Shown here in pieces: positions 1-64,000 of a DNA stretch of 64,000 nt. Under the pieces are notes generated by a model. It made no database searches, was not told where the DNA came from, and saw nothing but the letters and a program-made list of their open reading frames with translations. How positions within the stretch are numbered: position 1 is the stretch's first letter; the number at the start of each line of letters is the position of its first letter. Both the position numbers and the translations under genes were made by a program. This DNA comes from Mobula hypostoma (lineage: Eukaryota): the NCBI RefSeq assembly GCF_963921235.1, contig NC_086097.1, forward strand, positions 46,936,001 to 47,000,000. The letters run 5' to 3'.

Positions 1-829
1 TTCCCTTGTTTTGTGGTAAGACAGGCAACGAGGCAGCAGCGTGGCCTTGCTTGTAGCGAAGACAAGGCCTCAAGCGGGCTTGCCGGCTGCTGCAGTCCAG
101 GTGAGACAACACTGCCAGATGGAGTCTGTGCTCGGTTAGGAGCTGGCCTCTACCATCAGTGCTCCCTCCAGTGTCCGACAGGTGGAAGGACAGGCTGGAT
201 TTCCAGGAGCGGTACCATCAAGTTTGCATGTCGTTCAGGGACTTGGACTATACAAGTTCTGGCGTAACGATGTGTGTGTCTTTTTCCTCTCTTGCTATTC
301 TGAATGTATGTTATACACCTGGGCCCCAGAGGGATGCTGTCTCATTCAACTGTATCCATGTATGGTGTGAATAGTAATTAAACTTAATTTGATATTATTA
401 TATTGTGAAATATATGTGATACTGATGGATATTACTAAAAAGTGTGATTACAAATCCTTCGGCAAAAGAAGACAGCCGCACACAATCAGTATCTTGTTTA
501 CAAGATTTGTTTTCAGGAAACCTGAGTAAGGTTGTGCACAGGATTGATAGCAATGCAAACACCCCTATGAAAGAGATGAACTATCTTCAGCTTATTGAAA
601 AACATTAGCAGCTGACCTGATGACCTGACAGCAACAGAGACAGTGATTCAAACTTGCTTCAAGGAAATGGCAAGAATTGTTTGTGGGAAAGAAGATTTTA
701 AAGATGGACTAATATGGACTTAGAATATGGAAGCTGATGTTTTGTTATGTGTTTATGGAAAATTATAACGGTGACATTCCTTGGAGGTTTTGGAAACGTG
801 GGCAACTGAGATTGAGGAAGTGAATATTC

Positions 830-2005
830 TGTCACAATGAAGGGCGCTGGAAGCGGACCCAAATGCAAGACACAGACACTGAAGTAGAAGGAACAGGACT
901 TGATAGAGTAGGGACGTGACAGGATACAGACAAGGAGCAGGGACAAGAACGCAGACTAGGGCTTGGACCCCAAGCCAGAGACTGGACAAGGACCCAGAAC
1001 CTGGGTCTTGCCACAGGCTTGGGCCCCAGAACCAGGCATGGACATGACATGACTGCAGGACTGGAGGCTGGGGCCTTGAGGCTTGAGGCTTGGAGACAGG
1101 CTTGAGGCTTGAGGCTTGGAGACAGGCTTGGGGTCCTGAGGCTTGAGCTTGGAGACAGGCTAGGGTCTTGGTCTTGAGGCCTGCAGGCTGGGGTCTTGGG
1201 TCTAGGGTACTTCGAGGCTTGGGTATGGACTCTGAGCCAGAGGCTGGGCAAGGACCCAGAACCTGGGATTTGACTCAGGCTCGGACTTCAGAACTAGGCG
1301 AGGACAAGACGAGGCTACAGGACTGGATATGGCTTGGGTGAGGAACTCCTGGGTAAGGCGAGACACAAGGACAGGTAAAGGCACATGGACAGGCCTCAGA
1401 TAGGACTGGACTAGGCATGGACTGGACGAGGGCCTTCAGGAGCACGGAGCCTTGGACTAGAAGAGACAAGAGCACAGAACACAGAGCCGGGACCCCTCCT
1501 TGGGAATAGGACGTAGGCCCGGGACCCATACACAGAACACTGAACATGAAGAGACAGATCTCAACACAAGGTGGCAGCAAACGGCCGGACCCACCTAGCG
1601 AAGGCATGGACACAGAGACAGATCCCAACACTAGGTAGCGGCAAATGGCCGGACCTACCTAGCGAAGGTGTGGACAGAGAGAGACAATTCCACACAACGA
1701 AAGACAGTTCCTTATCTTGACCTAACAAGGTTCCGGTCTTGCTCTGGTGGTAAAACTTCAGCGATACAGGCGGGGTATACAGGCCAGGTATCTAGGCAGA
1801 GAGTCAGGCGAGGAAGGAAAAGACAGGGAGGGGAACAGGACAGTCCAGCAGGGAATCCCTGGTTTGCAGAGGTATTTATGTCTCAGCCCCAAAACAAGAA
1901 ACATGTGCCCACAACAGAAACTGGGGAAAACCAGAAACCCTGGAACAAGGAGTCATGGACCAGACCGTGAACCGGAACATGGATCTCACGGACCGGACTA
2001 TGACA
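830..2005 (-). mobile_element. Solo LTR-like element, copy 1 (probably Gypsy-type)
   Basis: Termini TGTCA(830)...TGACA(2005), flanked by a perfect 5-bp TSD TATTC (825-829 and 2006-2010). Nearly the reverse complement of 34405-35662. Contains internal short tandem repeats (TTGAGGC etc.). No internal coding domains. Confidence 0.85.
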
Positions 2006-3969
2006 TATTCTAAAGAGAAAATCACACACAGAAACCCCTACATTGGGAAGTACTCCAAAGAGTTCTTTGAGCATTGGAGTGAAGAGAGCCTTTCTAGCAC
2101 TGGTAACCCACTGGGACAGATGAAGGAGTGATAGTCTGTTCCCAAGAGGAGTCACACCCTGATATTGGTAGAATGAAGCTGACTTAGAAATCTTTGCTTA
2201 GAAATTGGGGCAGGGAGGGAGTGATTGTGACTCTGACAAAGAGCTTTCTGCTGGTCATTTTTGTACCTGCTGATTTATTTACTTTGAGATACAGCACAGA
2301 TTCAGTTTTCATGACTTTGCCTCTGTTGCTGTCCTGTCTCCTTTCTGTTTCTCTCATGACTGCTGATACACAACAGAAGAAAGGGGAATTAAATCTGTTG
2401 GCACATAAAATCACAAGAATATAAAGAGTTATACATGTAGCGTGGATAGAAGTTTAGATAGCAGATGGTGGATAGTATAGAATTCCACTACTTGTAGTAC
2501 ATAAATGCAAAAAAAATGCTTGCAGTTCACAAGAGCAAACCTTTTAGTTATTTAAGTATTTTGTGTGTACTGTTTTCTTCTTGTTTTATGCCAAGTGCAA
2601 ACTTGTTATTTTCACAAAATTATTTGAAGATTTTTTTATTCAGTTAATACCATCTGTTTAACAAAAGAAAAGTCTCAATTTGCATTGTGGCATATTAGCT
2701 TATGATGTGCATTGATCTAAAATTCAGCTCTACATTTCAGCTCAGCATTTACCATACTTAAAATAAATGAGTTGTTGCTTACAGTAATGAAGAAAGACAA
2801 TTTTAGGCAAAATCATTAATCATTAATGCTCTAATGTCTCTGAACAATGATATTTTAACCAAGAAAAAAATAGCAATTTCTAGAAACATTTAAAAGTCAC
2901 CACTTTATGATATCATAGTGATTTCCAGTAGAATCTTGTTTCAATTTTTTAGTGCACTTCCATATTTCTCCAGAAGGAAAGTAATGGCAGAAGTGCCAAA
3001 TAGACAAATTGATGACAATCAATCTTAAATCTGAATTCCAACATACAAGGATAGTAAGGCTAAAAAGCCTGAGAAAAATTCCTGAATTCCTGCCTTTTAA
3101 GAAAATCATGCTGTTAACATTATAAAGTTGGCAATATCTTGAGGCACTTGGAAATAGTTAGCAATTATGATCAGCTCCAATCTTATATGAAGAATCTGGA
3201 CAAAGTAGGGGGACTTTGGGGTTCTAACGTTTTTACTGTCAGTCATGCTTTGGGCCACTCTTTTGTTTACATGGATGTCTGCAAAGAACAAGAATTTCAA
3301 GTTGCATATTGTCTGATATTAAATGGAACTATTGAACGCTGAATGAAAACAATCATGTCATTCATGTATAATAAAGACAAACATTAAAACCGGGTAATTA
3401 AAAAGAGTTAAGTACTTCAGAAACATATTTCAGAAGTGACAGTGATATTTAGAAGTGTTATCATTTCCACTTCAGATGCATTAATTGCATTGTCTTTATA
3501 TTGATACAGGTCGACCTTCACTAATCCGGCACCATTGGGACCTGAGGAGTGCCAGATTAGTGAAAATGCCAAATTACAGAAGGATCACATTAAGCAATAG
3601 CTAACCACCTCATCATACCTTTAAAATATCATGTAAAGCAGTACAAGTTAGATAATAATGAAACAGAAATATTAACTGAGTAGCAAGTGAAATTTTAATG
3701 AAGTAATATACTGTACAGGCACGGATAAAATAAAGGGTACAGGTAAATGTACAGGAATTAACTTGTACAGAAAAGTTGAGCACTTCCGCTTCTAAAGTGA
3801 GACGTTTAATATACCTTCAGGCAAAGTAACATGTCTGCAAGTGTGGGGTTGTCAGGATCATCAACATCTTCATTTTGAAAATGAGTGAAGCAGCAGGAAC
3901 TGGTGCTGAAACTGGTTGGCGGCAGCACATCTGGGTGAGCAGAAGTTGATGGCACTGGATTTTGAAGTG

Positions 3970-5623
3970 TTAGCTCCCCGTTGCACTTTTTCTAGCAATT
4001 TTTTTGAACATATCTTCCAAAGTAAGCTGTTTCGTATATGTTGGTCTCTCTCTGATTAGCTTATCCTGCAGCATATAAACACTCATTATTTCTTGCTCAG
4101 TTATAAAACTTAGTTGCTCTAATCCTTTCAGCAATTCACCTGTCAACTTAATTAGCCTGTCAATAGAAAGTCTCTCTGCTACAGCTTCCTCATCTTCATC
4201 ACTGCTTTCTCCTCCAGTATCTTCCTTCTCTGGATGTACAACCATCTGCACAATTTCCGAGTCAGTATAATGATGAATATAGTAGGCTCATCCTCATCTA
4301 TATTCATCCATTCTTCAACATTGTCATCGTTGAACCTTGATGCAAGATCCTTGGCAGGAGGATTAGTTAGCTCTTGAGCAAAAGAAAGCAGTTCACCTTG
4401 GAAACCCTAAAGCCTGTAAAGTCATTTCCAATGTCTTCACCAGGTGCAGACTCAAACATTAAACCCGGCCATAATCTATGCCAACCATTCTTCAGTGTGG
4501 ATGGCTCTACAGACCTCCAACAGCACAGTAAATCATCTCTTTCATATTAAAATCCTTTATAAATTCCTTTACCGGTCTGCCAGCATTAACTGCACTCAAA
4601 AGGCGCCTCATAAAATACTTCCACTTGAGGGAACAGTACTTCGACTTGAGAGAACACAATATGCCATTGTCCAGGGGTTGAATTAATGACGTACAGTTAG
4701 GTGGCAGGAAGATACCGAAAACATTGTTTTTTTATCAGGCGTTCTGCTTTCGGGTGTGCTGAACAGTTGTCTAAAACAAGCATTATCTTACAGTTGTGGT
4801 GCAGGCCAACAGAGTCACAGTGAGCTCGTGCTTCAGGAACAAAATAATTTTCCAAACCATCCTCGTGTAATGCTAGTTGTAATCCATCCATTTTTGTTAG
4901 CACGGTAAATTACAGGAAATTGCGTCATACGTTTGAAGGCCCTGGGACGTAAACTTTTGCCAGTGACCAGTAACTTACATCTGTGGGTTCCTGCAGCATT
5001 AGAGCAGCCTAGTAAAGTCACATGATCTCTCAATGCCTTATACCCTGATGGCGGTTCTGCATCTGCTGTTGTTGGTGTTCTTCTTGGTGTACATCTCCAA
5101 TACAAAGCAGTCTCATCAGCATTGTACACCTGCTCGGGGCTTAATTTTTCATTGGAGACTAACTTGGCAAACTTGTCAACAAACTCTGCTGCTGCTTCCT
5201 TGTCCTGACGAAGGGTCTTGGCCTGAAACGTCGAATGTACCTCTTTCTAGAGATGCTGCCTGCCTGCTGCGTTCACCAGCAACTTTGATGTGTGTTGCTT
5301 GAATTTCCAGCATCTGCAGAATTCCTGTTGTTTGCGTTGTTAACAGCACTTTATCTAGTTCCAAACTTCTTCCGTCTTTCATTGTTTTTCTTACGCACAT
5401 CTGTTTCTTTGAGCCACTATCAGCAAAAAAAATGTAGCAGTTTTTCTTTCCGTTTCTTTATATCGTACACTGTGGAAGAGCCAATGTTGTAACACTCGCA
5501 CAAGCTTTTCACTGATACACCACTGTCCAGTTTTCTCAAGGGTTCAACCTCATCTTTAATGGATAATGTGCGGTGTTTTCGCTTCACAGCACGAGGTGCA
5601 TTTCCTTTACTCACTGGGGCCAT
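3970..5623 (-). pseudogene. Frameshifted Tigger (CENP-B/Jerky-like) transposase
   Basis: HTH-psq KRKHRTLSIKDEV...YNIGSSTVYDIKK and DDE motifs YNADETALYW and LVLDNCSAHP, split over several frames. Most of the second HTH appears replaced by an insertion at about 5195-5336. Confidence 0.9.
5195..5336 (+). mobile_element. Penelope-like 3' fragment with minimal type I hammerhead motif
   Basis: GTC-CTGACGA-A-GGGT-CTTG-GCCT-GAAA-CGTC-GA at 5202-5234, then the family tail GATGCTGCCTG...CCAGCATCTGCAGAATTCC seen in other copies in this window. Confidence 0.75.
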
Positions 5624-5935
5624 AATTGGGCCAAAAAATAGCAAGTGATATTAATTAATGCAGGAAAATAAGCAGGAATCGCCTGTCTGTGCTTACAAGA
5701 GCGGACCAACACATGAACAGATCTAGCGCAACCAAAACAATGCCCAGCAGATTGGGATGGTGGCCTGGGAAATTTGAAATTACAGTTGCGCGGAAAATTT
5801 CAAATCAGTGTCGGATTATCGAAGGTGCCGGATTACAGGTAGTCGGTTTAGTGAAAGTCGACCTGTACTCACAGATTTTACGCAGTGTTTGAAACAAATA
5901 CTCAGTTTGACCTTGGTAGACATTTTATAGGAAGA

Positions 5936-6472
5936 CAGTAGTCTGCAAAAGTCTTAGGCACATATATATACCTAGGATGCCTAAGACCTTTGCACAGTAC
6001 TATATTTGTCAACGTGGAGCGGAGAGCAAGTTTGTAAATCTGGCGGGAGCAAAAGATGTTTGAAATGGCAAGGATGGAGTGCTGTGGGTCAGGCGGCAGA
6101 GAAGGAGTGCCAAGGGAAGGGGGTGGCGCAGGAGTAGATACACCCAGCCCTGAGACACCAGGCAAGATCATTTGATTCTAAACAATTGGCTTATTTATCA
6201 TTCCAGAACGTCTCTCTGGTGCTTCCCGCTCCCTCTCCTCTCCTTTCTCCTTTTCCCAAGCATGATTCCCCTCTTCCTGCCCCCTTCCCACTCAGTCCAC
6301 AATAGAGACCCAAATCAGAATCAGGTTTATCATCATTCACATATATCATGAAATTGCTTTTTTCTTTTTTGCAGCAGTGGTACAGTGCAATACATAAAAG
6401 TACTACAATACTGTGCAAAACTCTTAGGCACCCTAGCTTTATATAGGTGTCAAAAACTTTTGCACAGTACTG
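5936..6472. mobile_element. Non-autonomous Tc1-like composite element
   Basis: Two ~67-bp cassettes (5936-6002 and 6405-6472) in inverted orientation. Each is itself a near-palindrome of CAGTACTGTGCAAAAGTCTTAGGCAC. TA follows the right end. Confidence 0.7.
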
Positions 6473-7550
6473 TATTATTAAGATTCCAAGGTTATTTCTT
6501 CTTCATACAAGCTCTAAACGCTGCAAATAATAACATTATTATTTCTCATCGTACTCAAATGATACTCACAAAATAGTAAAGGTCACTGTTGATTCTCAGA
6601 AAGCATCTTCATAGCAGTAGCATTCAAGCTTACTTTCTTACTGTAAAGTGGAAGAAAGCAATAAAGTTTAATTTGAAAGTAAGCATATCCCCATATCCAA
6701 TGTACCAGTTTTTCTTCCTTCTTTCTACTATGAAGTCAGCACATCTAAAATCAGCACACTGACGAAAAAAATACTGCAATAGAAAACTAATATAAGATTA
6801 GACCAGAAGTTATATGGAATATGTAGTGGCAAGTAATCCATTACAAATAGAATTGATTCACAAGAGAACAAGGTCAAAATTACCAAAACTTTTTCATATT
6901 ATCAGCATTAAAACCAACTTAGACTAAAATATCAGTTCTTTTTGGAAAAGAATAAACACTTCACAATAGCATTTAAACAGTCATGAATAATATTTGCACT
7001 GGGATTAAAGTGCACTAAGGATTCTTCACAATATTAAAAATATTTAATATTTTGTAAGGTAATCAAAACAAATTTACATATAGATTTTCTTATCACTTTC
7101 ATCTTGTTAGTGTATAATCAGATTCAACTCTATTTTTAATACACGTTTGTTTATAGAATCCTTGGCAGTTGAGAAAGAGGGATCATGAATCTTGATCTTC
7201 AAACACCCCTTGTTTTAAATGATTAAAGGTTATGCTGGCATAATCAAGATGGTTAATTCCATCATCAACGTCTGTCTTTACCAAAAGGCTACTCTCAATA
7301 TACAGGAAGTTATTCACATTTTCCAGGATCTCACCATGACCCTTATGTACAATGTGGTAGAGGGCCTTTGAGATTCAGATGCTGATTTATCACATGTACA
7401 TTGAAATATACTGTGAAATGTATCATTTGCGTTAATAGCCAACACACCCAAGGATGTAGGGCAGGCCACAAGTGAAACCATAGAGCGCCAACATAATGCC
7501 CACAACGTTCAACAACCCAACAAAACAAGCCCATTTCCCACCCACCCACC

Positions 7551-7582
7551 TACACACACATACATACACACACACACACACA
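7551..7582. repeat. (CA)n microsatellite, imperfect
   Basis: TACACACACATACATACACACACACACACACA. Confidence 0.9.
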
Positions 7583-9749
7583 CTCTCCTCCAATCCAAGA
7601 CACTTCACCTCTGACCTCCAGTTCTTGGCCCGAAACTCTCTGACTCACAGAAACTGGGCCTCTAAACCCCAATCCCTGGCCCAGACACACAGATACAACA
7701 TTCGGGTCTCTACCTCTGGACTTGCTGACTTTGGTCTTCAACCTGTGGGCTTTCTACATCTGGACTCACCAACCTCTGGACTTCGACATTCAACTTTGCC
7801 CACTAGACTTCGCCAACCTCTGGATATTGATCCCAGTACTTACTGAACATGGGTTTGACCTTCAGGCATTGACTCCAGGATTCGCCAGTCATAGGTTTGA
7901 CCTTTGGGACTCGACTTCCAACTTGCACAGTTCTCTGACTTCAGTGACCCAGGACATCAACAACCCTCATGGTTCTTACCCAGACAGACTTCCGACCTAG
8001 GACTCAACAACCTCTGGATCGTTGGTCTCCTTGGTGCCTGCCAACCCAGTCGATCTCTGGGTTCACTGACCTTTGACCACAGAACACTTTGATCCTCAAC
8101 TTCTGGACTTGCATGGACCTCTGCTCCAGTAGTCAACGGCTCATGTGACTCCCATCTATATGGACCACCATCTTGGAGTCACCCCCCTGGGGATCACTAG
8201 TCTCCTCAGAGAATGCCAACCCAACCTCCAGGATCACTGGCCTGACTTTGAACACTAGCTCCTGCCTCTCATTCTTCCTTCTCCCTCATCCTTGTCCCTG
8301 AACCCTAACTAGACCCTTAATTCTCCATACTGTCTCCAAACTCATTCCTATGTACCTTAAAAAAACAAGTCTGAGCCATGTTATCAATAGACAACACAGC
8401 TCAGCATCATCTTGATTAGAAATTCCCTTTCTCTGTTTGATAATGTTGAGTACAAAGCCTATTCTCAGCCTCTGAGCCGTGCAAACACAAGCATAGCCTG
8501 CATACTGCAAGTTCAACTGCAGATGTTTGGATCTGTAGTATAGCTACCAAAGGTTGAACAACTTCCCATTAGTTTTGAATATTAGCTGTACTTCCATAGG
8601 ATGCTTGTTAGAGGTGACATACAACATTCTGGGTAGAAAGAATGAGAGAAGTGTGTAGTCAAGAAGGCCATGTTCAGTGGCTAGCTCTGTTCCCTGAATT
8701 TTTCAATTCCTGGCTTGTGAAGATCATGTCCATTTGGCCTTGAGTTGAAAGGAACAGTGCTTCAGCCACTCAGCAGAGGTGGTTAATGAGAACTCTGTCA
8801 ATGCCCTTCACTATGGCAGACATCAGGAAGATCCCACTGTTACCACAGTCACACATTAGCTAGTTTCTTAATAATGGTCACGATCACAGAATCTGCAATC
8901 CCTCCAAATTTCCTGCTCTTCGCAGATGTGGGTGATGAGATTGTGGATTTGTTAGTGCAACACTTTAATGCCAAGTTTTAGGAGCATTAATGCCCATGTA
9001 GTAGAGCCTGGTTATTTAGGATAACCTTACTATGGGATCAAGAGACAGTTCTGCAAAGTTCAGGTGGTATGTGTAATTGACATTATATGATACTACCAAG
9101 TCAGAACCTCAAGGACAATACTGATAGTAATAGACTGCTATCATAACTGGAACTCAGTTGTTTTGACATTGATGTTGCTGAGCCAAGCTTAGATGGCCAG
9201 TTTAACAATCAAGGAAGACAGTACACCTGCATCTATTTCAGGAGGGTCAAACAGAAAGAGCAATCCTGACTTCACAGAGTGAGTTTCACCAATAATAAAC
9301 TTGTCTGATATCTCAGGGAATTACCCCGTGGAATTAGTAAAAACATGTCTTATGAGTTTTTGGTTCATACTAACACAGAACCAGTGTATAAGCCACAACC
9401 CCTGAAGCTTCGATCTAGGCTAAACAGAACTTCTACTCTTACCTTGAAAAATCACATGTATTAACCACAAAGAGGAGTAATCCAATTCATCTGTGTGACT
9501 CCACCATCAGAGTCAACAGGGCTGCAACTCTCTGCCAAGGAATGATTGCCACAGAGAAGGCTAACACCAGTGGGGTGCTTCTCCTAAAATGTCTGGAACA
9601 CAATCATAATGAATACCTGGTTTTGACAGAGACACAAACACAAAATGTCATTGCAACATAATGTCAGTCCAAACATTAGCACTTGCTAGATCATATCATA
9701 GTCCCAGCAAGATATCTGTATCACCTATGCCATGACAGGCACAGATGAC

Positions 9750-10690
9750 CACTACATTAACCACCGCCTATCTCTGATGAGCTTCAACAACCTAATGCCA
9801 AAGCAGAGAGGAGGTGAAAGAGCTGACACCTGGTGCCAGGCAAATAACCTCTTCCACAATGTCAACAAGGCAAAGGTGATAGTTATCAACTGCAGGAGAA
9901 CTGGCACCACTTATACACATCTTTACATCCGCAGCAGAGCAGTGGAAACCACAAACAGTTTCAAACTCCTGGGAGTGCACATCTCACACAACCTCTTATG
10001 GCCTTAGACAATCACAAAAGTACACCAACGCCTCTGCTTTCAGAGGAGGTTGCAGAGAGCTGGACTATGCACATCAATACTCATGACCTTCTACGGATAC
10101 ACAGTACAGAGCATCCTAACAAACTACATAGTAGAAAAACTGCACTGCAGCAGACAGGAAAGCTCTACAACGGGTAGTCAAAACTGCCCAATGCATCACC
10201 AGCACCAGTCTACCCACCATCAACAACATATATACAGAAAGGAGCTAGAAAAGGGCCAGTAGTGTAATGAAGGATTCCACCCACCCTGCTCTTGGAATGT
10301 TTGTTCCACTCCCATCAGGGAGGAGGCTACGTACCATCCACGCCAGGACCACCAGTCTCAAAAAAAAGTTAAATTCCCCAATCAATAAAGCTGATTAACA
10401 CCTCCATACACTAATCCACCCCACCACTCCTGCTCATCGCCTCTACTTTATCATTTTCTGTCAGTCACCCTATGTACAGACAATCCTGTACCTAGTATCA
10501 CTTTATGGATGTATAATCTTTCAATGTATATAAACTATCTTATATATTCATACTTACTGTGCTTTTTTACTTGTATGTTCTTTATGTTATTGTTTCTTTT
10601 GTGCTGCATTAGATCCAGAGGAACAATTATTTTGTTCCCATTTACACTTGTGTACTGGAAATGACATTAAACAATCTTGAGTCTTGAATC
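9750..10690 (+). mobile_element. Rex1/Babar-type LINE, 5'-truncated and decayed
   Basis: Post-RT motifs WCQANNLFHNVNKAK, NSFKLLGVHISHNLLW and ILMTFYGYTVQSILT. The 3' tail is ATTAAA followed by (TCTTGA)-type short repeats. Confidence 0.8.
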
Positions 10691-10814
10691 ACTGTCAACA
10701 GAAGCAAAGTCACAAGAACATCAACATCAAAGCTCTCAAGGATCCCACAAACTGGTCTCCTCTCAGACCGTACCTCACAAACAACCTATCAATTTCCAGC
10801 CTATAAATTGTATG

Positions 10815-11065
10815 GTCTCTCTATGATTGCATGAGTTTCAATTGGGTGCAGGAGTTTCTTCCACATGCCAAAGGTGCGCTAGTAGGCTCATTAACCACTG
10901 GGAAATTATCCCAGTTAAGATGTAACAAAAGAATCAAAGAAGAGTTGTTGGGCTTGAATGAGGGGATAAGAGCTTCAGGAAATTAAAAAGCGAAATGGGA
11001 CTGACAGGATTGCTCTTTGGGAGCCAGTGATAGACCATGGGCAAAATGGCCTCCTCCTGTATTAT
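10815..11065 (+). mobile_element. Old V-SINE/HE1-like SINE fragment with CR1-derived tail
   Basis: V-domain-like TTTCTTCCACATGCCAAAG and a CR1-type tail ATGGGCAAAATGGCCTCCTCCTGT. Confidence 0.5.
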
Positions 11066-11740
11066 AATCTTCTTCTTCTTGGGCCCTTAGCTCCCAGTGG
11101 AACATAGGCAACTGATGACATCCATCTCCATTGTCCAAAGTAGATGGTATGGTTGGAGTTCATCAATGTTTCTGTAATCCATTGCATCCACTGTACAGCT
11201 TCACCAGATCCCTGTTGGCTGGCCTTACCCACTTCCATCTCTCACGCTGGGGACGTAGGGTTGGACTTAAGAGGTATTGTATTACAATAGGAGCTACAAA
11301 ATCTCAACAGATTGTGGCCCTGAGTTTCCCTGGAGTAGCACTGTAAAGAGAATCTTGGCTTCTCGGGCAAGAAGACTGATTTGATGAGAAGATCCAGAAC
11401 TTCAAGAAAATGGCTCATCCTATACATAGGTTGTTCCTAAATTCCTAATAGGTTGCTCCATCTATCCTGAAGGAAATGAATACTTTTACAAGCACCTAAA
11501 GGGAGAGATCCAGCAGTAAAAAACCTAAAGCAGGAGACTTGGCAGCTTGACAGCCATGACATGTGTAGGATCTACAGCCATCCTCAACTCTTGTACTCAG
11601 GACCCTACCCCTGTGTCAGGGACAGAAGAGAACTCAGAGGCAGAGAAGCAGGAAAGATTTCATGGGCCTCTTCCTTCACTGCTTTGTGCTTATTATGAGT
11701 GCACAGACTTCATTCCACAACAGTGCATCTAACCATTATG
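11066..11740 (-). mobile_element. Possible RTE-derived non-autonomous retroelement
   Basis: Ends in an (AAG)n tail on the minus strand (TCTTCTTCTTCTT at about 11067-11080). No coding evidence; boundaries approximate. Confidence 0.3.
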
Positions 11741-12679
11741 CTTGACTGACAAACCATATCCCAACTCAAAAATAACTAAGGCTTTGAAGTACTTCCATTG
11801 GATCTAACATATTGCTTTCTCATAGAAGACAAACAGTTAAGTTATGCTATCATAATTTGTGAACAACCAGCATATTACACTAATCAGACTTGAGCATTCA
11901 TCTAATTTTGATAATAGGTTGAAAGAAGAGTGAAAAATGTACGCTGAAGCTTCATAATGGATCTTTTAGATCAGAAATTAAAATGAGATTATTTGGTGGC
12001 AAAGTATATAAGGCACCAAAAGAGTGAGATTTCTGAACATCCATTTATTTCTGAACCAACAATGGTCAACAATCTCATTAGTTATTCGAAAGAACGTTAC
12101 AATAGTGACGATATTTTAAAATGTACTTAATCCAGTGAGATGTATTCTTAGACTTCCTCGAAATTTTGTAAGTGAGCGCAGTATAAATATATGATGGTTA
12201 ATTATTCTCCACTGAGAAATCAATACACTCTTTCTACACGTAGCAATGATGACATTTCAATTGTGAGAAATTTTTCAGTACAGATTAATTCGACAGTGCG
12301 CTGCAAGGATCTAGCAACCCCACGGTCGATTATTCTAGAAACACAAAGTGAGCCACCTCACCCAACAATCACAGGACAATTGCCCTCAGTTTTGCAATCT
12401 CTCACGCATATGATGCAATCGCTATTGAAGCACGTAGACCGACAACACCTCCGCCAATTGAAACGGGCTACTGTTACCGCGAGAGCATGTCGCCCTTCAC
12501 GCGCTTTCCCCTCAACCTACCTTGACGAACACATGCGATGATGTCATTTTGAGTGACTGTCAACTGGACCACGGAGCTCAAAGCGCCGGCGACAATTTCC
12601 CAATGAAATCCTTGGCAACTGCGAAACGTCCAATCGCAGGAGGGGAGAGGCGGGTTCAGTGCCCTATCAAGTTAGGCTG

Positions 12680-12744
12680 AGCTACAGCTAGCTGGTGGTA
12701 AGACGGAAAGGCGTTTTTTTTGGTTGTTGGTTAGCGTCGTGGAG
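12680..12744 (+). other. EIF5: Probable EIF5 non-coding first exon (start approximate)
   Basis: Donor GAG|GTGAGC after 12744, just downstream of the CCAAT/GC boxes. The TSS cannot be determined from sequence. Confidence 0.45.
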
Positions 12745-12868
12745 GTGAGCGCGGGGATGGAAGCGTAGAGGGAAAGCGGAGCTTGTTAACAATTTACCTA
12801 GCCGAGATCAAGGAAATAGTGGGCATCTACGATTCAAGTTGACCAGTATTTTTTTTGTTTTCAAACAG

Positions 12869-13021
12869 GTTCCCGCAAACGAGGGCGTCTCGCTCCACGA
12901 ACGGGCTTTTTATTTCTTTCGCCCAGAAGGTGTTCGGCGCCTCGGCACCGTGACGTGCCGTCCAGTAGTTCTTATCCAAGAGCGATTAGGCTTGTGTTTA
13001 TGTCTTTGTTTTGTGAAAACG
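12869..13021 (+). other. EIF5: EIF5 5' UTR exon containing uAUG1
   Basis: Acceptor TTTTTTTTGTTTTCAAACAG|G and donor ACG|GTAAGG. Contains TTT-ATG-T at 13000. Confidence 0.7.
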
Positions 13022-14194
13022 GTAAGGCGCTGGCTGCGTCGAAAGTCGCCGGGGTGGCGGTGGCGGTGGCAGGGGCAGGGTGGTTTGAGGTGGTGGAAGG
13101 GAGCTTGTCAAGATGGCGTCCTGCGGCCCCAGCTGGGCTCGCTCCAGCCTCCCTCCGTGTGACGCACTATGCGCCAGGCGCCTTGCCTTGCGCCCAGCGA
13201 ACCCTTAATTAGGCTCTTTTATCGCAAGGGTCGTGTACAGCTCAGCCCCTCGCCAGAGAATGTTATGAAGTCTGATAATGCGGTCGGAATTTTACTTAAT
13301 TTTTTTTGCTAACTTAACGCATTGCCACGCTTGGCAGTGACTCACGTGTTGCGGAGGCTGCGGCATCAGGAATGACTCAGCACTCGGCTGCGTTTTTTTT
13401 AATTCCCTCCCCCCCCCCCGCAATATTGTTTTGTTTCGCTCAAAAACAGTTGCATTTAATTAATTACTCAGTAAGTCTAACTTTTGATTCAAGCATAACT
13501 GACAATGAATTATGAGTGGGTTGTATATCCCAATCGCCAAATGTGATCGCTTTAGCGAATCGCTCCTTGTTCTTAGATGTGCGTGTGTAACCTTTTTTGG
13601 CATTTATTTGGTGGTGCGCTAAGGCTGCCGTGTGACTGAATGTTTTCCTTTTTCCTTTGATTTGGCCGTTTTTGTATACTTGTTAAAAGTTAAATTTGGC
13701 GATGACTTTAAGGGATTGCGACATTCATTATTCTGTCATACTCCCACACATAGGCTCAAGGTTAAGAATATAAATGTGGGCCACATTTTATTTTCTAGCT
13801 GACCTTTACAATGACGTTATTCATTCGTGGTCCCAGTTTTTCATGATAACGAAATTCAGTTAAATGTGGAGTAAATGCTGAATGATCTAGCAATTCATGC
13901 CAAGTTTTTTTCTGTTTTACAGAGCTGTTGCGCAGCCCTTGGTACCTGTGTCGGGGAAACCTAACCAACAAGTGGGGAACTTGCAGCCTAAGTGGCGCAA
14001 ACTTTTTCATGTCAGAGACCGAGTACACTTGCAATTGTTTATGTCATCCATTCTTCTTCAGACAGAAGATACCCAAAAATTTCTTTCAAAGATCTTTTCA
14101 CTTTACTCATAAATCTAATAGTAAACCAGAATGGCTGTCAACGTCAACCGCAGTGTTTCCGATCAGTTCTATCGGTACAAAATGCCCCGTCTGA
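13000..14194 (+). promoter_or_regulatory. Spliced inhibitory uORF (13000-13021 + 13923-14194), 97 aa, overlapping the EIF5 start out of frame
   Basis: Reads MSLFCENELLRSPWYL...ANFFMSETEY...TKCPV*. A second in-frame AUG lies at 14009. The stop at 14192-14194 falls inside the EIF5 CDS. Confidence 0.75.
14041..14112 (+). promoter_or_regulatory. Short uORF (23 aa) from the third poor-context AUG
   Basis: TTT-ATG-T at 14041; MSSILLQTEDTQKFLSKIFSLYS*; stops 18 nt before the main ATG. Confidence 0.75.
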
Positions 14195-14202
14195 TTGCTA
14201 AG
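14131..14202 (+). CDS. EIF5: EIF5 coding exon 1 (exon begins at 13923)
   Basis: AGA-ATG-G strong context; [30 protein letters not shown]; acceptor TTTTACAG at 13922. Confidence 0.98.
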
Positions 14203-17200
14203 GTAAAGTAGATTACTGCTGATTCAAAGACAATCATAGCAAAATTGATATTCCAGACTAAAATGTGCTTTTTTTTATTTCTCCAGGTCGAGGGCAAAGG
14301 GAATGGAATAAAGACAGTAATAGTCAACATGGTTGACGTTGCTAAGGCGCTTAATCGGCCTCCAACGTGTGAGTGCTAGTCAAGTTGTAACATTCGTTAT
14401 GATGGTGGTTGTGGTCATGACTCTGCTTGTGATTAACCTCACTTCGTTCCTCAATATAGATTTTTTTTTTAGGAATGCTGACTTTTTCCTGCACTTGGTT
14501 TGATAATGGCTGTTATGCCAGTAATTGTCCTTTGCAACAGACACAACTTCTGAGTTTACAGTGTTATAGGCATAAGTAGTCAGAGCTCATGCACAGCTGG
14601 AAAGGGTTTTGCCCTAGGTTTCCAGGCCTCTGGAGTTTATCCAAATGCTGATAATGGGTTCTGGTTAATTGGAGCATTTTGGGACTTGTACATGTTGGTC
14701 CAATTAAGCAGTTGCTCCAATTAGCTAATTACTGTTCAACTGAGTAATTGTGTATTTAAATGAAATGACAGAACAAATTAGAACACTATCAATGCTACTA
14801 CAGAATTGTAAAACTGTTAGTTCCTAATAGTTTTTGACAGTGGAATTCATTGAGTGTACACTGCTGTCTGGTCCAGTAGGACGATTTTGGGGCAGCTTGC
14901 TCACCTTTGGTTCCCAAATGGACGCTCAGCTTTCACCAGTGGCTCCAAGTAGCTGCATACATCAGTGACCACACCACAGTAAATTGCTTTGCCGGGCAGG
15001 CTAAACCTGGAGAGGGTAGGCAATGGGCCTCATACCCCAGTGAAATCGGGACATATCTATCCTAGCATGTGAAGTCAGCTCTAGGGAACTGGACAGATGA
15101 GATCAACAGTGCGTTCCAATGGCCAAGAAGGCAGTTCTACAACACTTCATGGAGATCAAAGGACATAAGGCACAGATGTAGTCATGGTACTCTTTATTCA
15201 ACACTCCCACACAGGTTTCACTATCAGACAACCAACACGTTTTTTGAATTGACTGAACAAATTTAGCACAGACCAAATACTGGAGATTTTGGACTGCCTT
15301 CATACAATGCTTTCAACAGCTGCATTCTCTGTATCTTTTCATTGTAACATTGTCGATACCTTCATATACTTAGTAGTTCCTTACTTGAGGTAGTGAAATA
15401 GTTTTATTTTCAGTCCTGGAAACCATTATGCTTGAAACCATAGTGTGCAAAACTTCTAAATTGTCTCCTGCTTTTTGAATGCAAACATGCAACTGACTAT
15501 TTAAACACTGTTCTAAATGTGCCGTAGTGTCAGCATCTGTCCCAGTTAAGTAAGTGTTCCAGGTTTTTATACTTAACTAGTTTTTGTTCTTTAAGTTGTC
15601 CCAAATAAGCAACTACTGTGATTACCAATTGACCAAAGTCCACAATTTAATTTGCCAGTGGTTTAATTAATCTATTGTTGGTTTAAATGTCAGATCGGAC
15701 CCATTAAGAATGCTCTAAAGTGAAGAAAAATGCATATAAGACAATATTTTTCACGGCTGATTCCATATGGAATAGTGTTTTCAATTCTGTTTAGAGAATT
15801 TGTGATTGACATAAAGCATCTGACATCTTGGTAAGATTACTTTAGCAAATGACTGGAAGTTCCAGCCAGTTTAAATGTTTTTACATCCTTTATGTTCTTG
15901 GAAAAATTCTGCCTTGCTTTCCATGGCAGAAAAGGTTTCAGCTCTAAGATTAAAGTTGCAGAGTTAGCATTTTGGGATTAAATGTATTTCTGCAATGTTC
16001 CCTGAGTCTTTTGCTAGCATTTTCAGTTTATGAACTTAGACTATTATTTCAAACATCTTATCAACTAGAATAATACTTGAAGGCTGAAAACTTTGTACCT
16101 TTATTTTGCCTTGCAGATCCCACCAAGTTTTTTGGTTGTGAGCTGGGAGCTCAGACCCAGTTTGATTCAAAGAATGATCGTTATATTGTGAATGGATCCC
16201 ATGAGGCGAATAAGCTGCAAGACATGCTGGATGGATTCATTCGAAAATTTGTCCTTTGTAATGAGTGTGAAAATCCTGAAACTGACCTGGTTAGTGATTT
16301 CAGAATAAAAAATGGTTTTTACCTAGTGAGGAGCCTTAATTCTTTTAGTTAAAAGACTGTTTTTGAAGTTTGTAATCTCAAGTGTCTTTTGCTTGAACTT
16401 TGAAGTGAGAAATTTGTTTTTGCTTGCATCTTCCAACTGTGTTTGATCTGATGTATGGTTTTGGCAGTTGGGCATCTTTAATTTTTGAACAATTATGTTT
16501 TCATTTTTAGCATGTCAATCCAAAGAAACAAACTATTGGTATTTCCTGTAAAGCCTGTGGATACAGAGGCATGCTTGACACGCGTCACAAACTCTGCACA
16601 TTCATTCTAAAAAATCCACCTGGTGAGTTTGAATTTGGGTAATGCAGAATTTCATCTTTAGTTTTTAAATTGAAGTCCTTAGCGTAAAGATTTTTATCTT
16701 GCAGAAAATGGGGACAGTGGTTCAGCCAAGAAAGAAAAGGAAAAGAAAAACAAGAAGGGCAAGGATAAAGAGAATGGATCAGTGTCCAATTCTGAGTCGT
16801 CCACCCATAATGAATTTGATGCTCCAGAAGCGGTGGTAATATTTTTATTCATCTAAGTTTTTGAAAGATTTGCAGTTGATAGATCCATTCATCCTAATAA
16901 TATTGAAAGTTCACACTGTGGTTATTAAATTTCTTAGGATGGTGAAGATGATGATGAAGACTGGTGTGAAGAAACTACAGAAGAGGCCCAGCGACGTCGG
17001 ATGGGTGAAATCAGTGACCATGCCAAAAATTTGACACTTAGTGATGACCTGGGGAAAACCTTGGAAGAGAGGGTGAACTTATTCTACAACTTTGTCAAGG
17101 TAATGGTATGCATGCCTCTTAAATGACTTGAAGTTTTAGATTTGGTGGAGGGTGTGGGGTGCAAAGAATAGATTTTGGAACATAGGCCATTATTTCATGG

Positions 17201-18913
17201 TAGAACAGTTGAGTGGCCAACTCGTAGTTAGAATGGAATTTAACATCTAAAATGCATAAGTTCTCAACTTTTTGTTTTGTAATGAACCATGGATTTTGAC
17301 CCAGAATTCATTGATTTTCTGTTTGAGGTTTCTTGCAATAGTGTTCCATACCCAGGAGGTCTAAATATTGGATCGGATGTAGTGGTGATTCTTGATATGT
17401 TTTGAGGACTAAACCATATTTTTTTTACACTTCCACAGATGAAAAAGGAAGAGGGAATTATTGACTCGGCTGATAAAGAGCTTCTATCAGAAGCTGAACG
17501 GCTGGATGTCATTGCTATGGGTCCCCTTATATTGAGTGAACTGCTTTTTGATGAGAACATAAGGGAGCAGATCAAGAAATATAAACGACATTTCTTGCGT
17601 GTAAGTTTTTTAATCCACTTTAAAATTAGTGTTGGTGATTTATTTTCTTAGTGAATGACATTCTTTTTCTTGATTTAGTTTTGCCACGGCAATAAAAAGG
17701 CCCAGAAGTACTTACTTGGAGGCTTTGAATGTTTGGTAAAGATACATCGGGACCAACTGCTTCCAAAGGTTCCACATGTTCTGAAGGAACTGTATGATGC
17801 TGATCTTCTAGAAGAGGAGGTCATCCTTGCCTGGGCTGAGAAAGTGAGTATTCAGTAGATGGGCAACAAAACCAGTGACCGTAGGATCAACTTCACATGA
17901 CAACCCTGTCATTTCGGGGATCTTTTACAGCACCGCTATTTTGGAGAAACACTATATTGCATTGGAAATGAAACCTGCAGTCCTTCAAATATGGTTTCTA
18001 GGCTTTCCTTGCAGTTGACATTTATTTGTATCTTCAGTGTCTTTAGATATTGTGCAGTTAGACCCTTTATAAACATTGAATAGATTGCCCCAGCGATGAT
18101 GTTACTGAATCCAAAATCTGAAATGACCAACTTATTTTGACACTAAGTCAATTTTCATCATACCAATATTTCCATCAACCCAGTGCATAATTGTGCGGGC
18201 ACAATTTTGTTTTAAAAACCATTTGGTATAAAGGGCTCCTTCATAGTGCTAAGACTTAATTACAGTAAAGTTGGGGATATGGAGTGATATCTGTTACACT
18301 AGGTTCTGCATTAATGTTTTTAAAGGTAGGTGCAGTACAGCAACATGGATTTTGATTGCAGTGATTTCTAACTGACCTAAATTTTAACAACTAGCTATCA
18401 GCTATTCTGTGGGACAAATATATTTGAAGTGATATTTTGAACTTGATTAGGTTAGCTTGAATAGAATTGGTTAAATACAGTTTAACTTGTTTCTGCATAG
18501 GTATCTAAGAAGTATGTCCCAAAGGAACTTGCCAAAGAGATACATTCGAAGGCTGATCCTTTCATTAAGTGGCTAAAAGAAGCAGAGGAAGAATCTGAAG
18601 ATGACAATGATGAAGATAAAGATGTAGAGGTAACTGGGAATGCCTGACCAGCTTTTATTTCTTGTAACTGAGATTATAGTTGGCAACACCAATTTTAAGT
18701 ACATTTGTTGATAGCTACAGCTCTTTAAACTGATTCTTCCTGTGCATCGTAGAATATTTACATGCATCAATTTTTTTTTTGAAAGTGTTATTGATATACT
18801 GATGTTTAAATTTGCAGGTGGTTTATGACAGCTCTGCAAGGCAAGTGAAAGTGGAAACTCTGAAAACCATTAAGACAAAAGAAGAGGAGGATATAGATAT
18901 TGATGCTATTTGA
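14131..18913 (+). CDS. EIF5: Eukaryotic translation initiation factor 5, 427 aa; join(14131-14202,14287-14368,16117-16289,16511-16622,16705-16835,16938-17099,17439-17600,17679-17843,18501-18629,18818-18913)
   Basis: All introns are GT-AG with consistent phases; 1284 nt in total. [34 protein letters not shown] includes GAP Arg15. Zinc cysteines CNEC/CKAC, W2 domain boxes [15 protein letters not shown] and [13 protein letters not shown]-terminus DIDIDAI. Confidence 0.99.
14287..14368 (+). CDS. EIF5: EIF5 coding exon 2
   Basis: [39 protein letters not shown]. Confidence 0.98.
14655..15640. mobile_element. Old Tigger-like non-autonomous element in an EIF5 intron (boundaries approximate)
   Basis: Degenerate GGTTAATTGG / CCAATTAA-type subterminal repeats at both ends; interrupted at about 14861-15210. 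Confidence 0.35.
14861..15210 (+). mobile_element. RTE-like 5' fragment with candidate HDV-like ribozyme fold
   Basis: Ordered P2/P3/L3/P1/J4-2 elements: TTTCACCAGT-GGC-TCCAAGTA-GCT-GCATACATCAG...GG-CTAA-ACCTGGAGAG. Confidence 0.4.
16117..16289 (+). CDS. EIF5: EIF5 coding exon 3
   Basis: [22 protein letters not shown]...[17 protein letters not shown]. Confidence 0.98.
16511..16622 (+). CDS. EIF5: EIF5 coding exon 4
   Basis: [49 protein letters not shown]. Confidence 0.98.
16705..16835 (+). CDS. EIF5: EIF5 coding exon 5
   Basis: [33 protein letters not shown]...PEAV|GTAATA. Confidence 0.96.
16938..17099 (+). CDS. EIF5: EIF5 coding exon 6
   Basis: [28 protein letters not shown]...FYNFVK|GTAATG. 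Confidence 0.97.
17439..17600 (+). CDS. EIF5: EIF5 coding exon 7
   Basis: [20 protein letters not shown]...[15 protein letters not shown]. Confidence 0.98.
17679..17843 (+). CDS. EIF5: EIF5 coding exon 8
   Basis: [19 protein letters not shown]...[18 protein letters not shown]. Confidence 0.98.
18501..18629 (+). CDS. EIF5: EIF5 coding exon 9
   Basis: [20 protein letters not shown]...[12 protein letters not shown]...DVE|GTAACT. Confidence 0.98.
18818..18913 (+). CDS. EIF5: EIF5 coding exon 10 (terminal)
   Basis: [37 protein letters not shown]. Confidence 0.98.
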   Translation: MVYDSSARQVKVETLKTIKTKEEEDIDIDAI

Positions 18914-19189
18914 TGTATTACTTTGGGGGGAATTCACTTTTGCATTGGAAGTCACGGCAATGAAGAGATTTCCTTTACTTACTCTGCAACTGCTAACATT
19001 GGTTTCTGCTGTTAAAAAAATTCTACGATGGTATTGATCTAGTGATGCTTTGCCACCTAGCAGTTAGGAACTGAAGGACAGCATGTGAAGTTCAAATGGT
19101 AGAACAGTCCTAATCTCTTTTCACCAATAACACTTCATTGATATTGGGTGATGTTTCTGCATTTACTGCACATTTATATAAGGATGTAA

Positions 19190-19195
19190 AATAAA
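19190..19195 (+). terminator. Candidate EIF5 polyadenylation signal
   Basis: AATAAA about 280 nt after the stop, followed by a GT/T-rich element (TTGTGTTTTT) at about 19227. Confidence 0.6.
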
Positions 19196-20011
19196 AATTA
19201 AAGGAGATTGTTCTGTATTCTCTACATTGTGTTTTTATTAATTTGGTGCTAGTTGAAAACGAAGGTTCTTCACTCTTGCCCATTCTCTAGCTGTATTGAA
19301 ATAATGAACTTGTTACCAACATTTTATGAATGGGCTATTAATGTCACAGTTAACCCAGTATATGGATGGATTAAATCAGGGTTGCAATATTACACCTTCA
19401 TTCTGGTTCAAGTGCCCAGTTGTAGAATAACTGAATTGTATCTTGGGACCTCTTACTATTCAAACTGTTGGACCATGGCAACAAAAAAAAATCCACTATT
19501 AATTACAAATATTTGATCTGCATGGCATAACATCACCATTTTGTTAACATCATGGAGCCCCATAGAATGATACCGAACATGTACTTGAATAATCTCATGA
19601 TTTAATTGAATCATTGCTGTTCAAATGTGAATTTGGTGGCTTGTATGATAAACCTGAGTTTGAGAAAGTAATGCCTTATACTCATGAGTAAATGCTACAA
19701 TCTTTTAAGGAGGGTTTATTATATTTAGGCCTGGACAAAAGTTTGCCTCTTTCTTCCAGCTGAAATGTGTTCCCTTCAGTGTACGTGCCTCGTGTATGAG
19801 AGTCTGGAATGGATGGGTGTCATTATGTATAGAAAGTCCCAAATGTAGATCTTGAGTATTTTTACTTCATTTTGAACAGCAGTTGAGCTTGCTGTGTTTT
19901 TACACACATTTAGAAATCCAATATGTCCTAATGGTTCAACGTTGTGTAATACTGCAGGGACTTAGTAGCAAGTTAAAATATGATATGTAGGTTTATTCTT
20001 TAATGGTTTTG

Positions 20012-22092
20012 GAAACATAGGAAAAAAACTACACAATACAGGCCCTTGGGCCCACAATGCTATGCTGAACATGTACGTACTTTAGAAACACCCTAGGGTT
20101 GCCCATAGCCCTCTATTTTTCTAAGCCCAATGTACCTATCCAGGAGCAACACACAACACACTGGAGGAATTCAGCAGGTCCGTGGAAACGATCAGTCAAT
20201 GTTTCCACGGATGCTGCCCGACCTGCTGAGTTCCTCCAGCGTGTTGCTTTGACCCAGCATCTGCAGATTATTTTGTGTTTACCTATCCAGGAGTCTCTTA
20301 AAAGACTCCAGCATAGCTGCCTCTACCATCATCACTGGCAGCCCATCCCATGGACTCACCATCTGTTAAAAATAAATAAATTATGCTGACATCTCTGTAC
20401 CTACTTCTAAGCGCCTTAAAACTGCCAACTCGTGCTAGCCATTTCAGCCCTGGGGAAAAAACCCTCTGACTATCCACACGATCAATGCCTCTCATTTTGT
20501 ACACTTGTATCAGGTTACTTCTCATCCTCCGCTGCTCCGAAGAGAAAAAGCCAAGTTCACTCAACTTATTCTCATGAGGCATACTCCCCAATCCACGCAA
20601 CATCCTTGTAAATCTCTGAACCCTTTCTATGGTTTCCACATCCTTCCTGTAGTGAGGTGACCAAAACTGAGCACAGTACTCCCAAGTGGGGTCTGACCAG
20701 AGTCCTATATAGCTGTAACATTACCTCTTAGCCCTTAAACAAACTCAATCCCAAGGCCAATGCACCATATGCTGCCTTATCCACAGTCAACCTGCGCAGC
20801 AGCTTTGAGTGTCCTATGGACTCGGACCCCAAGATCCCTCTGAGCCTCCACACTGCCAAGAGTCTTAATATATTCTGCCATCATATATGACCTACCAAAA
20901 TGAACCACTCACACTTACCTGGGTTGAACTCCATCTGCCACTTCTCAGCCCAATTTTGCATCTTATCAATGTTCCTCTGACAGCCATCCACAACACCCCC
21001 AACCTTTGTGTCAACAGCAAATTTACTAACCCATCTCTCCACTTCCTCATCCAGGTCATTTATACAAATCACAAAGAGGTGGGGTTCCAGAACAGATTCC
21101 TGAGGCACACCACTGGTCACCGGCCTCCATGCAGAATATGACTTGTCTACAACCACTCTCTGCCTTCTGTGGGCAAGCCAATTCTGGATCCACAAAGCAA
21201 GGTCCTCTTGGATCCCATGCCTCAGGCCTTGCTGATATCCATATACACTATATCTACTGCTCTACCATCATCAACATGTTTAGTCAAATCCTCAAAAAAT
21301 TCAATCAGCCTCATAAGGCACGACCTGTCTTTCACAAAGCCATGCTGACTGTTCCTAATCATGCCTCTCCAAATGTTCATAAATCCTGCCTCTCAGGATC
21401 ATCTCCAACTTACCAACCACTGAAGTAAGACTCTCTGGGCTATCTCTACTCCCTTGAATAAGGGAACAATATCTGCAACCCTCCGGCCCATTGATGATGC
21501 AAAGATCATTGCCAGAGGCTCAGCAATCTCCTACCTTTCCGCAGTAGCCTGGGGTACATCTTGTCCGATCACGGAGACTTAACCAACTTGATGTTTTGCC
21601 AAGCTCTTTATCTGTAATGAATACTGAAGCAAAGTACTCATTAAGTACCACAGCTATCTCCTCCAGTTCCATACACATTTTTCCACTGTCACACTTGATT
21701 GGTCCTATTCTCATGTCTTGTCCTCCTGCTCTTCACATACTTGTAGAATGCCTTGGGGTTTTCCTTAATTCTGCTCACCAAGGCCTTCTCATGGCCCCTT
21801 CTGGCTCTCCTAATTCCATTTTTATGCTCCGTCCTGCTAGCCTTATAATCATCTAGATCTCTATCATTACCTGGTTTTTTGAACCTTTCATAAGCTTTTC
21901 TTCTTGACTAGATTTTCAACAGCCTTTGTACACCATGGTTCCTGTACCCTATCATCCTTTCCCTATCTCATTGGAACGTACCTATGCAGAACACCACACA
22001 AGTATCCCTAAACATTTGCCACATTTCAGCTGTACATTTGTTCCCAATTTATGCTTCCAAGTTCCTGCCTGATAGCTTCATATTTCCCCTTA
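20012..22092 (-). mobile_element. CR1 LINE, decayed
   Basis: RT motifs SGVPQESVLEP, SKFAVDTK and NWAEKWQMEFNPGKCE; CR1 3' tail at about 20012. Confidence 0.92.
20147..20279 (+). mobile_element. Fold-back Penelope-like mini-insertion
   Basis: 14-bp TSD TACCTATCCAGGAG (20133-20146 and 20280-20293). Internal inverted repeats CTGGAGGAATTCAGCAGGTC / GACCTGCTGAGTTCCTCCAG and CCGTGGAAAC / GTTTCCACGG. Confidence 0.85.
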
Positions 22093-23879
22093 CTCCAATT
22101 AAACTTTCCTAATAGGGAGAATTGCATCACTCCAGGTTGCCCAAACTGGTCATCCTAGGGATTAACTACCTTTTGTTGAAAACATGTTTATTCTGATAAT
22201 CAGCTAGTGAACTACTTGGTGCAATATTCTGGATTGTGATGCCCATATTTGGGCAGAGAAAAGGTTCTACTGCCACCCATTAAGTGGTCATGCCACTGCC
22301 ATATTAAGCTATTTACCTAGAGGGCACTAAATCACCTTCCGGTGAATTGCGATTTAATCTCAACATACATGTGGCAGAATTGAACAAAAATTAAGTGTTG
22401 TTGGTTCATAGCTACAAAGAGCAAGCACAAAAGAGTCGAGATTAAGGTTTCTGGCAAGACATGTTTGGGGCAAGCAAATACATGTAGTACTTGAATGCAC
22501 TTTTATTTCCATTTGCTTTTGCAAGTACAAATAACACAACTTTTGAAGAAATTCGGTGCTTCAAGTGTTAATAAGGCATGTTACCTTGATATGTGAGTTT
22601 GTGTTGTATGTTTCCTTTTTGGGGAGGGTTTCCCTTGAGTGATCATGCCTCAAAGGACTTCACATTTGACAACTCTTCCAGTACTGGGATAGAATCAAAA
22701 AAAAACTCTCCTTGCTGAAAGGAGCATTCTGAAAGGGTTGTTCATGTTGACTTTCCGTTTATTTTTCCATCTCCACTGCTCATCCTTTCTCACTACATTT
22801 ACTCATGGATTAATGAGAGATGCACAGGGGCCAATTAGCCTTCCCAGGGGAAGCAGCAATTCATGTTTTTCTTCCCATGTGCTCCATTGAGGAAACTAAG
22901 TAGGATTAGATGAAGAATTCGCTTTGAGACTACATGCTGATGGCTCCTCTCTTCTAATGTATTGTATTCAAGCTTGTATGCCACTTCATCTTTGATTAAT
23001 ACATTCCAAAGGAATCCGATACCATAGTGAAATATTAAGATATGATGATACACCAGCCATCATTATTTAATATGGTTATTCTGGACTACTTTGTATTACC
23101 ATTGTCTTAAAATTGTTTAATGCTTTGTGCAAAAAGGTACAACCATTCTGCATTATTTGCTTTTCTTTGGATACATTGTTCCTTGATGTTCCTGCAAAGT
23201 ATTACATTTTCATGCTCACATGAAATATAAAAGATAAGGCAATGATAATACTGTTAGTTGTTATTCAGTAAGAATATGCTTGAGTCAACACATGTTCTGA
23301 CTGAAACAAACCATAAAATTAAAGACAGTGTAGTTTTGAATAAACTTATATAACATCTTAAGTAGCTACAGTTCCCTGAGTGAAGGAATTTCTGCTCATC
23401 TGAATCTGAACTAGCTGACCCAAGAACCAGGCATCAAATAGCATCTAGAAAGAGAACAGATTGTCCCTCCAGCCAGCACAAGTATGCAAGGTCATTTTTA
23501 TGGACAAAACCTCCCTAATTAATCTCTGGGATTTTTGCTGTACTGATTCAACATCTGGAATCACTATCCATACTTATTTCAGATGTAGTTTTCCTAAGTG
23601 CTCAATCCTGCTATACTGCTTGACAAAAGATATATTTTCTGTTCTGTATTTTAAATGTAAAACAAATTAAAACTAAACATGAAACACATAACCACTTAAA
23701 CAATTAAAATTCACTTAACTCTTCCATTCCACAGGCCCCTGTCCATATCAGATTTGATCTGGTGTCTATTTTAAGGAACCTGGCTCTACCACAGCAATGT
23801 GTTTGTGGTGGCAGTCACTTTCAATCAGTGAACCAAACTGGACAATTTTAATGTTTTTAGATAAAAGATTACATCCCAA

Positions 23880-26005
23880 TGATGAAGTATTCGAAAAGCA
23901 GGATGCCAACTGTGACTGACAAGGAAAGTCAAAGAGCTAGTGGGAGGTTAGAGGAATTGGGAAGCTTTCAGAAAGCAATATAAAAGCAATAATCAGAGAA
24001 AAGATTAACTATGAAGGTAACCATAGTTCTTTGAGGCTGTGAAGGAATTAGTATTGATCTTCAAGAATCACCAGTTTCTGGAATGGTTCCAGAGGACTGA
24101 AAAATTGCAGATGCCTCTCCACTCTTCATGGAGGGACCTGAAGAAAGGTAATTATAGGCCATTTACCTTGACAAGGCATTGGGAAGATGTTGGAGTCCAT
24201 TACTGAGGATGAGATTTTGGGGTACTTGGGGGCACATGATAAAGTGGGCCAAAGTCAGCATGGTTTCTTTAAGGGGGGATCGTTCCTCACAAATCTGTTA
24301 GCATTCTTTGAGGAAGTAACAGGCAGAATAAACAAAGGAGAATCAGTGGATATGCCGTCTGGCTGGCTGAGTTCCTCCAGCATTTTGTGTGTGCTGCTTG
24401 GATGCTTCCTTGGATTTTCATTAGGCCTTTGAAAATGTGTTGCCCATGAGGCTGTTTAACAAAATAACAGCCCATGGTATTTAGAAAAGAATCTAGCATG
24501 GATCGAAGATTGGCTGACTGACAGGAAGCAAAACATGGGAATAAAAGCAGTCTATTCTGGTTGGCTGCCAGTGACTAATGGTGTCTGCAGGAGATGGTTT
24601 TGGGACTGCTTTTCACATTATATGTCAATGATTTGGATGACAAAACTGATGGCTTTGAGGCCAACTTTACAGATGATACAATGATAGATGGAGGGGCAGA
24701 TAGTGACAGCATGTAGGGAGTCTTCAGAAGGGCTTAGATTGGGATAATCAACAAGAAAGTGGAAGATGTGGGGGATTGCAATTTGGTAGAAGGAATAAAG
24801 GCATGGACTATTTTCTAAATGGAGAAAATTCAAAAATCAGAGGTGCAAAGAGACTTAGGAATTCTGTGTAAGGTTCCCTAAATTCCCTGAAGGTGGAATC
24901 CCATGTGGATAGGGTGGGGAAGAAAGCTTTTGGTAGGTATGCTGGCCTTTATTAATCAGAGCATTGAGTATAGGAGTTGGGATGTACTGTTGAAATTGTA
25001 TAAGGCATTGGTAAGGCCAAATTTGGAGTATTGTGTACAGTTCTGGTCACTGAATTATAGGAAAGATGTCAATAAAATTGAGAGTACAGAGGCGGTTTAC
25101 TAAAATGTTGCCTGGGTTTCATCTCCTTAGTTACAGAGAAAGGTTGAACAAGTTAGGTCTTTATTCTTTGGAGTGTAGAAGATTGAGGGCGGACTTGATA
25201 GAGGTGTTTAAAATTATGAGGGGGATTGATAGAATTCACATGGATAGGCTTTTTCCATTGAGAGTGGGGAAGATTCAAACAAGAAGACATGAGTTGAGAG
25301 TTAAAGGACAAAAGTTTAGGGGTAACATGAGGGGGGAACTTCTTTACTCAGAGTGTGGAACGAGCTTCCAGCAGAAGTGGTTGAGGGAGGTTCGATGTTG
25401 TCGTTTAAAGTTAAATTGGATAGATATATGGACAGGAAAGGAATGGAGGGTTGTGGGCTGAGTGCAGGTCCGTGGGACTAGGTGAGAGTAAGAGTTCGGC
25501 ACAGACTAGAAGGGCTGAGATGGCCGGTTTCCATGCTGTAAATTGTTATATGGTTATACGGTTTAAATGTTAACTTGCAGGTTGAGTCGGTGGTAAGGAA
25601 AGCAAATGCAATGTCAGCATTCATTTCAAGAGCTTTATTTTGGGCCACATCTAAGAAAGGGTGTGCTGTCATTGGATAAGGCAGGGAGGAAGAATTTGCA
25701 AGAATTATTCTGGGAATGAAATGGTTAAAGTATGAGGAGTGTTTGATGGCTCTGGAGTGGAGTTTAGAAGAATGAGAGGATATCTCATTAAAACTTTTTG
25801 AATATTGTAAGGTCTGGATAGAGAGGATGTTGAGAAGCTGTTTCTTATAGTGGGTAAGTCTAGGACCAGAGGGCACAACTTCAGAATAGAGGGATTTCCA
25901 TTTAGAACAGAGATGAGGAGGACTTTTTTTAGCCAGTGTGCGGTGAATCTGTGGAATTCATTGCCACAGATGGCTGTTGAAGCCAAGTCATTGAGTGTTG
26001 TGTTC
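23880..26005 (+). mobile_element. CR1 LINE with a younger CR1 nested at about 24890-25563 and a Penelope scrap at about 24353-24403
   Basis: SQHGFFKGGSFLTNLLAFFEEV and LYKALVRPNLEYCVQFWS; inner tail (TATGGTTA)n. Confidence 0.9.
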
Positions 26006-26007
26006 AT

Positions 26008-29000
26008 TACTGAGGGATAGTGCAGAGCACATCACAATGCCAGAATGCAGTATACTCACTGAACCTTATTGATGATTCTGCTTGTATAGTATGTGAACTC
26101 CTCCCATGTGGGAATGGCTAACTGAGTGGCAAAGGAATAACACTATTTACTACTACATCTCCCCTTCTTGAAAACAAGAGAAAAACTAGATATGTACATC
26201 TTGTCTATAGAACTATATTGAAATTATGGTCACTGAAGTTGAGCGAACCAGTTTACTTTAACCATGGCACGTTATGTGTGCTCCTTCAAGCCAAGTTTAT
26301 TGTCATTTAACTATATACATTTATACTGTCAAATGAAACACTGTTTCTCCAGACCAGGGTGTAAAGCACAGTAGTATGCATAACACACATGTAACAAATG
26401 TATAAAAGAATTACCAACATTATAACTGTCTTTCTCCTTGTTTTCCCCCTTTTTTCACCAATACTTTTTTTTAAAAGAATGGTCTTATTTGAGCAATGTT
26501 TTCAACATGATAACTCTTTTGGAAAGTGCATAGTTCTGCACTTTGGCAGAAGAAATAAATGGGCAGACTATTACTTAAATGGGGAGAGAATTCAAAGTTC
26601 TGAGATGCAACGGGACTTGGGAGTTCTCGTGCAGGATACCCTTAAGGTTAACCTCCAGGTTGAGTCGGTGGTGAAGAAGGCGAATGCAATGTTGGCATTC
26701 ATTTCTAGAGGAATAGAGTATAGAAGCAGGGATGTGATGTTGAGGCTCTATAAGGCGCTGGTAAGACCTCACTTGGAGTACTGTGGGCAGTTTTGGTCTC
26801 CTTATTTAAGAAAGGATATGCTGACGTTGGAGAGGGTACGGAGAAGATTCACTAGAATGATTCCGGGAATGAGAGGAGTAACATAAATGAGGGACACCTC
26901 ATAGAAACATTTCAAATGTTGAAAGGCATAGACAGAGTGGATGTGGCAAAGTTATTTCCCATGATGGGGGAGTCTAGTACGAGAGGGCATGACTTAAAGA
27001 TTGAAGGGCATCCATTCAGAGCAGAGATGTGAAGAAATTTTTTTAGCCAGAGGGTGGTGAATCTATGGAATTTGTTGCCACGGGTGGTAGTGGAGGCCAA
27101 GTCATTAGTTGTATTTAAGGCAGAGATTGATAGGTATCTGAGTAGCCAGGGCATCAAAGGTTATGGTGAGAAGGCAGTGGAGTGGGACTAAATGGGAGAA
27201 TGGATCAACTCATGATAAAATGGTGGAGCAGACTCAATGGGCCGAATGGCCGACTTCTGCTCCTTTGTCTTATGGTCTCATGGTCTTATGGTCTTTTTGA
27301 AAACCACTAAATCCTAATGGAGGTCAGGATAGACTACCTGAACACTCTGGCAAAGTGAGAGGATTATTCTGCCTCTTCAGTCACTTGCCCTAAGCTATTA
27401 AACTGTGGAATCTCTGTGGTGGGACAAATAAATGACCCGATCTGGTGTAGGTTTCTGAAAGTGTTGGAGCAGATGAAGATTCTTGCACATGTGCAGTCAT
27501 TTCAATAGGTGATCATGAGGATCAAGCCACTCGTTTTTTCTCGACATTTCGTGGACTTTGAAGGCACACAAGCACATGTTTGTTATGCCTGATTTCCCCT
27601 TACGGTGTTCTGATCACAAAGGATCATGGTGCCAGTCTATTGTTCCTTTGGTGAATTGGTCTGAAACACAAACAGCTTTGCTGCTCCTGAGCGGTGACAA
27701 AGATTTTGTTCTGTATCTGAGATCAAGCATGTTCATTTTCTCACGCGTTGGCGTCTCAAAATTTCTCTCTTTGTCCAATAAGTGAGGTTGGAGAAGGAAC
27801 GGAAGAACAGGAAGGCTTGTTCTCTGTCTCTGGCCCATTGACAGCTCTGATGGACTGTAGCCATTTGCAAGAGGTGTGGGGTGTTAAGCTAGCAGTACTT
27901 TGTAGGGGACTTTTGCCTTCCATAGGAATCTCTTAACAATTTACACTGCTCTTTCTGCTTCTCAATCTGCTTGGGGATTCTTTGGATTGCTTGTCTGGTG
28001 TTTGAACTCATAGTCAGCAGCAAAGGCTTTGAATTCTGAGCAGCTGAATCAGGGACAGTTGTCTGACACAAGCGCCCCTGATATTCTCTGATGAATGAAT
28101 ACAGCTTTCGGACGCTGTATAACTGCTGCTGAGGAAGTAGAAGACACCTTGGCACTTCAATATTCGATGGGTAGTAATCCACAGTGGGAAGATGTTTGTC
28201 TCTTTTCAGAAAATGTCTGTGCCTACACTTTGACATGGAAAGTCTGGGAATTCTGTGGGGCAGAGAGGTTCAGCATGATTTTTGTGCAGTTTTCTGAATG
28301 CTTCACATTGCTTTTCATAATCTCCCAGCTGTGTGCTCAGACCAGGCCAGAACATAGATAGCCTTGCTCTTAGGCAACATTTTTCAATGCTTTGATGTCC
28401 TTGGTGGATTTGACGGATAATTTTGGCATGCTTGGAAGCAGGAACGATGAGTCTGGAGACCTTTAGCAGCAAACCATCAAGAATGGTGAATGTGTCTGTT
28501 TTGTTCGGATCAAAGAACATCAATATTGGCAGAGAGATAAGCTCTGCTTTAAATGATGAGAATGACTTCTCCTATGGTGCGCCCCAGGTCCAAATTTTTC
28601 TCTGAGAGAGGAGGTCGTGTAGTGGTTTTGTTCTCTCTCCAAATCAAGAATGAACTTCACCACAGGTTTACCACACCAAGGACTGCAGATACATTCGTAG
28701 GTTGTTCCATGTTCCCAATTCCTACCAGTTTGTCTGAATCTGGTTGCACTCCCCCTTAGGACACTTGATGGCTTAAGGACTTCACCTCATACTTTTCAAA
28801 TTTGCATTTCTTTTTGTTCAGGGTAATTCCAGCCCGTTCCAGTTTCTCCAAGGCAACTTCCACTCTTGTCATTTTCCTCACTTGAGCCTCCAAAGATGAG
28901 TATATCGTCCATTGGCAGACTACTCCTTTCAATCCCTCCAAAATTTGGTTCATCCTCATCTGAAAGAGTGCAGGGGCTGATGAGATGTCAAAAGGGAGTC

Positions 29001-29620
29001 TCCTGAAGGCATAACATCCGTATAGTGTGATAAGGGTTGTGAGCTTCTGTGACTCAGGAGCTAAATGGATCTGCCAGAACCCTGAGTTTGCATCTAGTTT
29101 GGTGAAGAACTTTGCTCTACCAGCATACTATAAACAATGTGTGCTCAACAGAGGGCAGAATAAACTTCTCCTGTCTCACTGCATTATTCAATTTTGTTAG
29201 ATCAACACAGATCCTCACTATGCCATCTAGGTTGGGAACAGTAACAATGTCCACACACCGATCAGTAGGTCCTTTCATTTTAGTTATGATGTCAAGCCCC
29301 TCCATCCTCTCAAGTTCAGCTTGACTTTGCTCATCAAGGGGACTGGTATACTCCTCACTGTGGTCAGAGAGTAGGGTGTCAGTCCTAGCCTCAGTCTGTG
29401 GTACTCTGCTTTTAGTACAGCCAGGATGGTTGTGAAGAAAAAGCATTTCAGGATTGTTATTGTATACATTTCTCTGACATCAAATGTACCTTTTAAACCT
29501 TGGCCAGATACTTCTCCTGTCACTGAACATTATTTAGCAAATCCAACCTTGCAATGAGGTTCAGCTTCTGTATGGCATGTCATCCCAGTAGTGGTGAAAA
29601 GAGATTCTGAACAACATAAA
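26008..29620 (-). mobile_element. Gypsy LTR retrotransposon remnant (RT, integrase, PPT, partial 3' LTR)
   Basis: RICVDLTKLN, KLDANSGFWQI, RLPFDISSAP, IHQGHQSIEKC...ARLSMFWPGL and PCQSVGTDIF. PPT AAGAAGGGGAGA (26158-26169) abuts the LTR start TGTA at 26157. Confidence 0.88.
26522..27295 (+). mobile_element. CR1 LINE 3' fragment inside the Gypsy element
   Basis: RDLGVLVQDTLKV...LYKALVRPHLEYC; tail (TATGGTCT)n. Confidence 0.93.
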
Positions 29621-29867
29621 CTAACAAAGAAATTTGTGTGTAAGGCTGTTGGACACCTGAGGTTACCCTTGGCATTAATTGCTTCATTTTTAAGTATTAT
29701 TTTACTTCCTTCTATATTTTGTTAAGAATTATTTGTTTCCTTCTGTATTTTATTATTGATATAACTGATAAAGTGGTCCCTGTAACCTTTAACCCATGTG
29801 CAGTACTTCTTAGTTTGCAGATACATATTGCTGCTGAATCAAGAAAGAACAAGGTATGAACTTTAAA

Positions 29868-29995
29868 AGCAACACACAAAAAATGAACAAACTGTTGATA
29901 TTTTGGGACAAGACCCTTCATCAGGACTGGAAAGGCAGGGGGAAGATGTCAGAATAAAAAAAAGAAGCAGGGGAAGGAGGACTAGCTAGAAGCTG
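29868..29995 (-). mobile_element. Penelope-like fragment with decayed hammerhead motif
   Basis: Minus strand reads CAGTC-CTGATGA-A-GGGTCTTGTCCC-AAAA-TATC-AACAG (29892-29929). Confidence 0.7.
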
Positions 29996-30020
29996 AATTT
30001 AAATTTATTTGTTACCAAAT

Positions 30021-30040
30021 TGGTATAGCTGGCAGGATTC
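30021..30040 (+). promoter_or_regulatory. Retroviral primer-binding site, tRNA-Ser-like
   Basis: TACCA-AAT-TGGTATAGCTGGCAGGATTC. Matches TGGCGTAGTCGGCAGGATTC (complement of the tRNA-Ser 3' end, from memory) at 16/20, with mismatches at or next to CpGs. Confidence 0.7.
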
Positions 30041-30644
30041 TGCAGAGTGTTCTGCAAACAACAGGACAGAGGAGACTCCCTGGAGGGACAGAGTTTTGGG
30101 TACTGGGGTGTATGGACAACACCTATTGTTTTGGAGAACTGACCATCATATTGTCCGTGTGTTGCCCTCTCATGCATTGGAGTAGTGAGATGGAAAGTAG
30201 TAGCGGTGACATCCTGGTATGGATGTGTGAAATGAGATAGGGTTTCCAATTTAGGAGGAGAGTAAGCTTGCAATGGAAAATGACATATGGCGTGTATCAG
30301 GCAGCAGGGCAATGAGTGGCCACCCTCACTGAGAAATTGGTTACCCTTGAAGGCAGAATGTCACCTTAACTGAATTGGCTAAGTCAGTCCCCGAACCAGC
30401 CAACAAAGCCAAAACTCAGCAAATCACAGTCCTATTGGTTTAAGAAATGTAATAGAACACTACATAGCATGAATGTAAGAATGAAAGGTGTTGCATGGTT
30501 TATTCTTGTAAATAGCTTTTATTATGAATAATGTTTATATGAATTATATGAATTTTATTATGAATAATGTCTGTTCACCTACACCGGTATTATAAGGTTT
30601 ATATGAATTATATGAATTTTATTATGAATAATGTTTGTTCACCC

Positions 30645-31841
30645 ACACCGGACTCCCTACAATTCACCTACCAACACCGATCAACAGCTCTTCACACTGT
30701 CCTTACACACCCGGAGAAGAGGAATGTTTATGTGACAACGCTGTTCTTGGACTACAGTTCAGTATTCAACACCATAATGCCCTCCAGGCTTGACAGGAAG
30801 CTCAGAGACATCAGCCTTCACCCTGCCTTGTGTAGCTGGATCCTGGCCTTTCTGTCAGATCACAGGCAGTTGGTAAGAGTGGGCTCCCTCACCTCTGCCC
30901 CTCTGGCCCTCAACACAGTGCCCCTCAGTGTTGTGTCCTAAGCCCCCTCCTTTACTCTCTGTATACCCATGACTCCGTCACCACTCACAGCTCCAATCTG
31001 CTAATTAAAGTTGCTGACAACGCTACACTGATTGGCCTAATCTCAAATAATAAGGCAGCCCACAGAGCAGAAGTCATCACTCTGACACAGTGAATTCAAG
31101 AAAACAACTTCTCCCTCAATGTCACAAAAATGAAGGAGCTGGTTGTGGACTACAGGAGGAATGGAGACAGGCTATTGACGTCAATAGATCTGGGGTTGAG
31201 AGGGTGAACAGCTTTAAGTTCCTCAGCATACACATCACAGAGGATCTCACGAAGTCTGTACATACCGGCTGTATGGTGAAAAAAGGTATGACAGCGCCTC
31301 TTTCACTTCGGACGGTTGAAGAAGTTTGGGATGGGCCCCCAAATCCTAAGAACTTCCTACAGGGGCACAACTGAGAGCATCCTGACTGGCTGCATCACTT
31401 CCTAGTATGGGAACTGTACTTCCCTCAATCGCAGGACTCTGCAGAGAGTGGTGCGGACAGCCCAGCGCATCCATAGATGTGAACTTCCCACTATTCAGGA
31501 CATTTACAAAGACAGGTGTGTAAAAAGGGCCTGTAGGATCATTAGGGACCTGAGTCATCCCAACCACAAACTGTTCCAGCTGCTACCATCTGGGAAATGG
31601 TACCACAGCATAGAAGCCAGGACCAACAGGCTCCAGGATAGCTTCTTCCACCAGGCCATCAGACTGATTAATTCATGCTGATACAATTGTATTTCTATGT
31701 TATATTGTCTTTCCTGTTGCACATACTAGTTATTATAAATTACTATAAATTGCACATTGAACATTTAGACAGAGACGTAACGTAAAGACTTTTACTCCTC
31801 ATGTAAATGAAGGATGTAAGAAATAAAGTCAATTCAATTCA
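30645..31841 (+). mobile_element. Rex1/Babar-type LINE, 5'-truncated
   Basis: LFLDYSSVFNTI, LCSWILAFLSDHRQLVRVG, KVADN and NSFKFLSIHITEDL; tail AATAAAGT(CAATT)n. Confidence 0.9.
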
Positions 31842-33335
31842 AAAACGCAACCTAGCATGCAAACTGTTTAAAGCACGCCAGGAAGATTGGGCAAAGCCAA
31901 AGGATCTGGATCCTGATCCCATCAGAATAAGGACATTAATGGACAAGGGTTGGGACCCCAACAGCTGGAATGCCAGTATATATGACTCCAACACTCGACA
32001 TGGTGACTGTCCTGAGGCTCTCTCACCGAGGTGTGAGTGGGTTTTACATATGAGAACCTGATAGTACAGTGCCGTCCGGTTATTGTCCATAGCCCTAAGA
32101 CTACCACAGCCCCAGGAGGCGAGCATAGGACAGAAGAGGAAGGTGTGACAAGGGTGTTGAAGACTACAGAAAAGAGGGGCATGCGGGATAAATATGCGCA
32201 AGACTGGCGATTATCTTGCCTTATGGTTAATTTGATTGTGGGATATGGTGCCTCACGAGACCAATGACTTGCTCCTTCCGTCTCCACAAAGTGATAATAT
32301 TAACCAGAGTTGACACAAGAACCAAGAACCTTCGGACTTGTTAGCGCAAGTCCAATGCGAGATATTTAAGGTTTATCGCTGCGGGTGATAGAACGGCGGG
32401 CACCTTTGCACACCATAGACCAGGGAATTATTACGCTTTGATCTGTAGTTTCGCACAGAAACATAGAAAAACCTATAGCATAATACAGGCCCTTTGGCCC
32501 ACAAAGTTGTGCCGAACATGTCCCTACGTTAGAAATTACTAGACTTCCCCATAGCCCTTTATTTTTCTAAGCTCTATGTACCTATCCAAAAGTCTCTTAA
32601 AAGACCCTATCATATCCGCCTCTACCACCATCGCCGGCAGCCCATTCCACACACTCACCACTCTCTGCATAAAAAACTTACCCCTGACATCTCCTCTGTA
32701 CCTACTCCCTAGCACCTTAAACCTGTGCCCTCTTGTGCTAGCCATTTCAGCCCTGGGAAAAAGCCTCTGACTATCCACACAATCAATGCCTCTCATTATC
32801 TTGTACACCTCTATCAGGTCACCTCTCATCCTCCATCACTCCAAGGAGAAAAGGCCGAGTTCACTCAACCTGTTCTCATAAGGCATGCTGCCCAATCCAG
32901 GCAACGTCCTTGTAAATCTCCTCTGCACCCTTTCTCTGGTTTCCGCATCCAGGGATTTAATCCAGTTTGGGGTGGAACGTTCCAGGTGATGAGATATTGA
33001 ATCAGGGACACGTAAGCAGCTTAGTTCAACACAACTAAAGGGAGTCCTGTTGGCTCTCTTGGCATCGCAAGTGGAGCAACCCTTAAAGGCGGTACTTGGA
33101 GGAAAATCAGAGGAACTGAGGGAAAGCAAAAGTTAGGGCTTTGAGGTCAAAGGGAGTAAAAATAATTCACAGAGAAATGTTTCTGGCTGCAATGACGGCA
33201 GGAGTGGAAAGTTAAGGACCTTATTTTCACGAGAACGACGTATGCCTTATTCAAACATTGTTGTGATAAGAATAAAGTGTGATAATAAGAATGTTGAGCC
33301 TCGGACCCCTCCCATCACCCAGGCTGAAGTTCACA
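31842..33335 (+). pseudogene. ERV-L-like gag remnants (interrupted by CR1 at 32457-32935)
   Basis: IRIRTLMDKGWDPNSWNASIYD and TEEEGVTRVLKTTEKRGMRDKYAQ / TGDYLALWLI*LWDM resemble ERV-L/Fv1 Gag motifs recalled as VKVRALIGKEWDP.TWNGDVWED and PGE...W.LR.WDNG. Confidence 0.7.
32457..32935 (-). mobile_element. CR1 LINE 3' fragment
   Basis: MRGDLIEVYKIMRGID...FFMQRVVSVWNGLP; same subfamily as the copies at 20012 and 45051. Confidence 0.93.
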
Positions 33336-33397
33336 GCAGCTTCGTGGTTAACATGAGACTATTATAGCTCGGCGGTGGGAATTCAATTCCGATGTCA

Positions 33398-36300
33398 TAG
33401 AGCCATAATAAAGTATAGCATAGAGGCCCTTCGTCCCACCTAGTCTGTGCTGAACCATTTCAACTGCCTATTCCCAACGACCTGCACCACGACTATAGCC
33501 CTCCATACCCCTACTAACCATGTACCTACTCACACTTCTCTTAAACGTTGAAATTGAGTTTGCCCCTACACCTGTGCTGGCAGCTCGTTCCACACTCTCA
33601 CGATCATCTGAGGGAAGAAGTTTCCCTCTCTTTTCTCCTTTCACACTTAACACATCATCTCTAGATGTAGTCCCACCCAACCTCAGTGGAAAAAAAGGCT
33701 GCTTGTATTTACCCTATGTATACCCCTCATAATTTTGTATACCTCCATCAAATCTCCTCCCAATCTTCTACATTCCAAGGAATAAAGTCCTAACCTATTC
33801 AACCTTTCCTTAAACCTCAGGTCCTCCAGTCCTAGCAACATCTTTGTAAAGTTTCTCTGTACTCTATTAAACTGAATTACATCTTTCCTGTAGGTAGGTG
33901 ACCAATACTGCACACAACACTCCAAATTAGGCCTCACCAATGTCTTATACAACTTCAACATAACATCCCATCTCCTGTTCTCAGTACATTGATTTATGAA
34001 GGCCAAAAGCTTTATCCTGTGATGCCACTTCCAATGAATTATGGAACTGTATTCGCAGAACCTTTTTTTCTTCCACACTCCTCAGTAGCCTAGAGTTTAC
34101 TGAGTAAGATCTATCTCGGTTGATCCTATCCAAGTGCAAAACCTCACACTTGTCTGCATTAAGTTTCATCTGCCATTTTTTCCAGCTGGTCCAGTCTGCA
34201 AGCCATGATAGTCTTCCCTGCTGTCCACTACACCCCCAAACTTAGTGTCATCTGCAAATTTTCTGATCCAGTTAACCACATTATCATCCAGATTGTTGAT
34301 ATAGATGACATACAACAATGGACGTAGCATCAATCCCTGTGGCACTCCGTGAGTCACAGGCCTCCAGTCAGAGAGGCAACCATTTACCACCAGTCTCTGG
34401 CTTCTTTCATGGTCCGGTCCGTGAACTCCATATTCCGGTTCACAGCCCAGTCCATAGTTCCTTATCCAGGGTTTCTGGTTTTCCCCAGTTTCTGTTGTAG
34501 GCACGATTCTCGTTTTGGGGCTGAGACATAAATACCGCTGCAAACCAGGGATTCCCTACTGGTTGGTTCTTTTCCCCTCCTTGTCTTTCCCCCCTCGCCT
34601 GACGCTCTGCCTGGATACCTCACCTGACTCTCTGCCTGCTCACCTAGCCTGGATACCCTGCCTGTAATGCTGAAGTTTTACTGCTGGAACAAGACCGGAG
34701 CCTTGTTAGGTCAAGATAAGGAACTGTCTTTCATTGTGTGGAATTGTCTCTCTGTGTCCATGCCTTCGCTAGGTAGGTCTGGCCATTTGCCGCTTCCTAG
34801 TGTTGGGAACTGTCTCTGTGTCCTCGCCTTTGCTAGGTGGGTCTGGCTGTTTGCCGCCACCTAGTGTTGGGATCTGTCTCTTCATGTTCAGTGTTCTGTG
34901 TATGAGTCCCAGCCCTACGTCCTGTTCCCAAGGAGGGGACCCGGCTCTGTGTTATGTGTATGAGTCCCGTCCCTACGTCCTGTTCCCAAGGAGCGGTCCT
35001 GGCTCTGTGTTCCACGCTCCCGTCTCTTCTAGTCCAAGGCTCCATGCTCCCATCTCTTCTAGTCCAAGGCTCCATGCTCCTGAAGGCCCTTGTCCAGTCC
35101 GTGCCTAGTCCAGTCCTATCCGAGTCCTGTCCATGTGTCTTTACCTGTCCTTGTGTCTCGCCTTACCCAGGAGTTCCTCACCCAAGCCATGTCCAGTCCT
35201 GTAGCCTCGTCTTGTCCTCGCCTAGTTCTGGAGTCTGAGCCCGAGTCAAGTCCCAGGTTCTGGGTCCTTGCCCAGTCTCTGGCTAGGAATCCATACCCAA
35301 GCCTCGAAGTACCCTAGACCCAAGACCCAAGACCCCAGACCCCCAGCCCGTCTCCAAGCTCTAGCCTCAGGACCCCCAGCCAGTCTCCAAGCTCTAGCCT
35401 CAAGACCCCAGCCTCCAGTCCTGCAGTCATGTTATGTCTTTGCCTTGTTCTGGGGCCCGAGCCCAAGGCAAGACCCAGGTTCTGGGTCCTTGTCCAGACT
35501 CTGGCTTGGGGTCCAAGCCCAGGTTCCTAGTTCATAGTTCCTTGTCCGGTTTCCCTGTTTCTTGTCCAAGTCCTAACCCAGGTCCTGCATCCTTGTCCTG
35601 TTCCTAGTACTTCAGTGCCTGTGTCTTGCATTTGGGTCCGTTCCCAGCACCACAGTGTGACAGCTTCTCTCTCAAAGCCAATGTCTACTCCAATTTACTA
35701 CTTCATCCTGAACGCTGAGTGACTGAACCTTCTTGATCAGCCTCCCATGCGGGACCTTGTCAAATGCCTTGCTAAAGTCCATGTAAACAACATCCACTGC
35801 CCTGCCTTCATCCATTTTCCTGGTAACTTCCTTGAAAAACTCTAGAAGATTGGAAAGACATGAAGCCATGCTGACTATCCTTAATCAGTCCATGTCTATC
35901 CAAATACTCATATATATGGCCACTTTGAATACCTTCCAGCAACTTTCCCACTACTGATGTCAGGTTCACTGGCCTGTATTTTCCCTGTTTATATTTCGAG
36001 CCTTTATTAAGCAGCAGAACAACATTGCTAAGGATTATTTAAATATCTCTGCTAGGACTCTGGCAATTGTTGCACTTGTCTCCCAAATGGTGTGAAGGAA
36101 TGCCTTGTTAGGCTCTGGGGATTTAACCACCCTAATTTGCCTCAGGACAGCAAACACCTCCTCCTTTGTGATCTGTATAGGGTCCATGAAAATTATGCTG
36201 CTTTGCCTCATTTCTATAGACTTTGTGTCTATCTCCTGAGTAAATACAGATGCAAAAAAAAAATCATTTAAGATCTCCCCATCTCTTTTGGATCCACACA

Positions 36301-37456
36301 TGGGTTACTATTCTGACCTTCCAGAGGATTAGTTTTGTCCCTTACAATCCTTTTGCTCTTAACAATTCTGTAGAATCCCCTAGGATTCTCCTTTCACCTT
36401 GTCTGCTAAGGCAACCTCATGCCTTCTTTTAGCCCTCCTGATTTCTTTCTTCAGTGTTATCTTGTATTTTTTATACCCCATAAGCACCTCATTTGTTCCC
36501 ACCTGCCTATGCCTGCTCTGCACCTCCTTTTTTCACTTAACCAGGGCCTCGATAGGTCTTCAAAATCAAGGTTCCCCGCATTGATTATCTTTACTTTCTA
36601 ATCTGACAAGCTTATACAAGCTTTATACTCTCAAAATTTCACTTTTGACAGCCTGTGTACCTTTACACCCTTGTCAGAAAACAGTCTGTCCTAATCCACA
36701 CTTACCAGGTCCTTTCTGACACCATCAACATTGGCCTTTCTCAATTTAGAATCTCAACCTATGGAGCAGATCTATCTTTTTGCATATTTGCTTTGAAACT
36801 AATGGCATTGTAATCACTAGGTGCAAAGTGTTCCCCTACACAAACTTCTGTAACCTGCACTGTCCCATTCCCTAATAGCAGTTCAAGTATCTCTCATTGG
36901 GACTTCTACATACCGATTAAGTAAACTTTCTTGCAACAGTCTGTGATCTCTCTACCAATTTGTTCCTCTAAATCCCTCAGTGTTGGTTGGTCTGTAATAT
37001 ATCTCCATTAACATGGCCATACCTTCCTTTTTACTCAGTTTCACCCATAAAGCCTCAATTGATGAGTTCTCCAGTCTGTTCTGACTGAGCACTGCCATGA
37101 CATTTTCCCTGACTAGTAATGCCACCTGTCCTCCTTTAGTCCATCCTGCTCTCTCATCTAAAACAACGGAACCCAGAATATTGAGCTGTCAGCCCTGTCC
37201 CTCCTGCAACCAAGTCTCACTAATGGCTACAATATCATTATTCCAGGTGTCGATCCATGCCCTGAGCTCATCGGCCTTTCCTACGATACTTCTTGCATTG
37301 AAATCAATGCAGCTCAGGACATTAGTTGCACCATCCTCAACATTTTGATTCCTGACTTTGTCTGAGGTCTTGACCATACCTTTCTCCACAATATCTTCAC
37401 TATCTGACCTGGTACTCGGGTTCCCATTCTCCTGTAACTATAGTTTAACCCCCCCC

Positions 37457-37489
<33 letters not shown>

Positions 37490-37604
37490 GTGCGGGACAC
37501 ATAAACCTTCCCACTAGGATATTAGTCCCCTTCCAGTTCAGATGTAAACCATCTCTTTTGTACATTTCCCACCTTCCCTGGAAGAGAGGCCAATGATCCA
37601 AAAG
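33398..37604 (-). mobile_element. Long CR1 LINE (end of ORF1 esterase, endonuclease, RT)
   Basis: RDGLHLNWKG; FNARSIVGKADEL...VAISETWL; VDVVYMDFSKAFDKVPH; GVPQG; KFADDTK. Confidence 0.93.
34405..35662 (+). mobile_element. Solo LTR-like element, copy 2
   Basis: TTTCATGG (variant of TGTCATGG)...TGACA with 5-bp TSD GCTTC (34400-34404 and 35663-35667). The CR1 sequence rejoins across it. Confidence 0.88.
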
Positions 37605-37704
37605 TCTGTAAGGAGTATGTACGTCCTCCCCGCGGAATCTAAGGGTTTTCTGCGGGTGCTCCATTTACTTCCAACAGGCCAAAGGCATACCGGTTCCTAG
37701 GTGA

Positions 37705-38362
37705 TGAAGAAGAAGAAGAATATCTTTATTGTCATTGTTGTGAAGTAATGAAACACAGTTTAGCAGCTCAACGTTTTGCAGCACGACAAGAATATATACA
37801 TAAAATAAACTCTAAAACCTCAGGAGTGCAGTCCAAAATTAATAACATATGGATGGGGAGTGGGGTAGGACTATTGCACACCTGCCATTCCTGGAAGTGT
37901 GATGCATTTAGCTGCCGCCGTCTTAGGAGTGGGGCAGGAGAAGGGAAGGGGGTGTTATACATTTCACTGCTTGTGGGTAGAAGCTGTTAAGGAGTCTCTT
38001 TGTTTTCGTCCTTAATGCTCTGTATCTCTTCCCAGAAGGTAGAGGGGAAAACAGGTGATGTCCAGGATGAGTGGGATCCTTTGAAATACAAGTAGCCTTC
38101 TTTTGAAGTCTGCCAGTATAAATGTCTCTGAGGGAGGGTTATGTTGTGCCAATAACCTGCTCTGCTACCCTCACCACGTGCTGCAAGTCCTTCCTGTTCT
38201 GTTCTGTGCAGCTGGCAAACCACACTGCACAGCAATACGTCAGGAGGCTCTCTATAGTTGTCCGATAGAAGTCGATCAGCAGATGATGAGGGAGGAGAGC
38301 GTTCCTTAGGAAGCAGAGCCTGTGTTGGGCCTTCCCCACCTGATAAGAGATATGGGCAGTCC
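37705..38362 (-). mobile_element. Rex1/Babar-type LINE fragment
   Basis: KAQHRLCFLR...FYRTTIESLLTYCCAVWF; (TTC)n tail; AGGTGA duplicated on both flanks. Confidence 0.85.
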
Positions 38363-39390
38363 AGGTGAATTGGTCATTGTAAATTGTCTCATGATTAGGC
38401 TACGGTTAAATCGGCGTTGCTTGGCGCGAAGGGCCTATTCCGCGCTATATTTCAATAAATAATAAATAAGTAAATGCGAAAAGAATAGTCGACATCAGGA
38501 GCATGGGGATCGATCGAGAGTGGTGCAGTGCTTCCCAGCCTGTCTCCTGAGGATAGGGTCAGGGGCAGTTAGACTGATTAAGGTTTTCCACCGGGGGTCT
38601 GAAATCATGTGTAGTTATACCTTGCAGTGGAAGGATAGGAACAAGTGAAATATTAATGCACTGTTAGGTCGATTGCCTATTGAGAGGGGACGCCGATGAA
38701 AGATCTAATACTGATATCTGCGTTACCTAAATATATAATTGGAATAAATGTACTGCAGGGACAGACAGTACAGAACAAATCGGAAAAATTCTTGTTTGTC
38801 ATCTTTAACGTGACCGTTTTAGTGAAGTTAGCGAAGTCGGAGTCCCGTCAGACACAGCCATCCAGCGCCGTGGTCTGCCTGACGCAGTATCGGATACTGG
38901 GAGGCTTGATAAGACATTCAACCACAAAGTATAACGGTCCTGTTGGCCAGCTAATCAAGCGGCAGCTGGAGAATAAGATTTGATTATCGCCAGCAAAATA
39001 AACACACCCCTGCGTTAGCTGCAGTCGTCCAGAACATACTGACTTCAGTGGAGCCAAGAAATATCACAGAGGGAAGCGAGACCCGACCCGACCTCTCCAT
39101 CATGACATGGTTGCTCTCGGAGTACTCCGCTAACAAGTTGGGGAGAACACAGAAAGTGTCTATTGTAAAGTGCAGAACGAGCAAGCCCGGCCCCGGGAAG
39201 GAGTCGGCAAGTTGCACGAACGTGTAGTCAACACGCCCGTGGATAGGATAGGTATCTATCAAACCTCCCATCCATAATGTCCCCTCCCCTCCTGTTACAG
39301 GGGAAGTGCCTTGTGAACGGCTGCCTGAAGCAAGCACTTGATTTATGCACGGTCCCAGTCACCAGAAAGCTGACATACACGGGTGGAAAG

Positions 39391-39542
39391 TAAACAACAG
39401 GAATTCTGCAGATGCTGGAAATTCAAGCAACACAACTCAAAGTTGCTGGTGAACGCAGCAGGCCAGGCCGCATCTCTAGGAAGAGGTACAGTCGACGTAC
39501 CTCTTCCTAGAGATGCTGTACCAGCAACTTTGAGTTGTGTTG
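39391..39542 (-). mobile_element. Fold-back Penelope-like mini-insertion
   Basis: 13-bp TSD CACGGGTGGAAAG (39378-39390 and 39543-39555). Hairpin GCATCTCTAGGAAGAGGTAC-AGTCGAC-GTACCTCTTCCTAGAGATGC plus a 23-bp outer inverted repeat. Confidence 0.9.
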
Positions 39543-39730
39543 CACGGGTGGAAAGCTGCTGCATTTAACTCAGCCACAGGAATAACAGCAGCCCGGAGAA
39601 ACCAGCTGCCCATATTAGATAGAGGACTGGCCCAGCCCAGATACGGCAGACGTATTATACTGAACCTCTGTCACAGCAGCAACGATTTAAATGCACGCTC
39701 AACAAGCACAGACTGTTGAAAGATATGCTG

Positions 39731-39862
39731 GAAGGGCCTCGGCCCGAAACGTCGATTGTTTATTCCCTTCCATAAATGCTACTCGACCCGCGGAGTTCCT
39801 CCTGTATTTGTATGTGTGTGCTGTTAAAGATATCCGACATCTGCCGAATCTCTTGCGCTTAT
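39731..39862 (+). mobile_element. Penelope-like fragment with 3' half of hammerhead motif
   Basis: GAA-GGGC-CTCG-GCCC-GAAA-CGTC-GATTG followed by the family tail. Confidence 0.7.
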
Positions 39863-40066
39863 TAAGTACAGGATTTCCTCACTATGGTTTACACGTATTC
39901 AGGTCTTTTGACGGTAATTCCTTGTATCTAGGCGAATCTTAAGGCATACTCTTAAGGGATTGCAGGAGTTCATGTGTTGTAAAGGGCCCCGCAAAAAAAA
40001 ACGATACTGTAATGGGTCCCATTTTTCAAGAGAAGCTGAAATGTATCATATACCCTATTATCCCCC

Positions 40067-40380
40067 TGCGTTGGCACGTGGCCAAGTGGTTAATGTGTTC
40101 GTCTAGTGATTTGAAGGTCGCTAGTTCGAGCCTTGGCTGAGGCGGTGTGTGTGTGTCCTTGAGCAAGGCACTTAACCACACATTGCTCTGCGATGACACC
40201 GGTGCCAAGCTGTATGGGTCCTAATGCCCCTCCCTTGGACAACATCGGTGGCGTGGAGATGGGAGACTTGCAGCATGGGCAACTGCTGGTCTTCCATACA
40301 ACCTTGCCCAGGCCTTCGCCATGGAAACTTTCCAAGGCGCAAAACCATGGTCTCATGAGACTAATGAATGCCTATATATA
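40067..40380 (+). mobile_element. tRNA-derived SINE with CORE-like central domain
   Basis: A box TGGCCAAGTGG (40079-40089), B box GTTCGAGCC (40124-40132), GTGTCCTTGAGCAAGGCACTTAACC, and a 10-bp TSD ATTATCCCCC. Confidence 0.88.
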
Positions 40381-40414
40381 ATTATCCCCCAGCACTAAGG
40401 CCAATTATAAGGAT

Positions 40415-42160
40415 GAACATAGAGCACTACAGCACAGTACAGTCCCTTCAGCCCATGACATTATGACATTAGCCTATTCTAAGATCAACTTAACACTTCC
40501 CTCCTACATAGCCCTCCATTTGTCTGTCATTGGCAGTACTTGTAAGCCAATTCTAAATCCACACATCCCTGTTTCCCTCCATCCCATCCTGTTCTGACTT
40601 TCTTAATGAGCCTTCCATGGGGAACCTTATCAAATGTCTTACTAAAATCCATATGCACCACATCCACTGCAATAATTTCATCAAAAACACAGAGATTCTG
40701 CAGATGCTGGAAATCAAGAACTCTACACACAGAATACTGGAGGAACTCAGCAGGTCATGCAGTATCATTGGAAATGAATAAACAGTCGGCCTTTCAGGCC
40801 AAAAGTGGTGCTTTGTCACATCATTAAATAATTCAATCAAGGTCGTGAGGCATGACCTGACCTTCATAAAGCCAAGCCTAATCAGACCATGTTACTCCGA
40901 ATGCTTGTAAATCTTGTCCCTAAGAATCTTCTCCAATAATTTTGTCATGGTCTGGTCCATGAAGTCGGCATTCCGGTTCACGGTCCGGTCCATCGACCCT
41001 TGCTCCAGGTTTCCCTGTCTACCTTGTTTCTGTTCCTGTTGAGCACTAATTGAGGCAGCTGATTCTCATTGGGGCTGGCTGCATAAATACCTCCAGAGAC
41101 CAGGGTGTGGCTGCTGGATTGTTCTTGTCCTTACTCCTTGTATCCCTTCCCCTGCCTTCTGTTTCCTCGCCTGAAGCCATGCCTTGCCTTGCCTTGCCTT
41201 GCCTTGCCTTGTCTTGCTGGTAACTCTCACCTCGTCTCACCTGAAGTCTTGTCTTGGAGCCACCCTGTACCTAGCTCCCTTCCTGTCCCTTGCCTCCACC
41301 GGGTAAGTCAGGTCATCTTGCCGTTACCCTGCGGTTGGTTCTGTCCCTTCCTGTCCCTTGCTTCCGTCGGGTGGAGCACCGCACCCTGCCCAGGAGGAGC
41401 TTCAAGACCCTAAGCCTCGAGCCTCGAGCCTCGCCCCAAGCCAAGCTTCAAGACCCCAAGTCTTGAGCCGCGCCCCAAGCCAAGCTTCAAAACCCAAGCC
41501 TCAAGTCCCAAGTCTCTGATCTCCAGCCTTGCCTCAAGTCTCTGGTCTCCAGCCTCGTCCTGCCTGCCAGCCAAGTCACGTCCTTGCCTAGCTCTGGGGT
41601 CTGAGCCAGAGGCAAGACCCAGGTTCTGGGTCCTTGTCCAGTCTCTGGCTCAGAGTCCAAGCCCGGGCTCCTAGCTCTCTTGTCCAGTCCTGTTCCGGGT
41701 TCCCGGTTTTTGTGTCCATGTCCTTGCCCTTACCTGCCAAGGCTTTCTCATACCTTCTTCTAGCTCTTCCAAGTCCATTCTTCATCTCTTTCCTGGCTAC
41801 CATGTAATTCTCTGCAGCTGTGTCTGATCCTTGCTTTGTAAACTTTAAGTAAGCTTTTTATTCCTCTCTTGACTAGATGCTCCATATCGCTTGTTAACCA
41901 TGGTTCCTTCATCCTACCATAGTTTCCCTGCCTCAAAGGGACAAAGCTATCAAGAACCCCATGCAAGTTATCCCCAAACAATCTCCACATTCCTGTTGTG
42001 CATTTCCCTGAGTACATCTGTTCCCAATTTTTGCTCCTAAGTTCCTGTCAAATAGCATCATAATCCCTCTTCCTCCAAATAGATGTTTTCCCATACCACC
42101 TGCTATTATCCCTCTCCAAGGCTAGGGAGAGTGGGCACTGTCTCCCAAATGCTCATCCAA
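40415..42160 (-). mobile_element. CR1 LINE fragments with Penelope scrap (about 40683-40803) and LTR insertion
   Basis: VDVVHMDFSKTFDKVPHGRL and RSCLTTLIELF; CR1 tail at 40415. Confidence 0.85.
40943..41730 (+). mobile_element. Solo LTR-like element, copy 3 (divergent subfamily, 3'-truncated)
   Basis: Starts TGTCATGGTCTGGTCC. Shares GCAAGACCCAGGTTCTGGGTCCTTGTCCAG with the other copies. No TGACA end or right TSD. Confidence 0.75.
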
Positions 42161-43819
42161 TGAATGAATCTTGAAGCAACATATTCTCTATTAAACCAAC
42201 CCACACCTTACAAGGGTGACTGGCTGTACTACCCCAAGCCTTGTACAACCTTGGACAATGGACTCCTACCCCAAAGGTTGTCGATGACCAGATGATCAAA
42301 TGTACTTTGGAACCTGAGTTGGAAATGGGCACTGTGGAAGGGAAAGTATGGGTGTACATTCCAAACTTTCCAGCTTGCAAGAACGAGAATGTGACAAGTG
42401 GAGGTAATAACACATATTGGGTGTTAGTACAAGAGGAAGGCCATCTGGTGTATTTAAACAGGGAGAAATTAACAAAATAAGAATGGTTTTTAAAACTTTG
42501 GAAAACTGATAACAAATGCTCTGCTCTGTTTCAGGTGGAACAAGAGTGCTTCTGGAGCTATTCTAATCAGTGACATAGGTTTTCCTATGGGCAGAGAGTG
42601 TCATCTGGATGTGCAGGAAGGACTCACAAAGATCTACAATGGATGAAGGAGACATTTTTTGATTAACCCCCCTCCCCCCCCAACAGGTTCACGGAATCAG
42701 ACTGAATAACTGCAAATGGGATTGCATTACTCAAAATAAAGCATGAGATTGGGGAACAAACATTAAGAGATGGAAATGTACTGGTATAAGTGTTATGTTA
42801 GGTTAATAAAGGATGTAAAAAGGGGAAATCTCTTTGTGCAAATGGGAATCATCCCTTTGACTGGGTCACAACCAGTGCTAAGAGACAGAGGCTGCATGAA
42901 AGGCTGTTGGGACCCTGAGGTTCCCTCCAGTATTATATAGATGAGTTAATTCAGAGGGACAGCAACTGATGTATTTTTAGTAAAATGATCCAACATATAG
43001 TTACCAGGCTGTTCAGGTCCCGTTTTCCAATTTAAACAATAAATTTCAACCTATCAACTAGGTGTAAATGGAACTCCAGTACTTTCAATAATTAATCTGT
43101 CCATCCTAAGTGCCTGCTTTGTCAATGCATTGCAGAAACCTATGCTGCAGATCTCGCATATCATCGCACTCAGAAAGTTCTGAACTATTTGGCTGCACCA
43201 CCAGATGGAGCATTTCATAGTTTTTCAACGTTCCATATGACGATAGTAAAAAGATCACAGCTTTATTATGAAGTAATGACTAGGATCTGTAAGTGCTTAC
43301 AGGTTACATACAAGAAAGCCATTTTATTTATTTTGTTCTGATGAAGGAGGTTCCCTTATAAATTTGCTAAATTACCTCTTCTGTTATTTTTGTTCCACCT
43401 CAAACCCAGAGAAGTATCCCAAAAGGCATTTTTAACCCTACATATTTTCTGTAAACTTAGATAGGCAGTCAGTTAAAACTGATTCATAAATATATTAAAA
43501 AGAAGCAGACAGTTCAGCCATCTCTGTCTGCTTAATGAGATCTTTTATTGCTACAAACATCACTTTCTAGCACTAACTTCATAACCCATGATTCTCTAAT
43601 ATTGAAAAATTCTCGCAATCCTTGTCTCCAGTATTCTCAACAACTGAGTTGCATTGTCCTTTTGGTCAAGAATTTCAAAGATTTCGTCCTCCTAAATGAA
43701 GAAATTCCTATTCACCAGGGGCAAATTGTAATGAGGATATTGTAACACTGCCATAGGATTTAGACAGATTGACGAGTGGATGAAAACTGTTTACAGTAAT
43801 AATAAATGTTTAATTTGGG

Positions 43820-44535
43820 AAACAGCACACACAATCTGATGGAGGAACTCAGCAGGTCGAGCAGTATTGCTGGAAGGGAAACATCTTTTTGACATTCCGA
43901 TGGAAGCTCTGCATCAGAACTGGGATTTGAGAGACGAGATGGCCAACATAGAGAGGAGAATGGGAGTGGCAATAAAGGATAATGAGGCATTTGGTGGACT
44001 GAAGAGGGGTGTGAGATGAAAATCCGATAGAGACAGCTAGGCAAGATGAATAGGGTGAAGTTGGGAGAATGTGGGAGGCAGATGATAGATGGAGGCAGAA
44101 AAAGAGAGGAGAGAAAAAAAAACTATGAATTAAGTGGATGAGCGAAGTTTGAAGACGAGAGACAGCTGAAGGAGGAAAATGATCAGAAACACAAAGCACT
44201 ACCCGAGCTGGGTTTGCATAAGTAAAAGAGGTGAGATCAGGAACCATTAGAGGAGAAGGGAGAGCTGAAGCTATATGGATGTGTGGGGAAGAGGGGAATC
44301 TTTGTGTGGTGGGTAGATGGAGCTAAGGAGGGGAACGGATTCAAAGATAGCTTGGGGGATTCTCATGGGAATGGTGGAAAAGGGGCCAAAATTGTAAAGA
44401 CTGGAGTATTGGGGGTGGGGGGGGGGCAAGTTATATGAAATTGGAAAATTCATGCCATTGGATTACAGATAATTCAGGTGGAATATAAAGTGTTGCTCTT
44501 CCAGTTTGCATTGGTCTTCAGTCTGGCAGTAGAGA
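43820..44535 (-). mobile_element. Penelope-like element 3' region
   Basis: Minus strand CKLEEQHFIFHLNYL*SNGMNF (GIY-YIG C-terminus-like), then a pyrimidine-rich UTR, a decayed hammerhead (about 43885-43923) and the family tail. Confidence 0.7.
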
Positions 44536-45877
44536 AGTGTCTCTTGTGTCTCCTAGTATGAGGTAAATAAGAGGAATAAAATGCAAAGAGACCGCAAATG
44601 CATGTCACACGAAGTCAACAAGCAAATGCAACATGTAGCTTAGAGGGCAAATGGTATGCTGGCCTTTATTGCAGATGGTTGGAATTTAGAAAGAGGGATG
44701 AGACTATCCCTTAAGTACCACTTATGGTTTTGGTCCCTTTACCCGAAGGTGTTTATTGTACACTGGAATTGCAGGGGGATGGGAACCAGAGTGCCAGGGC
44801 AGCTGGGGAATTGGATGTGTGGTAAGTATGTGTTAAGCCTACTTACAGTATAAAGACAGGAACCAGAAGAAGTGGGACTAATTTTCTGGCTTGCAGCTAT
44901 TTCAATGCAAGTATTGTAAGTAAGGCAGATGAGCTCAGAACATGGATCAGCACATGGAATTATGATATTGTAGCCATTATAGAGACTTGGTTGCAGGAGA
45001 GGCAAGACTGACATTTTATTGTTCTGGAATTCTGTTGTTTTAGATATAATATAGAAACATAGAAGACCTACAGCACGATACAGGCCCTTCGGCCCACAAT
45101 GCTGTGCCAAACATGTACATACTTTAGAAATTACCTAGGGTTACCCACAGTCCTCTACTTTTCTAAGCTCCATGTACCTATCTAAGAGTCTCTTAAAAGA
45201 CCCGATTGTTTTCACCTCCACCACCGTTGCTGGCAGCTCATTCCGCACACTCATCACTCTCTGCGTAAAAAACTTACTCTGACATCTCCTCTGTACCTAC
45301 TTCCAAGCACCTTAAAATTGTGCCCTCTCATGTTAGCCATTTCAGCCCTGGGAAAAAGCCTCTGACTATCCACACAATCAATGCCTCTCATCATCTTATA
45401 CACCACTATCAGGTCACCTCTCATCCTCCGCCATTTCAAGGAGAAAAGGCCGAGTTCACTCAACCTATTCTCATAAGGCATGCTAACCAATCCAGGCAAC
45501 ATCCTTGTAAATCTCATCTGCACCCTTTCTATAGTTTCCACATCCTTCCTGTAGTGGGGTGACCAGAACTGAGCACAATACTCCAGGTAGGGTCTGACCA
45601 GGGTCCTATACAGCTGGAACACTACTTCTCGGCTCTTAAACTCAATCCAACTGTTGATGAAGGCCAGTGCACCATTGCCTTCTTAAACACAGAGTCAATC
45701 TGCACAGCAGCTTTGAGTGTCCTATGGACTTGGACCCCAAGATCCCTCTGATCCTCCACACTGTCAAGAATCTTACCATTAATACTCTATTCTGTCTTCA
45801 TATTTGACCTACCAAAATGAACCACCTCACACTTATCTGGGTTGAACTCCATCTGCCACTTCTCAGCCCAGTTTTGC

Positions 45878-48800
45878 TGTCATAATGGGAGTGCTAGGAG
45901 CAGACCCAAATGCAAGACACAGACACTGAAGTACTAGAAACAGGACTTGACTAGAGAGCTGGGACCAGAACACAGACTTGGGCTAGGACATTGGCTAGGC
46001 AAGCAGGACCAGGACAAGGAACTGGGAACTAGGAGCCTGGGCTTGGACTCCGAGCTGGAAACTGGAAAAGGACCCAGAATCTGGGTCTTGACTCGGGCTT
46101 GGATCCCGGACTAGGCGAGGACATGATGTGGCTACAGGACTGGACATGGCTTGGGCTCCTCATGGCTTGGGTTCTTTGAGGCGAGGCATGACGAGGCTTG
46201 GGTTCTTCGAAGCGAGGACATGATGAGGCTTGGGTTCTGACTCTGAGCCAGAGACTGGACAAGGACCCAGACCTGGGTCTTGACTTGGGCTCGGACCGCA
46301 GAACTAGGCGAAGACATGACGTGGTCTTGGGAGACAGGAATGGCGAGGCTACAGGACAGGATGAGAGAACTCTAGCAGAGGACAAGAGAACCCCAGCACA
46401 GGACGAAGCACACGGACAGGACGAGGGAACTCCAGCACAGGACGAGGCACACGGACAGGACGAGGGAACTCCAGCACGGGACGAGGCACACGGACAGGAC
46501 GAGGGAACTCCAGCACAGGACGAAGCACACGGACAGGACGAGGGAACTCCAGCACGGGACGAGGCACACGGACAGGACGAGGGAACTCCAGCACAGGACG
46601 AAGCACACGGACAGGACGAGGGAACTCCAGCATAGGACGAGGCACACAGACAGGATGAGGGAACTCCAGCGCAGGATGAGGCACGTAGACAAGACAAGAG
46701 AACTGCAGCACAGGACGAGGCACACGGACAGGACGAGAGAACTGCAGCACAGGACGAGAGAACTGCAGCGCAGGACGAGGCACACGGACAGGACGAGAGA
46801 ACTGCAGCGCAGGACGAGGCACACCAACAGGACGAGAGAACTGCAGCGCAGGACGATGCACACGAACAGGACGAGAGAACTGCAGCGCAGGACGAGAGAA
46901 CTGCAGCGCAGGACGAGGCACACGGACAGGACGAGAGAACTGCAGCGCAGGACGAGAGAACTGCAGCGCAGGATGAGGCACACGGACAGGACGAGAGAAC
47001 TGCAGCGCAGGACGAGGCACACGGACAGGACGAGAGAACTGCAGCGCAGGACGAGGCACATGGACAGGACGAGAGAACTGCAGCGCAGGACGAGGCACAC
47101 GGACAGGACGAGAGAACTGCAGCGCAGGACGATGCACACGGACAGGACGAGAGAACTGCAGTGCAGGACGAGAGAACTGCAGCGCAGGACGAGGCACACG
47201 GACAGGACGAGAGAACTGCAGCGCAGGACGAGGCACACGGACAGGACGAGAGAACGGCAGCGCAGGACGAGGCACACGGACAGGACGAGAGAACTCCAGC
47301 GCAGGACGAGGCACACGGACAGGACGAGAGAACTCCAGCGCAGGACGAGGCACACGGACAGGACGAGAGAACTCCAGCGCAGGACGAGGCACCCGGACAG
47401 GACGAGAGAACTCCAGCGCAGGACGAGGCACACGGACAGGACGAGAGAACTCCAGCGCAGGACGAGGCACACCAACAGGACGAGAGAACTGCAGCGCAGG
47501 ACGAGGCACACGGACAGGACGAGAGAACTGCAGCGCAGGACGAGGCACACGGACAGGACGAGAGAACTGCAGCACAGGACGAAGCACACGGACAGGACGA
47601 GAGAACGGCAGTGCATGACGAGGCACACGGACAGGACGAGAGAACTCCAGCGCAGGACGAGGCACACGGACAGGACGAGAGAACTCCAGCGCAGGACGAG
47701 GCACACGGACAGGACGAGAGAACTGCAGCGCAGGACGATGCACACGGACAGGACGAGAGAACTGCAGCGCAGGACGAGGCACACGGACAGGACGAGAGAA
47801 CTGCAGCGCAGGACGAGGCACACGGACAGGACGAGAGAACTCCAGCGCAGGACGAGGCACACGGACAGGACGAGAGAACTCCAGCGCAGGACGAGAGAAC
47901 TCCAGCGCAGGACGAGGCACACGGACAGGACGAGAGAACTCCAGCGCAGGACGAGGCACACGGACAGGACGAGAGAACTGCAGCGCAGGACGAGGCACAC
48001 GGACAGGACGAGAGAACTGCAGCGCAGGACGAGGCACACGGACAGGACGAGAGAACTGCAGCGCAGGACGAAGCACACGGACAGGACGAGGGAACTCCAG
48101 CATAGGACGAGGCACACAGACAGGATGAGGGAACTCCAGCGCAGGACGAGGCACGTAGACAAGACAAGAGAACTGCAGCGCAGGACGAGGCACACGGACA
48201 GGACGAGAGAACTGCAGCGCAGGACGAGGCACACGGACAGGACGAGAGAACTGCAGCGCAGGACGAAGCACACGGACAGGACGAGGGAACTCCAGCATAG
48301 GACGAGGCACACAGACAGGATGAGGGAACTCCAGCGCAGGACGAGGCACGTAGACAAGACAAGAGAACTGCAGCGCAGGACGAGGCACACGGACAGGACG
48401 AGAGAACTGCAGCGCAGGACGAGGCACACGGACAGGACGAGAGAACGGCAGCGCAGGACGAGGCACACGGACAGGACGAGAGAACTCCAGCGCAGGACGA
48501 GGCACACGGACAGGACAAGAGAACTCCAGCGCAGGACGAGGCACACGGACAGGACGAGAGAACTCCAGCGCAGGACGAGGCACCCGGACAGGACGAGAGA
48601 ACTCCAGCGCAGGACGAGGCACACGGACAGGACGAGAGAACTGCAGTGCAGGACGATGCACACGGACAGGACGAGAGAACTGCAGCGCAGGACGAGGCAC
48701 AAGGACAGGACGAGAGAACTCCAGCGCAGGACGAGGCACACGGACAGGACGAGAGAACTCCAGCGCAGGACGAGGCACACGGACAGGACGAGAGAACTGC

Positions 48801-51800
48801 AGCGCAGGACGAGGCACACAGACAGGACGAGAGAACTGCAGCGCAGGACGAGGCACACCAACAGGACGAGAGAACTGCAGCGCAGGACGATGCACACGGA
48901 CAGGACGAGAGAACTGCAGCGCAGGACGAGGCACACGGACAGGACGAGGGAACTCCAGCATAGGACGAGGCACACAGACAGGATGAGGGAACTCCAGCGC
49001 AGGACGATGCACGTAGACAAGACAAGAGAACTGCAGCGCAGGACGAGGCACACGGACAGGACGAGAGAACTGCAGCACAGGACGAGGCACACGGACAGGA
49101 CGAGAGAACTGCAGCGCAGGACGAGGCACACGGACAGGACGAGAGAACTCCAGCGCAGGACGAGGCACACCAACAGGACGAGAGAACTGCAGCGCAGGAC
49201 GAGGCACACGGACAGGACGAGAGAACTGCAGCGCAGGACGAGGCACACGGACAGGACGAGAGAACTGCAGCGCAGGACGAGGCACACGGACAGGACGAGA
49301 GAACTGCAGTGCAGGACGATGCACACGGACAGGACGAGAGAACTGCAGCGCAGGACGAGGCACAAGGACAGGACGAGAGAACTCCAGCGCAGGACGAGGC
49401 ACACGGACAGGACGAGAGAACTCCAGCGCAGGACGAGGCACACGGACAGGACGAGAGAACTGCAGCGCAGGACGAGGCACACAGACAGGACGAGAGAACT
49501 GCAGCGCAGGACGAGGCACACCAACAGGACGAGAGAACTGCAGCGCAGGACGATGCACACGGACAGGACGAGAGAACTGCAGCGCAGGACGAGGCACACG
49601 GACAGGACGAGAGAACTGCAGCGCAGGACGAGAGAACTGCAGCGCAGGACGAGGCACACGGACAGGACGAGAGAACTGCAGCGCAGGACGAGGCACACGG
49701 ACAGGACGAGAGAACTGCAGCACAGGACGAGGCACACGGACAGGACGAGAGAACTGCAGCGCAGGACGAGGCACACGGACAGGACGAGAGAACTGCAGCG
49801 CAGGACGATGCACACGGACAGGACGAGAGAACTGCAGCGCAGGACGATGCACACGGACAGGACGAGAGAACTGCAGCGCAGGACGAGGCACACGGACAGG
49901 ACGAGAGAACTGCAGCGCAGGACGAGGCACACGGACAGGACGAGAGAACGGCAGTGCAGGACGAGGCACACGGACAGGACGAGAGAACTCCAGCGCAGGA
50001 CGAGGCACAGGGACAGGACGAGAGAACTCCAGCGCAGGACGAGGCACACGGACAGGACGAGAGAACTGCAGCGCAGGACGAGGCACACGGACAGGACGAG
50101 AGAACTCCAGCGCAGGACGAGGCACACGGACAGGACGAGAGAACTCCAGCGCAGGACGAGGCACACGGACAGGACGAGAGAACTCCAGCGCAGGACGAGG
50201 CACACGGACAGGACGAGAGAACTGCAGCGCAGGACGAGGCACACGGACAGGACGAGAGAACTGCAGCACAGGACGAAGCACACGGACAGGACGAGGGAAC
50301 TCCAGCATAGGACGAGGCACACAGACAGGATGAGGGAACTCCAGCGCAGGACGAGGCACGTAGACAAGACAAGAGAACTGCAGCGCAGGACGAGGCACAC
50401 GGACAGGACGAGAGAACTGCAGCACAGGACGAGGCACACGGACAGGACGAGAGAACTGCAGCGCAGGACGAGGCACACGGACAGGACGAGAGAACTCCAG
50501 CGCAGGACGAGGCACACCAACAGGACGAGAGAACTGCAGCGCAGGACGAGGCACACGGACAGGACGAGAGAACTGCAGCGCAGGACGAGAGAACTGCAGC
50601 GCAGGACGAGGCACACGGACAGGACGAGAGAACTGCAGCGCAGGACGAGGCACACGGACAGGACGAGAGAACTGCAGTGCAGGACGATGCACACGGACAG
50701 GACGAGAGAACTGCAGCACAGGACGAGGCACAAGGACAGGACAAGAGAACTCCAGCGCAGGACGAGGCACACGGACAGGACGAGAGAACTCCAGCGCAGG
50801 ACGAGGCACACGGACAGGACGAGAGAACTGCAGCGCAGGACGAGGCACACGGACAGGACGAGTGAACTGCAGCGCAGGACGAGGCACACGGACAGGACGA
50901 GAGAACTGCAGCGCAGGACGATGCACACGGACAGGACGAGAGAACTGCAGCGCAGGACGAGGCACACGGACAGGACGAGAGAACTGCAGCGCAGGACGAG
51001 GCACACGGACAGGACGAGAGAACGGCAGCGCAGGACGAGGCACACGGACAGGACGAGAGAACTGCAGCGCAGGACGAGGCACACGGACAGGACGAGAGAA
51101 CGGCAGCGCAGGACGAGGCACACGGACAGGACGAGAGAACTGCAGCACAGGACGAAGCACACGGACAGGACGAGAGAACTCCAGCGCAGGACGAGGCACA
51201 CGGACAGGACGAGAGAACTCCAGCACAGGACGAAGCACACGGACAGGACGAGAGAACTGCAGCGCAGGACGAGGCACATGGACAGGACGAGAGAACTGCA
51301 GCGCAGGACGAGGCACACGGACAGGACGAGAGAACTGCAGCGCAGGACGACAGAACTCCGGGATAGGATGAGGGAACTTCGGGATAGGACGAGGGAACTC
51401 CGGGACAGGACGAGGGAACTCCGGGACTGGACGAGGGAACTCCGGGACAGGACCAGGGAACTCCGGGACTGGACGAGGCACACGGACTGGATGAGAGAAC
51501 TCCAGCACAGGATGTGGCACACGGACTGGACGAGACAACTCCGGGACAGGACGAGGCACACAGGACAGGATGAGGGAACTCCAGCACAGGGCAAGGCACA
51601 CGGACAGGAGGAAAGAACTCCAGCACAGGACAAGGCACACGGACTGGATGAGAGAACTCCATCACAGGACGAGGCACACGGACTGGACGAGAGAATTCCA
51701 GCACAGGACGAGGCACATGGACAGGACGAGAACACGAAGCCTTGACTTGGTACTCAGGAACAGCCAAGCCTTGGACTTGGGACGACAGGAACGCAGAACA

Positions 51801-52535
51801 CAAAGCCTTCGTCTTGGGGAGGACAGGAACATAGAGCCTTGGTCTCGAGCATGGGAACACGGAGCCTTGGACTTGAGTGACAGGAACACAGAGCCAGGAC
51901 CCCTCCTTGGGATCAGGACTTTGGGCCGGGACTCGTACACAGAACACAGAGCCAGGACACCTCCTTTGGAGTAGGACTTGGGGCTGGGGCTCTACACAGA
52001 ATGCTGAATACGACAAGATGGTTCCCAACACTAGGTAGCGGCAAACGGCCGGACCTACCCAGCGAAGGCGTGGACACAGAGACAGATCCAACTCAACAAT
52101 AGACAGTTCCTTATCTTGACACAGCAAGGCTCCGGTCTCGCTCTGGTGGTTGAACTAGACACAAGTTGCAGGCAAGGCTTCAGACACAGGTTGCAGGCAA
52201 GGCTCCAGAAGGAAGGGGAAGGGAAGGCTCAGGGTAACGGCAAAGGCAGCCTGGCTTACCCAACAGAGGCTAGGATAGGAAAGGTGCAGATCCAACCGCA
52301 GGGAAACGGCAAAGCCAGCCTGACTTACCCCACAGGGGCATGGATGGGATACTGATGAGACGTACCAGCCCTCACACTCGAACCCAGGGCCACTTATATT
52401 CCCAGACCCAAGACGAGCATCAGGTGGCTATGATTAAGCCCAACTGAAACAAGGGACAGCTGGAAGACCCAGAGTCCGGAGTCCACGGACTGGACCATGA
52501 ACCAGAACGCGGATTTCACGGACTGGACCATGACA
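45878..52535 (-). mobile_element. Solo LTR-like element, copy 4, expanded to 6658 bp
   Basis: TGTCA(45878)...TGACA(52535) with 5-bp TSD TTTGC. Both arms are homologous to copy 1. Confidence 0.9.
46352..51732. repeat. 39-bp minisatellite, roughly 140 units
   Basis: Unit CAGGACGAGGCACACGGA + CAGGACGAGAGAACTGCAGCG (18+21 bp, sharing CAGGACGAG). Edges are more divergent than the core. Confidence 0.98.
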
Positions 52536-55500
52536 TTTGCATCCTATCGATGCCCCGCTGTAACCTCCGACAGCTCTCCACACTATTCACAACACCACCA
52601 ACCCTGGGAAAAAGCCTCTGACTATCCTTACAATCAATGCCTCTCATTATGTAATAGAGGGAGAAGAATTAAAAGTGAAAAAGTCACAAAAGTATCAGAC
52701 AGGACAGACTGGAGGGCTCGTGCGGCTCGTCTAATGGGGCTATATGGGTGGAACTGAGGAATAAGAAAGAGATAAATAACCATGTTAATGGGATTATATT
52801 ATAGATCTTCCAAAATCAGCAAGGAACTTAGAAGAGCAAATTTGTTGAGAGATAGTGGATAGTTGCAAGAAAAATATATTTGTGATAGCAGGTGATTTTA
52901 AATTTCCACATGTTGATTAGGACCCCCAAACTGTGAAAGGATGGAATGGGATAGAGTTTATCAAATGTATTCAGGAAAGTTTCCTTAAAAACTATACAGA
53001 TGTCCCAGCTATGGAGTGTGATACTAGATCTCCTTTTCGGGAACTGAACTGGTCAAGGGCAGGTGACAGAGATGTACGTAGGGGAACGGTTTGGATCTAG
53101 TGATCATAATTGAAAGAGTTTCAAGATAATTATGGAGAAGGATAGGTCTGGTCCTTGGACTGAGATTCTAAATTGGAGAAAGGCCAATTTTGATAGCATC
53201 AGGAAGGATCTGGCAAGTGTGGATCGGAACAGGTTGTTTTCTGTCAAAGGGGTGTGTGGCAAGTGGGAGGGCTTCGAAAATGAAATATTAAGAATACAGA
53301 GTTTGTATGTTCCTATCAGAATAAAAGGCAATGCTAACAGGTTTATGGAAACTTGGTTTTCGAGGAATACTTAGGCCCCGGTTAAAAAGAAGAAGGAGGT
53401 GCATAGCAGGTGTAGGCAGCAAGGAACAAGTGAGGTGCTTGAGGAGTATAAAAATGCAAGAAGTACAAGAGGGAAATAAAGCATGAGGTTGCTTTGGCAG
53501 ACAAGGTGAAGGACAATCCCAAAAGCATCTACAGAAATATAAGTATTACGTATAAAAGGAAAGCAAGGTTCAAAACTGCTCCACTTTAAGATCAGCATGG
53601 TCAACTATGTCTGAAGTCGAAAGGAATGGGAGAGATCTTAAATGGATTTTTTGTGCATCTGTATTTATGTGGGAGACAGGTGCAGAGTCTATAGAACTGA
53701 GGCAAAACAGTAATGAGGTCATGGACTGTGTCCAGATTACAGAAGAAGAGGCACTCACTGCCTTAAGGCAAATTAGGGAGGATAAGTCCCAAGGGACTGA
53801 CAAGTGTCCCCTTGGACCTTGTGGATAGCTAATGCAGAAATTGCAGGGGCCCATGCGGAAGTATTTTAAACATTCTTAACCACGCGGGAGGTGCCGGAAA
53901 ACTGGAGCATAGCTAATGTGTTTCATTGTTCAAGAAAGGCTCTCAGAATAAGATGAGAAATTATAGCCTGGTGAGCCTGATGTCAGTAATGGGTTAATTA
54001 TTGGAAGGAATTCTGTATATGGAAAGACTGGGTCTAATTAAGAATAGTTAACATGGCTTTGTGCATTGTAGGTCCTGTATATCCAATATCATAGAGTATT
54101 TCTCGGAGGTTATCAGGAAAGTTGATGAAGAAAAGGCAGTGGATGCTGTCTACATGGACTTTAGCAAGACCATGACAAGGTCCCAAATGGGAGGCTGGTC
54201 AAGAAGTTTCAGTCACTGAGCATTCAGGATGAAGTAGTAAATTGGATTCAACATCGGCTTAGATAGATAGATATACTTTATTGATCCTGAGGGAAATTGG
54301 GTTTTGTTACAGCCGCACCAACCAAGAATAGAGCATAGATATAGCAGTACAAAAACCACAAACAATCAAACAACAAAATGCAAACTATGCCAGATGGAAA
54401 AAGGTCCAGGAGCAGTCTATTGGCTCAGGCTTAGTAGAAGAACCCAGAAAGTGATATTCGATTCTCTGACTGGAGGCCTGTGACTAGTGGTGTGCTGTAG
54501 AGGTTGGTACTGCGTCCATTGTTGTTTATCATCCATACCAATAATCTGGATGATAATGTGGTCAGCTGGATCAGCAAATTTGCAGACGACTATCAAAGCT
54601 TGCAGCGGAATCTGGACCATCTGGAAAAAGGGGCTGAAAAATAGCACATGAAGCAGACAAGTGTGAGGTGTTGTACTTTGGGAGGACAAACCAGGATAGG
54701 ACTTATACAGTGAATGGTAGGGCATTGAAGAGTGCAGTGGAACAAATGGATCTGGAAATATAGAACCATAATTCTTTAAAAGTGTTGTCAAAAGTAGATA
54801 CTGTAGAGCTGTAAAGAGCGTTTTTGACACATTGGCCTTCATAAATCAGAGCAATGAGTGCAGGACTTGGGATTTTATGATAAAATTGGTTAAGATGTTA
54901 GTGAAGACTAATGCCGAGTATTGTGTGCAGTTCTGGTCATGTACCTACAGGAAAGATAATAATAAGGTAGAAAGAGTACAGAAAAACATTACAAGGACTC
55001 TGCCAAGACTTGAGGACCCGTGTTATAGGGAAAGGTTGGATAGTTTAGGACTTTATTCTCCGGACCATAAGAGAATGAGAGGAGAGTTAAAAGATGTATA
55101 AAAAATTATGATGGCTATATGTAGGGTAAATGCAAGATTTTTTCCATTGAGGTTGGGTGACATTAGAACCTGAGGTCATAGGTTAGGGGTGAAAGGAAAT
55201 AGTTAAGGGGAACTTCTTCACTTAGAGTGTGGTGTGAGTGTGGAATAAGCTGCCAGCAGAAGTTGTGGATGTGGATCTGATTGCAACATTAAAATATGTT
55301 TGGATAGGTAGTCATACTTTATTGAGCCCGGGGGAAATTGGTTAAAGAATGGAAAGGGTATGGAGGGCTCTGATCCAGGTGTGTATCGTTGAGACTAATC
55401 AGAATAACAGTTTGGCATGGAGTAGATGAGCCAAAGTGTTTGTTTCTACGCTGTATTGCTCTATGACTCTATGACGTAAAAGCATCGGAAGCAGTCCAAA

Positions 55501-56359
55501 AGAGATTAAGCAAGCATGTTCTGGGATGAGAAGGCTGTCCCATCAAAAGAGGCTAATCGTGTTGGGTCTGGATTCTATGGATATTCAAAGAAGGAGGGGT
55601 GATCTTATTGAAAAAATACAGAATCCTAAAGGGGCATTCCAGGGTTGATGTAAAGAAAAGTTTACTGATGGAAGAGTCTCAGATGGGAGGTGGGGAGGGC
55701 ATAGTTTTTCTCCCCCTATTAGTACAGCTTGGCCAACCATCCTTTGTTTGTGTAAATCTTATCAGAGATATTCCATTTATTCAATCCACCTTCCATCCCC
55801 CTCCCATTCTCTCTATGAATGAAAAATAACTTGTTTTTTCTTTTTCCTGGATCTGACAAAGAGCCTTAGATGTAACCATTAACAGATTATATCTTAACTA
55901 CTGAGTGTTTATAGCATTTTCAGTTTTCATTTCAGATTTTGGTTTATGCAGGTGTTTAAACTAACAAAAATATTTCATGTAAGATCAATATGGAAATGTT
56001 TAATTATGCATAGATCAAGGTTTTAGCATTTTTTTGAAAAAAACTGGCCAAAGAGCAACAAACTGTGGCCAATATAGTATTGAAGTTACGTTACCTAGTT
56101 GGAATGTGTGTAGGGTATTGAAGAAGTTACCACTAGGATCCCTACTGTTTGTAATTTACATCAGTGACATGGATTCAGTCTCACTATGAGCTGGTAACAT
56201 TTTCAAATGATACAAATCTAGGAGAGGCAAACCCACTGAGACAATGTGCACATTCTGAAGGCAATTTATTCCAGACAAGTATACAGTGAGAAACAGAAAA
56301 AATTACATACCTTATGAATGGCATTGAAATCTTTAAGAATAATTAAGGATAATATAAGG

Positions 56360-57070
56360 TCACATCATATTCCATCTAAGTAGTCTCCAACCTGATGGCA
56401 TCAACATCGATTTCCCCTTCCGGTAACTTTTTCCCTTTCCCTTCCCTCTTCTTCTACTCCCTGCTCTGCCTCTTACTTCTTCTCCTTACCTGCCTATCGT
56501 CTACCCCCTGGTGCCCCTCATTCGTCCCTTTCTCCCATGGTCCATTCACCTCTCCTATCGGATTCCTTCTTCTCCAGTCCTTTAACTTTCCCATCCACCT
56601 GACTTCACCTCTCTTTCTAGCTAGTCGTACTTCCCTTCTCCCCACCTATTTATTCTGGCATATGCCCCCTTCCCTTTCAGTTTTGAAGAAGTGTCTTGGC
56701 CCGAAATGTTGACTGTTTATTTATTTCCATAGATGCTCCCTCCAGCATTTTGTGTGCATTGCTCTAGATTTCCAGCAGCTCCACAATATCTTATGTTTCT
56801 AATCTGCAGCCCTTTGTTACCTCCAGCCTCTGTCAATATTTCCACTTTCCCCCCTCCATCTGCCTATTGCTCCTCCTCACATGGATCTACCTATCACTTG
56901 TTAGTTCTTGCTCCATTCCTCCCTTCTACCTTTCAGTCCAAATGAAGGGTCTCAACCCAAAACATCGACTATTAGCTTCCCTGCAAAGAAGCGGCCTGAC
57001 TCGTAGACTTCCTCGAGCAGGTTGTTTTGCTTTGCTCCAGATTCTAGCATCTGCAGTGTCTTATGTCCTA
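56360..57070 (+). mobile_element. Penelope-like element 3' region with two tandem hammerhead-like motifs
   Basis: HIIFHLSSLQPDGINIDF (GIY-YIG C-terminus-like); decayed hammerheads at 56678-56715 and 56934-56970. Confidence 0.78.
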
Positions 57071-57779
57071 TATTAGATTATTGTGCATATCCCCAAGACT
57101 CATCTTTTCAACCTGCTAAAACAGTGTTTTCCGACTATGATGATACTGCCTTCTTCCCTTGGGCATATATTATTGCTAGATGAAGGCACAAAATAAATGC
57201 AACTTATTACTGAAGGCAATGTAAGAAAGAACCGCATGGATGTCCAAGCATGAATATTTGCTTTTAAATGTTAACACGTACCTTAAAAATTCCCTAGGTA
57301 TTGAAATATTAAACTTTACAGTAGATTCCAACAATCTCATCCTAAGTTTTATCAACTTTAAAACGTTACTGAGACCAGGAAAGAGTTGACATAAACGGTC
57401 GCACAGATAATTTATATAGTATTATAAACTAAATACGCAGATCAAGCTGAGGGCAGAGCGATAACATGATTGGTTATAGCATGATAGAGTTCTACGCCTT
57501 TAAACAAATACCCGTATTTCCCTGTAATTGGGTCTATCGTATGTTTGGAACACGCACTGAATCGATAACCAGTTTAATTCAACGTCTAATGTTGACAAGT
57601 TGTAACGACGAGACCCCTTCCCCTGGCAAGCCGGTGTATTTGTAACTTCGCCCACTGGTGGTCCAAAGGTCTAGGGTAGTCAGATCCATTATGTGGCTAG
57701 ACTCGTTACTTTGGCTGACGGTGTACTGTGAAGCTCCCTGTCACACTGAACCAACCTCTTACCTGCTTCTCTCAGTACC

Positions 57780-58140
57780 TTTAAATCTCCAGCCGCCGCT
57801 TCCGCTCCCACCAATGGGTGGGAAGGCGGCGGGTGACGCGCTTCCTGCCGCTGCCCTGGGCTTGGCGATCAGTCTGGGAGAGCGGGGCAGCCATTTTCAC
57901 GAGACCCTCTCTCTCTCTCTCCCCCTCCCCTTCCCCCCCCCCACCCACCCGACAGCCCGTGCATCTCTGGCCCCGCTCCGGCATCGTTCTCTTGCCGCGG
58001 CCTCCATGTTTGGCGAGCGAGAAGCCGAGTTTGGATCGTCACGTCTTTCGTGTCCGGAGCCGGGAAACTGTGCGCTGGCCGCTGAGCGTTCGCCCCACTG
58101 AAGCCGGGCCTTGTTATTGAGGCTGACAAGACAGCGGGTT
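57780..58140 (+). promoter_or_regulatory. MARK3 CpG-island promoter / start of 5' UTR
   Basis: CpG-rich. CCAAT (57811), TGACG half-CRE (57834), ETS-like CTTCCTG (57841), YY1-like GCCATTTT (57890-57897). Confidence 0.75.
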
Positions 58141-58452
58141 TACCTTGGTGTAGCAGGCTCTGGACATAGACCTCAACAATCGGCAGCCTTTGAAAAATAA
58201 TTGCACTAGAACATTTCTTAATCTCCTGGCACATTATTTAGATGTAAAAATGTGGACGGTTCTAAAGGGTGTTTGACTTCACCAGGTGTGTACTTGTTAA
58301 AGGCTGCTGGATGTCACACGGTATAAAATACAATCACTGGTGCCGGCTTAAGTGAAAGCCCACTGTCTGTGAACATTTCGCTACTCATGCTGTGTTGAAT
58401 CGAGTCTTCTACAATTACTTCGGTGCTAAATTGCAACTAGAAGAAAAACAAA

Positions 58453-58503
58453 ATGTCTACTCGAACGCCATTACCTACAGTGAATGAACGCGAAACAGAA
58501 CAT
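58453..58503 (+). CDS. MARK3: MAP/microtubule affinity-regulating kinase 3, first coding exon (gene continues beyond the window)
   Basis: AAA-ATG MSTRTPLPTVNERETEH|GTAAGT, nearly identical to the MARK3 N-terminus MSTRTPLPTVNERDTEN. EIF5-MARK3 adjacency matches the human gene order. Confidence 0.95.
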
Positions 58504-59214
58504 GTAAGTAATTTTTCATAGAGTCAAAGACGCTGCAAAGTGGAACAGGAATATTGTAGAACCTGTGAACATGAGTGTAAATGCCCTACCTGGCCTTGGC
58601 CAAGTATGCCTTGGAAATAATATAAATAACATGCTCGTAAACTGGAATTCAAGCTTCAAGTTGGGGTTTTAAAAATGCATTCAACGTGATGTTTGTATAT
58701 CTCCACACCCCTATTTCCTCCTCCTTTGTGTCAGGTTTTGGAGAGTTAGCAGGTGTCAATCCATGTCACACAGGCGTTGGATTTGATAATTAGTTGTTTA
58801 GTTCATCGAGTGTTCACCAAGTTCCGCTTTATAGAATCCATGTTGTAAAGTATGAATTGAAATCAGGTTATTAAGACATCGCCTCAAAAAAATGATGTGA
58901 TTTCAGAATAATCCATTTAAAAATGAACGTTTGTCAGGAAACAGTATTTTCAAAGAAAATTTTGCAGCGGGGATTCATCTTTCTGATATGACATACGTTC
59001 TACATACAGTACATAAACGGGTACTAATAATGGTCAAGACACTCAGAATTAATGATAACTTAATTCAACTGCTTTATTGTTATTGCTAATTTGCTTTCAA
59101 GTGTTTGTGGATTTGGCTGAAAGTTGTAGAAAGCAAAACCATTATTTGGATATCCTGAATATGTATAATGATAGTTTAAATGTTCCAATATGGGGCTCAG
59201 TAAAGTGAGTTTCT

Positions 59215-59432
59215 TCATAGAGATTCTGGAAATCTGAAATAAAAATATAAAACAATGGTAAAATTCAGTAGATTGGACAAAAACTATAGAGGGATTGCAG
59301 AGATCAAGTTTCAGGACAAGGATATTTTGTTGTGAAAGGTAATCGACTCGAAACATCAGTTTTGTTCCCCTCTCCACAGATGCTCCTTAGTTTTAGTATT
59401 TCCAGCGTTTTCTGTTATGGTTTCAGATTTTG
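59215..59432. mobile_element. Old inverted pair of Penelope-like tails
   Basis: CTGGAAATCTGAAATAAAAA is inverted relative to GTTTTCTGTTATGGTTTCAGATTT; hammerhead remnant GAAAGGTAATCGACTCGAAACATC. Confidence 0.45.
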
Positions 59433-60243
59433 AATATGTTAGTGATATCCCATTTTCAAGGTTGGAACTAGTTGGCTAATTATTTCAAGAAGTATAATCG
59501 GGAGCAAAATTAGAATCTGATTTTATTATCACTGTATATGTTATGTGAAATTTGTTGATTTGATTAATTATCCAACATATGAAAAGAATTAATGTTTGCA
59601 GTGGCCTGCTCGAATTGTTTAGAAAGAAAACAGACCAATTAAAGTTTTTGTTCTTCCAAACTTTCAGGTTGATAAAATATTAAGGATGTAGTAATTATAC
59701 AAATACATATGTATCTTTTTAGACAGTTTCTCAGGATTGATGACAACTTGCTTCTAACCCAGGTTTATGGACTCCAAAGTGGCTAATGAGACCAATTTGG
59801 GTACCACAGATTCTTTCACTGATGGGATAGATTGGTTCTTGACAGCAAATTATTTTTAAAGAATTACTTTCTTTTGTGGCACCTCATTTTCACAATCTGT
59901 TCCCACAAATAAATTGCTTTGAGATGAATACTTTCAAGAAGTTCAATAAAATCCACAACCTCTGGGAGACAGGTTCCTGAACGAAGAATACATGTCTATT
60001 TCTGGTGGCAATTTGAAAGACATTTACTGTTGTAGTTTAAAAGATATAGTTGATAAATTAATATTAGCTTCTCATGTAATGTGAGAAATGCACATTTTGT
60101 AAAAACTATATTGTTCTTGTATTCTATTGAGCCACTTTATTTTGAGAAATATCTGTAGATTTTGGCTTCAAAGCACTTAGTGTTGCCCATTTGCCCACTT
60201 TCTTTGAGAAGTCTAGATTTTTCTAGTCCCAGTTTCTTAGATA

Positions 60244-61782
60244 CAGTGGAATGCAAAAGTTTGGTCAACCCGGTCAAAATTTCTTTTACTGTGAATAGCT
60301 AAGTGAGTAAAAGATGACCTGATTTCCAAAAGGCATAAAGGTAAAGATGACACAGTTCTGTAATATTTTAAGCAAGATTACTTTTTTATTTCCATCTTTT
60401 ATAGTTTCAAAATAACAAAAAAAGAAAAGGGCCCGAATCAAAAGTTTGGGCACCCTGCATGGCCAGTACTTAGTAACACCCCCTTTGGCAAGTATCACAG
60501 CTTGTAAACGCGTTCTGTAGCCAGCTAAGAGTCTTTCAATTCTTGTTTGGGGGATTTTCACCCATTCTTCCTTGCAAAAGCCCTCTAGTTCTGTGAGATT
60601 CTTGGACTATCTTGCATGAACTTCTCTTTTGAGGTCTATCCACAGATTTTCGATGATGTATAGGTCGGGGGACTGTGAGGGCCATGGAAAAACCTTCAGC
60701 TTGTGCCTCTTGAGGTAGTCCATTATGGATTTTGAGGTGTGTTTAGGATCATTATCCTGTTGTAGAAGCTATCCTCTTTTCATCTTCAACTTTTTTGCAG
60801 GTGGTGTGATATTTGCTTCTAGAATTTGCTGGTATTTAATTGAATTCATTCTTTCCTCTACCAGTGAAATGTTCCCCGTGCCACTGGCTGCAACACAAGC
60901 CCAAAGCATGATCGATCCACCCCCCGTGCTTAACAGTTGGAGAGGGATTCTTTTCATGAAACTCTGCACCCTTTTTTCTCCAAACATACCTTTGCTCATT
61001 GCGGCCAAAAAAATTCAATTTTAAACTTGTTTCCAAAATGCATCAGGCTTGTTTAGATGTTCCTTTGCAAACTTCTGATGCTGAATTTTGTGATGGGGAC
61101 ACAGGAAAGGTTTTCTTCTGATGACTCTTCCGTGAATGTCATATTTGTGCAGGTGTCGCTGCACTGTAGAACAATGCACCACCACTCCAGAGTCTGCTAA
61201 ATCTTCCTGAAGGTCTTTTGCCAAAGTTTTCTTGGTCTTCCAGGCCTCAGCTTGACCTCCACTTTTCCTGTTAACTGCCGTTTCTTAATTACATTACGAA
61301 CTGAGAAAACGGCTACCAGAAAACGTTTTGCTATCTTCTTATAGCCTTCTGCTTTGTGGGGATCATTTATTTTAATTTTCAGAGTGCTAGGTGGCTGCTG
61401 ATTGTTGCAACAAGGTTTGAGGAGCAAGGGTATTTATAAAGCTTTGAAATCTGCATCACCTGGCCTTTCCTAGCGATGACTGTGAACATGCCATTGCCCT
61501 ATCAAGCTAATTAAGGTCTGAGACCTTGGTAAAAGTTATCTGAGAGCTCAGATCTCTTGGGGTGCCCAGACTTTTATATGGCCCTCCTTTTTTTTCGGAC
61601 TCTAAAATAGTACAAAACAAAAATAATACTCTAATCTTGCTTAAACTGTTGAAAAGAATGTTTCAACTTTAACTTTATGACCTTTGGAGATCAGTGCATC
61701 TTCTTAACTATTACTTAACTCACTTAACTATTCACAGTAACAGAAATTCTGACTGGGGTGCCCAAGTTTTTGCACGCCACTG
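60244..61782 (-). mobile_element. Tc1 transposon, IR/DR type, both ends present, transposase decayed
   Basis: TA-CAGTGGAATGCAAAAGTTTGG...TTTTTGCACGCCACTG; ~215-bp TIRs with inner repeats. Motifs GYKKIAKR, GRPRK, TVKHGG, GGSIMLWAC, QQDNDPKH and PSQSPDL.IENLW. Confidence 0.93.
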
Positions 61783-62575
61783 TTTTCCTGATTTTTGCCA
61801 TTTCACTATCAGCATTTATTCATCCAGATGCTGAGAACCAAAACTTTGGAATTCTTTTGCTTTTTCTGCATTAAAATGATTCTTAAAAACTTGCTGTTTG
61901 ACCAATCTCTCATCCAAATGTTGGCTTACAGGACTCGGAGACAAGTTTTAGTTGGTAGATCCTCATAAAACATCTTGAGAAATTATGCTATGCTGTAGGT
62001 GTTGTTTCAATGTAAATACATATATGTTATGACTAGCTCAAACTGGAAGAGGAGCTTTTAAGATGGTATTGAGAGAGTCAAAGCTTTGCATTAGGAGTAC
62101 AGAGAAGTCCCCCTGAAATAAATGGCTGAAGGAGTGCATCACTCAACCCATCAGCTATCAGCTGTGATCCCAAAGTAACCGCATTAGGCACCTCACAAGT
62201 GCAAAATTTGGTTGGGAATAAGTCATCCTTGATCCCAAGAATTGCCTGAAAAGACACATTTCACATTTATATATCACCTAATTATATCCACTGGTCACCC
62301 AAAGGAACTCAAGCCAAAGAAATGCTTTTAAAATGAGGCCACTATTGCAGAAAATGTAGTTGATCACAGGAGATATTTTAATGATAAAATGTTAGTGATA
62401 AATTTAATCAATTGATATATTTTATGATTGTAAAATTATACTTGAAGGCCTTAAAGTTTCTTCTTTTAAAACATGTATTATATAAATAAATCTGAGTAAT
62501 AACCAGTAAAGTCATTCATCTGTTTTGGTAGTCTCCACTTTGAGGTTGTTGGGTGGCTTATTCTATTCGTGAATA

Positions 62576-64000
62576 TCTATAAATTACTAAAATTCTCATT
62601 CTGTTTATCTGTTTGTCAGTTTGTCTGCTTGTGCCCTCAAATTAGCCCAAATGGTGCATTAAAGCGGCACTCTTTTTGACTGAATGGACTTAAAATGCGC
62701 TAACTTACAGAGTGCATGCAAAGGTCAGGGTTATATTCGTATAAAATTGCTCGCTTGTCAACAGGCCCTGCTTTCCACGCCCGATTCCAGCTTTCATGGA
62801 AACCGCGAGGCGACACCACAACGCATGTGCACATCCAGCCTCAGCAGCGCCTCACGATGCTTACAGCTGCGACACCAACCGCAGCGAAAGGGCAGGGGAG
62901 GTCTATTTCGAGCGGTCACATTCTGCTAATCACCATCAGCTTGTGCAGGATTGGGACAGATCAAACTGCGACCTATCAATAAGAGATAATTAAATCTTAT
63001 TGCAATGAAGTACTTCAAAACAACCATCAAATTCTTTGTTGCAGTCAAAGGACAGTGGTGACTATATCACGTCCATTTAGGAGAGCGCCAACCACATCAT
63101 CAAGATAAATCAGCATCGTGGAGGCTTTGGTGTTACTGCTTCGTATCTTCTATCTAGCATTAAGGTAAAAAAAATATGGTCAGCCTAATTATGCCACGTG
63201 GAAAGAGAAGGGAGACATTATGGTCAAGAGATTACGCCAAATGTCATCAGGAAGCGGCAAGGAGAGGGAGAGAACAAGAATTGGATGAGGCCAGGGCCAC
63301 ACGACTCCAGGATCAAAGAGTCAGGACAAAAAAGATGAGAGAAGAAGAGACAGAGGAGGAGAGGCATGCACGTCTCCAAAATGACAATAGTCACAGAAGG
63401 AAGAGAGAACAAGAATCTGATCAGGCCAGAGCTGCATGACTGTGGGATCAGAGAGAAAGAACAAATGGTTGAAGAGATGAAGGATGAAAGGGCTTCGCAT
63501 CTCCAGAATGACAACTGGCATAGAAGGACGAGAGAGTAAGAGACAAAGGAGCTGAGGAATGCACGTCTCCAGGATCAGAGACAAAGAACAAACGGCAGAA
63601 GAGATGAAGAGACGGGGGATGAAAGGGCTGCGCATCTCCAGAATGACAAAAACAGGCACAGAAGGAGGGGAGAGGAAGAGACAGAGGAGAAAAGGAAAGA
63701 TTGATTCGAGAATATGCGGCAAAGAGTAATTGCAAGAGTTGCTGAAGACGACAATGCCCGCTTTCAATGAAATACCTCAACAGAAAAAGAGCAAGACAAA
63801 ATGCACGACTCGCATGCCGTAACGTTTCTACAGATGTTGGTTCGATGATCAGAGTATGCCTTCCTATTTACTGGAGAAACCGCAAATTTCTGCTGTATGA
63901 AGGGAAAGGTCAGGATAGGCAATTTGCAAGCTCTACCCAATGAACTCAAGTTATACAGCAATGATGAACCTATTGCAAACGATTTCAGGAAGAACATCAG
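62576..64000 (+). mobile_element. Helitron 5' portion (runs off the window)
   Basis: A|TCTATAAATTACTAAAA 5' end with (TCTG/TTTG) repeats. Degenerate ORF with EE.R..RL repeats, then GETANFCCMKGKV and ANDFRKNI, typical of the RepHel N-terminus. Confidence 0.8.

Follow-up and report, generated by a model that had tools for sequence, protein, structure and literature searches.

Retrovirus-like peptides lie scattered between younger transposable elements across part of a 64-kb stretch of DNA (the window), raising the question of whether they are the remains of one endogenous retrovirus (ERV) and, if so, of which kind. Positions 29639-43307 most probably represent a single dead provirus from an old, low-copy ERV family in the ERV-L/ERV-S-related part of class III, a reading to which we assign a probability of roughly 0.88. 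The provirus is ~13.7 kb long, of which ~3.8 kb is retroviral (Table 1). The first-pass annotation had described a class III, ERV-L/ERV-S-like element with its RT core deleted and younger elements in its gaps, and the sequence comparisons that follow support this assignment.

Table 1. Features of the provirus and of the later insertions that interrupt it, in window coordinates.
Feature	Position	Strand	Observation
Probable 5' LTR, ~378 bp	29639..30016	+	ends GTTACC, 4 nt upstream of the PBS
Primer binding site (PBS), tRNA-Ser(AGA), decayed	30021..30038	+	14/18 matches
Leader and likely Gag N-terminus (~30088-30215)	30039..30423	+	30113-30423 adjoins the gag piece in L016
LINE fragment, RT C-terminal part	30424..31878	+	absent from L016, where flanks abut (384 to 400)
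Gag N-terminal half, to major homology region (MHR) remnant	31879..32443	+	tblastn, profile, DNA likeness
Nested LINE copies with repeat-rich 5' parts	32444..38477	-	LINE RT and endonuclease pieces (RVT_1, Exo_endo_phos, ALKBH8_N)
Protease C-terminal part (~38672-38830), RT N-terminus (38858-39053), deletion junction (39053/39084), tether/connection (39084-39244)	38478..39380	+	
Small palindromic MITE-like repeat	39381..39518	.	both-strand matches at many genome places
RNase H N-terminal remnant (~39546-39578, weak) joined to integrase (IN) core start (~39600-39675)	39519..39701	+	
Second small dispersed repeat	39702..39872	.	flanks abut in L044 (1136 to 1137)
IN catalytic core (TMVYTYSG, NGSHF, HIPYYP)	39873..40070	+	tblastn, DNA likeness
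LINE fragments with repeat-rich part	40071..42158	-	LINE protein matches 40575-40960, 41854-42131
IN C-terminal part (TLQGxLAVLPQALYNL, KVWV..NTYWV, to ~42480) and 3' untranslated tail	42159..42896	+	
Probable 3' LTR relic, weak	42897..43307	+	ends GGTTACA; match to 5' LTR start

The peptides on which the first-pass annotation was built are all present on the + strand, at or near where it placed them, in the open reading frame (ORF) list or in read-through frames. In gag, IRIRTLMDKGWDPNSWN is read in ORF 31807-32061 and WLIxLWDM is also present, with an MHR remnant (..ALWLIxLWDM) at ~32206-32244. ISALPKYIIGINVL and QYRILGG occur in ORF 38684-38983, GSWRIRFDYR and SIMTWLLSE..KLGRTQ in ORF 38955-39227 (EGVGKLHERV is also present), GWKAAAF in ORF 39534-39719, NGSHF and YHIPYYP in ORF 39918-40106 (TMVYTYSG is also present), and LAVLPQALYNL..KVWV..NTYWV in ORF 42220-42480. 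The window was searched by tblastn with 25 annotated ERV proteins, and 2537 six-frame pieces covering all of it were compared with profiles made from relatives. The pieces between the gaps match annotated ERV Gag-Pro-Pol proteins collinearly, in retroviral order and on the + strand.

The strongest matches cover the end of protease (PR) and the start of RT (38672-39053), where more than 20 ERV Pol proteins match with E-values of 1e-9 to 6e-14 and the profiles with 1.2e-8 and 7.1e-10; the tether (39084-39244) follows as a collinear + strand match. Gag (31693-32244) matches residues 124-292 and 137-191 of the related protein P0001 with E-values of 9e-5 to 4e-3, the IN core (39878-40070) matches P0001 residues 1341-1415 and other proteins at 0.002-0.05, and the IN C-terminal domain (42271-42483) matches P0017 and P0013 at 0.002-0.003. 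For gag and for the core and C-terminus of IN, the E-values from the window alone are modest (0.002-0.05), with profile matches at ~0.01-0.02 (gag 31840-32004, 0.0099), and no Pfam family was found in the window's own read-through frames (0/9 frames). At the DNA level, the gag piece resembles copies L016, L026 and L043, the IN core resembles 13-22 loci, and the IN C-terminal region is 62-70% alike to 20 loci, reaching ~42800.

Two assignments are weaker. Likeness to the Gag N-terminus scores 39 (P0001) and 50 (P0033), values that pass the 95th percentile of 500 shuffles without exceeding their maximum. GWKAAAF is present as the first-pass annotation had it, and its assignment to RNase H is weak, with a score of 36 that exceeds the 95th percentile (31) but not the maximum (46) of 200 shuffles. 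Local alignment of 39519-39701 with P0001 gives scores of 36 (residues 1116-1126) and 38 (residues 1309-1333), which likewise pass the 95th percentile and not the shuffle maximum; between ~39578 and ~39600, the zinc finger of IN and the greater part of RNase H are missing.

The claim that younger elements split the provirus is borne out by other copies: the gaps are insertions because their flanking pieces adjoin elsewhere, in L016 for 30423/31879 and in L044 for 39701/39873. The first insertion has a weak RVT_1 match (E 6.5e-4) and matches LINE pieces in other loci. ERV family likeness ends at 32443 and restarts at 38478, on either side of the nested LINEs, within which tandem repeats lie at 34749-35011, and it restarts again at 42159 in 17-20 loci. 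The MITE-like repeat gave 6056 first-look candidates, with 84-99% identity among 40 scored and very high contig depth, and the second small repeat occurs at many loci in both orientations, with high contig depth.

The 30021 boundary set in the first-pass annotation is the first base of the tRNA-Ser(AGA) PBS, while its end at 43300 falls ~7 bases short of the 3' end of the 3' LTR relic, itself weak. The PBS complements the 3' end of a host tRNA-Ser(AGA) gene read in L045; such a gene is present in all pattern-bearing fetched loci (6/6). Three of the 4 PBS mismatches in the window are CpG-type transitions, and three other loci match at 16-17 of 18 positions. ERV-S takes its name from a serine PBS.

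Upstream of the PBS, 29688-29868 is 63-65% alike to other copies (L027, L028, L038, L037, L039), where the similar stretch lies 3' of the IN C-terminus, in 3' LTR position, or 5' of the PBS; three other loci end ..TTACA/..ATACA, 2-4 nt ahead of the PBS. The two putative LTRs of the window align globally with a score of 31.5, against 11.6 +/- 3.9 for shuffles (maximum 27.5 of 300) and a maximum of 26.5 among 31 other window segments. The 5' LTR start, a TGT at 29639, is tentative, being set solely by a local match of 24/29 between 29639-29667 and 42897-42925 (score 19, shuffle maximum 18, n=200). No LTR pair emerged from BLAST at E 1e-3, nor can a target-site duplication be recognized at the provirus.

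The provirus belongs to a dispersed family, with a few dozen other, diverged copies elsewhere in this genome: the PR-RT piece occurs at 22 other places (67-82% identity) and the IN C-terminus at 38 (65-81%). Fuller copies, which the first-pass annotation had suggested recovering, were obtained, and two of these, L035 and L038, carry RT with decayed DYRxLN and YIDD motifs. The family copies found at the DNA level keep PR, RT, RNase H (PF00075-type in relatives) and IN of retroviral kind far better than the window does.

The RT core is indeed missing from the window, with ~255 residues (~800 nt) absent between 39053 and 39084. This deletion is not private to the locus, as at least four other loci (L040, L041, L017, and L021) show the same deletion block, matching it column for column. 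Such sharing indicates a probable non-autonomous subfamily. L012/L040 and L017, two of the deleted copies that both lie on C5, resemble a single insertion duplicated in inverted orientation, and the 39519-39701 stretch is contiguous in L012/L040, L013/L041 and L017.

Neither a dUTPase nor an env gene has room in 42159..42896. Only ~30 codons separate ALYNL from KVWV, and in dUTPase-bearing relatives the dUTPase is placed before the stretch matching KVWV... Scanning the genome in six frames revealed no dUTPase, and none was found in 13 related loci or in the window itself. We take the family to have no env because only ~260-400 bp lie between the end of IN and the LTR in four copies.

The RT phylogeny that the first-pass annotation had called for (56 rows, 431 columns; support given as bootstrap/SH-aLRT) sets the family apart from gamma-/epsilon-like viruses and Gypsy. 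The window family, represented by L035, L038, L074 and L075 (100/98), falls within a 12-row ray clade with an element from Hemitrygon akajei (96/96), inside a 35-row group that includes all dUTPase-bearing ERVs sampled; a 100/99 branch separates this group from 16 exogenous viral contigs and two Gypsy-like proteins. The tree has no labeled rows for ERV-L, ERV-S, foamy viruses or snakehead retrovirus, and the class III, ERV-L-related label is therefore based on the architecture and motifs, on identities counted by hand, and on the separation from gamma, epsilon and Gypsy elements.

The motifs come from P0001, the nearest named relative, which has DYRRLN, YIDD, HX4HX28CX2C, no Cys-His box and an MHR at residue 277 (281 in ERV-L), matching the ERV-L and XtERV-S columns of Table 2 in PMC8278194 and differing from its foamy and MLV columns. 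Identities counted by hand against the labeled RT alignment in Additional file 1 of PMC8278194 are, for 31 residues of the window, 17 with XtERV-S, 12 with MuERV-L, 11 with bovine foamy virus (BFV) and 7 with AKV MLV, and, for 58 residues of L035, counted without AKV, 40, 31 and 21 with the first three. By these counts, the family is closer to XtERV-S and MuERV-L than to BFV or AKV.

A foamy-like ERV related to Spumaretrovirinae, the class III kind of elephant shark and catshark, is an improbable alternative. Such elements occur in cartilaginous fishes (PMC5512871, PMC10699275), and prototype foamy virus integrase is the top match of P0001 integrase among solved structures (5.9e-23), a match that is not discriminating because no full-length gammaretroviral integrase is among the listed structure matches. 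An Atlas feature search with the Gag part of P0001 likewise placed foamy Gag clusters first (0.85), but shuffled proteins commonly score as high. Against this reading, the foamy column of the same Table 2 has no MHR, YVDD rather than YIDD and HX3HX29CX2C, the BFV count for L035 is well below those for XtERV-S and MuERV-L, and the closest relatives are dUTPase-bearing ERVs.

We regard a class I (epsilon- or gamma-like) ERV as highly improbable. Epsilon-like ERVs are known in sharks (PMC4977317), and the RT of P0001 is marginally best matched by MLV/XMRV RT among solved structures (MLV 1.4e-43, close to foamy at 4e-42), but the 16 exogenous contigs and the ERVs bearing Gag_p30 or TLV_coat lie beyond the 100/99 branch. 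These contigs are mostly gammaretroviruses by Pfam, together with one 12.7-kb and one 10.7-kb virus without gamma gag/env families; of the 8 contigs whose gag and env were scanned, 6 show gammaretrovirus Pfam families, three more (L052, L057, L066) show an MLV-type integrase C-terminal domain only, and five lie outside the scan. In Table 2 of PMC8278194, MLV has DLREVN and YVDD in place of DYRxLN and YIDD and differs further in the Cys-His box that P0001 lacks, and the window shares only 7 of 31 residues with AKV. Finally, although the window pieces are short and Pfam-negative and Gypsy elements are common in the genome (one lies inside the C50 copy, L038 717-3866), a Ty3/Gypsy retrotransposon or chance matching has a negligible likelihood and is rejected on the collinearity of the pieces on one strand with E-values down to 6e-14, the retroviral PR, RT, RNase H and IN of the DNA-level copies, the outgroup position of the two Gypsy-like proteins (100/100) and the PBS and LTR layout.

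Among described elements, XtERV-S and the African bullfrog ERV are among the closest to the class III family favored here, sharing a tRNA-Ser(AGA/TGA) PBS, an LTR ending in ACA, a Gag with an MHR and no zinc knuckle, DYRxLN, YIDD and HX4HX28CX2C, and XtERV-S gives the highest hand-counted RT identity of the labeled references (PMC8278194). As described there, however, the pol of the frog element XtERV-S includes a dUTPase, and the element carries a class I-like env and has intact copies, whereas the ray family has neither gene; the hosts are frogs rather than cartilaginous fish, and the window copy is a ruin. MuERV-L and HERV-L share the absence of env, a Gag with an MHR at a similar position and without a Cys-His box, and the same RT and IN motifs, and the family groups with ERVs that have the MuERV-L-type dUTPase placement (PMC1224870), but it lacks two ERV-L hallmarks, a leucine PBS and the dUTPase, having a serine primer instead. 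ERV-S (HERV-S and chimpanzee ERV-S), comparable by its description in PMC8278194, is class III and has no identifiable dUTPase; unlike the ray family, it is said to have associated env sequences.

The parent virus would have primed reverse transcription with tRNA-Ser and probably encoded a Gag with an MHR and without zinc knuckles, followed by protease, RT, RNase H and integrase, without dUTPase or env. A subfamily would then have lost the RT core, and probably also most of RNase H and the IN zinc finger, before spreading, so that enzymes for its copying would have been supplied by intact relatives. After integration, at least five insertions (LINEs and two small repeats) would have broken up the window copy, which would also have decayed by point mutation; most likely it now lacks coding capacity and any evident function. 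Two other organisms carry this locus as well, at ~3% divergence, with a 974-nt contig in organism B spanning 38446-39413, including the deletion junction and the MITE edge (29 substitutions, 6 gaps), and a 205-nt contig in organism C (6 differences), and the insertion is thus probably older than the split of the source organism from both.

The nearest named relatives come from Hemitrygon akajei and Narcine bancroftii, consistent with a cartilaginous-fish host, probably a ray. The weight that the first-pass annotation gave to a chondrichthyan member for the host range of the lineage is largely pre-empted in print: clade III makes up the majority of ERV RT loci in six Chondrichthyes genomes (2843 clade III loci; PMC11089739, Table 2), and the class III-containing clade "Huo" is reported in all major vertebrate lineages (PMC6001957). 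The ray family shares host class and broad retroviral clade with these ERVs, for which the parts of both surveys cited here give RT loci only, with no description of a PBS, a Gag, the lack of a dUTPase or an RT-deleted subfamily. Clade III ERVs are thus already known in cartilaginous fishes, and the family adds to a known kind (PMC11089739, PMC6001957).

The window is a repeat-rich eukaryotic stretch of a 3.48-Gb assembly, and the endogenous retrovirus (ERV) reported within it is real. All of the peptides quoted in the first-pass annotation were found on the + strand at or near the places where it had put them, in open reading frames or read-through frames. The collinearity it described was borne out by tblastn, in which 25 annotated ERV proteins, collected with a fuller copy of the family, were used as queries against the window and gave collinear + strand matches. 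Profiles built from relatives and run against 2537 six-frame pieces of the whole window matched the same places, with no comparable match elsewhere on the + strand. A search of 9 read-through frames of the window recovered no Pfam families, which indicates pieces so short and decayed that family models miss them. The order along the one strand is primer binding site (PBS) at 30021, gag, protease/reverse transcriptase (RT) and integrase (IN), with weak long terminal repeats (LTRs).

Retroviral pieces and small repeats within the provirus (P0001 is the Gag-Pro-Pol protein of Hemitrygon akajei; P0013 and P0017 are other annotated relatives)
Feature	Position	Strand	Evidence
gag	31693-32244	+	P0001 residues 78-292, tblastn E 9e-5 to 4e-3
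gag piece	31879-32443	+	tblastn, Gag profile
protease end and RT start	38672-39053	+	20+ ERV Pol proteins, tblastn E 1e-9 to 6e-14
tether	39084-39244	+	P0001 residues 1010-1067, E 6e-4 for two-piece match with P0001
integrase core	39878-40070 (piece 39873-40070)	+	P0001 residues 1341-1415, E 0.002-0.05
integrase C-terminal domain	42271-42483 (piece 42159-42480)	+	P0017 and P0013, E 0.002-0.003
small repeat 1, palindromic, MITE-like	39381-39518	both strands matched	6056 first-look candidates in the genome
small repeat 2, dispersed	39702-39872		within the provirus

The gaps between these pieces are insertions. Likeness to the family breaks off at 32443 and picks up at 38478, then breaks off again near 40070 and picks up at 42159, and the DNA in between consists of LINE material and the two small dispersed repeats. 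In other copies the flanks abut: window positions 30113-30423 adjoin 31879-32443 in L016 (on C81; 384 to 400), and 39592-39692 adjoin 39873-40036 in L044 (1136 to 1137), so the element was indeed split by younger transposable elements, as had been proposed from the sequence. Elsewhere in the genome the protease-RT piece occurs at 22 other places (67-82% identity) and the integrase C-terminal piece at 38 (65-81%). The palindromic repeat is very abundant also in the contigs of organisms B and C, two other organisms whose contigs carry the window locus. Just upstream of the provirus, on the minus strand at 28500-29118, lies an unrelated RT relic whose best matches are among the Gypsy-like and the Gag_p30-bearing proteins (P0024, P0025 and P0021; E ~1e-5). 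Downstream, a 5.3-kb minisatellite (46354-51731) shows periods of 21 and 39, with ~127 repeats of the 39-nt unit at 91% matches; it is G+C-rich (0.62) and has a strong purine skew on the + strand.

Several other copies in the genome have unusual arrangements. Tandem family copies ~6.8 kb apart on C1 (~124.57 Mb; L043 4378-4953 and L044 1156-1731) each hold a 192-codon open integrase frame with a weak rve match (E 0.006-0.009). The two frames differ at 14 of 576 nt (pN 0.025, pS 0.023), and this pN/pS of ~1 gives no sign of selection or domestication; the pair appears to have arisen by a recent local duplication. The copy on C50 (~55.9 Mb; L037 ~5100-5600, L038 6551) has a second PBS directly after its 3' LTR, suggesting a tandem LTR-internal-LTR-internal arrangement. 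A Gypsy element (L038 717-3866) and a LINE interrupt this copy. Other ERV lineages of the same ray clade, related to the window family but distinct from it, are far better preserved in the genome. Some have open frames of more than 1500 codons, several of these on small unplaced contigs, and activity of the clade may extend to a far later date than that of the window family.

Position 30021, where the first-pass annotation had begun the element, is the first base of the PBS. In four loci the PBS reads TGG[C/T][G/A]TAG[T/C][C/T]GGCAGGATTC, sitting 2-4 bases after ..TTACA or ..ATACA in three of them and after ..TTACC in the fourth, the window. A 20-nt pattern taken from this site occurs at nine genomic places, and each of the six loci fetched holds a tRNA-Ser(AGA) gene with a 3' end complementary to the site. 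Against the complement of the tRNA-Ser(AGA) 3' end plus CCA, the PBS matches at 17 of 18 positions in L038, 16 of 18 in L035 and L037, and 14 of 18 in the window, the mismatches being mostly CpG-type transitions. The primer is therefore not the tRNA-Leu of ERV-L proper, and a serine primer is likewise found in ERV-S and XtERV-S.

The outer edges are less distinct. Self-BLAST of the window at E 1e-3 found no LTR pair, and no target-site duplication was recognizable around the provirus. At the 5' end, 29688-29868 resembles the sequence found in other copies just 3' of the integrase gene, where a 3' LTR would lie, or just before the PBS. A more sensitive alignment paired 29639-29667 with 42897-42925 (24/29, score 19; the best of 200 shuffles reached 18), a weak match. 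The global score of the LTR pair, 31.5, exceeded those of 300 shuffled sequences (11.6 +/- 3.9, maximum 27.5) and of 31 other segments of the window, none of which scored above 26.5. The putative 5' LTR begins TGT at 29639 and its counterpart TGA at 42897, both taken from the 29-nt match, and the putative 3' LTR ends GGTTACA at 43307; class III LTR termini are given as TGT...ACA (PMC8278194). Together, these sequence comparisons weakly support both outer edges of the provirus, which is placed at about 29639-43307. An inverted 59% match between 26524-27136 and 45175-45834 was rejected as an LTR pair, being a common LINE, as are many matches at 45000-45900.

The best protein match is P0001, the 1520-residue Gag-Pro-Pol protein of the stingray H. 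akajei (49% identity, E 9.5e-74), followed by proteins from a caecilian, a frog, an owl, a killifish and a lungfish. Within the Mobula genome, P0001 reached a maximum of 67% identity; a "near"-length protein search gave six matches, none with an informative name. We placed the family with an RT tree of 56 rows and 431 columns (LG+G4; support as bootstrap/SH-aLRT), from which 8 too-fragmentary rows were left out (the window, L021, L041, L040, L017, L076, P0029 and P0031). The window family (L035, L038, L074 and L075; 100/98) falls within a 12-row clade of Mobula ERVs and the H. akajei element (96/96). This ray clade is nested in a 35-row group containing all the dUTPase-bearing ERVs sampled, alongside dUTPase-bearing lineages from amphibians, ray-finned fishes, lungfish and birds; its branching order relative to the two dUTPase-bearing groups is only moderately supported (76/90). 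A split of 100/99 sets the 35-row group against 16 exogenous viral contigs and two Gypsy-like proteins, with gamma- and epsilon-like viruses on the far side. The family's RT groups with retroviruses, apart from P0024 and P0025, the two Gypsy-like proteins, which pair with each other (100/100). Pfam labelling of the 16 viral contigs is partial, gag and env having been scanned in 8 and five being unscanned: Gag_p30, Gag_MA and TLV_coat are present in six of the 8 and absent from two (12.7 kb and 10.7 kb), and three other contigs have an MLV-type integrase C-terminal domain only.

The rows of this tree include no labelled ERV-L, ERV-S, foamy or snakehead-retrovirus reference, and the assignment to an ERV-L/ERV-S-related part of class III draws on architecture, motifs, residue counts on a labelled alignment, and separation from gamma- and epsilon-like viruses and Gypsy. 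P0001 has the RT motifs DYRRLN and YIDD 103 residues apart. The fuller copies L035 (C58) and L038 (C50) retain an RT in which the DYRxLN and YIDD motifs have decayed, reading DYCQLS and YINDIML in L035, and the window keeps DYRQQN, the YIDD part being deleted. The integrase zinc finger HX4HX28CX2C occurs in P0001, P0005, P0009, P0013, P0014 and P0017, and this part is missing from the window. The P0001 Gag begins MNLF, has a major homology region (MHR; QKTSEPLAAWLLR) at 277, and lacks a CCHC/Cys-His box and a myristylation signal; its GQR motif lies just before the MHR, whereas Table 2 of PMC8278194 has it after. The GQR position apart, the RT, integrase and Gag motif set of P0001 agrees in that table with the ERV-L and XtERV-S columns and disagrees with the MLV column. 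The foamy column lists a Gag without MHR, YVDD and HX3HX29CX2C, and a foamy-like ERV is disfavoured, since P0001 has the MHR, YIDD and HX4HX28CX2C.

Residue identities on the labelled RT alignment (PMC8278194, Additional file 1), counted by hand rather than computed, point the same way. Over the 31 residues of the window's GSWRIRFDYRQQNKHTPALAAVVQNILTSVE, 17 are identical in XtERV-S, 12 in MuERV-L, 11 in bovine foamy virus and 7 in AKV MLV; over 58 residues of L035 the counts are 40, 31 and 21, with AKV MLV left uncounted. These counts favour XtERV-S and MuERV-L over bovine foamy virus and AKV. Among solved structures, MLV (1.4e-43) and foamy (4e-42) are nearly tied for the RT of P0001, and its integrase scores best with prototype foamy virus (5.9e-23), which fits the class I/III side and not class II.

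The window Gag piece ..DPDPIRIRTLMDKGWDPNSWNASIY.. aligns with ..SPDPARVRAMLVKGDDIDTWDGDIW.. of P0001, and ..ALWLIxLW.. aligns with the P0001 MHR and is an MHR remnant; the nucleocapsid part is missing from the window. Among shorter proteins, the P0001 Gag matched three, from two rays (H. akajei and the electric ray Narcine bancroftii) and a spadefoot toad, and none was Fv1. A profile of those relatives drew 316 proteins at E <= 1e-3, and 10 of these sampled for names comprised seven bird clusters, one with a Klebsiella label and two unnamed, again none Fv1. Bird class III ERVs have been classed as ERV-L-related (PMC12287698), and the profile matches tie the Gag to bird ERVs. In an Atlas look-up the Gag part of P0001 found foamy Gag clusters first, at 0.85, a value within the range of shuffled proteins and a lead only. 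Names on public Gag gene models (P0033, P0177 and P0180) can mislead: "sperm acrosome-associated protein 9 isoform X1" (N. bancroftii) and "sushi domain-containing protein 1-like" (snowfinch) are Gag-bearing models, and the label Klebsiella pneumoniae on one Gag cluster probably reflects animal DNA in bacterial assemblies.

In ERV-L proper, pol includes a dUTPase, placed at the integrase or after it, and this feature is lacking here. No dUTPase match was found by tblastn in the window, and 10 + 3 related loci yielded none; scanning all six frames of the genome with Pfam gave 0 matches from 6 candidates scored, a weak result since the host's split gene was also missed. The order RT-RNase H-IN-dUTPase is found in 7 of 13 scanned relatives (P0005, P0009, P0011, P0013, P0014, P0015 and P0017), and in two more a dUTPase follows RNase H and no integrase was detected. 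Only ~30 codons separate ALYNL from KVWV in the window, where relatives carry the dUTPase, and the residues of P0017 and P0013 matching the window's integrase C-terminal domain map to the end of their dUTPase domain or beyond it. The dUTPase is thus absent by architecture and not masked by a later deletion, an absence also seen in ERV-S. In P0013 and P0017 themselves, the homologue of the integrase C-terminal module KVWV..NTYWV lies after the dUTPase, which was therefore inserted within the integrase C-terminal region and not appended. A dUTPase C-terminal of the integrase is reported as a MuERV-L-type acquisition (PMC1224870) and also in XtERV-S (PMC8278194). The family shares with ERV-L the absence of env: only ~260-400 bp lie between the integrase end and the LTR in four copies (L037, L027, L028 and L039), and ~400 bp between the end of the integrase frame and the putative LTR start in the window.

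The window lacks the RT core that L035 and L038 carry at the same place, in agreement with the deletion noted in the first-pass annotation. Gap blocks of 798 and 30 columns are common to the window and four loci, L040 (C5:180.21 Mb), L041 (C9:203.87 Mb), L017 (C5:180.52 Mb) and L021 (C66), and the short join between the RNase H remnant and the start of the integrase core is also common to three of these four (L040, L041 and L017). The two C5 loci resemble an inverted duplicate of one insertion, which would leave the deletion at about four independent places. Judged from these shared breakpoints, the RT deletion is a subfamily trait. The usual explanation for such a pattern is a defective element spreading on the enzymes of intact relatives, and the RT-deleted subfamily would have spread in trans in this way.

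The window insertion can be placed in time relative to other organisms. A 974-nt contig of organism B covers 38446-39413, including the deletion junction and the MITE edge, with 29 substitutions and 6 gaps (~3%), and a 205-nt contig of organism C has 6 differences. Paralogous copies are 18-35% different, so both contigs are orthologues and the insertion is older than those splits. Identity between the two LTRs of the C50 copy is 70-84%; at quoted fish rates of 1-2.5e-9 per site per year (PMC10699275), this would make that copy roughly 10^8 years old, a rough figure that is not the age of the window copy.

Published counts put clade III RT loci in the majority across six Chondrichthyes genomes (2843 loci; PMC11089739), the clade "Huo", which contains class III, is reported from all major vertebrate lineages (PMC6001957), foamy-like ERVs are reported from elephant shark and catshark (PMC5512871, PMC10699275), and ERV-L-related ERVs extend beyond amniotes to frogs (PMC8278194). 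The expectation that a chondrichthyan member would bear on host range is largely pre-empted, and the known range is unchanged: clade III ERVs were already in print as abundant in cartilaginous fishes (PMC11089739, PMC6001957), so that the gain is descriptive detail. In the passages of the literature covered, no description was found of a ray ERV-L/ERV-S-like family with a serine PBS and an RT-deleted subfamily. The added detail concerns the PBS type, the Gag features, the absent dUTPase and the deleted subfamily.

The nearest named relatives come from rays. We tentatively propose, at a probability of roughly 0.35, that rays may have their own old ERV-L/ERV-S-like clade with a zinc-knuckle-less MHR Gag of the type from which Fv1 arose, a serine primer and neither env nor dUTPase, present in cartilaginous fishes ~10^8 years ago, in which the dUTPase was lost and a helper-spread subfamily arose without the RT core and probably without most of RNase H. 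Fv1, a restriction gene of the mouse, and the MERVL elements of early embryos both come from the ERV-L/ERV-S-like group. By itself the window locus is junk DNA, and its value is as a dated fossil: it indicates that ERV-L/ERV-S-like retroviruses had serine-primed, env-less relatives in rays, with one insertion common to at least two further organisms, and its shared RT-core deletion neatly illustrates how a defective retroviral subfamily apparently spread with borrowed enzymes.
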